Source: an uncultured virus (IMG/VR IMGVR_UViG_3300035208_001228)
Taxonomy: Duplodnaviria > Heunggongvirae > Uroviricota > Caudoviricetes
Virus record (IMG/VR): IMGVR_UViG_3300035208_001228
Reading direction: 5' to 3' (one strand)
Length of the DNA stretch: 33,198 nucleotides
The translations under genes and the position numbers were made by a program. This document shows positions 1 to 33,198 of this stretch, one piece after another. Under the pieces are notes generated by a model that made no database searches, was not told the origin of the DNA, and was given only the letters and a program-made list of their open reading frames with translations. The first letter of the stretch is position 1. The number at the start of each line of letters is the position of its first letter.

Positions 1-1503
1 GATGTAATCACCTGCGCCCTCGATCAGGTCGGATGTTGCGTTCAAAGAAGTAGGTGCCGGCGTCAGTACACGCAAGACGGTCCAAGTCCGATTAGGGTAG
101 GTTACAGGCGCGTCCGTTCTCCATTGGCCGTAAGTCAAGATGTCCTGAAGCGCCGTCCCATACACAGGATCGGCATACATAGTATCCGTCGTAAACTCGT
201 ACCCAAGTTCCCCGTTCATCACTGTGCCGTCAAGCATTTTCTCGGCGGCGATGCGTAGGTTAGTGGGGTCAATCGAATGGAAAGAATCCTTCGGAGCTAG
301 CCGCCAGTACGTGATGTCCTGCGGATGCACCGTTCGATTATTCGTCAACTCGTTATACTTTCCTTGGGCGACTTCCTCAAGGTAGCTACTTTGCCGTGAG
401 TCAATATGCAGCCAGTCACCGACCATACGCCCATAGAAGATGCAGCCATTGATGTTGGCGACAACGCTTCCCTGCGGAAACGCCTCGCCGCCGTGAATCT
501 GCACCGGATTTGTGCCGTACCCCAACCGATGTGCCTCATCGAGTTGAATCTGGCGGTTGGCCAGCGTCATCTTGTGGTTAGCTTCCCACTCAATTTGTGT
601 GTTAATCAACTCTACCGCTAGGCGGGTCCACTGCTGCGTATAGGAATTGAATATCCGAGTGTAATTCGCGGCCGCCTGCTGGAACATTTGTCCCACGGCA
701 CGCTGGGCATTGACATCTGTCGTGCCCATGTACGCTTCGAGCAAGTCGGTGTCCAACGTGACTGGAGTCGCACCAGACCATGTGTACGACATGGCCGCAC
801 TGATGCCGGCGCTGCTGTAGGTATCGGCCAACTGTTTCAAGAAATCCATCTGCGACAGTGTTTTGTACGCACTGAGGACGAACTCGATTCCAGGTTCGTC
901 AGGCGCCGTCAGCATCAACTCTTCGCCGCCCAGCACACCCACCGGTTGCAATATGGTTCCCGACACAGGTAGTTGAAGCCGGACAGCCTTGTTCTCGTCA
1001 ACGTGCCCGAATACCATTGGCCATGCCTCGTTCAGACCAACATCAGGCACCACCCCGACAGCCGCGTCGCCGGTGGCGAACCCGCATTCCTGGTCTTCCA
1101 ACTGTGATACAATGGTGAGCGTCACAGTCCGGTCACGCTCACTCCAGGTGATGGGTGACATTAGAACGCCGTCGAACAGCAGAAACTGCTCATCGAGCCC
1201 TGTAAACGACTGGTACACACGTGCCGGTCGATGGTGTGGGTCATGTTGATCGAGGATAGCCTTTAGTGTGCCGTCCGTGTCATCCAGCACCACCGTCAGT
1301 TGTGACGAACTAGCGTTTCCAGCGAGGCTCATGGCGTCGTCGAGATCGCTCACCTGGACGATCTTGCCTTGTATGGATTCAACAGTGCGGTCTGCATACA
1401 ACGACACTTTCCCATCCACCCAGTCAACCGCGATGATGGTTATCGGCTCGGCGCCAAGTTTCTGTGTGATTGCCGCCACGCCCGCAGCACTGATAGTTCT
1501 CAT
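1..1503 (-). CDS. Tail tip / baseplate-hub-like structural protein, 3'-truncated by the window edge (>500 aa)
   Basis: Missing from the ORF track because there is no stop in the window. ATG at 1503 overlaps the upstream stop (ATGA). Manual translation MRTISAAGVAAITQKLGAEPITIIAVDW...LFDGVLMSPITWSERDRTVTLTIVSQLED...WPMVFG stays open to position 1. Located after distal-tail-like genes. Confidence 0.7.
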   Translation of the reverse strand, partial: MRTISAAGVAAITQKLGAEPITIIAVDWVDGKVSLYADRTVESIQGKIVQVSDLDDAMSLAGNASSSQLTVVLDDTDGTLKAILDQHDPHHRPARVYQSFTGLDEQFLLFDGVLMSPITWSERDRTVTLTIVSQLEDQECGFATGDAAVGVVPDVGLNEAWPMVFGHVDENKAVRLQLPVSGTILQPVGVLGGEELMLTAPDEPGIEFVLSAYKTLSQMDFLKQLADTYSSAGISAAMSYTWSGATPVTLDTDLLEAYMGTTDVNAQRAVGQMFQQAAANYTRIFNSYTQQWTRLAVELINTQIEWEANHKMTLANRQIQLDEAHRLGYGTNPVQIHGGEAFPQGSVVANINGCIFYGRMVGDWLHIDSRQSSYLEEVAQGKYNELTNNRTVHPQDITYWRLAPKDSFHSIDPTNLRIAAEKMLDGTVMNGELGYEFTTDTMYADPVYGTALQDILTYGQWRTDAPVTYPNRTWTVLRVLTPAPTSLNATSDLIEGAGDYI

Positions 1504-1898
1504 TGCTCGACTCCCTCGAACTCGATCTGAATGACTTGGGACTCTCCGCGCGGCATCGGTGAAATTGCCGGGCGTGCTGCCTCTGGAGTGCTAAACTCAA
1601 AGGGATTGCTCAAGAATCGTCCTGTCCAGACCCGCCCGTGATGGTCCTCCACGCGGATCGTCGAGGCAAAATACGCCAGGATGAAGGCTCGTAGTTCAAG
1701 ACCTTTATTTCGCGTCAACTGGAACGGCCAAATCAGACGTGTCTCACCCTTGCGTTTCACATAGGTATAACGTGTCCCGTCCATTGCTCGTTTGCGTGTC
1801 ACAACAAGCATACGATTCTCCGAGTCGCTGAACTGCGGATTCGGCAACACAATCGCCGTCTGCAATGAAGGTAGGGGTGCCTGTAACGTGAACATCAT
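1500..1898 (-). CDS. Distal-tail (Dit)-like small tail protein, 132 aa
   Basis: ATGA-coupled to both neighbours. Similar to the C-terminal domain of the upstream gene (RAMDGTRYTY / ESRGGTLIVY; DHHGRVWTGRFLSNP / DWEHRYWRGVIVNP). Confidence 0.55.
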   Translation of the reverse strand: MMFTLQAPLPSLQTAIVLPNPQFSDSENRMLVVTRKRAMDGTRYTYVKRKGETRLIWPFQLTRNKGLELRAFILAYFASTIRVEDHHGRVWTGRFLSNPFEFSTPEAARPAISPMPRGESQVIQIEFEGVEQ

Positions 1899-3805
1899 AA
1901 CTCCGTGTCAAGTTCGCCTTCAAACTCCAAGTTGATCGTGTAGCTACCGAATCTGTCTTCGATAGCGGGCGCATCTGGGTTGACGATGACGCCACGCCAG
2001 TATCGGTGCTCCCAATCCATCATGCCGATCTCGCACCCGACATGTGCGTTCAAGAAGCCCAATAAGGTGCTCGTCTCCGCTTGCTGCAACGCCGAAAACG
2101 TCAGCGCGAGCGTCTGCGTCCGGGGCCATATTGGATCAGCATAGACGATCAGTGTCCCACCACGTGATTCGCGCGAAATGCGGTTGAAACTCAGCCTGTC
2201 CTTGTTCCCCAGGCTCGGTGCGCGTAGTGTAATCGAGTCGCTGGCCGGGCCTTCGGACGGGTACACAAACTGAAATGGAACCGTGACCCCATCCAGTGGT
2301 CCAGTCAAGGTCGCTGACGGGGTTTCTACACCAATGTCGCCGGAACCAATGAAAGGATGATATTGTACGGCATAGCCCGCGCCCGCGCCCGACACCACAT
2401 AGCAAAAAGCCATCTTCAAGTCGAGCACTACACTGACCCCAACACTGTGCATACGCGACACGGAAACATCTGCGACTAGCTCCAAGGTGGCCGTAGCCGG
2501 CTTACACGCCCCCCCGGCGGAGATTACGCCTAGAGAAAGCTGGTTTACACCGATCCCTGACTTCGTCTTATACGCATCAACTTCCAATGCCAGCGGTGCC
2601 GCAGCTTCAGCCGAAATGGCGTCGGCGCGAAGCAGAACCGCACACGATTCAGACTGGAATTGCAAGTAGTGCTGTGTGGCGTAGCTTGCTACTGCCGCAA
2701 CGGCTGCTGTGACTCGCAAGCCAGCGGGCACGGCTTCGATGGCCTGTGTCGTAGGATTGAAAGCGTATCCCACCGCGTCTAAGGACACGCCTGCCGCCAC
2801 GTACGTCGGCCTCTGCGCCGTTGTGTCGGCTGTCACGTCTAACGCACTGCCCGCCATTAGCATGTAAATACTTGCTGTGGCGTGCGTCGCAAAAACAATG
2901 TCTGTAGACCCGCCATACTGGCGTGGATTAGTGCGCGCGCTCGATGTTAGAGCGAGATGCGATGTTGCGCCTACTCGGGCTTGTCCTTGCTCTGCCGTTG
3001 CCTGGAAGTTGAGCAAGCACGTAGCCGTATGGGCATTCGTGGCCTCGCTCGTGGCGCCAAGATTGAGCACTATGGCCGCTGACCGTAAGAATTTTCCGTG
3101 GTCTGCTAGGCACTCAAGGCTAATCGCACTGGTTGCCTCGACACGTTGTGTGCCGCTTGCCACCAATGTAGACGATAGCGTAAGCGACGCCGACCCATTT
3201 AGGTCGTACACCTGACAAATGTAGGTGCTCGCTTGAAGCGAGAACTCAGCTAACGCGGAAATCGCACGTGGACCAACGTACTCCGTGGTGGCACTAAGGG
3301 CTATGGAGGATGTGCCGTGCCGGTTGGCAACATATTGGCCAACAGGCACTACACCGGCATCAAGAGCCGACGTTGCATCACGTGCATACGTGGCGACAAA
3401 AACTGCTTCCGCATCAACATCGAGAGAGGCGTAGCCTTCAAGATTCACGTAGCAGTCGATGCCAAGATCAAGTTGGGCACCCAGTGCTCTGGTCCAACTG
3501 ACAGTCTTGTCTGTTTGGGACTCAAGGGTGAGCCCGTCCGTCGCGTATCGCGGCCAGACGCCAATCTCGGTGGCACCAGAGTCCAGCGACACCGCAGCCA
3601 GTGCGTCACATACACGTATCGCTACGCGATCCGCAAAAGCACTCAGCGACGTAATGTCCGCCGTGGCTGATTGCAATGCGCCCGACGTACTGACCTCGAC
3701 CGTGGCGGAAACAACAATGGTCAAAGGTGCCAGCAGCCAGTTGGCAGTTGACATCAACACCTGGATGCTTTGCCGCGTACCGCGCAAGGCACCGGGGGTG
3801 CCCAT
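1895..3805 (-). CDS. Minor tail protein: long Ala/Thr/Ser/Val-rich beta-repeat region plus C-terminal Dit-like domain
   Basis: ORF 1895..3919. ATG at 3805 (MGTPGALRG) chosen because it avoids overlap with the upstream gene. Tail-module context. Confidence 0.6.
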   Translation of the reverse strand: MGTPGALRGTRQSIQVLMSTANWLLAPLTIVVSATVEVSTSGALQSATADITSLSAFADRVAIRVCDALAAVSLDSGATEIGVWPRYATDGLTLESQTDKTVSWTRALGAQLDLGIDCYVNLEGYASLDVDAEAVFVATYARDATSALDAGVVPVGQYVANRHGTSSIALSATTEYVGPRAISALAEFSLQASTYICQVYDLNGSASLTLSSTLVASGTQRVEATSAISLECLADHGKFLRSAAIVLNLGATSEATNAHTATCLLNFQATAEQGQARVGATSHLALTSSARTNPRQYGGSTDIVFATHATASIYMLMAGSALDVTADTTAQRPTYVAAGVSLDAVGYAFNPTTQAIEAVPAGLRVTAAVAAVASYATQHYLQFQSESCAVLLRADAISAEAAAPLALEVDAYKTKSGIGVNQLSLGVISAGGACKPATATLELVADVSVSRMHSVGVSVVLDLKMAFCYVVSGAGAGYAVQYHPFIGSGDIGVETPSATLTGPLDGVTVPFQFVYPSEGPASDSITLRAPSLGNKDRLSFNRISRESRGGTLIVYADPIWPRTQTLALTFSALQQAETSTLLGFLNAHVGCEIGMMDWEHRYWRGVIVNPDAPAIEDRFGSYTINLEFEGELDTEL

Positions 3806-3867
3806 CTTATAGACACCCCCCGGCGTTAAAAGCTGTACAGTTTGGCGCGTGCAGCGTATGGGCACAA

Positions 3868-4944
3868 TCAGCCTACTTTCATGCCAATTTGTGCTGCGCT
3901 GATTCCCGCGACGGTCCAAAGAGCGCTTGTCTCTGGGTCAGACTCAATGACTCGGCACCGCTGTGTATACGCTTGTGTTCCGACGGCTTGTCCCGCGTCT
4001 TCGTACACAGTGCTGCCCGACGTTACATGTGTAATCAGCGCGTGCGCATTCGTGTCAGTTTCACGACACGACGTATTGACTTGAATGCCGGCGATCAATC
4101 CATTGCCAAACAACCCGCCATACACATACCGATCAAGTTGCCCTGCAACGCCAGTGACATAGTCCGTATCGTCGTTGTCCAGCGATTCGTCCACAAGCGT
4201 GGAATGCGTTTCCCCTGTACTCGGTGTCCACTCTAGTGTATCACCGTCACTGGAAGGAAGCACTCCCAATACTCGCTGGTCGCCTAGAAAATCAGCGTTG
4301 AGCGCACCCGCGTTATCACAGATGTAAATATCATCAAGATAGGTTCGGTACAGTGTGCCAAAGCGCACAGTGTCATGGAATGTTGCTGCACCGACATGTG
4401 TGTCCAAACCCGTCAGTTCAAGTTTCGTCACACCATTGATTTTCAACGTCACGGTTCCTTGAGACGCATGACATTTGACTTTCAATTCCACGTACAGCCA
4501 CACATCACTGGACATACCGGCTCCGCTCGTCGTCCCGAGCGTGGCTCCGGCTCCGTTGGAGACTCTGAACTCGCTTGCATCATTCATGCAAAGAATGACG
4601 CTACCTGCTGCGCCTGACCTAAATTGCAACACGGGGAACCCGACCCCCCATGCGTTCGTGTCCGCCGTCCGTTTGAACCCCAGCCCGACGATCATTGTGT
4701 CGGCGGTGGTTGCAAACTGACGTGTGACGAGATATGGATAGTTAGACCCGGCACCGTCCGAGACTACACTGTAGCCGCTAACACGCCCCGGCGCCAGTGT
4801 CAACGTCACGCCTGGATACCCCGGATCGTTGTAAACAGTCGCGTACCGACGCGCCAAAAATCCATTTCCAGTGGTGCCGCTATTCAAGTTGACGTTCGTG
4901 TCAGTGCCACAGTCCTCGAAACCTTCGATCCAGAGAAGCATCAT
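3868..4944 (-). CDS. Virion tail-associated beta-sandwich (LamG/lectin-like) protein
   Basis: GGAGG SD before ATG-ATG at 4944. WLYVELKVK...VTLKING...YLDDIYI pattern typical of concanavalin-like folds. Downstream of the tape measure. Confidence 0.55.
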   Translation of the reverse strand: MMLLWIEGFEDCGTDTNVNLNSGTTGNGFLARRYATVYNDPGYPGVTLTLAPGRVSGYSVVSDGAGSNYPYLVTRQFATTADTMIVGLGFKRTADTNAWGVGFPVLQFRSGAAGSVILCMNDASEFRVSNGAGATLGTTSGAGMSSDVWLYVELKVKCHASQGTVTLKINGVTKLELTGLDTHVGAATFHDTVRFGTLYRTYLDDIYICDNAGALNADFLGDQRVLGVLPSSDGDTLEWTPSTGETHSTLVDESLDNDDTDYVTGVAGQLDRYVYGGLFGNGLIAGIQVNTSCRETDTNAHALITHVTSGSTVYEDAGQAVGTQAYTQRCRVIESDPETSALWTVAGISAAQIGMKVG

Positions 4945-4958
4945 AGCCTCCAATCAAA

Positions 4959-4990
4959 GGCCGAACCAGGCCCATTGGTCTGGTTCGGCC
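4959..4990 (-). terminator. GC-rich hairpin, possible intrinsic terminator or attenuator
   Basis: GGCCGAACCAG...CTGGTTCGGCC 11-bp stem in the intergenic gap, followed by TTTGATT on the minus strand. Confidence 0.45.
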
Positions 4991-5001
4991 GAAGCAAGGG
5001 A

Positions 5002-5607
5002 TCACGCAGTGACCGTGTACGTGACTTTCAACTGGTCGCCGTTGGCAACAACCACGTCGCCACTCGTGAACAAGGCAGTGGACCACAAAACACCGCTTGC
5101 AGCGTGGTCGTTCTTCGTAGCAGCGGCCACGATCCCCCCTACCTGGAACACACCCTTGATGGTCCCCGCTGAGGTGATGTTGAACACTGCGGGCGACGCA
5201 TTGGTCGTCGCTTGACCTGACGCAGCCCCCGCCGCCCACACAGGACGAGTTGTCGCGTCGTTGGCGTTATTTCCATCCGTGTACGCGGTCGCTTCATCCC
5301 ACCCGTTGCCGGCCTGGTTAATGTCCTGGTAGGTGTCGGTAAGCGCCAACGCAGTGTAACCCGTACTGGCAATCAGACCAAGATACCACGCAGTAATCTG
5401 CGTACCAGAATAGAAGTTTACATTGAGAACCTGGTTCTTCCCCTGGTTCACAACTGCGTTGGGAAACTGGTACTCATTGATGCGCCGGCCATTCCGCCAG
5501 TGTTCGACAATGAACTTGCCCTTCAAGTTCAGTTGGGTCGAATCCAATCGACCGGCCTTGACCACCTCGGCATCCGCGCACGCTTTCACACTCAAAGTCT
5601 GATTCAT
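5002..5607 (-). CDS. Phage minor tail / structural protein, 201 aa
   Basis: GAGGA SD. N-A-V-V-N-Q-G...WYLGLI...GDQLKVTYTVTA pattern typical of small phage tail proteins. Follows the tape measure. Confidence 0.6.
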   Translation of the reverse strand: MNQTLSVKACADAEVVKAGRLDSTQLNLKGKFIVEHWRNGRRINEYQFPNAVVNQGKNQVLNVNFYSGTQITAWYLGLIASTGYTALALTDTYQDINQAGNGWDEATAYTDGNNANDATTRPVWAAGAASGQATTNASPAVFNITSAGTIKGVFQVGGIVAAATKNDHAASGVLWSTALFTSGDVVVANGDQLKVTYTVTA

Positions 5608-5652
5608 AGTAGTTCCTCAAAAGCTGTAGCGGACTGGTCCGCTGGTTGACGA

Positions 5653-8600
5653 TCAATTCATGCCTCTACGGGTGGCCCGCCGTAGCATTTGCAGCACCTC
5701 ACGCGACGTGGCCTGCGGCGTCGCGCTTTCGTTAATGTTGATCGACACGTCACCGATATTAGTGACGCCACCCTGGTTGCTGTAGTTGGGCGTTCCTCCC
5801 GCATTCATTGCCACCAACTGTGAATAGAACCTCCGCGTGGATGCTGCGTTCATCACAAACTCACCCTTGGATAACATGGCGGGAATCGTGTCCGTTCCAA
5901 TGCCGCCTGACGCAAACCGCCCGCCGGGCGTAGCCGGTGTGCCCGACATTGCGCCGGTGACGGAATCCAATTGTCCGATTAGTTGGCTGAGATCAGTGGA
6001 CGCAGCCTGCTGTAAGGACAACGCGAAATTGCCGGCTGCGGCGGCTGAATCCTGGGCCGATTTCTTCACAGCCTCTTCCGCATCCTGCCGACGTTGCAGG
6101 CCCTCCAACAGTTGTTGGATGTCCTTGCCTTCTGACTGTTCCTTCACGGAAGGTGCGACAGGGTTGTATTGGGACATAGTCTGGAGCGCGGTAAACATCG
6201 TCTTTAATGCTATTGATGCTTCCGCAGCAGTCGTCTTGCTCGGGAAAACTTGGCTCCAGTCCACGCGACCGATCAAGTTGTTCAATTGCTCCACATTCTC
6301 GCGTGTAACGTTGGTCTGTTGTGACAGACGTTCCATGCGATTCAGCACGTCCGTCGCGTTGCCGTACTCATCTCCACTTGCTGCATTCGTTCCCTGTAGC
6401 AACGGCTTGAATGCTGCCAATCCCTGGGCATACTCTGTTCGTCCAATCTCCCTGCTCTTAACCGCTGAGCCAAACTGGACGGATTTGGCCAGCGTCGCCG
6501 AGAACTTCGCGGCCGCGTCGGTCAAAACCTTATCAACCCCAACCTGAAGCACCGACTCCCCAGTGAGTTTCTCCAACTTCGCAATCGCGGGAACTTCAAC
6601 TCGCAATTTTGCGAGCGAGGCCCGCAACTGTCCGTGCAGGTTCGCCAACGACTCCGGTGCAATTTCAATGTTCTTCAAGTTTGAACTGGCCAGAGCGCGC
6701 TCAGCTTCACGCTTCAGGCTCTCAAATGCACGCGGATCGCCGAGGAAGTTCTTTGCAAAGTCTTCCTTTCCATACTTCTGGATCAGGTCAAGGAACGTTG
6801 CGGTGTCACGTTCGGCGGCCGCCAAATCCTGTTTGTATTGGCGCGGGTCTTTGAATCCGACACCGCCCTGTGCATCCTTGGCCGTGGACTTCAGTTCGTC
6901 CTGAATCCGAAGACGCAGTTTCTCCAACTCATTGTTATGCGACTCGGCTAGATGCGCACGCGCCTCAGCTTCCTGTGCGACCTTCTCTTGCGTCTTCTGG
7001 TACTGCTCCAATGAATCAATCTTGCGGCGGTCAAGGTCGTTGTCCAACTGAGCGATCTGGTGCAAATTGTTATTTCCACCAATAAGACGCAATTGGTTCT
7101 GCACCAATTCCTTGTACGCTTGCACACGCTCCCACGCGGCGTCGGCGAGTTTCTGTTCACGATCATCCTTGGCATTGCCTTGCAGTTCCTGGTATTCATC
7201 AACAACACCGCGCAAACGTCGCTCGTACTCGCCCAGCGGGTCAGGTCCGGTTGACACGTCCCGCTTGAACTTACGGTCGTCAATTTGCTGTAGCAGTTTG
7301 GCCGTTGTGTCCGGCACGTTGCTTGCATTCTTCGACGAGGTTTCAGCGGCGGCGAACAATTCCTGTGTCAGTTTTTGCCGACTCGAGAATACCTTGTCAA
7401 AAGACACCTGCGCGCTTTTCTCAATGTCGTGTGCGCGGGCTTTGAAGTTGTCCGCATCCTGCATGTAGGCGACGCTGGCCTTAGCGACGAATTGGCGAAG
7501 AGTCTGGAACTGCTGCGTCGCTTGATTCTCAGCCAGACGAACAGCCGCATCCGCCTTCGTCTTCTGAACGTCGAGTTCACGGGTCGCCCGGTCTTGAATA
7601 GCCTGCTGAGGTGCCTGCAACTTATCCGCGTACCAATTGCCTAGCGACGAGCCCGCGATCTTCGCGCCTTCAATAGCCGCGAGTAAGCCTAGAACGCCCT
7701 TAATAGTGCCGAAGTACCGTGTCATGGACGCCGCATTGCCTTGCACGCTCAGGTCAAGCAGGGTGAACCCTCGGCTCGCACCCAGCGACGCCAATTCCAC
7801 GCCTTTGAGGCAGGTGATGAACGCGCCACCGATGGCGATGTCCCGCACCAAATCCGTCGTCAATACGCGGAGCGCACCCAGTATTCCGCTTCCGCCACCA
7901 AGCGCCTGTACAACTGAGTTCAACTGCGCAACAAGTTTCGGTCCGAACTCTGCCGTGAAAAAGTTGGACAGCTTATTCAACTCTTTGTTCAGTTTCTCAG
8001 CGTCCGTCTGAATGAACTGCTCGAACGGCTTGTCGAGGGAGGACCGATCCAGTTTGCTCTGGACAGCCATCGCCTCTTTGAATCGCTGGGCACCCTCGCC
8101 GGCCAAGCGGAAGTCGCCAGCCATTGCACGCACATTGGGAAACATCTTAGCGGCCGCCGATTTGTTGCCATCAATGGACTTCCACAAAGCCTCAAGTGTG
8201 CCTTGGAATCCGTAGGTGGCAACAGCGGATGTGCCTGACTCGACACCGATGTCCCGGAAGGCTTTCTTCAATTCCTCCGAGGGCTTCAACAAGGACGACA
8301 TGATGCCGCGCATCTGCGTCGCGGCCTCATTCGACTTGACACCGCCGATGGTGATCGACACTAAAGAGGCGTTCAACTCTTCAACGCTGACGCCCAATTC
8401 ATGGGCGATGCCCTGCACCCTACCTAGTGCTGTGCCAAGTTCGCCAGCCCGCAAACGGCCCAACTTGATTGTCTCGAAGAACTCAGCCGATCGCAGGGCA
8501 GCCTTGTCGGACGACTCGCCGTATGCGTTCAACGCACCGGTCAACAACGTCGTGCTGGCCGCGAGGTCTTGTGCCCCGGTCTTCGCCAATTTATTGGCCG

Positions 8601-9300
8601 CTGTCAGAATGTTGGTAACGTCGGTCTGAGTGGTGAATTGGTCAGAGATGGTCTGATACTGCGCCTCAGCCACCCGGCCCAGCGGCTGGTTGAACGCATC
8701 AGACATCTGCCGAACATTGTCGGTGATCTGACTGAATGTTCGTTCGGGGTTGATGGCGGCAATTTCGCCAACCTGCTTCGAGAATGCCTGGAAAGACGTG
8801 TACGCTTCCTCGATCGCATTGCGGACCATATTGAATCCGCGAATCAAGGCTTGCGTTTCTGCAATTCGCGCGAACGTCTGCCAACTCAGCGTAACTGCTT
8901 GGACCGACTTCGCGCCTGTCGTACCGAGGCGCGCCAACGCTTCCTCAGTGGCTCGTGTTGCACCACCAACCTTTTGGCACCCAGCGATCCAATCATCCAT
9001 TTGCTTGGCTGCTGCGGCACCCTGCAGACCTGTAGTCTGCCCGCCACGATTGACTCTGCCTAGCAGAATGTCATCGGACGGTGTGCGGATTCCTGCCATT
9101 GCAGACGCAGCGGCACCCGCTTGAGTAGCCAGCCGCTGCATAATGGAGAGCGTGGCGTCCGCCTTCGCGTTGAAAGCGTGCAACTGCAACACATTCGTTT
9201 CCAGCCGCTGCCCAAATGTGCCGAACTTCCGACCGAGGTTATCCAACGCGGCTAGCGCGTCTTTGACCTCGAAGCCCAGTTCCTGTTTGATCTCGTACAT
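5653..9300 (-). CDS. Tail tape measure protein (TP901-family core), about 1215 aa
   Basis: Long helical Ala/Gln/Lys-rich ORF with AEAQYQTIS, ELGTALGRV, VSVEELNAS and EAATQMRGIMSSLLKPS motifs and C-terminal FASGG-GTDTIPAMLSKGEFVMNA. ATG at 9300 overlaps the upstream TAA. Confidence 0.93.
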   Translation of the reverse strand: MYEIKQELGFEVKDALAALDNLGRKFGTFGQRLETNVLQLHAFNAKADATLSIMQRLATQAGAAASAMAGIRTPSDDILLGRVNRGGQTTGLQGAAAAKQMDDWIAGCQKVGGATRATEEALARLGTTGAKSVQAVTLSWQTFARIAETQALIRGFNMVRNAIEEAYTSFQAFSKQVGEIAAINPERTFSQITDNVRQMSDAFNQPLGRVAEAQYQTISDQFTTQTDVTNILTAANKLAKTGAQDLAASTTLLTGALNAYGESSDKAALRSAEFFETIKLGRLRAGELGTALGRVQGIAHELGVSVEELNASLVSITIGGVKSNEAATQMRGIMSSLLKPSEELKKAFRDIGVESGTSAVATYGFQGTLEALWKSIDGNKSAAAKMFPNVRAMAGDFRLAGEGAQRFKEAMAVQSKLDRSSLDKPFEQFIQTDAEKLNKELNKLSNFFTAEFGPKLVAQLNSVVQALGGGSGILGALRVLTTDLVRDIAIGGAFITCLKGVELASLGASRGFTLLDLSVQGNAASMTRYFGTIKGVLGLLAAIEGAKIAGSSLGNWYADKLQAPQQAIQDRATRELDVQKTKADAAVRLAENQATQQFQTLRQFVAKASVAYMQDADNFKARAHDIEKSAQVSFDKVFSSRQKLTQELFAAAETSSKNASNVPDTTAKLLQQIDDRKFKRDVSTGPDPLGEYERRLRGVVDEYQELQGNAKDDREQKLADAAWERVQAYKELVQNQLRLIGGNNNLHQIAQLDNDLDRRKIDSLEQYQKTQEKVAQEAEARAHLAESHNNELEKLRLRIQDELKSTAKDAQGGVGFKDPRQYKQDLAAAERDTATFLDLIQKYGKEDFAKNFLGDPRAFESLKREAERALASSNLKNIEIAPESLANLHGQLRASLAKLRVEVPAIAKLEKLTGESVLQVGVDKVLTDAAAKFSATLAKSVQFGSAVKSREIGRTEYAQGLAAFKPLLQGTNAASGDEYGNATDVLNRMERLSQQTNVTRENVEQLNNLIGRVDWSQVFPSKTTAAEASIALKTMFTALQTMSQYNPVAPSVKEQSEGKDIQQLLEGLQRRQDAEEAVKKSAQDSAAAAGNFALSLQQAASTDLSQLIGQLDSVTGAMSGTPATPGGRFASGGIGTDTIPAMLSKGEFVMNAASTRRFYSQLVAMNAGGTPNYSNQGGVTNIGDVSININESATPQATSREVLQMLRRATRRGMN

Positions 9301-9773
9301 TAGATTACCAATGTCTTCGTGTCGAACGTCACTGCCGGCCACTCGAACTCGTTGACAACTGCGTCGAAGGCTGCCTTGCCTCTACGCTGGAACCCGTACG
9401 GGCCCGGATTCGTCAGATGCAATCCCCATTGGTTCGCGTTATAAAACTCGTTGACGTTGATTTGCATTAGCGTCGTGTGATAGACAACCCCGTACTCAGT
9501 TGGGCCTGCTGTCCACTCAGCCGTGCTTTCATCCAGCCCGAGTTGCACCGTATTCACGGGCGCGACTGGGAAGATTTCCAACGCCATTTCCGCGCGGCTC
9601 GCCAATGGGCTGAACGTAGCTTTCGACGCACCGCCCCAAACCGGAATTGCGTCCGCCGTCGTATAGATGTAGGCCCTTGTTGCCTCGATCAAGAGGTGTG
9701 TCAATTCCTCGTGAAGTTTCTTTCGGTACGAATCCGCGATCTTGGGTACTTGGAAGTGGCCGATAAGTTTCAT
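9300..9773 (-). CDS. Hypothetical virion morphogenesis protein (possibly tail completion)
   Basis: GGGAG before ATG 9773 (MKLIGHF). Lies between the tail chaperone and the tape measure. Confidence 0.5.
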   Translation of the reverse strand: MKLIGHFQVPKIADSYRKKLHEELTHLLIEATRAYIYTTADAIPVWGGASKATFSPLASRAEMALEIFPVAPVNTVQLGLDESTAEWTAGPTEYGVVYHTTLMQINVNEFYNANQWGLHLTNPGPYGFQRRGKAAFDAVVNEFEWPAVTFDTKTLVI

Positions 9774-9828
9774 CTCGCGCTCCCTGGACTTCCTTGTCCC
9801 TGCCAATGAACCAGTGTCCTCACTAGCA

Positions 9829-10043
9829 TCAAAGAATCCGATTCACACCCGCTACAACTTCGTCATGCTCCGTCACTTGTTGGAACGCAATAATCAACGA
9901 CTGCGTCGCAACGTCACACTCGTCGAAACTCGCAGGGACGCCCGGTGGCCTCATGCCAACTCGTAGGCACGCTTTCCAAATCGTAAACAAACCTGTCCTA
10001 AAGTCCGGCCACGCTATCGTGCCGACTGTCCCAGCGTCCCAAG
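9829..10043 (-). CDS. -1 frameshift extension of the tail assembly chaperone (gpGT-like)
   Basis: ORF 9829..10101 is in the -1 frame relative to 10014..10478 and overlaps its 3' end at the slippery run T TTT TTT (10044-10050). Confidence 0.7.
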
Positions 10044-10478
10044 AAAAAAAGACTCGCGGGCAGCCTTGATCTTTTCTTCGTCCAAGGAATTGACCGCCCA
10101 TACCAAGCCCAACACGTGATTCCGTTCGACCGTCAAGAGACCAGCGGTCTTCAAATCCTCTTCCCAGTTTGTCCAGGTCGATGGATCATTCGGATTGACG
10201 GTATCCCACTCGATGTCCTGCAACGAGTGGATCACCAAGTACGCCAGCCGCTGCCGATTGTGCTGCGTCACGAGGTCGCGGTAGCCAACGTCGGTCGTGT
10301 CGGGAACGAAGCCAGTCGGCGTCAGTTTCCCCGGAGCCTTCGGCGGCGGACAAAGCGCGCCGAAGGCGTCCATATCCTCTACAGCCTTCGCACGGATGAC
10401 CAACTGCTTGTCGCCGCGAGGCAACACCAGATAGTCCTCGGTTGGCAACGTTTTTGGGTTGATTCCACCTATTTTCAC
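10014..10478 (-). CDS. Tail assembly chaperone (gpG-like), 154 aa
   Basis: Canonical position between tail tube and tape measure, with a slippery heptamer near the 3' end. Confidence 0.75.
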   Translation of the reverse strand: MKIGGINPKTLPTEDYLVLPRGDKQLVIRAKAVEDMDAFGALCPPPKAPGKLTPTGFVPDTTDVGYRDLVTQHNRQRLAYLVIHSLQDIEWDTVNPNDPSTWTNWEEDLKTAGLLTVERNHVLGLVWAVNSLDEEKIKAARESFFLGTLGQSAR

Positions 10479-10504
10479 TTCTATCCCCCTTGCTGTTTGT
10501 TGGA

Positions 10505-10984
10505 TTAACTACGAGTAATGGTCGGGACGGTAGCGTTACACCTGCCGCTCAAGACGATGTTTGCATTCTCAAGGGTGAACGCTGATTTCTCACACCGGAA
10601 GTCCGGGAAGAAATATGTTTCTATGCGGCCAGCGGTCGCGCCGTATGCAGGCGTAAAGACAATCGTGACATTCACTGCATACGGCTCCCAGAGTTCGCCG
10701 GTGGACACCCAGCCTGCCGCAGCCCCGGTTTTGCTTACAGCTTCAACCGGACTAATGGCCTCGCCAGACGATGATCGCACGTATTCCCAACTGGCGTTAA
10801 TTTCAAGGTCCATTGGAACGTCGTCGCCTTCATGGACCGTGTCGATAACGCCACGGTTCAGGTCGTATTGCATCTGGCGCGTCGTATTCCACTTGGCAGT
10901 GCCGTCACCAAGTTTCACTGTCACTGTCGCGCCGACCGAACTGATGGTCAGCACACAGTCACGCAATCGAATTCGTTGTCCCAC
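10505..10984 (-). CDS. Tail tube protein paralog 2 (minimal, 159 aa)
   Basis: Colinear with both ends of the upstream tail protein (RIRLRDC; VKLGDG; WVSTG; ETYFFPDFR; PTITR). Confidence 0.7.
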   Translation of the reverse strand: MGQRIRLRDCVLTISSVGATVTVKLGDGTAKWNTTRQMQYDLNRGVIDTVHEGDDVPMDLEINASWEYVRSSSGEAISPVEAVSKTGAAAGWVSTGELWEPYAVNVTIVFTPAYGATAGRIETYFFPDFRCEKSAFTLENANIVLSGRCNATVPTITRS

Positions 10985-10999
10985 CGTCCGCCCCTTTCA

Positions 11000-12307
11000 T
11001 CAACCGCGAGTGATGGTCGGTTCAGTCACGAGGCACTTGCCGCTCGTCGCAATGCTTGCGTTCTTGATGTCGAACGACTCTTTCTCGTACCGGTACTCCG
11101 GGAACAGATACGTTTCCTTCTCGGCTGTGCCGCACTCCGGTTCGTGGACAATCTTCACGTCGATGGCGTACATCGCACACGCGCTACCCGTGGAGACCCA
11201 CTCGGCAGCACCGCCCACTTGGTCCATCGCGTCAGTCGGCGTCACGCTCTCATCGGTCCCTGTGCGCACGTGCTCCCACGTGGCGTTAAGATCGAAGTCG
11301 AGCGGGATGTCCTTGCCCTGCCGGACAGTGTCGAGACGGTCTCGATCCAGGTCGTACTTTATCTCACGGCTCTTGGACCACTTGGCCTCACCGTCGCCGA
11401 GTTTCACTTCCAACTCCTGCGGCTGGAACGTGAGAACTGCGCCACTGGCGTACGTACCCGCGCCCAGTGCGGGCGAAAACACAATCTGCGTCGTCGGGCC
11501 TGTGCTTGCCGGCGTGCGTGCCGTCACCACATGGACTGTATCCGCGTCGGTCTCCCCGGCCACCGTGAAGCGCGCGCCAACTGGAACCAAGGCCGGGACC
11601 GCCGCATTCAGAACCACGGAGGCAACGTCCATCACGGTATCGGTCACAACTGGAACCGCGCCTGCACCGCCCAACACCGTTTCCGTGACTGTGACCGTCT
11701 TAGTCTCACCCGTCAGGTTGGCTCCGTCGCCAGTCAGATCGGCGATATGCGCGGCGGCCAACGCGCCAACGAACTCGACAACCCATGCCTGGGCCGGGCC
11801 GATGACGGACACATTGTCCTCGCCGATCGTGCTCAAGCCTTCCAACGCGGACTTCACCTGGGCGGCGGTCGCGTTGTGGGGAATGGCGCTGGTCTCCTGC
11901 CCGGAGTACGTCAAGGTGAACGTTCCAGCAGACACACCGGCGTCGAGCGTAACGCTCTGTTTCTCATTCGTCTTCTTGGCACAGGCACCGGCTCCCGCCA
12001 GCCCATCCAAAAAATATAACGTACACGTTTGTTGCTGACGCTATTGCGCCGGATAGGTCATTTCTGCCTATCTCTGCATGTCGCCATGCAGTCCAGACTA
12101 TATCTTCATCCCCATTCATTGAGGAGCATCGCGTGTAGTCGTTGAGGCTCCCTTTCGGTTGCCTGCTGATTGGCCGCACCACGCAGATTGTCACGTTTTC
12201 ACGTACTGGTGGATACTCGGTGTTTCCAGCATATAGCGATGTTGTTTCAAAACACGTTACCGTGTTAAGGAGACTGCTTGTTAATCTCGTAGTTGAATTC
12301 TGGCCAC
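11000..12307 (-). CDS. Major tail tube protein paralog 1, spliced: join(12284..12307, 11000..12025), 349 aa, with an inserted NEKQ/NEVQ-type domain
   Basis: GGAGG-N8-GTG at 12307 gives MARIQLRD then TAA. Removing 12026-12283 gives MARIQLRDCTLYFLDG, matching the paralog N-terminus MGQRIRLRDCVLTISS. Confidence 0.85.
12026..12283 (-). ncRNA. Group I self-splicing intron, 258 nt, no internal ORF
   Basis: Exon ends in U and intron ends in G. P1 GAGAU/GUCUC with U-G at the splice site; P2 AACACG-GUAA-CGUGUU; P3 CAUCGC/GCGAUG; P AUGCUGGAAA; Q AAUCAGCAGG; R UCAACGACUACA; S AAGAUAUAGUCU; P9 UGCAUG-GCGA-CAUGCA. Confidence 0.93.
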
Positions 12308-12365
12308 GTTTGAAACCTCCGATAGACTTGTAGTTTTACCTACTGATTCGTACCCTTCCGGCCAC

Positions 12366-13101
12366 TTACTGGCCACTTACTGGCCACTTACCGGCTCTAT
12401 TCCACTTTTGGAACTGCGATCTTAATGTGCTGTAATTCACTCCCAGACCCCTAGCCGCGTCCTTCAAGCATCCGTACTCCACACCATTCACCTGAACCCC
12501 CTCTTTGCACGCACACTCCTCGCGCCACGGTGTGAATCGCGCATCCTCGCGCGGGTCTCAAGCGTGGGCTGATGTCCCCGGCGGGATAACCCAAGTTGGC
12601 GACCACGTTCTGTATAGTCACACGGGGCGTACGTCTTTGTCCCGTTATGAATTACACGCCGAACCGTTGCATAACACACTCCAAGAGACTGCATTGCCTC
12701 CTTCATCGAAACGTACTGGACACCATTGAACTCGCGTAACTGAAAACGCCGGTGTGGCTGTGCCATGTTGGCGCGTGACTTAGACGCGAGTTTCTTCCGT
12801 ACTTCGTCCGAGGGGTGAAACTGGCCCTCCCCACCGCCCGTAAGGTTGTAGCCGGCCCGTCCTTGTGTCTGTAATTCCGCAATCTTTACTCGTTCGAGGC
12901 CCAGCATCTCGCTGTCCGTACCACTCGCCATGACCTCAAATGTAAAGTTCTCGACTCCGTGTTTCTTGACGGCCCGCCACACCAATACGGAGCCTCTACC
13001 CCTGCAATGTTCCGCCCACCGGCTATCCGGGCGCGCCGTCACGCCGTCCCGCCGACGTACATCTTTCCATTGATCTGATTTGTGATGCAGTACAATACCA
13101 T
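12366..13101 (-). pseudogene. Free-standing GIY-YIG homing endonuclease with NUMOD-type DNA-binding repeats, frameshifted
   Basis: MVLYCITNQINGKMYVG (13101) continues in another frame as TARPDSRWAEH...KKHGVENFTFEV...GYNLTGGGEG after an 8-bp duplication. A second shift at a G5 run (~12497-12501) leads into VQVNGVEYGCLKDAARGLGVNYSTL. An 11-bp x3 repeat lies at the 3' end. Confidence 0.85.
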
Positions 13102-13105
13102 TGTG

Positions 13106-13603
13106 CTATTCCTGCCACGACATCGTGTAGCTGGCTGAAATCTCTTGCTGGTCCAACTTGACTGCTGGATCAACCTGTCCGAAGTTCCGAATAGCGACCG
13201 GGCGCTTCGGACGTGTTTCCAAACATCCAAGTTGGATTGGTTCACTGTCACGTCCCGCTACGTAGTCGCCCGTCTCTGACCCGTAGTTGAACACAGGGAT
13301 GGGTTCCGACATCGTCTCCGCGAACCGACCCGCGTATGTGATACTTGCGTAGGCGTTCTGCTCGCACGCCGGGTGCGTCATCAAGAGAACGTTCACGGCA
13401 ACCAACGCGGTGTAGTACCCTTTGCTGGTCTCGGTAATGTACGGCCCAGTGATCCGTATCTCGACTCGCTGGGGGGCTGCTTCAAACTCCTTAGTCCGTT
13501 CTTGCACCAACTCAACGCGCGCCACCAACGACAAATCATCGGCGGTCTCGGTCAACGTCTTTCCGATCGACGCCATGATCCAACGCGGCATAGAAGCATT
13601 CAT
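13106..13603 (-). CDS. Tail terminator / tail completion protein (putative), 165 aa
   Basis: Size and position between head closure and tail tube genes; ATGA coupling. Confidence 0.55.
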   Translation of the reverse strand: MNASMPRWIMASIGKTLTETADDLSLVARVELVQERTKEFEAAPQRVEIRITGPYITETSKGYYTALVAVNVLLMTHPACEQNAYASITYAGRFAETMSEPIPVFNYGSETGDYVAGRDSEPIQLGCLETRPKRPVAIRNFGQVDPAVKLDQQEISASYTMSWQE

Positions 13604-14052
13604 GGGGTGCCCTCCGAGTGAAAATGCACTCGTGCGTGCGCGTCCAGACTTTGCGTGGGTAGATCACCAGGCATTTCCTTGCCCGTTATGACCCAACCAT
13701 CGCCGCACTCAAACCCCTCAATCGTGGCCATTTGGTATTTCTTCCGGTCATAGACAATCCAATCGTCCACAGTAGGAACCAGACCCTTCGCATCCTTGCG
13801 GCTGATGACAAACTCACGGGTTCCGAAATCCGCAAGGTTCAAAAAATCAGTGTTCGCTGCACGTACCGTGATCTTGCTGCGGGACATTCGCGCCGGCATG
13901 ATTACGGCACGCGGAATGTGAAACCGCGTTGACGTAACCGTCTTTGCTCCAGTCGTCAGATCAACTGTTGATGTCCCAAGGTGGTACACATCGACAACGC
14001 CTCCGTAGTCGCGCTTCAAACAATACAGGACGAGTGGCGAAAGATTGGTCAT
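13600..14052 (-). CDS. Head closure / head-tail adaptor (putative), 150 aa
   Basis: VDLTTGAKT...DDWIVYDRKKYQM pattern typical of gpFII/SPP1 gp16-like proteins; position. Confidence 0.55.
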   Translation of the reverse strand: MTNLSPLVLYCLKRDYGGVVDVYHLGTSTVDLTTGAKTVTSTRFHIPRAVIMPARMSRSKITVRAANTDFLNLADFGTREFVISRKDAKGLVPTVDDWIVYDRKKYQMATIEGFECGDGWVITGKEMPGDLPTQSLDAHARVHFHSEGTP

Positions 14053-14372
14053 TGTCCTTGTCGATTCTCAGCGGCGTCTTGCAACAAACGATCCAACACG
14101 CACCGCTCCTCACGACTTTGCGTGAAGAGGCACTTGTCCATTACACGTTCCAGACGTGACATGGCTTCGGTGTTCGCAGCCACCACAGTTGCATACTCCT
14201 GTACCAGTGGCAGTATGATGTTCTTGTGGTCATCTTCCAGTTTCGTAACACGCCCTTGGAGAAGAGTCTCGCGCTTCCAGTCCCGCCACAGAAAGAAGGC
14301 GATGACAAGGAAGACGGGTCCGAGGATCGGGCCCGTTTGGCGCAGCATGGTGTAAAGGTCCGACAGGCCCAT
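14049..14372 (-). CDS. Small single-TM plus coiled-coil membrane protein (holin-like), 107 aa
   Basis: AAAGGA SD and ATG 14372. GPILGPVFLVIAFFLWRDWKRE hydrophobic helix followed by a coiled coil. Confidence 0.55.
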   Translation of the reverse strand: MGLSDLYTMLRQTGPILGPVFLVIAFFLWRDWKRETLLQGRVTKLEDDHKNIILPLVQEYATVVAANTEAMSRLERVMDKCLFTQSREERCVLDRLLQDAAENRQGQ

Positions 14373-14396
14373 CGGCGGAGTCCTTTCAAGAAAGGG

Positions 14397-14425
14397 CCAC
14401 CCGCCCGGCCGCGCCGGGCGGGTGG
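14397..14425 (-). terminator. Intrinsic terminator after the major capsid gene
   Basis: 13-bp perfect stem CCACCCGCCCGGC/GCCGGGCGGGTGG followed by CCCTTTCTT on the minus strand. Confidence 0.7.
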
Positions 14426-14440
14426 TATTCCAATTTCCTA

Positions 14441-15871
14441 TCAGCCAAGAAGCGGAACACAGAGAGCCGAGTCGAGCACCGCCACGCCGTATAGCATGTC
14501 GATGGCGACAGTGCGCCCGACGTTGATTACGTCCTGGATGGCAACACGGACAGAGAGTCCGGTGAGCGGGTCGGAAACCACCGCGCAGGCCATTCCCGCG
14601 CCAGCGACCGACGCCAATGGGCGCACAACCAAAGCTAATGCGTTGCGATGGAACGCCGGATTGATCGAGCCGTATGGGCCGGGACACGCCACAGTCGAAT
14701 CCTGGGTGATCGTCCGCTCCAAGGGCCTGTCCAACACTACCTCGCACGTCGAGCCTGAGTCAGTGGACTCAATGACGGTGTAGGTGTGCCGATTCGCGCC
14801 TGTGGAGGCGTCGCAGAAGGCCAGCAACTGTCCGACCTGGGGAGCCTTCCCAGTGGTGTAAGATTTCAGAACTATGCCCTCGCCCCACCCCGAGACTGCC
14901 GTAGTGCTGACCGAACAACTCTTGTACCGAGTCACCTTCGCGCCGGAGCCCGTTCCGTACTTCAGCGGCTCGCTGAGAGTCACCACATTGGTGTCCTTCG
15001 CTGTGACGTAGGTGGGCTGATCGTTGCCCACAACGACGCAATACTCACCAACCACAGTCGCTTCGATGCCAGTCACCGCCAGCGCATCAGCCTTCTCAGC
15101 GGCATACGCAGCGCCGGTCGTGAACGTTGCAGTGATGTCCCCGCCAACCAGGACGCTATTGACGTTCTGTGACAGGAACGTCTCGAAGTTCAGGATCGTG
15201 CCCAACTTCGCCGTGGTGATCGGCGAGGAGCCGTCACCACGCTCCATTGACTTCACGAACTTGTCGCAAAGCAACATCTGCGCCTTGGCGCTGGCGGACA
15301 GCAACAACGAGCGGCCGTCGTCGGGTGCCTTGTTCGTGTTCAGAATCTGGTCGAGTTCCACGACCGACTCATACGCATTGGCCGCCGTCAGACCAGACAA
15401 GTGTCCAGCACGTGTGGCATTGGTGGTGCCGAAGGACGCAGCCATGCGGCCGAGCACACTGCGATCCACGGTACGGGCTATCGACACCACGCGAGGCCGC
15501 AAGTAGACATTCACGAGGTCCGCGAACGCTTTGGACATCTCGCCCGGCTTGATCGTAAAACTCTGGTTCGCCCAACGATTCAGGATGACGGGGACATCGG
15601 TCGAACTCGTGGACTGGATCAGACCGGACGCGACAGTGTCGTCCGAACGCATCTTGATCTTGGACTCAGCCGGCCGACGGGTGTGGACCTGATCGCCGTA
15701 ATCGGCAAGGTCGGTCTCAAAATCGCGGTGAACCTTGTTGGCCACCAACATGTTCTCGTTCAGGATCGCCAGGGACTCCAACGCCCACTTCTCGGGGATG
15801 TAGCAATCGTTGTCGTAACAAGCCCACTGGACGGGAGCGAGGTATTTCTGCATCTTCATGTTCGCACTCAC
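14441..15871 (-). CDS. Major capsid protein, P22 coat (gp5)-like HK97 fold with an inserted beta-rich domain
   Basis: YIPEKWALESLAIL...VHRDFE...GDQVHTRRP, LNTNKAPDDGR, FETFLSQN, AFHRNALALVVRPL and IDMLYGVAVL motifs. Follows the scaffold gene. Start may be 15859. Confidence 0.9.
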   Translation of the reverse strand: MSANMKMQKYLAPVQWACYDNDCYIPEKWALESLAILNENMLVANKVHRDFETDLADYGDQVHTRRPAESKIKMRSDDTVASGLIQSTSSTDVPVILNRWANQSFTIKPGEMSKAFADLVNVYLRPRVVSIARTVDRSVLGRMAASFGTTNATRAGHLSGLTAANAYESVVELDQILNTNKAPDDGRSLLLSASAKAQMLLCDKFVKSMERGDGSSPITTAKLGTILNFETFLSQNVNSVLVGGDITATFTTGAAYAAEKADALAVTGIEATVVGEYCVVVGNDQPTYVTAKDTNVVTLSEPLKYGTGSGAKVTRYKSCSVSTTAVSGWGEGIVLKSYTTGKAPQVGQLLAFCDASTGANRHTYTVIESTDSGSTCEVVLDRPLERTITQDSTVACPGPYGSINPAFHRNALALVVRPLASVAGAGMACAVVSDPLTGLSVRVAIQDVINVGRTVAIDMLYGVAVLDSALCVPLLG

Positions 15872-15923
15872 TTCTGAAAAGGTTTACTTGGCCGCCTCAC
15901 CAAACAAGACGTGCCGCACGGAC

Positions 15924-16766
15924 TCAACGACCGTAGACTACTTGTGGACTCTTCTTGCGAAGTTCCATGTATGCGGCCGGATTCTTGGCCATCGCAACAT
16001 AGTCGATCAGCCCGGTATCGCCCGCTGGTTGCCCAGCGGTATTGGAGTCTCCTCCGACCCCGGAAACGACTGAGGACTTGAAGAGGTTCCCGTGTTGGGG
16101 AAGTTCACGCATACGTTTCATCGCGGCAGTCGGTGCCATCTGCGAAACGACAGGCTTCCCATCGACCACATCCTCAAAATCCACCACCACTTGGAATTCT
16201 CCGGTGTCCCCAAGCGGCACCAACTTCGCGTCACCGCGTAGCAATTTCACTAGCTGCGACGGGTCACAAGCATCATTCTTCGCCGCCGCATCCGTCAACT
16301 CACGTTTGATCGTTGACTCTTGGAATCGTCCCTTCCAATCGGCGACCTGTTGTTCGGCGGCATTCACTTTGGCCGACAACACCTCTTGAGTCTTCTTCAA
16401 CTCGCGTGCTGCAAACTCCTTCTCGCTGAGCAACTGCTTCTGGACACATGCCAGCGCCTCGTTCAACTGGTCGCGTTCCTGCTCGGTCAGACTTTTGCTG
16501 GCCAATAAGGCGTTGTACTGTGACTCTTGCTGTTGCAGCAGGGTCTTTTGAGCCGCCTTGTGTGCTGCCTCATTCTTCAGGCGATCTTTGGCCATGAACG
16601 CATTCACCTGCTCCTGCGTGAAACCGGCGGGTTTTGCAATCGGATCAGCGGCCGGCGGATCAGCGGCCGGCAGATCAGTGGCCGGCAGATCAGCTACTAC
16701 CACTGGTTCTCCGTCATAGCACGCCAACTTCGCCGCCGAAAGGTAGTTACTCAGGTTGCGCCGCAT
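15924..16766 (-). CDS. Capsid scaffolding protein, 280 aa
   Basis: FTQEQVN motif, long coiled coil, NLFKS-GxGG tail; AAGGA SD; directly upstream of the capsid gene. Confidence 0.85.
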   Translation of the reverse strand: MRRNLSNYLSAAKLACYDGEPVVVADLPATDLPAADPPAADPIAKPAGFTQEQVNAFMAKDRLKNEAAHKAAQKTLLQQQESQYNALLASKSLTEQERDQLNEALACVQKQLLSEKEFAARELKKTQEVLSAKVNAAEQQVADWKGRFQESTIKRELTDAAAKNDACDPSQLVKLLRGDAKLVPLGDTGEFQVVVDFEDVVDGKPVVSQMAPTAAMKRMRELPQHGNLFKSSVVSGVGGDSNTAGQPAGDTGLIDYVAMAKNPAAYMELRKKSPQVVYGR

Positions 16767-16851
16767 TAGACAATTCCTTCAAACTCCCGGATTGGTTTCG
16801 GTTCTTTTGTGCCCGGTAGCACCAAAGGCCGCCCAGTCAGAAAACTGGTAT

Positions 16852-16887
16852 TGTTGCAGTTTAGTAGCGGCTGCACCCGCTTCGCTT
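16852..16887 (-). promoter_or_regulatory. 36-nt pseudoknot-like leader upstream of the scaffold gene (copy 1; copy 2 at 26370-26405)
   Basis: AAGCGAAGCGGGTGCAGCCGCTACTAA(A/C)CTGCAACA, 35/36 identical between the two sites. Confidence 0.5.
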
Positions 16888-17428
16888 ACACACGAGTGAT
16901 TCGTAATTCTGTCGCGGGCCGCAAATAGGGTGACAGCAAGTTCCACGCGCTGACGGATGGAATTCCGTTGACGATGTGCGCCAGCGGCGTCATGTCTCGG
17001 TTGTACACTGTACCTACGGACGAGTAACGGTGGCTCGTCACCGAGAGGTTCTCCAACTCCAATTCTGGATCACGCCCATCAAGCAATGCGTAGGCGATAA
17101 GGTAGGCGGCCTGCTCAATGTCCGTAGGTACTGTAGTGTCGCCGTCGCGTGGGAACTCCAAGGCTTGGGCCCGATTCGCCGCACGCACGTCGGCACCCGG
17201 ATCGTTGTTGCTGCGGTCAGACTCGTCGGTCACTTGCGCGCCGTGGGTATCCACTGCATAGACGGATGCTTTGGTGCCTTTGAAACTCAGTCGGTCTATC
17301 GCGCGCGTCGCGTCTTTTAGCGCCTTGACTTTCGTCGCGTTATCCGCATCGGCCCAAACTGATGCGTGCAATCGCTCGTCAAAGAACTGGTCTGCCTTTT
17401 CCACGCTGCCGTAATAGGTCATCATCAT
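16886..17428 (-). CDS. Head completion / head-tail connector (DnaT-like family of phage neck proteins)
   Basis: YYGSVEKADQFF...W...KALKDATRAIDRLSFKG...QALEFPR...VPTDIEQAAYLIA motif series; GAGGA SD. Confidence 0.7.
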   Translation of the reverse strand: MMMTYYGSVEKADQFFDERLHASVWADADNATKVKALKDATRAIDRLSFKGTKASVYAVDTHGAQVTDESDRSNNDPGADVRAANRAQALEFPRDGDTTVPTDIEQAAYLIAYALLDGRDPELELENLSVTSHRYSSVGTVYNRDMTPLAHIVNGIPSVSAWNLLSPYLRPATELRITRV

Positions 17429-17433
17429 GTTCC

Positions 17434-19460
17434 TCAGACCGCGATCCATGCAAAATCACAGCCGGTCGAGGCGGTCGTCACATCAGTTGCAACTACCATC
17501 CCATCAGGATCACCTTTGCTCGTCTCCGTCACAATAACGGTCGCCGTGTTGCCCGGCGTTGTCTCAACGACACCGACAGTGAGCGTGTTGCCCGGCGTTG
17601 TCTCAACGACACCGACAGTGAGCGTGTTGCCCGGCGTTGTCTCAACGACACCGACAGTGAGCGTGTTGCCCGGCGTTGTCTCAACGACACCGACAGTGAG
17701 CGTGTTGCCCGGCGTTGTCTCAACGACACCGACAGTGAGCGCACTTCCTGTGCCCGTCTCGGTTACGCTGATAGTTGCAGGGTCGCCGACCAACAACGTG
17801 CCGTCCCCTGTCAATGTAGCCACCTCTTGGTGGCCCAGTGCCCCCGTAAATGTCACGATCCACCCCGACGGGTCTCCGGCGGTGACTTCAATATCACCGT
17901 GTCCGACGTTACTCAAACCCTCCAAGGCGTCCTGCACATCAACAGACGCGGCGTCCCAGGCGATGTTTGCGGTCGTTTGGCCGTCGAACGTCAGCGTGAA
18001 CGTCCCGTTCGTAACGCCGTTCAATACGACTGTCTGAACCGCGTCTGCACCTGCTTCGCCGGTGATGGCATCGACATCCTGATTGGCGAGCAGCCCGCCG
18101 AACGCTACCGTGTGCGGGCCATCGCCGGTCACGGCTACGTCGCCTGGCTCGACACCGTCGATCGCTTCGAGCGCGGCCTGCACGGCAGCACTGTCGGCGT
18201 CGTACGCAATCGGTGCCGTAGTATGCCCGTCGAACGTCAGCGTGAAGGTGTCCCCTGCAATGCCGCCGCTCAGCGTGATGGTTTGGACTTCGTTCGTGCC
18301 GCCCACGCCGGTGATGGCATCGACATCCTGATTGGCGAGCAGCCCGCCGAACGCTACCGTGTGCGGGCCGTCGCCGGTCACGGCTACGTCGCCTGGCTCG
18401 ACACCGTCGATCGCTTCGAGCGCGGCCTGCACGGCAGCACTGTCGGCGTCGTACGCAATCGGTGCCGTAGTATGCCCGTCGAACGTCAGCGTGAAGGTGT
18501 CCCCTGCAATGCCGCCGCTCAGCGTGATGGTTTGGACTTCGTTNNNNNNNNNNCGAGCGCGGCCTGCACGGCAGCACTGTCGGCGTCGTACGCAATCGGT
18601 GCCGTAGTATGCCCGTCGAACGTCAGCGTGAAGGTGTCCCCTGCAATGCCGCCGCTCAGCGTGATGGTTTGGACTTCGTTGGATACACAGACACCGCTAA
18701 TCGCATCTGCGTCTGTGCCCGCCAAAGCATTGATGAACTCGACGGTATAGCCAGTGCTTGTGGCCAGCACAATGACATTTTCACCAAGTTCAGCTTCCAA
18801 TACCGCTTGGACCTCAGCGGCCGTGGCACCATACGCCACCGGCTCAAGTTCGATGGCGCCGTAGGACAGGGTCAGCGTGTCATCGACAGCCCCGCCGGTG
18901 ATGACGATAGTTTGCAATTCATTGATGCACACGCCAATAAGCAGCGGTACGTCCGTTTTGGCTAGGTCATTAACAAACGTAACGGTGTACGGTCCACCCG
19001 CATTCCCCGCGACAGCGACGTTGCCGCTGCCAACCGTAACGAGACCACACAGTGCGGCTTCTACCGTTCCGGCTGCGGCGTTATACGCAAGTGTCGAAGT
19101 CGTAGCACCCTTGAACGTCAACGTGAACTTGCCACTGGAATTGAGCCCAGTCACAGTGACCAACTGGCTAGAATTGCCTATCGGCACAGCGGCAATGAAG
19201 ACAGTGTGTGGGTCGTCCACTTCAAGTTTGAAATACTCGTCGGCTGGCAACGGGAATCCGGTCGTGCTTGACACGTTTGCGTGCCCAACATACAAGACGC
19301 CCGTGTTATTTTTGTTGGCGTAAAGCGTGACGCCTTTGAACACCTTGGCTGGCGCGTAACCTTCAGCGACAATCGGCTTGGCCACGATGTCAACGTGATC
19401 CTGGCCTGTGTAAAACGTGGGCACAGCAGTCTGGAAGCAATCCATCGAAGCGACCCTCAT
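17434..19460 (-). CDS. Repeat-rich virion structural/decoration protein with tandem NEVQ-type ~83-aa domains; spans an assembly gap
   Basis: ORFs 18519..19460 and 17434..18432 read as one gene broken by 10 Ns at 18544-18553. Repeated NE(V/L)QTI...FTLTF-G-TT--IAYDA-AA-VQAALE units. Confidence 0.75.
17545..17739. repeat. Perfect 39-bp tandem repeat x5 (LTVGVVETTPGNT)
   Basis: CGTGTTGCCCGGCGTTGTCTCAACGACACCGACAGTGAG repeated five times without spacers. Confidence 0.97.
18057..18680. repeat. Near-identical 249-bp tandem repeat, at least 2.5 copies, collapsed at the N gap
   Basis: Units start at 18057 and 18306; a partial unit follows the Ns. Confidence 0.95.
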
Positions 19461-21232
19461 TCAAATGTGTTTGCACCTGCGCCACGCTGTTGCGACACGG
19501 TGGAATTGTTCAGAGCGGTGTCGGTAGCACCCATTTTCTCAAGGCTGCCTGCCGTTGGCTCAATGGATAAGTCGCCTGCGCCACGCGCTCCTGCGTCCTT
19601 TTGAGCCGCGATGATTCGCGCGGCGCGTAATGCGTGAGCCTCACGCGCCTTTACGTACTCTTCCTTGTTGAACCCGAGCGCGAGCGAGCCTGTCTCGTCG
19701 CCACACAGACCCTGTTCCATCGCCATTGCAATCGTCTCGGGATCGCTGGTGGTGTACGGGGCCGCGTCAATCTCTTTATTGATCTGTTCGATAACGCTGA
19801 CTGACACTTTTCCGCCTAGAAGTGCTTGCACCGTGCATTTGGCGATTTCACGTTTGGCTATCTGACTGGGAACCTTCGCCATGAGGCCGGTCAACTTCGT
19901 CGATTCGTCGATGCGGTCAGCATCCGTCTTGAGACTGTAGCGATCGGGATACTTGATGACAGGGACCAGACGCTTTGACGGTTCGCGCTCCTCATACGCC
20001 GCCCAGTATTCGGAGAGCAGTTTCTCAGCCCCTTCGAGCACGAGGCCGATGTAGGACAAGCCGTTTTCCAGGCCCTGGTTGTCATACGACTTGGACTCGG
20101 CCGATTGACGCGCGCCCAGTGACGCGACAGCGAGGTTGATGAGAGTCCGTATGTCGTCCTTCAGACTGTCCTGCAACGTCTTCGACGCGATCAAAGGCTC
20201 CGATGACGGGTTGATGAATCCAGGGCGATCGGTCTCTTTGGCGTACAGGATACCCGTCGTGTTGCCGATCCGCATCTCTTTCGCAGTCGCGCCTTGGCCA
20301 CCTTCGGTCGCGGTGCCCTCATGCCCGTCGGGCCCCCTGAGATGCGTCACACCTTCGCGTCCATCGGACTGCCGCGTGAAGATGGGAACATTGGACTTCC
20401 AAGCGTAGCTGACATCACTGCTGGCCAGATTCAACAATGCGATCTGGTGCGTGCATACGTCCTTCAGCAACCCGTCGCCAATGTCAAGTAACACAAACGG
20501 AATCCGCGAAAGTTCAAGTTCGATCGGCTTGTCGTTTGGATTTCCGTCGCGGTCGGTCTTCTCGCCCTTCTCACTGTAGAACTGCAAGGACACCTTGCCA
20601 CGCGCGTCGATCCACAGATAGCGAAATCGCAGCACAGTCGTGTCGGGCAACCCTGTGTCGGCATCGTACGTCATCACTGTGTCGCGGAGCAGCAACGTCT
20701 CAAACTGCGACTGGCCCTCGGAGCGCGATAGTGTAAAGTTACGGATGTCTTCTAGGCGGTATGGATACAGGTACGGCGTAGCACCGACAGTGTCGCTTTG
20801 CCGCGCGCCGGCAGGCACTTCAGGAAAATCGACATACACCCCAACCTTTCCCATCAGCAGCAACTCGGTCAGAACACTCCTGCCACCGATGAATGCGTTC
20901 ATCGACGACCCACGACGATCGACGCCACCATTCAAACCTTCGACGGCCCGCCCGTATGCCGCACTACCACCGGTTCGCCGGACATCACGAAGTCGCTGGA
21001 AAATAGCGTTTCGGATTTCCAGCAACGCGGCCTTCGCGTGCGTCTGAATCGGCGTCATCGACAGCCGCTGCGCGTAGTCCTCCGTAGACTCACGGTTACT
21101 GTACCGTTGAAGATATGTCGTGCGGTAATACGTTCCGCCGTTGAAAGTGTCGCGCCAACAAGTCCAGTCTTGCGACAGCGACTCCCAGAGTGGGAACTGC
21201 GAATTGACGATGTTTTGCTTGACGGGGTCCAT
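19457..21232 (-). CDS. Portal protein, 591 aa
   Basis: YLQRYSNRESTEDYAQRL, LLMGKVGVYVDFP, IPFVLL and QSAESKSYD motifs of SPP1/DUF4055-like portals; downstream of the terminase. Confidence 0.88.
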   Translation of the reverse strand: MDPVKQNIVNSQFPLWESLSQDWTCWRDTFNGGTYYRTTYLQRYSNRESTEDYAQRLSMTPIQTHAKAALLEIRNAIFQRLRDVRRTGGSAAYGRAVEGLNGGVDRRGSSMNAFIGGRSVLTELLLMGKVGVYVDFPEVPAGARQSDTVGATPYLYPYRLEDIRNFTLSRSEGQSQFETLLLRDTVMTYDADTGLPDTTVLRFRYLWIDARGKVSLQFYSEKGEKTDRDGNPNDKPIELELSRIPFVLLDIGDGLLKDVCTHQIALLNLASSDVSYAWKSNVPIFTRQSDGREGVTHLRGPDGHEGTATEGGQGATAKEMRIGNTTGILYAKETDRPGFINPSSEPLIASKTLQDSLKDDIRTLINLAVASLGARQSAESKSYDNQGLENGLSYIGLVLEGAEKLLSEYWAAYEEREPSKRLVPVIKYPDRYSLKTDADRIDESTKLTGLMAKVPSQIAKREIAKCTVQALLGGKVSVSVIEQINKEIDAAPYTTSDPETIAMAMEQGLCGDETGSLALGFNKEEYVKAREAHALRAARIIAAQKDAGARGAGDLSIEPTAGSLEKMGATDTALNNSTVSQQRGAGANTFE

Positions 21233-21789
21233 CAGATTCGCACCTCTGTACGTTCAACGTAGTCCGCCAATGCACGCATCCGATCGGCTGAATCCCTCAC
21301 AAACCCGAGGACACGATTACAGTTGTCGCAGAGAAAGCCCCTGAACGCGCCTGTCTCGTGGTCGTGGTCAAGACACAGACGCTGTGTGCATTCAACCTCG
21401 GGAACGCCACAGACGTGGCACTTGCCGGTGAACGCCGCTGTCACTTCTTCAACCGTTGCAGTGCAAGGTGAATAGCCTAGTTGCTTTGCCGCATGTTGTG
21501 CGCGATAGATTGCCATCTTGAACCGGTTCACTTCTGCGTACTGCTGTCGTTCCAACTTATACACGTCCCTATACACCCGGCACCGTTCACGTTGTTTCGC
21601 CAGGACGCCAGGGCGATTACGGTATGCACGCCGTTTCTTACGCGCCTCAGGTGTACTGTTACGTTCGCGCATCGCTATGCAAAAGCAGTCTTTGCATTCC
21701 GCTCTGCGGCCGTCCGTGACTCTTCGGTCTGTGTAGAACTCGTCCAGTTCCTTTTCAACGCCACACTTTCTACAGACCTTCGTGTTCAT
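21232..21789 (-). CDS. Endonuclease VII-type HNH homing endonuclease, 185 aa
   Basis: N-terminal CxxC...CxxC; C-terminal CHVCG...LCLDHDHETGAFRGFLCDNCNRVLG. Inserted between terL and portal. Confidence 0.9.
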   Translation of the reverse strand: MNTKVCRKCGVEKELDEFYTDRRVTDGRRAECKDCFCIAMRERNSTPEARKKRRAYRNRPGVLAKQRERCRVYRDVYKLERQQYAEVNRFKMAIYRAQHAAKQLGYSPCTATVEEVTAAFTGKCHVCGVPEVECTQRLCLDHDHETGAFRGFLCDNCNRVLGFVRDSADRMRALADYVERTEVRI

Positions 21790-23801
21790 ATTCCCTTGAT
21801 GCTTCGGGTGGTGTCAATCGGTGCGTACTTCAATCCGATGCCCGCATAATTCAATGCGTGTGCAAAGTGGTCCGGTCCAGTGTTGATATAGACGCCGATG
21901 ACTTCACCCATCGGGTTCTTCTCAACCGTCCTCGTCAGGTTCTTCACGTGCGTGCTGAACTCGTCAGGGATGTCGCCAGGCAACCAAATACGCGACGGAT
22001 TGACCTTGAACCGTCCGAGCGTCTTGCCGAGCCATGACGTGCGATCTACCTGCAACATCGGGGCTCCACTGTCTGTGTCCTTGACGGTGATTTCATTGCC
22101 TTCGTTTCCGCCGCGATACCGTGTCGTGGCGGCGAAACCGTCGAACCTGCGACAGAACCTTCGTGCCTCATTCACATTCGGGTCTGCGTCCACGACTGCG
22201 TATAGCACCTGCCACTCGGCCATCAACTGATCGAGTCGATCCCAATCCTCTCCAAAAAACTTACCAACCCAGAGCACCCTGCAAATCGCAGAGTCGCCAA
22301 GGTCCGGGCCGAGTTCGCGGTCGAATAGCCATTCACAAATGACGATGTAGGATTCGCGTTCGCCTTGGTCCACACCCATCGTGATGAGCCGGCCGCTCCG
22401 GGTAGGCCGCAAGCCGTCCATCGAATATGGGCTAGCTGCACAAGCGACTGCATTAGCGATCATCGCGTCAGTCACTTTTGCGCCGGGGCCGACGTAGGGC
22501 AAACCTAGTTTCGAGTTGTGAAACTCTTTCGCCGCGAACTCGTTATTGATTCCCTCGAAATGTGCGACTACCAACTCAGCCGGTGATACGGTGAAAGAGT
22601 ACAACTGGCTGATATGGAAACCGCGAAACTCTTTGTTCGCGTTAGGTGCGGTCGAGACCCATTCAGCGTCGGCCAGAAACTCGGGCTTAGCTTCCTGCGC
22701 CAACCTCGCACCACACTCTTTGCACTTCAGATAGGAGTCCTTGCAACGCGGGTCCGTCGCGTACTCTCCGCAAACCTGAATGCAACCCGGCCATACCAAC
22801 TCTGTCCGCCTGCCGCAATGCGGACACTTGAACATGAAATGTTCTTGCGTCGTGTCCTTGTACAGCTTGTGAATGCCGTGCTCCGGGACGGTTGGTGTCG
22901 AGATGCCCCAGACATGCTTATGCAATTGTCCTGAAAGCCGTTCCAATGCCTGCGCGACTTGCTGGCGGTCCATCCGATCGACCTCATCAAAGATAAGTTC
23001 CGACACAGGAATCGACAGCAGACTATCGCGTCCGCGCGTGCCGCGAATGTACATGCAGTTATTGCCGGCCCGCTTCAAGTTGACCGCGTTGGTGTCGGTG
23101 AACACTGAGTCGAGGTATGGGCTCAGACTTAACGCCGGTCCCAAACGTGACTTGCTGAAATCGCTTGCCGCGCCTTGCGTCGGCATCAAGTACAGCACGT
23201 CCCTCTTCATTCTGTCGATGGTGTACAGTGCGCGATTGATAGCGACCTCAGTGACCCCGAGTTGTGCGCCCTTTAAGACCCAGGTATAAGGCGTCCAACT
23301 GTCGTGCATTTCCCGACACCACGGATGATAGCGCCAAGAGTAATTACCGGCGAAGTCGCCGCCCATGATCCTCCGATGCTGTGCCCACCGCGAACAGGTC
23401 GTCAACGACGTGGCCGTCATATTCTCGGCCAGCGCCGCGTCGAAATCAGCCATCGTGATAGGCATACGTGCTACGATCTCTTGAATGCTGTGCGTGCGGA
23501 GTTCGTCTTTTCCGTTACGCAGAAGGATGAACGTCGGGACGGCTGTGACGCCGTACCGTCTCGCAATGACTGGGTGTTCGTCAATGTCATACCGAGTGAC
23601 CTTCAGACCGGCCTTCTCCAGCCGATCCACAATCGGGGCTGCCGCACGACACGGCAGGCACCACGAGGCGTGGAAGACAAGCAGACTGATCCTGTGTGGG
23701 ACTGGCACATGGATCGGAATCGGGCGCGGTGCGATCACCGACTGCTGACAGCCGGATAAAGCCAGAAGGAGCAACGCGGCTGAGATCAATCTTTGAAGCA
23801 T
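21786..23801 (-). CDS. terL: Terminase large subunit (lambda GpA-type), in frame with an N-terminal lipoprotein signal and thioredoxin domain
   Basis: KGAQLGVTE, YLMPT, LIFDEVDRM, ISTPT, CPHC...CKEC and MGVDQG...DHFAHA motifs. Residues 1-~112 are an LLLLALSGC lipobox plus a WCLPC thioredoxin. Terminase proper may start at 23465 or 23453. Confidence 0.9.
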   Translation of the reverse strand: MLQRLISAALLLLALSGCQQSVIAPRPIPIHVPVPHRISLLVFHASWCLPCRAAAPIVDRLEKAGLKVTRYDIDEHPVIARRYGVTAVPTFILLRNGKDELRTHSIQEIVARMPITMADFDAALAENMTATSLTTCSRWAQHRRIMGGDFAGNYSWRYHPWCREMHDSWTPYTWVLKGAQLGVTEVAINRALYTIDRMKRDVLYLMPTQGAASDFSKSRLGPALSLSPYLDSVFTDTNAVNLKRAGNNCMYIRGTRGRDSLLSIPVSELIFDEVDRMDRQQVAQALERLSGQLHKHVWGISTPTVPEHGIHKLYKDTTQEHFMFKCPHCGRRTELVWPGCIQVCGEYATDPRCKDSYLKCKECGARLAQEAKPEFLADAEWVSTAPNANKEFRGFHISQLYSFTVSPAELVVAHFEGINNEFAAKEFHNSKLGLPYVGPGAKVTDAMIANAVACAASPYSMDGLRPTRSGRLITMGVDQGERESYIVICEWLFDRELGPDLGDSAICRVLWVGKFFGEDWDRLDQLMAEWQVLYAVVDADPNVNEARRFCRRFDGFAATTRYRGGNEGNEITVKDTDSGAPMLQVDRTSWLGKTLGRFKVNPSRIWLPGDIPDEFSTHVKNLTRTVEKNPMGEVIGVYINTGPDHFAHALNYAGIGLKYAPIDTTRSIKGI

Positions 23802-23851
23802 TCATTTTTCTCATTTCGTGCTACGTACTCGGCCAAAGCCAAGATTCGATC

Positions 23852-24141
23852 CGACGACCCACGACGATCGACGCCGCCATTCAAACCTTCGACCGCGCGC
23901 CCGTAGGCGGGGCTACCGCCGGTTCGCAGAACGTCACGAAGTCGCTGGAAATCTGAATCGACGGCATCGACAGCCGCTGACTGTAGTCCTCCGCCGATTC
24001 GCGGTTGCTGTATCGCTGAAGATACGTCGTTCTATAGCACGCGCCGCCATTGAACGTGTCACGCCAACAAGTCCAGTCTTGCGACAGCGACTCCCAGAGC
24101 GGGAAACACGAATTGACGATGCTTTTCTTGACCGGGTCCAT
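23852..24141 (-). pseudogene. 5' fragment of a second portal gene (40-bp deletion, truncated)
   Basis: MDPVKKSIVNSCFPLWESLSQDWTCWRDTFNGG matches the portal N-terminus. Lacks the equivalent of 21003-21042. Homology ends at GVDRRGSS. Confidence 0.9.
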
Positions 24142-24593
24142 CAGATTCGCGCCTCCGCGTGTGCCACATAATCCGCCAATGCGCGCATCCGATCGGCTGA
24201 ATCCGTTGCCAGCCCTAAGATATGGTTACAGTTGGCACAAAGCCAGCCGCGAAACTCGCCAGACGAATGATCGTGAGCCATACACAGGCGCGATGCACAC
24301 TCAATCTCGGGCACGCCACAAGCGTGGCAGCGTCCAGCGTACGCTGACTTTATCTCCTCGACAGTGTAGCCACGTCGCCGAGCATGGGTACGCGCGTTGC
24401 GTATCGCCGTCTTGTATCGCACGGCCACCCTATATTGGCAGCACCGCTCAGGATATTGCCGCTGGTACGTCGCGCCGCATTTCTTTTTACAGACTTTGCA
24501 CTGTGTGGTGCGCCCATCTCTGTGGGTGCAGCTACCGTAGAACTCAGCACGCGGCTTCGTATCACTGCACGTTTTGCAAGTCTTCGTTTCCAA
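24141..24593 (-). CDS. Second endonuclease VII-type HNH (150 aa), probably inactive
   Basis: Paralog of 21232..21789 with TTG start; active-site LDHDH is changed to MAHDH. Confidence 0.75.
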   Translation of the reverse strand: METKTCKTCSDTKPRAEFYGSCTHRDGRTTQCKVCKKKCGATYQRQYPERCCQYRVAVRYKTAIRNARTHARRRGYTVEEIKSAYAGRCHACGVPEIECASRLCMAHDHSSGEFRGWLCANCNHILGLATDSADRMRALADYVAHAEARI

Positions 24594-25322
24594 CTCAGAT
24601 GCCCCTGATGCTTCGGGTAGTGTCGATGGGCGCAAACTTCAACCCCAACGCCGCATAGACCAGACTGTGGGCAAAGTGGTCGGCTCCGTTCCCTGTTGTG
24701 ACATAGACGCCTGCCACATCCCCCAGCGGCCCCTTCTCGACAGTCCGCGTGAGGTTCATAATGTGCGTCTTGAACTCTTCAGGTATATCCTTTGGCAGCC
24801 AGATGCGTGTCGGGTTGACTTTGAATCGCCCGAGCGCCGCGCCGATCCAACTCGTACGATCCACTTGGACCATCGGTGCGCCGCTGTCCGCGTCCTTCAC
24901 GGTGACTTCGTTGCCCGCACTGCCACCGTGATACCGTGTGCGTGCGGCGTAGCCCTCGAACCGACGACAGAACCGGCGGGATTCGCTAGGATCGGGATCA
25001 GCATCGACGACGGCATAGAGAACTTGGAACTCAGCCATCAATTGGTCCAACTGTGACCAGTCACTACTGGGAAACCGCCCAACCCAGAGCACCTTGCAAA
25101 TGGCTGACTCTCCTAGATCGGCACTGAGCGGACGATCAAACAGCCACTCGCAGACTACAACGTGCGAGATTACCTCGCCCTGATCTACGCCCATCGTGAT
25201 GAGCCGGCCGCTTCGTGTCGGGCGCAAGTCGTCCATCGAATGGTCACGAAGCGCGTTATTAAACATGTCGGCCGTGACACGCGGCTTCGTATCACTGCAC
25301 GTTTTGCAAGTCTTCGTTTCCA
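24548..25322. repeat. Identical 45-bp direct repeat at 24548-24592 and 25278-25322
   Basis: CACGCGGCTTCGTATCACTGCACGTTTTGCAAGTCTTCGTTTCCA occurs twice. Confidence 0.97.
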
Positions 25323-25323
25323 T
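24595..25323 (-). CDS. Stand-alone diverged copy of the terminase C-terminal nuclease domain, fused to the first 15 aa of an endoVII
   Basis: METKTCKTCSDTKPR followed by VT..M..SMDDLRPTRSGRLITMGVDQG...APIDTTRSIRGI, colinear with the last ~230 aa of terL. ATG overlaps the upstream TAA. Confidence 0.85.
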   Translation of the reverse strand: METKTCKTCSDTKPRVTADMFNNALRDHSMDDLRPTRSGRLITMGVDQGEVISHVVVCEWLFDRPLSADLGESAICKVLWVGRFPSSDWSQLDQLMAEFQVLYAVVDADPDPSESRRFCRRFEGYAARTRYHGGSAGNEVTVKDADSGAPMVQVDRTSWIGAALGRFKVNPTRIWLPKDIPEEFKTHIMNLTRTVEKGPLGDVAGVYVTTGNGADHFAHSLVYAALGLKFAPIDTTRSIRGI

Positions 25324-25745
25324 TAGATCACTGCGGCGATGACAACGGGACCGGCGACCTTGGCGACTTCGATCGCAATCTTCTCAGCCGCCTCGATTCG
25401 CGCCCTCATGGCAGCACGGCCTTCCGGCGTCTTGATCTTGGCGCCGAGCATTCGCTCGAAGGTGCCTTCCAACTCTTGGATGATCGCAGAATTGCCAGCC
25501 TTAACGATGACTGCGGCATTCTGGATAGCTGTGAGAAGGTCATCAACCTCCCCGACCGTCACTGCCTCCAACGCTTCGGGCAACTTGACCAGGCCGAGTT
25601 TGCGCAACTCGATGGACAAGGCTTGTGTGGCCTTGCGAATGCTGGTCACACTCTTCTTGCCCTTGAAAATCAACTTGCCGATTTCGCGCCCGGCGACAAG
25701 ACACCCGGCCGCCGCCAACACCCATATCAGAATCTGTAGAAACAT
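25323..25745 (-). CDS. N-terminally membrane-anchored helical protein, 140 aa
   Basis: MFLQILIWVLAAAGCLVAG hydrophobic start, helical body and hydrophobic C-terminus. Confidence 0.7.
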   Translation of the reverse strand: MFLQILIWVLAAAGCLVAGREIGKLIFKGKKSVTSIRKATQALSIELRKLGLVKLPEALEAVTVGEVDDLLTAIQNAAVIVKAGNSAIIQELEGTFERMLGAKIKTPEGRAAMRARIEAAEKIAIEVAKVAGPVVIAAVI

Positions 25746-25749
25746 CTGT

Positions 25750-26337
25750 TTACCCTTGCTTCAAAGACGTGGACTGATTACGCCGCGCGCTCACAAGACC
25801 GAGCACGGTGCCGACGACCAAAAGGAACACACAGAGACCGACGCCCCAGTCAGGATCAGTCGGTGCGATGTCCGGCGTCCCACCGTCATCGACTGGATCG
25901 GGTGCCGGATCATCCGGTGTCACCGGGTTTGGCTGTGGACCCGGATTCGGTTGCGGCCGGAGCGGGAAGATGCGATGACGCTGCGCCGCGTTGGCGATTG
26001 CGTTATACAGATCAGCCGGTACTTGCTTACGTGTCGCCTCAAAAATCACGCGCCCCACAGCGTCTTGCACGCGCACAGTCGGGGTGCCTTTGATAGACGG
26101 TTTGTAGTGCTCAAACATCGGATTGTCGGTTGTGACCGGTAGATAGTGGCATTGCTTCCGCAACTCTGCCAGCTTGCCCTCGTGGAATTGCTGAATGATC
26201 GACTGGTACTGCGGGTCGTTTGCGTCCCCGATCACGGAAATGTACCACTTGTCGCTATCCTCGGGCAGCTTGAGAACACGTTCTTCGGCACCGTAGCATG
26301 TCGAGCAGAGCAACACTAGAAAAAAGAAGTATCGCAT
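25750..26337 (-). CDS. Exported protein with possible thioredoxin-like fold (no CxxC), Pro-rich linker and C-terminal TM anchor, 195 aa
   Basis: Signal peptide MRYFFFLVLLCSTCYG; YKPSIKGTPTVRVQDAVGRVIF resembles the Trx cis-Pro region; PQPNPGPQPNP linker; TM WGVGLCVFLLVVGTVLGLV. Confidence 0.6.
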   Translation of the reverse strand: MRYFFFLVLLCSTCYGAEERVLKLPEDSDKWYISVIGDANDPQYQSIIQQFHEGKLAELRKQCHYLPVTTDNPMFEHYKPSIKGTPTVRVQDAVGRVIFEATRKQVPADLYNAIANAAQRHRIFPLRPQPNPGPQPNPVTPDDPAPDPVDDGGTPDIAPTDPDWGVGLCVFLLVVGTVLGLVSARRNQSTSLKQG

Positions 26338-26358
26338 GTATTCACTCAGGGGTAGGAG

Positions 26359-26949
26359 CTATTGGTGCGTGTTGCAGGTTAGTAGCGGCTGCACCCGCTT
26401 CGCTTCACTGGGTGCTGGGGCGCTCGGTGTATACACCGGCGTCACCGCCCACGAATGACTCTTGAACCAGTCCGCTAGGAACTGTTCGCGTGGAATCCAA
26501 ATAACCTGGCCGACTGAATTATTGTCGAGGATGCCAGCGTAATTATCATTCAAAGCAACGAGGCATACCATGTGCGCGTAATTGTTCACGCCGACGGCGC
26601 ATCCACGATGAGTGCGGATGGACCAGTTCAAAAAATTTACGTCCTTCTTCCCGTAGGTCGTCGCGTACCGGATGCCAAGCCGCTCAAAAAGTGGTTCGAC
26701 ATCACTCGGCGACGCGCCATCCCCGCAGTTCTGACGAATCCACGCGGCTGTCACCGGCCGATTCTGCCAGCGGAATAATGTCACGAGGCTGGCCCACACA
26801 CACGAACCTTGTCCCCGCGAACCGCGCCAATTCGTCTGACGTGCCGGCACTGGTACGTCCACGACAACTGACGGCAGCGTCACGGCAGCACAAACAATGA
26901 ATGCGAGTTGTGGGATTATCAGCCGCCACACCGGCGTCAAAGAAGTCAT
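26359..26949 (-). CDS. Papain-fold (C39-like) cysteine peptidase with N-terminal signal/TM
   Basis: Q..GSCVWAS (Cys), AHMVCLV (His), ILDNN (Asp). ATGA coupling at 26949 with GGAG SD. Confidence 0.7.
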   Translation of the reverse strand: MTSLTPVWRLIIPQLAFIVCAAVTLPSVVVDVPVPARQTNWRGSRGQGSCVWASLVTLFRWQNRPVTAAWIRQNCGDGASPSDVEPLFERLGIRYATTYGKKDVNFLNWSIRTHRGCAVGVNNYAHMVCLVALNDNYAGILDNNSVGQVIWIPREQFLADWFKSHSWAVTPVYTPSAPAPSEAKRVQPLLTCNTHQ

Positions 26950-27428
26950 GTTACTACGTTCTCCCGCCGGCAATCCGTTTTCCCCGCGCTGAGTCGAACA
27001 CGCTTTTGATCCTTGCCCATGCGACGCGCAACGAGGTGATGGAGCCGCATACCGTCACTTGACCGCACGACATACCCCGAATAAGACATCCGCCAGGCCC
27101 ATTGGTTCAAGTAGTCGAAGTCTTCACGACTGACGACCGCTTGGCACTGTTCGGAACCTTGCCGCCAGGCCGTGGTGAGCCGAACGGCCTTGAGCGAGAG
27201 ATTGTCGCGTTGGCAGTTGAGTGGGTTCCGGTCATAGAACCGCACGACGCCGTCCTTGTGCATCTCGGGAGACATGCGCAAGGCCACTTCATGTTGTAGC
27301 CGCACGTCGTGCCCGCCGTCCCTTCGAATAACATAACCACCACGCACGTGCCACCTGTGCTGTGCCAGGCAGGCGTCTTCGTCGCTAGTGAACGCAACCC
27401 GACCGTGGGGAAGTTGAATTGTCACCAT
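26946..27428 (-). CDS. Protein of two tandem degenerate HNH_3-like domains, 160 aa
   Basis: Two repeats of A-x-x-S-x-ED...W...GYV-R...RL-H...C-R-N, resembling the HNH of HNH-AP2 endonucleases but lacking the DH catalytic motif. Confidence 0.6.
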   Translation of the reverse strand: MVTIQLPHGRVAFTSDEDACLAQHRWHVRGGYVIRRDGGHDVRLQHEVALRMSPEMHKDGVVRFYDRNPLNCQRDNLSLKAVRLTTAWRQGSEQCQAVVSREDFDYLNQWAWRMSYSGYVVRSSDGMRLHHLVARRMGKDQKRVRLSAGKTDCRRENVVT

Positions 27429-28057
27429 TATTTCAACCGGCGTGGTTTGAGCACAACATGGTTCCGCCGCAAGCGTCTGGCGAGACGGTTGGGGTTCCAG
27501 CGTGAGGCATCATCCGTCAGCAGCAACCCGATTTCACAATATGCTTTCGCCAACCACTCGCTGCAAAAGATTGTGTGAAGGTCTTCGGGCCTAAACAGCG
27601 ACTCGACCCATGACAACCCGATACCAGCCGATCGCATCGCACCTTCTTGATCGTACGGCACCCCGATTGTTCCGACCAAGAAGTCACTCAGCCGCTGTGA
27701 CTCAAAGCTATACAGTGGGCGTGACAGTGGATGTGCCCAGACGCGGCCTTTGTAATTTGTCAGCACGTCATCCAGGCGATGCGCCTGCGTGCCGTTGAAC
27801 AACTTCTGCTGTATCACGCACGGACGCGAGTCGAGCGTCGTCGATTCAAACAGCAACAACTCACCACGGTGCTCGGCCATGATCCCGACGTGTGACAGAC
27901 CCCAGCGCGGAACACCGAGAGTGACGACGTTGATAATGTCGCTGAGCCCGCATGCCCCGCTGAATCCGAGCAACGTTCCTGGTTGCAGGTTGGCAGTGGC
28001 TGCACCCACTTCGCCCGCAGACGCTTGATCGCGGTCTGGAATCCACTTCTTGGCCAT
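27428..28057 (-). CDS. Permuted papain-like NlpC/P60 (YiiX/YebB-like) amidase/peptidase
   Basis: LQPGTLL, SHVGI (His), ESTT, VPYD and FCSEWLAKAY (Cys after His). Confidence 0.85.
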   Translation of the reverse strand: MAKKWIPDRDQASAGEVGAATANLQPGTLLGFSGACGLSDIINVVTLGVPRWGLSHVGIMAEHRGELLLFESTTLDSRPCVIQQKLFNGTQAHRLDDVLTNYKGRVWAHPLSRPLYSFESQRLSDFLVGTIGVPYDQEGAMRSAGIGLSWVESLFRPEDLHTIFCSEWLAKAYCEIGLLLTDDASRWNPNRLARRLRRNHVVLKPRRLK

Positions 28058-28164
28058 CACTGTAACCCTATACACACACACGACTTAGCGAATTGGCTTG
28101 TCGCGCAGCCCGACAGCCCGATGCTACATATACTATAGGGAAAAACAGCGACTTTAGGCCAGAA

Positions 28165-28181
28165 ATTCGCCGTTTGGCGAA
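28165..28181 (-). terminator. Short hairpin after the recombinase-like gene; a TATAGT -10-like hexamer follows toward the late operon
   Basis: TTCGCC-AAAC-GGCGAA-TTT on the minus strand; TATAGT at 28132-28137 (minus). Confidence 0.35.
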
Positions 28182-28184
28182 GAT

Positions 28185-29090
28185 TTACGCCTTCGGCTTG
28201 GCCCCGGCCTTGGCCCCGGCCTTGGCCCCGGCCTTGGCCCCGGCCTTGGCCCCGGCCTTGGCCCCGGCCTTGGCCCCGGCCTTGGGCTTGGGCTGCTGCT
28301 TCAGTTCGCGTTGGATTTCGATCGCGGCGTCCATCAGAGTCCGCGCTCGCGCGATAAGCAGAGCGGTTTCAACAACGTTTCCTGTTTGTTCGGCAACCCA
28401 TACCTTAACGGCGAGTCGAGTAATATCCGCTGAAAGATCACCGTCGTCGAGCCGCACTCCCCACCCATGTTCCGTGCGCTTCCATTGGTACGGATGCTGC
28501 CGTCGCCGGTGCATGATGCGATAGACAGTCGGCCCGTTGAACAGCGTCCCAATAGCCGTCCTGTGCCCGGCTGCATTCAGATACTCCGCGATCTGACTGT
28601 AGGTCATACCTTCCTTGCGAAGCCGATCGAAGGGCAGTAAACTGTACAGCTTTTGCGCCTTGATCTGCCGCACCTTCGCCGCTTCTCGGATGGCCTTCTT
28701 TTGGGCACTGGGACGTGTCTTCTTAACCGCCGGGTTTGCGAACCCCATGACCTTCCCCACAAGTTTTTCTTTCGTCTCTTTGCTCACTACCCGCGCGAAG
28801 AATCTGGCCTTTTCCAACGCGACGTGGCGTGTCTTATTGTTGAGATACGGCTTGTCACAGCAAATGAACTCAATCCCGTCAAGCATGGATAAGACGACGT
28901 GGCTACGTACGAGACTTCCGATCCTACCGATTATGAGGCGCGACCCTGTCTCACGAGCGTGCGAAATTGCCTCCTCTAGCCCGGAAAGCGACTTTCCTGT
29001 GCTAGTATACTCTGCCCCAATCGTCCCGTACTCCTCGGCCAAGTACCGCTGGTCGTGGACGGGAAGTCTGATCCACAGTGTATTGTCCAT
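28185..29090 (-). CDS. Serine recombinase (resolvase plus recombinase DNA-binding domain) homolog, catalytic motifs degenerate, with (AKAG)n tail
   Basis: LEEAISHARETGSRLIIGRIGSLVR, IEFICCDKP and GMTYSQIAEYLNAAGHRT align by eye to the resolvase family. YxRVS reads WIRLP here. Confidence 0.75.
   Translation of the reverse strand: MDNTLWIRLPVHDQRYLAEEYGTIGAEYTSTGKSLSGLEEAISHARETGSRLIIGRIGSLVRSHVVLSMLDGIEFICCDKPYLNNKTRHVALEKARFFARVVSKETKEKLVGKVMGFANPAVKKTRPSAQKKAIREAAKVRQIKAQKLYSLLPFDRLRKEGMTYSQIAEYLNAAGHRTAIGTLFNGPTVYRIMHRRRQHPYQWKRTEHGWGVRLDDGDLSADITRLAVKVWVAEQTGNVVETALLIARARTLMDAAIEIQRELKQQPKPKAGAKAGAKAGAKAGAKAGAKAGAKAGAKPKA
28198..28284. repeat. 12-bp tandem repeat x7 encoding AKAG
   Basis: TTGGCCCCGGCC repeated. 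Confidence 0.95.
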
Positions 29091-29109
29091 AGCCACAGGG
29101 TACAACACT

Positions 29110-29490
29110 ATGAAGGCTTTGTCAATCGAGAACAGCATGGTCCAAGCATTCCGGGAGCAGGTCCGCGAGTACCAACCCACTGCTGAAGGGATAGGACTGC
29201 TACCCGAGCCAGGCGGTAGCATCGAGAACCTTCGACGACTGGGGCGTGACATCCTCGCCGTTCTGAACGGTACACACGTGCTGGTGGTTTTCAAGACGGG
29301 CGAGACCTACCTGACCAGCCTGCCGCCCGGTCCCGAGTTGGCCGATCTCCTGACCGAGTTGAACCAGGGCGACTTTGTGGACCGCGACGAGCTACTCCGC
29401 ACATTTGCGACGTGGCCGACCGACCTTGAGGGACCACTACCTATAACGGGTGGCATAGGAAAAGCGCCGTTTGGCCAGTCGTTACCTTAG
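29110..29490 (+). CDS. Hypothetical protein, 126 aa, divergent from the recombinase homolog
   Basis: 3' part of ORF 28615..29490 starting at ATG 29110 (MKALSIENS...); globular-looking composition. Confidence 0.55.
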   Translation: MKALSIENSMVQAFREQVREYQPTAEGIGLLPEPGGSIENLRRLGRDILAVLNGTHVLVVFKTGETYLTSLPPGPELADLLTELNQGDFVDRDELLRTFATWPTDLEGPLPITGGIGKAPFGQSLP

Positions 29491-29780
29491 TTTGGCCAGT
29501 CGTTACCTTCCGTTTTGCGCTCAACAACTCGATTGGCCCTTACGTATTCAACGACTTACGTCTCAGCAGGCCAATCGAGTTTCTTGGCTGCTACATTACA
29601 CGCTATACTATTCTTGTTTTGACTACGGTCCCAAACACGTTTGTATATGGCTAAATGTAGCAAACAAGGAACTCGATTGGCCTGCTGAGACGTAAGTCGT
29701 TGAATACGTAAGGGCCAATCGAGTTGTTGAGCGCAAAACGGAAGGTAACGACTGGCCAAACTAAGGCAACGACTGGCCAA
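29471..29780. repeat. Long inverted repeat: 127-bp arms (29471-29597 / 29654-29780, 4 mismatches), 56-bp spacer, nested sub-repeats
   Basis: Direct reverse-complement comparison. Confidence 0.95.
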
Positions 29781-30256
29781 GATTTTCCTCACAAGGGTGG
29801 TTTTATCCATCCAATGGGTGGAGAGCATCGAGTAACGCTCGCGGTAGTAGTCATGCCCCCTGTCGTAAGGGTAAATACCCCTCCCTTGGATGTAGTATGC
29901 CCGAGTGGAACGGCAGATGCCAGGCGTGTCAAGGCATGTCAAGGCATGCCCGAGCCGCCCGAGCCGCCCGAGCCGCCCGAGCCGCCCGAGAGGAATTGCC
30001 GCGTCATTGACTCTGTCGATCAGGCCCGCCGGTGAGCAAACAGCCCCGGAATCGACTGTATCAAGCGTGCTGGTTGGGAGGGCGATTTTGACCCCTCCCC
30101 CTACCATTCGGGTGGTCTCTCAGCGCGTTGTGTAGCATAGTAGGCTAGATAATACCGCGTCCAAAGTCGCTCCAATGCAATAGGTTACGACTCGCCAAGG
30201 GCGCGCCTTGTCCTTGCCATTGGGGACAACAGCCAGCCTGCTACCCCGCCATTATG

Positions 30257-30310
30257 GTGTATCAATATGATACACAACGTGACGTTACGTAGTGTATCAT
30301 TTTGATACAC
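30257..30310. promoter_or_regulatory. Tandem palindromic operator-like sites GTGTATCA-N3-TGATACAC (30257-30275, 30292-30310)
   Basis: Two perfect 8-3-8 palindromes 35 bp apart in non-coding DNA. Confidence 0.75.
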
Positions 30311-30491
30311 CCTAATGGGGAGGGAACAAGGTCAACTGCGCGTGAGTATAAGCGGAACTAATACTGCGCTTACCGCCTGCTAATGCTGTCGGGTACTATG
30401 GGTCGTGGTGTTGTGTCGTCACCTATACTACATCTTGTGTCCATGCTGGCTACTGACGCTGATTGCCTAGTATTAGATTGCCTTATACGGT

Positions 30492-30562
<71 letters not shown>

Positions 30563-30631
30563 GTCATTATACTATGGAAGCAGGGGTCTCAAGCGTGATC
30601 GCTCCCGATGTCCGCTATACAGAATTCCGAA

Positions 30632-30680
30632 TTCAGAATTTGACAACCGAACACAGTGGCGTAAGCTTAAGTAGGAAGGG
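30632..30680 (+). promoter_or_regulatory. Sigma70-type early promoter plus SD, copy 1 of a 49-bp direct repeat
   Basis: TTGACA (30640)-N16-TAAGCT (30662) followed by AGGAAGG. Confidence 0.75.
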
Positions 30681-30730
30681 GAACAAACATGGGAACAAAC
30701 ATGGGAACGCAAGCAAGTAGGAGTATCAGA

Positions 30731-30826
30731 ATGCCACGTCGCACATCGGTAAACTTCGCAATGACCGGAAGGCGTTTCGCCCTTACGAGGAGTCGGCGTG
30801 TCGGTATATTTGAGTTCAGAATTTGA
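30731..30826 (+). CDS. Small basic early peptide (31 aa; 45 aa from ATG 30689)
   Basis: AGGAG-N7-ATG; MPRRTSVNFAMTGRRFALTRSRRVGIFEFRI; the stop lies in the second promoter copy. Confidence 0.35.
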   Translation: MPRRTSVNFAMTGRRFALTRSRRVGIFEFRI

Positions 30827-30863
30827 CAACCGAACACAGTGGCGTAAGCTTAAGTAGGAAGGG
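30815..30863 (+). promoter_or_regulatory. Sigma70-type early promoter plus SD, copy 2
   Basis: Identical 49 bp to 30632-30680; TTGACA at 30823. Confidence 0.75.
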
Positions 30864-30872
30864 AGACAAACA

Positions 30873-31004
30873 ATGCACACTATAAAGCGACACGGCAGGA
30901 GCTATGCTCTCTCGTTCAACGGCTATCTCTTGCTGGACGGATTGCCTTTAGCCGCGCTCCAAAATTACTGCACGTACTTACGTGTACCCTACACAGTGGA
31001 GTAA
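30873..31004 (+). CDS. Small early protein, 43 aa
   Basis: GGGAG SD; MHTIKRHGRSYALSFNGYLLLDGLPLAALQNYCTYLRVPYTVE. Confidence 0.55.
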   Translation: MHTIKRHGRSYALSFNGYLLLDGLPLAALQNYCTYLRVPYTVE

Positions 31005-31008
31005 CAAC

Positions 31009-31173
31009 ATGCGATACCGAATCATCTCAAAAGAGACAACAAGGGGGGCGTGGGCGGGGGACACGCTGGTTGAGTGTCGAACACGACAGAGCGCAATAGC
31101 GCTCTGTCACGCGATTCCCCACTGCTATGTTATCGACCGCCTTACGGGCGCAACCGTCTGTGAGAACAGGTGA
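31009..31173 (+). CDS. Small early protein, 54 aa
   Basis: GGAG-N7-ATG; tightly packed after the previous ORF. Confidence 0.6.
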   Translation: MRYRIISKETTRGAWAGDTLVECRTRQSAIALCHAIPHCYVIDRLTGATVCENR

Positions 31174-31177
31174 CACT

Positions 31178-31339
31178 ATGCCAATCATCAGAAAAACATG
31201 GCGGGGCAATTGTGTCTGGGTAGTCCTATTGCCGGGTAACATCGTCGCATTGTGGGACGGGTGCCTCAACTTGTGGGACATCGCCGTGTGCAGCACCTTC
31301 GATAAGGCGAACGCCGAATTCGATAAGCGACTAGCGTAA
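31178..31339 (+). CDS. Small early protein, 53 aa
   Basis: AGGTGA SD before ATG 31178. Confidence 0.55.
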   Translation: MPIIRKTWRGNCVWVVLLPGNIVALWDGCLNLWDIAVCSTFDKANAEFDKRLA

Positions 31340-31402
31340 CAGTGTTGATTTTAGTTTGCGTTTGCTTTTCGCTACCTCTCATCTTGTTGAGGAGGCGTTA
31401 TT

Positions 31403-32620
31403 ATGTGCGAAGTTTGCGGAAAAACCACCGTCGTACTGGCAAAAGGACAAATTTCCAGTGCGGGGCAAGAGGCAATCAAGGCGCTACTGTATGCGCCGAA
31501 TGGCCCCTTTACTTGGAAGATACAAATTCCCGACGATTGGCAGTGGTGCGCGAAAGTCGGGGGCAAGGGGGAGTATGTCGGCAGTTTCGCCAAGCGCTTG
31601 GCCAAGCTAGCACACCACAACGACGTGAAACTAGATAGCGATTTTCTGGGGATGATCGGTTCTCTAGTCGCCCAATATAGCGCCTCTCAAGTCGAATACA
31701 CTTATGACATTGTTTCCCGATTCGATTGGGCGGACGGGGACTATGGCGATTCGGGCTCTTGCTATTGGGGTTGCCGCAGTGGTGCGCGCCTCATGCTGGC
31801 AGAGAACGGGGCGCGCGCTATCCGACTTTACGACGACGACAACGGGCGGGGCTATGCTCGCGCTTGGCTCGCGCCTTACGACAACGGGTATGTAGTGTTC
31901 AACGGTTACGGGGAGGAAACCTCGACATTCGCGCAGATATTCGCTACAATCCAGAGCCAACCGTATAAGCGCGTGACACTGCGGAATAACGGCCGCGAAT
32001 CGGGGGAATTGTGGATAAACGGCGGGACGGGCTATTATGTTGGCCCCAATGAGGTAGTCTATAGCAGCTGTATCGACTTGCACTGGGATGAGGAACATGA
32101 CGATCAGAACCGCTGTCACCATTGTGGCGATTACTCCGAAGATTGCTGTCGCATCGACGATGCGTATTATTGCAGCGATTGCGCTTGCGAGCTATTTTCG
32201 TCATGTTCACGTTGTGACGAATGGTTTGGTCCTGACGACGTTGTCGAGTGTGATGGCGACTGGTATTGTGAGGATTGCGCCGGGCAGAAGGGATTCGTCA
32301 AGTGCGACGATTGCGGAACGTGGCACGATGATTGTACGGACATTGACGGCGACGACGTATGTTCCGATTGCATCGTAAACGGCAATTACTCGCGCTGTGA
32401 AGATTGCGGGGATTGGCACAAAGATATGACCGTCGTTGACGGCTATCCCTACTGTGAGGATTGTGTCGATAGTCTGGACGTTTGCAGCAAGTGCGGGGAA
32501 CGTCACAAGGAATTTACAGAAATTGACGGCCAGAATGTCTGCAATGATTGTCTTGCCAGTTACGACTATTCCGCCGAATTCGGGCTCTATGTCCCGAAGG
32601 GGCAATTGCTCTTGGCATAA
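31403..32620 (+). CDS. Early protein, 405 aa, with an unknown N-terminal domain and five acidic double-CxxC zinc-ribbon repeats
   Basis: GAGGAGG SD; ten C-terminal CxxC motifs in ~32-aa units (CxxC...D-G--(Y/V)CxDC). Confidence 0.85.
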   Translation: MCEVCGKTTVVLAKGQISSAGQEAIKALLYAPNGPFTWKIQIPDDWQWCAKVGGKGEYVGSFAKRLAKLAHHNDVKLDSDFLGMIGSLVAQYSASQVEYTYDIVSRFDWADGDYGDSGSCYWGCRSGARLMLAENGARAIRLYDDDNGRGYARAWLAPYDNGYVVFNGYGEETSTFAQIFATIQSQPYKRVTLRNNGRESGELWINGGTGYYVGPNEVVYSSCIDLHWDEEHDDQNRCHHCGDYSEDCCRIDDAYYCSDCACELFSSCSRCDEWFGPDDVVECDGDWYCEDCAGQKGFVKCDDCGTWHDDCTDIDGDDVCSDCIVNGNYSRCEDCGDWHKDMTVVDGYPYCEDCVDSLDVCSKCGERHKEFTEIDGQNVCNDCLASYDYSAEFGLYVPKGQLLLA

Positions 32621-32719
32621 CCCGAACAATGCCGGGTGTCATAACGAAAATGACGATTGTGCGCCATCCGATTCTAATGTATCGGTTGTGTGGTGTGCGC
32701 GGCATTGTTCGGGTTATGC
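32615..32719. other. Perfect 20-bp inverted repeat enclosing two inner hairpins
   Basis: GCATAACCCGAACAATGCCG (32615-32634) / CGGCATTGTTCGGGTTATGC (32700-32719). Confidence 0.7.
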
Positions 32720-32777
32720 AAGCTGAGCGCGGCATTCCGTTTCTAACGGTTCTAGTTGCCGCGCGTCGAATATAGCG

Positions 32778-33198
32778 CCGGCGGGCTCTGCGCTTGGCCG
32801 GCGGGCTCTGCGCTTTGCCGATCATCCGGCGGGCTCTGCCGATGGTCGGCGGGCTCTGCCGATGGTCGGCGGGCTCTGCGCCTTGACCGATGGTCGGCGG
32901 GCTCTGCCGATGGTCGGCGGGCTCTGCCGATGGTCGGCGGGCTCTGCCGATGGTCGGCGGGCTCTGCGCCTTGACCGATGGTCGGCGGGCTCTGCCGATG
33001 GTCGGCGGGCTCTGTGCCTTGACCGATGGCGGGCGGGCTCTGGCCGGCGGGCTCTGCGCTTGACCGGATGGCCGGCGGGCTCTGCGCCTTGACCGGATGG
33101 CCGGCGGGCTCTGCGCTTGACCGGATGGCCGGCGGGCTCTGCGCCTTGACCGATGGTCGGCGGGCTCTGGCCGGCGGGCCCTGCGCCTTGACCGGTGG
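32778..33198. repeat. Array of about 18 GGCGGGCTCTG-core repeats, mostly 20- and 28-bp periods, running off the window end
   Basis: Units such as CCGATGGTCGGCGGGCTCTG counted by eye. Confidence 0.95.

Follow-up and report, generated by a model that had tools for sequence, protein, structure and literature searches.

A predicted lipoprotein thioredoxin in frame with the large terminase of an uncultured phage: probably nested genes after loss of a stop codon

Packaging by a phage terminase needs ATP and cytoplasmic DNA, and a terminase joined to an export signal raises the question of where such a protein could work. The window, that is, the whole stretch of 33,198 nucleotides analysed here (IMG/VR record IMGVR_UViG_3300035208_001228, from an uncultured virus of the Caudoviricetes), contains such a frame. 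On its minus strand, positions 21786..23801 form one open reading frame (ORF) of 671 codons that, by sequence and Pfam, encodes a signal peptide, a linker, a thioredoxin and the large terminase (TerL). A preliminary description of the locus had seen in this uninterrupted frame a lipobox, a Pro-rich linker, a thioredoxin and a GpA-type ATPase and nuclease, all of which were found again, and had offered three readings: nested in-frame genes with an internal start, a recent stop loss, or a membrane-tethered or redox-controlled packaging motor. The evidence set out below points to in-frame nested genes that followed a stop loss.

The 671-codon fused ORF is real. Positions 21700-24091 are spanned in one piece by Logan contigs from four runs of three studies with no other letters and no gaps, and the contigs are identical across the junction (~23440-23480), where the preliminary description had advised a check; contigs rather than raw reads were compared, and the four runs, all flagged as possible sources of the window, are not fully independent. 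The same open frame occurs in six further distinct loci (L002, L003, L036, L110, L112 and L124), and two proteins (P0002 and P0003) also carry the thioredoxin-TerL fusion; identity of these other fused loci and proteins to the window ORF is 53-77%. An assembly or sequencing error that missed a stop or an indel might be suspected in a window of metagenomic origin checked by contigs, but it is very improbable given the identical contigs and the frame shared by the other loci and proteins. A TGA directly precedes the ATG at 23801, and the A-rich leader before this ATG is intact. Stop-codon recoding was considered and set aside as unnecessary, all ORFs of the window being intact under table 11.

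The first 18 residues (23748..23801) have the features of a lipoprotein signal peptide: the n-region MLQR, the hydrophobic core LISAALLLLA and the lipobox LSG-C, with Cys18 as the lipobox Cys. They fit the criterion used for bacterial lipoproteins (positive n-region, hydrophobic core and lipobox [LVI][ASTVI][GAS]C), and lipidation itself is a prediction; the AF2 model has a helix at residues 2-15. Residues 19-35 (23697..23747) form a Pro-rich linker, with a pLDDT below 50 for residues 17-34, and the thioredoxin-fold domain follows at residues 36-112 (23466..23696), as recognized by Pfam, PDB, AF2 and Foldseek comparisons. PF00085 matches residues 36-100 (2e-11; 44.3 bits against a cut-off of 23.5) and is covered only at profile positions 18-85 of 103; the CxxC active site WCLPC and the cis-Pro loop VPTF are both there. 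Thioredoxins of the PDB are matched by sequence, best by 1v98 (7.1e-13), most of those listed with 104-110 residues being aligned from chain residue 19-25 onward, and Foldseek superposes the domain on 1v98 with an rmsd of 2.0 over 80 columns. In the AF2 model, a four-stranded beta-alpha-beta-alpha-beta-beta-alpha core spans residues 38-112 (strands over residues 38-103) at a pLDDT of 90-97, and the N-terminal beta1/alpha1 is absent. The domain had been described as a complete thioredoxin; it falls short of the full five-stranded classical fold. TlpA, ResA and CcmG represent membrane-anchored periplasmic thioredoxin-like proteins. The window protein shares with these, and with classical PF00085 proteins, an N-terminal anchor or lipobox, the CxxC, the cis-Pro and the thioredoxin core, but it is shorter, has only the four-stranded core, and is phage-encoded, with a gene order that ties it to terL. 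Close relatives of the thioredoxin part that stand alone were sought by a method that depends on shared words, which gave one weak match among 18 candidates.

Residues 113-671 (21786..23465) constitute a GpA-type large terminase with ATPase, Cys4 zinc ribbon and nuclease, according to Pfam, phrog_675 (1.5e-85) and Foldseek. GpA_ATPase (PF05876) matches residues 151-381 (6.2e-30; 105.1 bits against a cut-off of 25.6) and GpA_nuclease (PF20454) residues 393-484 (2.1e-5; 24.3 bits against 22.5), the latter over profile positions 2-92 of 294 only; structurally, the part resembles the large terminases of HK97, D6E, T4 and Sf6, and the terminase nuclease domains 5m1f and 5tge were also matched. The Cys4 site of the preliminary description is borne out as two CxxC pairs (C329, C332, C360 and C363; 22713..22817): all four Cys are invariant in alignment A1, and in alignment A2 C360 and C363 are invariant and C329 nearly so. 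Thus far the protein is like lambda-type large terminases, with which it shares the ATPase, the zinc ribbon, the C-terminal nuclease and a gene position just upstream of the portal gene; it differs from them in the signal peptide and thioredoxin fold that stand before it in the same frame. Pfam and phrog searches recognized no small terminase beside terL.

How this arrangement came about can be read from the relatives. A thioredoxin gene lies upstream of terL in 106 of the 121 assessable loci of the TerL family, usually with one to four small genes in between; in 93 of the 121 it stands apart as a gene of its own, at a distance of 120-4000 nt. One clade has the two genes abutting. Six abutting loci, one of them outside this clade, have a stop codon or a short out-of-frame overlap at the boundary. 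In L160 a single in-frame TAG separates the genes and is followed after 9 nt by a GTG; in L135 the thioredoxin stop is overlapped by the ATG of TerL, which lies in a different frame, much the same is seen in L113 and L114, and in all of these and L178 the stop and the start overlap or lie at most about 40 nt apart. Since these relatives of the same clade keep abutting but separate genes, TerL works without a covalently attached thioredoxin. The open frame is found in seven loci, which fall into three positions on the TerL tree. When nine fused rows were held together against ten known unfused rows, in groups named after the TerL tree had been seen, the tree uniting the fused rows was rejected by the AU test (delta lnL 83.5; p-AU 0.00035). 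The boundary thus switches from one state to the other while the lineage goes on undisturbed; the fusion arose or reverted at least three times. With phage mosaicism, the junction could have a history other than that of the TerL tree.

The boundary is labile, and the fusion is old. The window and L002 have it in common, with 76% identity between the proteins and synonymous sites near saturation (pS 0.65-0.75), and the fusion of the L003 group is older still; of the recent stop loss that had been suggested, the loss is supported and its recency is not. A stop between the two genes, for which the preliminary description had advised looking in homologous loci, is present in most relatives and missing from the six other fused loci, so that most relatives, not all, encode two separate genes. 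No fused example occurs among the 20 loci from genomes (MAGs), the thioredoxin part is matched by none of the 150 best representatives taken at 50% identity, and TerL finds no match in G001, the nearest virus record. The closest TerL that is called unfused, P0005, begins at the residue homologous to Met113, and two proteins (P0006 and P0009) have a signal-peptide-like extension, lacking the thioredoxin, that is open in frame into TerL. In literature listings and abstracts, no description of a thioredoxin-terminase fusion or of this phage group was found.

Candidate start codons for TerL lie inside the fused frame. The TerL of unfused relatives starts 22-24 residues before a TCSRW motif, in many cases with a stop codon immediately ahead, and Met113 (ATG 23463..23465), the proposed TerL start, lies 22 residues before TCSRW and is homologous to these stand-alone starts; a second ATG (Met117, 23451..23453) is the alternative. 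At this start column the seven fused ORFs have ATG twice and TTG four times, and in L124 an ATG three codons later. L110 and L112 also have an ATG two codons downstream of the TTG. In L003, L036, L110 and L112 the column itself holds only TTG, which accounts for 15-23 of about 60 Leu codons there, and retention of such a common codon is weak evidence. In the AF2 model residue 112 closes the thioredoxin helix and residue 117 opens that of TerL, with a dip in pLDDT to 65-71 over residues 111-130. Alignment, domain boundary and a start kept in 7/7 ORFs make nested genes with a start at 23465 the best supported of the options in the preliminary description. That description had also noted a weak Shine-Dalgarno (SD) sequence, and only AAGAGA, 12-17 nt upstream of ATG 23465, was found; inspection of the window genes revealed no convincing ribosome-binding motif there, and many other window genes also have no SD. 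The hosts are Planctomycetota in 18 of the 20 genome loci, and the discussion of PMC5397173 counts this phylum with those in which SD-led genes make up a small fraction; because Planctomycetota use few SD sequences, the weak motif need not argue against the internal start. The mRNA around the internal start is only mildly less folded than the average of the ORF, 8-45% of the windows within each of seven ORFs being equally weak or weaker. A +1-frame TAG lies 8 nt before ATG 23465 in the window; termination of the thioredoxin by programmed frameshifting was considered and rejected, as inspection of the L002 codons by eye showed no stop close by in the two other frames.

Both parts of the frame are conserved. 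Between fused relatives, dN/dS of the thioredoxin part is 0.22 (window/L002), 0.17 (L036/L110) and 0.31 (window/L124), and 0.48 for L110/L112, a value that comes from very few changes. A lipobox, the CxxC and the cis-Pro are kept in 7/7 fused ORFs with DNA; a loose lipobox pattern, cruder than the criterion above, is met in 54 of 111 distinct thioredoxin N-termini adjoining terL. Purifying selection on the thioredoxin in fused pairs argues that the upstream start is used as well. The thioredoxin-less extensions of P0006 and P0009 look like remnants, and an insert of 1.45 kb disrupts the region upstream of the window thioredoxin, as might be expected if the upstream start had fallen silent after the stop loss and only TerL were expressed from behind a decaying leader; such decay is improbable, however, in view of the dN/dS values, the retained motifs and the intact A-rich leader with an ATG right after a stop.

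The reading we consider probable, on sequence and structural models, is that of nested genes. The window would be the structural module of a siphovirus-like Planctomycetota phage, and phages with this TerL family usually have, upstream of terL, a thioredoxin gene whose product is predicted to be exported, mostly as a lipoprotein. One clade would have lost the genes in between, leaving the thioredoxin gene to abut terL, and the stop between them would have been lost or regained several times and be absent in the lineage of the window. Initiation at ATG 23465 (Met113) would yield an ordinary cytoplasmic TerL of 559 aa as the working packaging enzyme. Initiation at ATG 23801 would yield the lipoprotein thioredoxin precursor, which, with no stop in its way, would read through TerL to 671 aa. 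We infer that the N-terminus of this product would enter the Sec/lipoprotein pathway and that its TerL tail would be a tolerated by-product, exported, degraded or clipped; with a positive n-region, a lipobox and no later membrane segment, the TerL of the long form would lie outside the cytoplasm. Besides the lack of a convincing ribosome-binding motif, the only mildly weak folding and the common TTG, other points stand against nested genes: fusion that has lasted long in two lineages could also mean selection, and a functional thioredoxin would require a long polypeptide with an exported tail of 559 aa, with which the cell would have to cope.

An unlikely alternative is that the 671-aa chain is itself the working terminase, tethered to the membrane by an N-terminus that stays uncleaved or is lipidated, or regulated by way of the thioredoxin and the Cys4 site. 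Three lineages, of which two are deeply diverged, have kept the frame open, both parts are conserved, the L003-type group has TTG and no ATG at the start column (an ATG follows two codons downstream in L110 and L112), and AF2 folds both parts confidently in one chain. Yet the positive n-region and lipobox would send the chain outward, there is no membrane segment between thioredoxin and TerL, TerL is a separate protein in sister loci, the thioredoxin is a separate gene, not abutting terL, in 93/121 loci, and its part goes unmatched among the 150 representatives; the motor proposed in the preliminary description is accordingly not supported. The pLDDT dip between the domains and the weak internal ribosome-binding site would also suit a polyprotein, translated only in its long form, from which a protease or signal-peptide-independent processing would free TerL near residue 112. 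This seems improbable, as the alignment of fused ORFs shows no protease motif or conserved cleavage sequence at the junction, a start codon is kept there, and targeting of the chain to export would come ahead of its cleavage. We give a similarly small chance to a long isoform kept on purpose, in which cytoplasmic TerL would coexist with a lipoprotein-anchored thioredoxin-TerL in the envelope and the fusion would recur by selection rather than tolerance; if so, the envelope form might be a periplasmic nuclease against superinfecting phage DNA, a translocon-jamming lysis timer or a membrane tether for packaging.

Nested genes would have precedents. Lambda C/Nu3, T7 gene 4A/4B and lambda S107/S105 are phage genes nested within one frame that give a longer and a shorter product. 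The window likewise has one frame with two start codons, the second of them predicted, and a short product that is the C-terminal part; unlike in these cases, its long form has a lipoprotein export signal, which would place the products in two compartments, and the arrangement joins two unrelated genes that lie apart in close relatives. The unfused sisters L135, L160, L113, L114 and L178 resemble translationally coupled gene pairs whose stop and start overlap, of the kind treated in PMC6728339; in the window, with no stop between the genes, termination-reinitiation as in such pairs cannot operate.

Several consequences follow for annotation and biology. Gene callers join into one two genes with products for different compartments, and in one source the fused P0001 and P0002 are named 'thiol-disulfide isomerase/thioredoxin', which hides the terminase. 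The exported, mostly lipoprotein thioredoxin upstream of terL is an undescribed conserved accessory gene of a large Planctomycetota phage/prophage family, and together with a DUF1360 CxxC membrane protein it hints at a phage-encoded envelope thiol-disulfide system. The loci offer a clear natural series of boundary states, with genes apart, genes that abut and overlap, genes divided by one in-frame stop, and the fused frame. They also allow internal initiation to be tested in a phylum where SD sequences are little used.

The surroundings of terL, all on the minus strand, are those of a packaging module. Downstream lies an Endonuclease VII-type HNH gene (21232..21789; PF02945, 7e-18; phrog_2633) whose ATG overlaps the terL stop, followed by the portal protein gene (19457..21232; phrog_145, 7.3e-34). 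Upstream, a gene for a membrane protein of 140 aa (25323..25745), which has no family match in Pfam or phrog, is kept directly before the thioredoxin gene in L002, L003, L110, L112, L124, L135 and L160. In the window a diverged partial copy (23852..25322) sits between this gene and the thioredoxin start and comprises the 3' end of terL, the Endonuclease VII gene and the 5' end of the portal gene. Its nucleotide identity to the resident copy is 71% and 75%, and its Endonuclease VII protein is 43% identical to the resident one. An exact repeat of 45 nt (24548-24592 and 25278-25322) bounds the copy; contig depth over the copy equals that of the resident part and is about double over the repeats. 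Among loci of the TerL family, a gene for a DUF1360 membrane protein with CxxC often stands beside the thioredoxin gene.

On the minus strand, positions 21786-23801 form a single open frame of 671 codons, with an ATG start directly 3' of a TGA. The product begins with a predicted signal peptide, in which MLQR precedes a hydrophobic core and the lipobox LSG/C ends at Cys18. Residues 19-35 form a Pro-rich linker; next comes a thioredoxin fold carrying the motifs WCLPC and VPTF (residues 36-100 in the match to PF00085, 2e-11), and the C-terminal part is a GpA-type large terminase, TerL (PF05876, 6.2e-30; PF20454, 2.1e-5; phrog_675, 1.5e-85). The architecture read in the preliminary description, an uninterrupted frame running from lipobox and linker through thioredoxin to GpA-type ATPase and nuclease, was borne out by the sequence and by Pfam. 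The AlphaFold2 model (65-row alignment, mean pLDDT 89.8) has a signal-peptide helix at residues 2-15, disorder at 17-34 and a beta-alpha-beta-alpha-beta-beta-alpha thioredoxin core at 38-112 (pLDDT 90-97); confidence drops after this core, and the first TerL helix begins at residue 117. Foldseek matched the model to the solved large terminases of HK97, D6E, T4 (gp17) and Sf6, and the thioredoxin to 1v98 (rmsd 2.0 over 80 columns). The thioredoxin had been called complete; its motifs and Pfam match stand, but the match covers only profile positions 18-85 of 103, and for most of the listed thioredoxins of 104-110 residues the PDB alignment begins at chain residue 19-25. The domain is a compact core, not a full classical thioredoxin. 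The TerL is an ordinary GpA-family protein and the thioredoxin a predicted short thioredoxin-fold lipoprotein.

That the open frame is an assembly or sequencing artefact is hardly credible. Logan contigs from four runs in three studies span 21700-24091 in one piece with no differences and no gaps, including ~23440-23480, where a check for a stop or indel had been advised; the comparison is at contig level, and each of the runs, which come from landfill and groundwater metagenomes, is marked as a possible source of the window. Independent support comes from the same open frame in other records: after duplicate removal, seven distinct fused loci were found as DNA (L001, the window type, also seen as L109; L002, L003, L036, L110, L112 and L124) and two more as database proteins (P0002, P0003), the relatives ranging from 77% down to 53% identity to the window. 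Lipobox, CxxC and cis-Pro are kept in all seven fused frames with DNA. The dN/dS of the thioredoxin is 0.22 (window/L002), 0.17 (L036/L110), 0.31 (window/L124) and 0.48 (L110/L112, with very few changes), synonymous sites being near saturation in the deeper fused pairs. Both halves of the fused frames are maintained.

In the TerL family, 159 distinct loci were retrieved, of which 121 were assessable upstream (in the other 38 the upstream part was too short or the 5' end of terL was missing). In 93 of the 121 a same-strand thioredoxin gene lies 120-4000 nt upstream; it abuts terL as a separate gene within 120 nt in six and is fused to it in seven; none was found within at least 1500 nt upstream in the remaining 15. 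Homologous loci had been proposed as a check for a stop between the two genes, and most do have a stop or separate genes, with an open frame in seven. Fusion is rare: none of the best 150 hits among 50%-identity representatives matched the query before residue 110, and 4 of 73 hits in a word-indexed search were fusions. A crude pattern finds a lipobox in 54 of the 111 distinct thioredoxin N-termini, and another 25 are hydrophobic; an exported thioredoxin is thus the ancestral terL neighbour, not a peculiarity of the window. In separated forms, one to four small genes intervene, one of them for a CPxC-containing DUF1360 membrane protein. This ~100-aa protein (CP[YW]C; PF07098, 2.5e-6) follows the thioredoxin at 4918-5220 in L013, with equivalents in L010 and L012, and a ~335-aa protein with a twin-arginine-like signal precedes the thioredoxin. 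Such a set may serve the phage as an envelope thiol-disulfide module or as a lysis module; the DUF1360 and ~335-aa genes are missing from the window.

All fused loci and four of the six abutting loci fall within a single TerL-tree clade (support 99); abutting L178 falls outside it, and L198, like L178 at the junction, is absent from these trees. On a 28-row IQ-TREE tree, fused rows occupy three places: the window, L002 and P0002, with P0005, called unfused, nested among them; L124, whose sister L030 has a stop directly upstream; and L003, L036, P0003, L110 and L112, adjoining abutting L113 and L114. Constraining the nine fused rows together against ten known unfused ones cost 83.5 log-likelihood units (p-AU 0.00035), for a group defined after the tree was seen, and through phage mosaicism the junction could have a history that the TerL tree does not share. 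Despite both caveats, the boundary has changed state at least three times. A point mutation or 1-2 nt indel would turn any abutting form into the fused state: in L135 the TerL ATG lies ~10 nt before the thioredoxin TGA in a different frame, and L113, L114 and L178 have overlaps, or gaps up to ~40 nt. In L160 (3983-3997) the two genes share a frame with a single TAG between and a GTG 9 nt downstream; this form is one mutation away from the fused state, and stop-codon readthrough there would yield the same fusion. P0006 and P0009 have a signal-peptide-like extension without thioredoxin, open into TerL, a sign that members of this clade tolerate an open frame upstream.

The conflict noted earlier between an exported lipoprotein and cytoplasmic packaging was upheld. 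With its positive n-region and lipobox, and with no membrane segment separating thioredoxin from TerL, the signal peptide would send all residues that follow it out of the cytoplasm; terminases are ATP-dependent and act on cytoplasmic DNA. In sister phages TerL is a protein of its own. The simplest reading, and a reasonably probable one, is of in-frame nested genes after stop loss: TerL would be made from Met113 (ATG 23465) or Met117 (ATG 23453), while the upstream start would give a thioredoxin precursor with a tolerated TerL tail (559 aa). An internal start at these ATGs was among the options in the preliminary description and is favoured here. The TerL frame of unfused relatives starts 22-24 codons ahead of the conserved TCSRW motif, often right after a stop; Met113 lies exactly 22 residues before that motif, directly after the last modelled thioredoxin helix, and P0005, the closest TerL called unfused (76% identity), starts at the homologous Met. 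The start column of the fused frames reads ATG twice and TTG four times, L124 having an ATG three codons later; TTG is weak evidence because it is a common Leu codon in these frames. No good SD precedes ATG 23465, which may carry little weight: many window genes lack one as well, and a published discussion (PMC5397173) counts Planctomycetota among the phyla in which few genes are SD-led. The mRNA folding around this ATG is only mildly weak.

Stop loss, also suggested earlier, belongs to the nested-gene reading; its supposed recency does not stand, as the fusion persists in deep lineages. That persistence leaves some room for selection in favour of the fusion, although a truly functional 671-aa product is unlikely. 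Cleavage of a polyprotein is less likely still, as is a silent, decaying thioredoxin leader, against which purifying selection on the thioredoxin argues. Phages have long/short gene pairs in one frame, as in lambda C/Nu3 and T7 4A/4B, and the window frame would be a similar nested arrangement; unlike them, its long form has a predicted export signal and joins two unrelated genes. The literature searched, at the level of titles and abstracts, described neither a thioredoxin-terminase fusion nor this phage group.

Between the thioredoxin start and a conserved 140-aa membrane-protein gene (25323-25745, minus strand), sequence comparison revealed a diverged 1.45-kb partial copy of the terL 3' end, EndoVII gene and portal 5' end (23852-25322, minus strand). 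It has 71% and 75% nucleotide identity to the resident copy, the endonuclease protein being only 43% identical, and an exact 45-nt repeat bounds it (24548-24592 and 25278-25322). The frame at 24595-25323 joins the first 15 codons of the copied EndoVII to copied TerL residues from ~442. In the Logan contigs of each of the four runs the insert is as deep as the resident region, with about double depth at the repeats, and L002 and L003 lack it. It resembles a trace of homing-endonuclease-associated recombination with another, related phage, and leaves the fused frame untouched.

The window carries a siphovirus-like structural module in the order TerL, endonuclease VII, portal, scaffold, major head protein, adaptor, tail proteins and tape measure. 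Of 20 genome loci of this TerL family, 18 are in MAGs labelled Planctomycetota (Pirellulales, Thermoguttaceae, Planctomycetaceae, Aureliella); L195 and L206, labelled uncultured archaeon (490-kb contig) and Patescibacteria bin, are probably mis-binned or mislabelled. Several genome loci lie within megabase contigs and are therefore prophages. A full-length group I intron match (12074-12293, minus strand; RF00028, 68.7 bits, E 1.3e-15) looks like an intron in the phage tail module; it sits just downstream of a GIY-YIG-type homing-endonuclease frame (12488-13257, minus strand; phrog_314, 9.9e-17) and is followed by a tail-protein-like frame (11000-12040, minus strand). The N-terminal endonuclease motif (13039-13257) is in a different frame from the remainder, and the gene may be frameshifted. 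Repeats of 39 and 249 nt lie within tail-protein-like frames (17483-17780 and 17927-18707), a 12-nt repeat within a 369-aa frame (28173-28304), a 138-nt inverted repeat, 93% complementary, at 29471-29780, and tandem 20/28-nt repeats at the window end (32759-33198).

Follow-up and report, generated by a model that had tools for sequence, protein, structure and literature searches.

A conserved candidate lysis cassette built around an exported cysteine peptidase in siphophages and prophages of Planctomycetota

We analysed a stretch of 33,198 nucleotides of DNA from an uncultured virus (IMGVR_UViG_3300035208_001228; Caudoviricetes), referred to here as the window, and propose that five linked genes in it form a conserved non-canonical lysis (envelope-disruption) cassette of siphophages and prophages of Planctomycetota, organised around an exported and possibly redox-controlled cysteine peptidase, a reading to which we give a probability of about one half (0.5). 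The genes lie upstream of TerL on the minus strand and are tightly packed, overlapping or separated by gaps of 4-21 nt, in the series p217, p204, p195, p140, a duplicated block, a lipoprotein thioredoxin with a WCLPC motif, and TerL; all genes named for this region in an earlier, sequence-only reading were found in their place on that strand. The module combines a cytoplasmic, soluble NlpC/P60-superfamily hydrolase with membrane proteins and lipoproteins, a composition that fits a Gram-negative lysis cassette. The proposal draws on computed folds and topologies, conserved linkage, a link to planctomycete hosts, the absence of any endolysin that could be recognised, and the interface modelled between p195 and p204.

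Gene order, linkage and host

In the window, TerL of the gpA type (21786..23465; PF05876, E 6.2e-30; phrog_675, E 1.5e-85) is followed by an endonuclease VII gene (21232-21789) and then by the portal gene (19457-21232; phrog_145, E 7.3e-34), all on the minus strand. Linkage was assessed in 78 non-redundant related loci recruited via the p204 peptidase family, and presence was counted only in loci with sufficient flank for the gene in question. The order p217>p204>p195>p140>Trx>TerL>portal was colinear in 78/78 loci at amino-acid identities of only 30-60%. Both p195 and p140 occurred in all 78 loci and p217 in 67/67, the lipoprotein thioredoxin was present in 66 of 77, TerL in 66 of 76 and the portal in 58 of 68. 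The linkage of the module genes is not a matter of chance, and the co-conservation by which the sequence-only reading had proposed to check the cassette was found across the sample.

The module transfers as one unit between two genome contexts, both of which are positions typical of lysis cassettes. In one it lies directly upstream of a lambda-type TerL, and in the other (about 10 loci) it follows an ORF of 1447-1865 aa, with a tail-fibre PHROG match upstream in L100. Of the loci scanned downstream, four (L065, L067, L090 and L092) had a tyrosine integrase next, three (L059, L085 and L095) had Sak4/SSB recombination genes, and three (L039, L100 and L106) had unassigned ORFs. Promoter and terminator consensus scans gave chance-level matches only, so that the claimed placement at the head of the late operon stands as a matter of gene order.

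In the window phage, the module is interrupted by selfish homing-endonuclease DNA. Between p217 and p204 lies p160 (26946..27428, minus strand; 160 aa), a variable insert outside the conserved module that is built from the N-terminal domain of this phage's HNH-AP2 homing endonuclease, present twice in tandem (BLASTP of the halves against L108:6711-7232, E 3e-6 and 0.001), carries no HNH motif and was found by tblastn only in L002 and L071. The duplicated block (23881-25323, minus strand) is 72-87% identical to 21043-22426, which spans the TerL C-terminus, endonuclease VII and the portal N-terminus. On the same strand, it contains a diverged second copy of the nuclease part at the TerL C-terminus (24595..25323; phrog_675, E 3.5e-20; nucleotide repeats D3-D5), which has 70.7% amino-acid identity to TerL residues 330-559 and whose first 15 codons repeat the beginning of the endonuclease VII gene; a second endonuclease VII-type (homing) endonuclease (24141..24635; PF02945, E 2.7e-14; phrog_2633, E 1.8e-23), with 43% amino-acid identity to the copy at 21232-21789; and a duplicate fragment of the portal N-terminus (23881..24141; nucleotide repeat D2, 81%), with 86% amino-acid identity to portal residues 1-63. 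Copies of a 45-nt perfect direct repeat (D6, 100%; 24548..24592 and 25278-25322) flank the TerL duplicate, and in 3 runs the unitig of this repeat was covered roughly twice as deeply as those adjoining it.

Prophage copies of the module were present in metagenome-assembled genomes of Thermoguttaceae, Pirellulales and Planctomycetaceae, and 7/8 genome hits fell in Planctomycetota. A planctomycete host, which the sequence-only reading had left open, is thus supported.

The proteins of the module

The sequence-only reading had listed a permuted NlpC/P60 enzyme, an exported C39-like cysteine peptidase, an exported thioredoxin-like protein with a membrane anchor, a transmembrane helical protein and, after the duplicated block, a WCxxC lipoprotein thioredoxin. 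Each was borne out, the third with the qualification that its family carries no CxxC motif.

The first gene, p217 (27428..28081, minus strand; likely start 28057), encodes a permuted papain-like cysteine hydrolase of the Peptidase_C92 (YiiX-YaeF) type, of 217 aa that lacks a signal peptide. A profile built from 40 homologues matched PDB 3kw0, annotated 'cysteine peptidase' (E 0.0034), with the SH.GI and CSE motifs aligned, and PF05708 (Peptidase_C92) was matched by 17 of the 40 at E<=1 (best 6.2e-7). The Atlas structure search gave TM values of 0.70/0.63 to a C92 cluster, and His56 and Cys165 are invariant in the family in the permuted order. p217 shares its His...Cys order, both motifs and its predicted fold with the C92 branch of permuted NlpC/P60 enzymes (YaeF/YiiX; 3kw0), but it belongs to a subfamily of viral proteins with over 235 members, and the window protein itself scores below the Pfam gathering cut-off for PF05708 (E 0.013; 16 versus 27 bits). 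We know of no C92 enzyme with demonstrated wall-hydrolase activity.

The central protein, p204 (26359..26973, minus strand; 204 aa), is an exported C39-fold (clan CA) cysteine peptidase. Its N-terminal hydrophobic segment is a signal peptide or an anchor in the window phage, where the lipobox found in 30/36 relatives is missing. It has no Pfam match. Foldseek with the AF2 model (pLDDT 85.8) returned 6mpz and 3erv (E about 2e-5), and C39 and C39-like peptidases (3erv and the peptidase domains of PCAT and ComA) were the best structural matches in VIA-align, with Z 14.4 for 3erv and 13.8. The catalytic residue order is the same, with C50, H126 and D142 invariant in the family, and a second cysteine, C117, is nearly invariant. 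Unlike the C39 peptidases, p204 is a stand-alone, periplasmic protein with no ABC transporter fusion and no leader-peptide substrate in sight. The pseudomurein endoisopeptidase PeiR was also aligned (Z 12.6, rmsd 3.0 over 135 residues), and BFVD matches of the model included the Gordonia phage OneUp 'Endolysin' (E 5e-5), a cyanophage 'lysozyme' and a mycobacteriophage LysA. Cysteine-peptidase lysins, such as PeiW, PeiP and PeiR of methanogen (pro)phages and the LysA peptidase domains of actinophages, have the papain-like fold and the Cys-His-Asp order in common with p204 at no detectable sequence similarity; in contrast to them, p204 is exported via its own signal or lipobox and lacks a wall-binding domain.

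The adjoining p195 (25750..26337, minus strand; 195 aa) consists of a signal peptide, a thioredoxin-fold domain (AF2 pLDDT 82.7; top PDB matches in Foldseek all thioredoxins, E 1e-4), a proline-rich linker and a C-terminal transmembrane anchor with a basic tail; CxxC was found in 0/31 family members. The complex model placed this domain on p204 with a score of 0.74, compared with 0.03 for the best of 3 controls. That mark, which is the model's own confidence and not a measurement, is attained by 116/157 solved complexes and 2/215 mismatched pairs, rates that are only roughly valid here given our own alignments and the three-chain job. Contact agreement between runs was at least 81%, the partner pLDDT was at least 81, and the interface residues fall on positions that are invariant, or almost so, in the two families. 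This was the only modelled contact.

In the single-helix protein p140 (25323..25745, minus strand; 140 aa), an N-terminal transmembrane helix precedes about 100 aa of conserved helical domain and a tail rich in Ala and Pro, as judged from family sequences and hydropathy; searches of the Atlas, Pfam and PHROG gave no informative match. Its candidate role is that of a holin-like trigger or of a tether to the membrane. The lipoprotein thioredoxin (23466..23801, minus strand; PF00085, E 2e-11) carries an LSGC lipobox, and in its family CxxC is invariant and the lipobox is found in 28-30 of 31 members. Its ORF lacks a stop codon and reads on in frame into TerL, a junction that was read directly.

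Lysis genes and a possible mechanism

No conventional endolysin, holin or spanin, and no Pfam or PHROG lysis match, was found in 44 kb of the window phage (the window and 10.9 kb beyond its left end). In an 81.8 kb relative (G002; 84 and 63 ORFs), there was no lysis match beyond a domain-level match to phrog_2252, which coincides with a dNTP pyrophosphohydrolase. Six-frame searches of five relatives' records found Phage_lysozyme, Amidase_2, SLT, GH19 and Peptidase_M15_4 in 0/5 each; these records are 60-84% complete with many ORFs unannotated, and an unrecognised or unsampled endolysin is possible. The earlier statement that no classical endolysin is visible thus holds for the 44 kb and for these five records.

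Like the lambda-type cassette (holin S, endolysin R, spanins Rz/Rz1), the module is co-oriented with and placed directly before a gpA-type TerL and combines one soluble cytoplasmic hydrolase with small membrane protein(s) and lipoprotein(s). Unlike that cassette, it relies on cysteine hydrolases, has two members with a thioredoxin fold and a membrane partner whose signal peptide is cleaved and whose anchor is a C-terminal helix, and shows no match to a holin, endolysin or spanin in sequence or family. Exported endolysins under thiol or membrane control are represented by the SAR endolysin of phage P1, with its caged catalytic cysteine, and by signal-peptide endolysins. As in these, p204 would be exported before lysis and hence need to be kept in check, with its catalytic cysteine in the oxidising periplasm, and p204 has a second cysteine in C117. 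However, p204 is a papain-fold peptidase and not a lysozyme, and in the module control would fall to a separate phage thioredoxin and a dead-thioredoxin partner, the disulfide switch being putative. The inner-membrane protein of the module is modelled to bind a lipoprotein, as i- and o-spanins do (PMC6139136).

From these features we infer a lysis function and its substrate, and what p140, p217 and the thioredoxin each contribute. We propose that p204 is the periplasmic effector, exported by Sec and cutting wall peptide links in either peptidoglycan stems or envelope proteins, while being held by the catalytically dead thioredoxin-fold domain of p195 on its long proline-rich linker at the inner membrane. 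The periplasmic lipoprotein thioredoxin (WCxPC) might control the thiol state, either by keeping or returning the catalytic cysteine of p204 in reduced form or by reducing envelope disulfides. p140 could provide membrane timing or tethering, and cytoplasmic p217 might act as a second, holin-dependent lysin or as a membrane or lipid hydrolase. Given the resemblance of p204 to cysteine-peptidase lysins (PeiR, the Gordonia phage and cyanophage proteins), a peptidoglycan target is at least as likely as a protein wall.

Several observations count against lysis. In Pfam and PHROG, the five proteins gave no match to any known family of endolysins, holins or spanins, and the sole PHROG match of p217, phrog_1128, is of the 'moron/auxiliary' class. 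The thioredoxin is not indispensable, as 11/77 loci lack it, and the charges flanking the p140 helix suggest that its helical domain may be cytoplasmic, which would not fit an i-spanin. In addition, the module tolerates insertions in the window phage, and a recombinase or integrase lies near it in both contexts, as also tends to be the case for lysogenic-conversion genes.

Alternative explanations

The walls of planctomycetes that have been called proteinaceous are rich in cystine, and the sequence-only reading had the thioredoxin reduce, and the peptidases proteolyse, such a disulfide-cross-linked wall, with p140 and the lipoprotein thioredoxin as a spanin-like pair. Its envelope-attack exit is favoured by the co-conserved cassette and by the missing conventional lysis genes; the cross-linked protein wall itself found no support, and we consider the full mechanism unlikely. 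The exported peptidase and the CxxC lipoprotein thioredoxin do occur together in 66/77 loci, relatives have the p140 and thioredoxin genes side by side, arranged like a separated i-/o-spanin pair, the host phylum fits, and SDS-resistant 'proteinaceous cell walls' have been described for planctomycetes (PMC3422733). However, peptidoglycan is present in planctomycetes (PMC4432640), the fold of p204 matches wall-peptide lysins, the lipoprotein is a folded thioredoxin and not a short Pro-rich o-spanin, the p140 charges point to the cytoplasm, and a periplasmic thioredoxin requires a host electron donor, none being encoded nearby. That the genes are unrelated neighbouring morons, grouped merely by reading adjacent ORFs together, is highly improbable: although p160 and the duplicated block, both selfish DNA unrelated to the set, split it in the window phage, the linkage counts and colinearity at such divergence contradict it, as do the shift of the set as a unit between contexts and the modelled interface of two members.

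C39 peptidases typically cleave double-glycine leaders, and F-like conjugation systems pair a CxxC with a CxxC-less periplasmic thioredoxin-fold protein (TrbB/TraF). The module could instead be a redox-and-protease set of the periplasm that serves some other late purpose, such as phage or host peptide processing, secretion or help in oxidative folding. The best solved matches of p204 include the double-glycine leader peptidases 6mpz, ComA and PCAT1, the thioredoxin-fold pair of the module is reminiscent of TrbB/TraF, and PF13728 (TraF) matches the lipoprotein thioredoxin at E 7e-5. Yet no conserved ABC transporter or candidate leader-peptide gene adjoins the module, virion assembly is cytoplasmic, and, as weak evidence, longer fused forms of p204 were not found; we regard such a role as quite improbable. 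A possible, if rather doubtful, alternative to lysis is that the exported proteins remodel the envelope by cleaving or masking the phage receptor or other surface proteins, with the thioredoxin keeping the peptidase active. While 4/5 proteins are envelope-targeted, many copies of the module are in prophages and in either context it has integrase or recombinase genes as neighbours, this would leave the invariably linked cytoplasmic hydrolase p217 (67/67) unexplained and the phages with no lysis genes at all, and it sits poorly with genes co-oriented and tightly packed with TerL. If it were true, the module would serve to exclude superinfecting phage, or to keep progeny from being lost by adsorption to debris.

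Gene layout of the late region

The window holds the late region of a siphovirus-like phage, encoded on the minus strand, in which a cassette of small genes lies upstream of the gene for a lambda-gpA-type large terminase (TerL, 21786-23465). In order, the cassette encodes p217, a C92-type hydrolase (27428-28081), p204, a predicted exported C39-fold cysteine peptidase (26359-26973), p195, a transmembrane (TM) protein with a predicted thioredoxin-fold domain (25750-26337), p140, a single-TM protein (25323-25745), and, as the last gene before TerL, a lipoprotein thioredoxin (23466-23801); from p217 to p140, the intervening p160 gene described below included, the genes overlap or are spaced by 4-21 nt. 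Beyond TerL, again on the minus strand, come first an endonuclease VII-type homing endonuclease (21232-21789) and the portal (19457-21232), then two genes for Ig-like repeat proteins and those for the head-tail adaptor, the scaffold and a P22-type coat protein. A GIY-YIG homing endonuclease lies between these and the tail genes, which include a 1229-aa tape measure. In BLASTN against G001, a record overlapping the window, an 87-nt end segment matches at three offsets 39 nt apart (17584-17741), which points to a 39-nt tandem repeat within an Ig-like repeat protein gene, with G001 ending in the repeat.

Two stretches of additional DNA interrupt the cassette. The gene for p160 (26946-27428, minus strand) lies between those for p217 and p204, overlapping them by 1 nt and 28 nt; in its product, the N-terminal domain seen in the HNH-AP2 endonuclease of this phage (L108:6711-7232) occurs twice in tandem; p160 carries no HNH motif, was found in L002 and L071 only, and gave nothing usable in a single-sequence PDB search. 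Between p140 and the lipoprotein thioredoxin, a duplicated block of 1.44 kb (23881-25323, minus strand) copies the 3' end of TerL, the endonuclease VII gene and the 5' end of the portal gene at 72-87% identity, and 45-nt perfect direct repeats (24548-24592 and 25278-25322) flank its TerL part. The block resembles a scar left by homing or by recombination with a related phage, and it is absent from the same cassette in L002, a relative whose TerL is 80% identical; neither p160 nor the block interrupts the module of the relative L022. Region 21000-28300 is tiled without differences by contigs of four DNA runs from three studies, which may include the source sample, and sequencing depth is alike across the block, with the 45-nt repeat at about double depth in three of the four runs; this even tiling and depth argue only against an obvious mis-assembly as the origin of the duplication. 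Homing-endonuclease genes are unusually many in the 44 kb available for this phage, with one GIY-YIG (12488-13042), two endonuclease VII-type (21232-21789 and 24141-24635) and two HNH genes (L108:1674-2144 and L108:6711-7232).

The thioredoxin ORF has no stop codon and runs in frame into TerL, giving a 671-aa ORF (21786-23801, minus strand). The same fusion occurs in 4 of 64 non-redundant loci (the window, L002, L003 and L091), which belong to one subclade with TerL 57-100% identical, and the two genes are separate in the remaining 60, with a median gap of 534 nt. Because it is implausible that a lipoprotein bound for export would be joined to a packaging ATPase of the cytoplasm, TerL is probably translated from an internal start (MPITMADFD...).

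A consensus scan of 23700-31500 returned promoters and terminators at the level of shuffled sequence (3 versus 3.5 and 9 versus 7.6). The protein p369 was ruled out as the small terminase subunit, its relative in G002, an 81.8-kb relative of the phage, matching serine recombinase/invertase PHROGs (E 1e-26). The product of ORF 28185-29294 (minus strand) is degenerate serine-recombinase-like, with a G002 relative that matches integrase/invertase PHROGs (E 1e-26), and eight copies of a 12-nt tandem repeat (28173-28304) encode its (AGAK)n C-terminal tail. An inverted repeat of 138 nt with arms 93% complementary and 34 nt apart (29471-29780) and a 45-nt perfect-spacing palindrome (30239-30328) are both situated where the minus-strand operon and a plus-strand gene (31403-32620) diverge, and may mark a regulatory or origin region.

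Conserved linkage, genome contexts and host

Starting from the p204 family, we confirmed 102 of 122 candidate viral-contig stretches and kept 80, added eight genome loci, and with HMMs of the five families obtained 87 loci, or 78 non-redundant ones. Amino-acid identities across loci are low (30-60%). Gene order was colinear in all 78 loci, and, where the flank suffices, p217 was present in 67 of 67, p195 and p140 in 78 of 78 each, the lipoprotein thioredoxin in 66 of 77, TerL in 66 of 76 and the portal in 58 of 68. The sequence-only reading, which had taken these tightly coupled genes for a candidate lysis cassette, is borne out as to their linkage.

TerL is not the next gene in about ten loci. 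In seven of the nine TerL-less loci scanned, an ORF of 1447-1865 aa lies directly before p217; only the contig-truncated end of a large ORF precedes p217 in L090 and L067, and a 322-aa ORF intervenes in L095. Large PHROGs without known function are hit by four of these ORFs, and in L100 there is a tail-fibre match upstream as well. Downstream of the module, the TerL-less loci carry a tyrosine integrase (L065, L067, L090 and L092), Sak4/SSB recombination genes (L059, L085 and L095) or ORFs without assignment (L039, L100 and L106). The two genome contexts indicate that the module moves as a unit, and both are usual places of lysis cassettes.

More distant TerL relatives (L003-L021, 38-57% identity, several with short flanks) were searched with the five family HMMs. 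Thioredoxin was the sole recurring family, in ten loci, and p217 and p204 were not found within these partly short flanks. Members of the p140 family were found in L003 and L015, with weaker, uncounted matches in L019 (E 4e-5) and L004 (E 0.0015, downstream of TerL); the C-terminal part of a p195-family member lies at the contig start of L015 (E 3e-18), with weak matches (E 9e-6 to 1.5e-4) in L012, L006 and, as a fragment where the contig begins, L003. Among 79 scanned upstream ORFs of these relatives, none matched a Pfam wall-hydrolase family. Six TerL relatives without the peptidase genes keep a thioredoxin upstream of TerL (L004, L009, L010, L012, L013 and L016), with an N-terminal hydrophobic anchor in L009, L010, L012 and L013 and a DUF1360 membrane protein following in L009, L012 and L013; ORFs of unknown function of about 290 and 340 aa precede it in L004, L009 and L013, and in L004 one of them carries a TAT signal. 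This thioredoxin-containing set could represent a different module that takes the same place.

The host, which the sequence-only reading had called not established, is indicated to be a planctomycete, as seven of the eight genome loci lie in MAGs of Planctomycetota, of which three are assigned to Thermoguttaceae, two to Pirellulales and one to Planctomycetaceae, with one unclassified, and the eighth lies in a bin labelled archaeon; the names on homologues agree with a Planctomycetota host.

Cassette proteins and their modelled association

p204 matched nothing in Pfam (E<=0.01), PHROG or the PDB by sequence, including a single-sequence PDB search, and none of 62 homologues carries a precomputed Pfam domain. 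Its profile matches the C39-type peptidase 3erv weakly (E 0.36), with the His-Asp stretch aligned, and all 36 sequences keep C50, H126, D142 and N144, with C117 nearly invariant, giving the catalytic order Cys, His, Asp/Asn. The AF2 model (pLDDT 85.8, pTM 0.78) resembles the C39-type peptidases 6mpz and 3erv in Foldseek (E about 2e-5) and in VIA-align (3erv, Z 14.4, rmsd 3.0 over 144 aligned residues; 6mpz, Z 13.8), and on this predicted structure p204 has the papain-like C39 fold of clan CA. The model is as close to PeiR, a prophage pseudomurein endoisopeptidase (Z 12.6), as to leader peptidases, and some of the closest viral models carry the annotation endolysin, lysozyme or LysA. Unlike C39 peptidases that work with an ABC exporter on a double-glycine leader substrate, p204 is a stand-alone protein whose fixed neighbours include no transporter; the lack of longer or fused forms among 8000 candidates is weak evidence in the same direction. 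A lipobox is present in 30 of 36 family members, the p204 of the window and its three nearest relatives having a plain hydrophobic signal or anchor instead.

p195 begins with an apparent signal peptidase I-type signal, continues with a domain of some 100 residues and a Pro-rich linker of some 40, and ends in a C-terminal TM helix that bears a basic tail. In the model the domain adopts a thioredoxin fold (pLDDT 82.7), and it has 19 PDB matches at E<=0.001 in Foldseek, the best to 3hz4 (E 1e-4, TM 0.63 by target, rmsd 3.0 over 96 columns); among the 50 matches listed, all are thioredoxins or thioredoxin-fold proteins except two designed proteins and one ATP-synthase subunit. None of 31 family members has a CxxC in this domain, which implies a pseudo-enzyme or a binding module, and a lipobox occurs in one of the 31 by a strict definition and in six by a loose one.

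In a three-chain complex model, the thioredoxin-fold domain of p195 sits on p204 with a score of 0.74, against 0.03 for the best of three controls; among solved complexes 116 of 157 reach this mark, among mismatches 2 of 215, a rough guide here given our own alignments and the three-chain job. Contacts agree to at least 81% between runs, partner pLDDT is at least 81, and the modelled contacts, at residues 60-68, 88-96, 106-114 and the C-terminal tail 172-180 of p204 and at 20-28, 64-68, 72-77 and 89-97 of p195, fall on conserved residues of both families. The contacting p204 tail has the sequence SWAVTPVYTP, and P25, D27, H64, R89 and Q91 belong to the p195 side of the modelled interface. Since the catalytic residues of p204 lie outside the modelled interface, p195 might serve as a tether rather than as an active-site plug. 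In the same model p195 has no listed contact with the lipoprotein thioredoxin, which is not evidence against binding.

The lipoprotein thioredoxin matches PF00085 with 44.3 bits (cut-off 23.5), and its signature as a redox-active thioredoxin is complete, C48 and C51 of the CxxC motif and the cis-Pro P89 being invariant in 31 sequences. Among its relatives, 30 of 31 have the lipobox Gly-Cys, and WCGPC is the commonest active-site motif (12 of 31). In some relatives it is followed by a protein of about 100 aa that is soluble in its N-terminal part and ends in a TM helix (L036:10057-10362, L039:10074-10361, L052:10133-10447 and L100:12085-12381), a further holin-like candidate, not present in the window.

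p140 combines a single N-terminal TM helix with a helical domain that is well conserved and an Ala/Pro tail that varies. Searches of Pfam, PHROG and the Atlas gave no lead, the Atlas look-up yielding only unnamed viral clusters at structural TM <0.45, and the conserved TM helix ruled p140 out as a small terminase. Its role as a trigger or tether is a guess.

PMC6139136 describes i-spanins as having an N-terminal TM domain, N-in/C-out topology and a periplasmic helical domain, and o-spanins as small, largely unstructured, Pro-rich outer-membrane lipoproteins. p140 has an N-terminal TM domain and a helical domain; its uncharged N-tail and the K/R residues after the TM helix would suggest the reverse of N-in/C-out. 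The module lipoproteins differ from o-spanins in being folded enzymes, the thioredoxin having about 90 aa and the peptidase about 150 aa. p195, with its TM anchor and long Pro-rich linker, would on the model hold a lipoprotein in a geometry like that of a two-component spanin pair, a likeness rather than membership; it has the C-terminal TM domain of a unimolecular spanin of the T1 gp11 type, but a signal peptidase I-type signal in place of the lipobox. p195 and the lipoproteins alike fall outside the published definitions of spanins (PMC6139136).

p217 lacks a signal peptide. A profile built from 40 homologues matches the PDB entry 3kw0, a 'cysteine peptidase' (E 0.0034), with the SH.GI and CSE motifs aligned, and His56 and Cys165 are invariant in the 40 sequences, with His preceding Cys in permuted order. 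Peptidase_C92 (PF05708) matches p217 itself below the gathering cut-off of 27 (16 bits, E 0.013) and 17 of the 40 homologues at E<=1 (best 6.2e-7), and a precomputed match was found on one of 120 homologues listed. A single-sequence PDB search gave nothing usable, and the Atlas model meets the naming bar against a C92 cluster (TM 0.70/0.63 over 170 residues, both structures being predicted). Together, the profile, motif, fold and invariant-residue matches place p217 in the YaeF/YiiX branch of permuted NlpC/P60-superfamily cysteine hydrolases; its subfamily has more than 235 members and is largely viral. Lipid hydrolases are found among other permuted NlpC/P60 enzymes, and we can only guess that p217 acts as a second lysin or as a lipid hydrolase.

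Function of the cassette

Lysis is the most likely function of the module, given its place, its make-up and the lack of alternative lysis genes. No lysin was found with Pfam or PHROG in the window or in the 10.9 kb that G001, identical to window 1-17631 (100%), adds past the last tail gene, an extension that encodes a primase, a helicase, an exonuclease, nucleotide enzymes and two HNH endonucleases. In G002 (80% complete by the record's estimate), we scanned 84 ORFs with PHROG and 63 with Pfam, leaving out most ORFs BLASTP-matched to structural or module ORFs of the window, and no lysis-category or wall-hydrolase match appeared except phrog_2252; this 'endolysin' hit, also seen in G001, was rejected, as it covers a dATP/dGTP pyrophosphohydrolase N-domain (PF18909). 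G002 (L110-L111) also has at least seven ORFs matching DNA methyltransferase PHROGs and encodes a ribonucleotide reductase, an RNA ligase, a DNA ligase and two ParB-like proteins. Six-frame searches of five relatives' records (60-84% complete) found Phage_lysozyme, Amidase_2, SLT and Peptidase_M15_4 in none of the five; GH19 was likewise absent from all five, in a search whose control genomes were also unmatched and which thus had no positive control. The earlier statement that no classical endolysin is visible therefore stands for the window, its extension and these records; the absence holds for incomplete genomes and is not proof.

A chance neighbourhood of unrelated genes is excluded by the linkage counts. 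An exclusion or receptor-modifying module fits in part, matching the envelope targeting of the products and the position near recombinase genes, but it leaves the always-linked cytoplasmic hydrolase unexplained and these phages without any lysis genes. A role in peptide processing, to which the C39 likeness of p204 might point, also fits in part, although no transporter or substrate gene is linked to the module.

Within the lysis reading, p204 is the best candidate for the lytic effector, with p195 as its putative membrane tether, as the modelled interface free of catalytic residues would allow. Thiol control of p204 is suggested by its periplasmic catalytic Cys and by the co-conservation of a CxxC lipoprotein thioredoxin; the proposal of the sequence-only reading, that envelope disulfides are reduced directly, may apply equally. 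Here we speculate, at a probability of roughly one in five, that the cassette is a redox-gated lysis system peculiar to Planctomycetota phages and without a holin, endolysin or spanin homologue. In such a system, p204 would be parked on the catalytically dead thioredoxin-fold membrane tether p195, and the phage-encoded lipoprotein thioredoxin would switch p204 on, or keep it alive, in the periplasm; peptidase and thioredoxin together would then dismantle an envelope whose load is borne by disulfide-linked proteins and peptidoglycan alike, and the cytoplasmic permuted NlpC/P60-type hydrolase p217 and the single-TM trigger p140 would complete the set.

We know of no established exit route of phages from planctomycete cells, and among the titles and abstracts listed by full-text searches, no paper described lysis genes of planctomycete phages. 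p217 and p204 had no match in 50,697 deposited phage genomes, and the module would be a lysis cassette of unprecedented parts, its lytic function being putative. Planctomycete envelopes have long been described as SDS-resistant protein walls (PMC3422733), but do contain peptidoglycan (PMC4432640), and either could be the substrate. If the module is a lysis cassette, a solution based on a cysteine peptidase and a thioredoxin would join the known ways to break a diderm envelope, its enzymes could serve as probes for the disputed planctomycete envelope, peptidoglycan versus cross-linked protein, and its genes would provide a marker set to recognise Planctomycetota phages and prophages in metagenomes.

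Follow-up and report, generated by a model that had tools for sequence, protein, structure and literature searches.

The question raised by this locus is why a tailed phage carries, immediately upstream of its own terminase gene, a second and clearly different version of the segment that joins the 3' end of terL to the 5' end of the portal gene. The window, that is, the whole stretch of DNA analysed here, comprises 33,198 nucleotides from an uncultured member of the Caudoviricetes (IMG/VR record IMGVR_UViG_3300035208_001228). The parts of interest follow one another along the minus strand:

25323..25745, minus strand: gene X, 140 aa, the upstream neighbour (from the open reading frame list)
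25278..25322, minus strand: 'a', first copy, an exact 45-bp repeat of the inner endoVII gene start (ETKTCKTCSDTKPR; repeat family D9, 100%)
24595..25323, minus strand: 242-aa ORF, 15 endoVII N-terminal residues followed by T', the C-terminal 227 residues of a foreign TerL
24141..24593, minus strand: HEG', the inner endoVII-type endonuclease gene, 150 aa from the TTG at 24593 (Pfam PF02945, E 2.7e-14)
24548..24592, minus strand: 'a', second copy, within the start of HEG'
23852..24141, minus strand: P', a foreign portal 5' fragment (from alignments and exact matches)
23786..23851, minus strand: 'c', an endoVII C-terminus-like remnant, DRILALAEYVAR with the tail NEKNECFKD and a stop, in frame with the portal fragment
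21786..23801, minus strand: resident trx-terL ORF, 671 aa (Pfam PF00085, PF05876 and PF20454)
21232..21789, minus strand: HEG1, the resident endoVII-type endonuclease, between terL and portal (Pfam PF02945, E 7e-18)
19457..21232, minus strand: resident portal gene, 591 aa (PHROG 145 portal protein, E 7.3e-34)

Our alignments place the second, diverged copy of the terL 3'-endoVII-portal 5' block at 23852-25278 (minus strand) and its resident counterpart at 20903-22472, which agrees with the original prediction of a clearly diverged parallel between 23852-25280 and 20903-22475. The two blocks share gene order and orientation, lie 2.9 kb apart and have exact stretches of 18-38 nt in common. Their terL ends are 72% identical in amino acids over 225 codons and 58-80% identical in nucleotides in most 60-nt windows, with saturated dS (pS 0.72). 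HEG1 and HEG' share 43% amino acid identity (BLAST): the N-terminal halves are rich in indels and barely alignable, and the last 66 codons are 65% identical. Portal 5' and P' are 85.5% identical in amino acids over codons 1-62 and 93.8% over 32 further codons, with a dS of 0.43-0.63. The dN/dS ratios, whose calculation had been proposed along with the prediction, amount to 0.09 for terL, 0.22 for the endonuclease C-terminus and 0.07-0.15 for the portal; as they mostly represent divergence before the transfer, they say little about selection since.

The second copy is preceded by an exact repeat of its own endonuclease start (24548-24592 equals 25278-25322) and followed by a stretch of 12 residues that resembles an endoVII C-terminus and extends into the beginning of the trx-terL ORF, which itself encodes a lipoprotein-like signal, a thioredoxin and a gpA-type TerL, in this order. 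The repeat begins at the second base of the start codon, which is ATG at 25323-25321 for the one copy and TTG at 24593-24591 for the other. The stop codon of gene X, for which neither Pfam nor PHROG gave a match, overlaps the ATG (TAATG). The first copy of 'a' is joined in frame to T', and both novel junctions (a|T' at 25278 and P'|c at 23852) are in frame. Promoters and terminators in 21000-27500 occur at chance level (2 vs 2.6 and 6 vs 6.0, respectively).

The terL piece, T' (24598-25278, 684 nt beside HEG'), reveals where the block belongs. In the TerL tree T' is sister to the TerL of P0001 with a support of 99/97, and it does not join the resident terL, which groups with P0002 and P0003; the block is therefore of foreign origin, as had been supposed when it was read as a copy from a related phage. 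The 242-aa ORF matches the terminase large subunit profile PHROG 675 (positions 329-548 of 576, E 3.5e-20), and a Pfam search gave no match. Its AlphaFold2 model reaches a pLDDT of 88.4, and the best Foldseek matches are TerL nuclease domains (5m1f at E 1.7e-7, 5tge, Sf6 and T4 gp17). The predicted fold is like that of the isolated nuclease domains of G20c (5m1f), P74-26 (5tge), Sf6 gp2 (5c10) and RB49 gp17 (3c6a), with E values from 1.7e-7 to 1e-3, a TM score of 0.5-0.6 relative to the target and a sequence identity of 9-16%. However, the solved domains are laboratory truncations, whereas the 242-aa ORF is a natural one that consists of the domain alone plus 15 foreign N-terminal residues. 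T' retains 46 of the 49 columns that are at least 90% conserved in 68 TerLs, with no invariant Asp or His lost; P0001 shares two of the three changes at conserved columns, and the branch of T' (0.18) is as long as that of P0001. As modelled, T' is a complete, undecayed RNase H-like TerL nuclease domain in an intact ORF. This intactness fits a very recent event, and it fits selection as well.

The other parts of the block are in a different state. The active-site motif of HEG' reads AHDH (MAHDH) instead of DHDH, with the Ala codon at 24278-24276, whereas HEG1 and every other family member recovered with the motif have Asp at this position. The first Asp of DHDH is a metal ligand, D40 in T4 Endo VII, according to the account in PMC6083498; HEG', having lost it, looks catalytically dead. 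HEG1 displays an intact CxxC-DHDH-R-CxxC-N (CHVC...LDHDHETGAFRGFLCDNCN), which corresponds to the pattern CX2-4C ... DHDH ... R ... CX2C ... N given there for Endo VII-motif (DHHRN) homing endonucleases. PF02945 matches the C-terminal half of both proteins (residues 106-179 of 185 in HEG1 and 93-157 of 164 in HEG'), and this position of the motif fits the endonuclease clade and not the resolvase clade. As described in PMC6083498, F-CphI of cyanophage S-PM2 shares the C-terminal Endo VII motif, which HEG1 has in full, and endonucleases of this type resemble those reported here in being free-standing in phage genomes, located beside essential genes and sporadic among relatives. They differ in that the N-terminal domain is unlike, HEG' is devoid of the first Asp of DHDH, and HEG1 and HEG' are putative members, identified by sequence. 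Identity to any GenBank phage endoVII or HNH gene is at most 33%. The combination of an apparently defunct HEG' with an apparently intact HEG1 in one genome recalls the T4 mobE/I-TevIII trans-homing reported in PMC2790892, where an active endonuclease mobilises a defunct neighbour; in contrast to that system, HEG' and HEG1 occupy separate sites 2.9 kb apart and are compared by sequence. The portal fragment P', about 290 nt beside HEG', is frameshifted by the loss of 40 nt (the equivalent of 21042-21003) between 23952 and 23951, its final 24 nt are identical to the resident portal gene, and homology ends sharply at 23852. The products of the block are thus mostly relics, a dead-looking HEG' and a frameshifted portal stub, with the terL piece still an intact ORF.

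Beyond this sharp border lies 'c', at a place (about 23815-23851) where likeness to an endoVII C-terminus had been noticed. DRILALAEYVAR, encoded at 23851-23816, matches 8 of 12 residues of endoVII C-termini; among about 66,000 six-frame window positions no other non-self match is as good, the next best reaching 6 of 12, and its score was equalled in none of 30 shuffles. Its ALAEYV also occurs at the C-termini of the family members L031, L041 and L042. The window-wide tblastn E value is 0.073, a profile built from 17 other family members missed 'c' at E <= 100, and a search of 1.84 billion representatives with the 32-aa ORF of 'c' gave no matches, a weak test for so short a query. The trx-terL ORF starts at 23801, and the stop codon of 'c' (23788-23786) falls 12 nt within it. 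The flanks of the block thus look like both ends of an endoVII gene (45/45 nt at one end, 8/12 residues at the other), in keeping with the supposition that it sits inside a split one. Yet 'c' is only 67% identical in nucleotides (24 of 36, counted by eye) to the 3' end of HEG', as opposed to 100% for the N-terminal piece: such a difference would be unexpected if both came from one resident gene, and the two halves therefore need not share one.

Comparison with relatives shows what both sites look like without an insertion. Gene X homologues are found directly upstream of trx-terL in three loci (L005, L006 and L018), none of which has an intact endoVII gene between X and trx; relatives with an undisrupted copy at this site, proposed as a check along with the prediction, were thus not found among them. 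In the closest relative, L005, both sites are empty: 9 nt separate gene X from trx, as expected for an insertion here, and the portal gene starts at 7671 after terL has ended at 7662. X-trx spacing is 9-15 nt in L005 and L006. An endoVII gene between terL and portal was present in 3 of 21 related IMG/VR loci, namely L004 (the present element), L006 and L013, and absent from the remaining 18. Sporadic presence at one conserved site, together with empty alleles, is the sequence pattern that a homing endonuclease gene would leave. Searches for the donor lineage brought no genome to light: IMG/VR scans with T' and HEG' and a JGI metagenome scan with HEG' returned the element itself and relatives at 39% or less, the best full-length TerL for T' among 5.8 billion proteins is 72% identical, and an IMG/VR scan with P0001 as query did not return the P0001 contig, a single contig of 58,772 bases that also carries P0069 and P0077. 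A scan of genome contigs with terL found no prophage relatives.

The sequences show how the region is built, that the block is foreign, that relatives have both sites vacant and how far each part has decayed. From this we favour, with moderate confidence, the explanation that two related phages recombined illegitimately around a free-standing Endo VII-motif homing endonuclease and that the region is the genuine scar of this, since inherited. The best reading of its route is illegitimate, probably microhomology-mediated double-strand break repair, or ectopic homing, between related co-infecting phages. A third endoVII gene would once have stood between gene X and trx-terL; what survives of it would be its final ~20 codons and its start, unless the latter was copied from the start of HEG' as template. 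During co-infection a double-strand break in or near this resident endonuclease gene would have been repaired by copying from the foreign genome. The repair would have made a join without homology at either end (a|T' at 25278, P'|c at 23852), each probably primed by microhomology, and would have left the 1.43-kb foreign piece, with the TerL nuclease-domain end, HEG' and the portal start, in its present place. A backward template switch may have duplicated the 45-bp start. In the original prediction ectopic homing or repair had copied an endonuclease with its flanks from a related co-infecting phage: the foreign, diverged copy stands, and we infer the break, the co-infecting donor and the repair pathway. 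On either side HEG' still has donor sequence, terL' over 684 nt and portal' over about 290 nt, as would be expected of ectopic homing. Since the donor genome was not found, microhomology at the junctions has to be judged from relatives, and there it is plausible: the last bases of 'a' are CCGCGTG and the corresponding place in the L005 terL reads GCGCGGG-TCACGG, which would permit an overlap of 4-6 nt (CGCG(T)G) at a|T'; at P'|c the lost sequence would have allowed only 1-6 nt.

Events of this kind are known, and the present region is a clean natural example. One-sided homing in T4 leads, in the description of the review PMC2988022, to illegitimate double-strand break repair with microhomology junctions, and repair joined in this way could, according to the same review, let introns invade ectopic sites. 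One-sided intron homing in T4 (Parker, Belisle & Belfort 1999, as reported in PMC2988022) likewise brings an endonuclease with donor flanks into an incompletely homologous site, and the junctions are non-homologous and perhaps microhomologous in both cases. On the other hand, the T4 experiment is a laboratory cross with a known cleavage site, whereas we describe a natural product with a presumed donor, break site and nuclease, in which both donor flanks are retained and the recipient is itself an endonuclease remnant.

A natural phage from environmental metagenomes preserves such an event almost intact: the endonuclease, the two donor flanks, both odd junctions and the recipient gene that was disrupted. 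The prevailing view is that free-standing homing endonucleases gain new sites via rare illegitimate repair, and to our knowledge the demonstrations of this route come mainly from engineered T4 crosses. The region provides a sequence-level example of the movement of an element between sites and lineages, of two different endonucleases competing for the terL|portal site, and of how phage genomes come to hold incomplete second copies of essential packaging genes. The region calls for caution in annotation as well, for what looks like a second 'terminase' ORF or an additional 'portal' stub may be a scar and not a gene.

The discrepancy between the two halves of the presumed endoVII remnant can have another explanation, which we consider unlikely: a whole-genome illegitimate crossover at P'|c, followed by a deletion. 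The left parent would have contributed gene X, an upstream endoVII gene of its own, trx'-terL', HEG' and the portal' start, and the right parent the endoVII tail 'c', trx-terL, HEG1 and portal; of the resulting two terminase modules, one would later have suffered a deletion from codon 15 of the upstream endoVII gene to the middle of terL'. This requires the same number of odd junctions, two, and accounts both for an 'a' fully identical to HEG' (paralogues within one parent) and for the diverged 'c' (from the other). It also requires, however, a viable intermediate ~3 kb over length and a left parent with two endoVII paralogues of identical start, and no such genome was seen. The genes upstream bear on the matter as well: gene X shares 63% identity with its counterpart in L005 and 67% with that on the P0001 contig, its tree is a polytomy, and an upstream gene of 217 aa shows 77% vs 76% identity to the two lineages. 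By sequence these genes appear equidistant and side clearly with neither lineage, and they fit either order of events; they do not join the resident terL lineage, as the crossover would have it, nor are they clearly of the P0001 type. A genome with an endoVII gene starting METKTCKTCSDTKPR after an X homologue, and another between terL and portal, is what this explanation predicts. A distant homologue of the 217-aa gene comes from a MAG named by its source as Thermoguttaceae, which is a lead on the host only.

A third explanation starts from the intactness of T': the 242-aa ORF may have been selected as a stand-alone TerL nuclease domain, translationally coupled to gene X, and might act jointly with a DNA-binding but catalytically dead HEG', for instance against the packaging or the DNA of competing relatives. 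The overlap of its start with the X stop would suit such a role, as would a fragment that begins near the domain border and is predicted to fold as a whole nuclease domain, the conservation of 46/49 columns with every invariant Asp and His (two of three changes being shared with P0001), a branch no longer than that of its functional sister, in-frame junctions and an identical structure in four runs. Nevertheless, we think it improbable: a recent event accounts for all this equally well, the two 45-bp copies differ by zero positions, the neighbours are decaying (frameshifted portal stub, lost catalytic Asp), and the scans found no second lineage with a stand-alone TerL-fragment ORF. We give little credence to the further idea that the captured piece is kept as a working weapon or decoy against the packaging of related competitors, in which a truncated, coupled TerL nuclease domain, paired with a putative DNA-binding HEG' that has lost catalysis, could cut or occupy a rival's terL-portal region or concatemer as a domesticated by-product of homing-endonuclease warfare.

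An in-situ tandem or segmental duplication of terL-endoVII-portal with subsequent divergence would explain the shared order and orientation, the spacing of 2.9 kb and the exact stretches of 18-38 nt, but is very improbable given that T' is sister to the TerL of another lineage (99/97), that terL dS is saturated although the ORF is intact and that the endonuclease N-terminal halves are barely alignable. That T' and the resident terL are each other's closest relatives is contradicted by the grouping of T' with P0001.

Equally improbable is a chimeric assembly of two co-occurring strains, for which unspanned junctions would have spoken. An assembler could be led astray by the exact repeats of 45 and 38 nt, and the record G001 of the same virus breaks off, elsewhere, at a tandem repeat. 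Yet Logan contigs of four runs (three studies) match 21161-24091 and 24563-25307 without mismatch and span both non-homologous junctions, 23852 with over 200 nt to either side and 25278 with 30 nt; this evidence consists of k-mer contigs, not read pairs, and each of the four runs carries a flag as a possible origin of the window. Segment depths are even in all of them (38.7, 38.1, 40.9 and 44.7 in X3), with the 45-mer at about twice that depth in the four runs (79.7 in X3). Two differently named public contigs have the same structure at 99.97-100% identity, and the assembled order is the only linear path that uses X->a, a->T', T'->a and a->h' once each. In three of the four runs the depth of the T' contig is below that of its neighbours (ratio ~0.75-0.83; 1.0 in X3); a subpopulation might have lost T' by recombination between the 45-bp repeats, which is more than contig depths can show. 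The near-identical G001 ends at 17631-17741, in a 39-nt tandem repeat outside the region.

The second terminase-endonuclease-portal block of this phage is real, and the original prediction read it correctly. It lies in a region (19457-25745) in which every gene is on the minus strand, in this order of transcription:

25745-25323, minus: gene X, 140 aa, first in the direction of transcription
25323-24595, minus: 242-aa ORF, whose first 15 residues equal the start of HEG' and whose other 227 are the C-terminal end of a TerL (T'; PHROG 675, profile positions 329-548 of 576)
24593-24141, minus: HEG', the inner endoVII-type gene (Pfam PF02945, E 2.7e-14)
24141-23852, minus: P', a portal 5' stub
23851-23786, minus: 'c', a short stretch resembling an endoVII tail
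23801-21786, minus: resident trx-terL ORF (PF00085, PF05876, PF20454)
21789-21232, minus: HEG1, the resident endoVII gene (PF02945, E 7e-18)
21232-19457, minus: resident portal gene (PHROG 145)

The predicted diverged second copy is borne out by the alignment of 23852-25278 with 20903-22472. Amino acid identity is 72% over 225 codons of the terL end, 43% overall between HEG' and HEG1 (65% in the last 66 codons, with the N-terminal halves interrupted by indels), and in the portal 85.5% over the first 62 codons and 93.8% over another 32; P' is frameshifted by a 40-nt deletion. Because synonymous divergence between the terL ends is saturated (pS 0.72, dN 0.22), duplication in situ is ruled out. 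Synonymous divergence drops along the block, from more than 2 in terL to 1.05 in the endonuclease C-terminus and 0.63 and 0.43 in the portal; this gradient, together with N-terminal halves of HEG1 and HEG' that can hardly be aligned, indicates that the 3' half and portal flank have a more recent common origin in the two genes. The catalytic half and downstream portal flank are alike (21235-21500 vs 24144-24350, dS 0.4-1.05) and the upstream halves, presumably DNA-binding, very different, which looks like domain swapping between endonucleases that hold the same terL-portal site in different lineages.

The proposed origin from a related phage is supported by a 12-row tree of C-terminal TerL domains. 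There P0001, a TerL of 559 aa on another contig, is the sister of T' (support 99/97), and the resident TerL falls with P0002 and P0003, the latter encoded on the 12,048-base contig of the related locus L005. The donor genome was not found in IMG/VR, JGI metagenome contigs or 5.8 billion proteins (best match 72%). The resident trx-terL ORF (21786-23801, minus) carries thioredoxin, headed by a lipoprotein-like signal peptide (LLLALSGC), in one frame with TerL, as do L005, L006, P0002, P0003, P0007, P0020, P0040 and P0042; PF00085 and PF05876 occur together in 7 of 67 TerL matches, and in some relatives, such as P0001, TerL begins at an internal Met instead of the trx-fused start. This frame may give two products or a true fusion.

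The endoVII N-terminus said to precede the block is an exact 45-bp repeat (24548-24592 and 25278-25322, 45/45); its first base is base 2 of a start codon, ATG in one case and TTG in the other. The C-terminus-like stretch said to follow it, DRILALAEYVAR (23851-23816), also held up: it matches endoVII C-termini at 8 of 12 residues, outscores every other non-self position of some 66,000 in six frames (runner-up 6/12), has a score reached in 0 of 30 shuffles, sits exactly at the end of the block, and contains ALAEYV, found also in the tails of other family members; but window-wide tblastn gives only E = 0.073, and a profile built from 17 other family members misses 'c'.

An assembly artefact is ruled out. 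Four public runs from three studies, each flagged as a possible source of the window, contain 99-100% of the words sampled from 23400-25800, and their Logan contigs, placed on 23000-26200, bridge both junctions, as contigs and not read pairs. One spans 21161-24091 without mismatch, crossing 23852 with more than 200 nt on each side; another, of 745 nt (24563-25307), starts within one 45-bp copy, traverses the terL piece and ends within the second copy. Contigs break solely at exact 45-nt and 38-nt repeats, which have about twice the depth of the rest (79.7 and 79.4 vs 38-45 in run X3); depth is similar across the four segments within each run, and the assembled order is the sole linear path using each graph edge once. 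The structure recurs at 99.97-100% identity in two public contigs with different names, IMGVR_UViG_3300014205_001182 and Ga0172381_10004432.

The new junctions both keep the reading frame and connect unrelated sequences: codon 15 of an endoVII start with the middle of terL' at 25278, and codon ~110 of portal' with an endoVII gene's final ~20 codons at 23852. The endoVII piece at 25278 ends in CCGCGTG, and the homologous spot in L005 terL reads GCGCGGG followed by TCACGG, so that a microhomology of 4-6 nt, judged from this relative, is plausible but unproven; the possible overlap at 23852 is 1-6 nt. Among 21 related IMG/VR loci collected with the resident TerL, an endoVII gene separates terL and portal in three (L004, which is this element, L006 and L013), and the two are adjacent in 18; the family of endonucleases shows the behaviour of a sporadic, mobile gene. 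Both sites are empty in the closest relative, L005 (8 nt between terL and portal, 9 nt between X stop and trx start), and the X-trx spacer of L006 is short too, so about 1.5 kb were gained between X and trx in the window's lineage. Of the three loci with X beside trx-terL (L005, L006 and L018), none has an intact endoVII gene between them.

We prefer an account by breakage and repair copying. During co-infection, the resident endoVII gene between X and trx would have been broken and a foreign genome used as template for repair synthesis; a backward template switch would have placed the copied 45-bp start ahead of terL'-HEG'-portal', and a last join, by microhomology, would have reached the surviving endoVII tail. 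A T4 review (PMC2988022) describes homing by illegitimate double-strand-break repair with microhomology junctions where homology is one-sided, and its authors propose illegitimate repair as a path to ectopic sites; the two odd junctions are the kind of product described there. Alternatively, an illegitimate whole-genome crossover between P' and 'c' could have left two terminase modules, followed by a deletion stretching from the beginning of the upstream endoVII gene of the left parent into terL'. This needs an equal number of odd joins and neatly accounts for a 45-bp piece identical to HEG' beside a tail of only 67%; X and the 217-aa gene further upstream are equidistant from the two lineages, and their affinity favours neither account.

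The endonuclease family is a large one: HEG1 matches 683 GenBank phage records labelled as endonuclease VII or HNH endonuclease, none above 33% identity. The phage as such lacks a cultured close relative; its TerL is at most 28% identical to that of any GenBank phage. HEG1 has in full the CxxC-DHDH-R-CxxC-N motif by which Endo VII-motif homing endonucleases are defined (PMC6083498). HEG' reads AHDH, where every other family member recovered with the motif has Asp; since the corresponding D40 of T4 Endo VII is, according to the same source, an active-site metal ligand, HEG' is probably inactive as a nuclease. T' has a high-confidence predicted fold (pLDDT 88.4, pTM 0.87) matching the TerL nuclease domains of G20c, P74-26, D6E, Sf6 and T4, and retains 46 of 49 columns at least 90% conserved across 68 TerLs, all invariant Asp and His among them; two of its three changes are common to P0001, whose branch length it equals (0.18). 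The intact, domain-sized and translationally coupled 242-aa ORF could be a functional stand-alone nuclease under selection. Zero differences between the 45-bp copies suggest an event recent enough to explain this intactness, with functional retention not required. As a natural case of a known process that involves a known endonuclease family, the region preserves an unusually complete record of the event.

Within the genes after the portal (17434-19460, minus) lie a perfect array of 5.1 copies of 39 nt as well as repeats of 249 nt and 137 nt (17545-17741 and 18057-18680, with an N run at 18544-18553); they encode repeated TLTFDG...AAVQAALE modules with tail-like PHROG matches. Two public records of this virus stop in or beside the repeats, the nearest record at the 39-nt array, the IMG/VR contig adjacent to the window's 10-N run, so that repeat copy number is unsure. 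Two public contigs of the same element (L028 and L036) show 3 mismatches near 29463-29593 and then run on with 123 nt matching window 29658-29780 in opposite orientation (area 29463-29780), which may reflect an inversion or an artefact at the contig ends. A 160-aa ORF (26946-27428, minus) has two similar halves (HRWHVRGGYVIRR... / WAWRMSYSGYVVRS...), no match in Pfam or PHROG and a counterpart in L005 at 35% identity; it may be similar to repeats at the N-terminus of some HNH/AP2-type phage endonucleases. With 235 homologues at E <= 1e-20 (PF05708 in one cluster), the 217-aa protein (27428-28081, minus) is widely conserved. One homologue is placed by its source in a Thermoguttaceae MAG, a possible hint of a planctomycete host.
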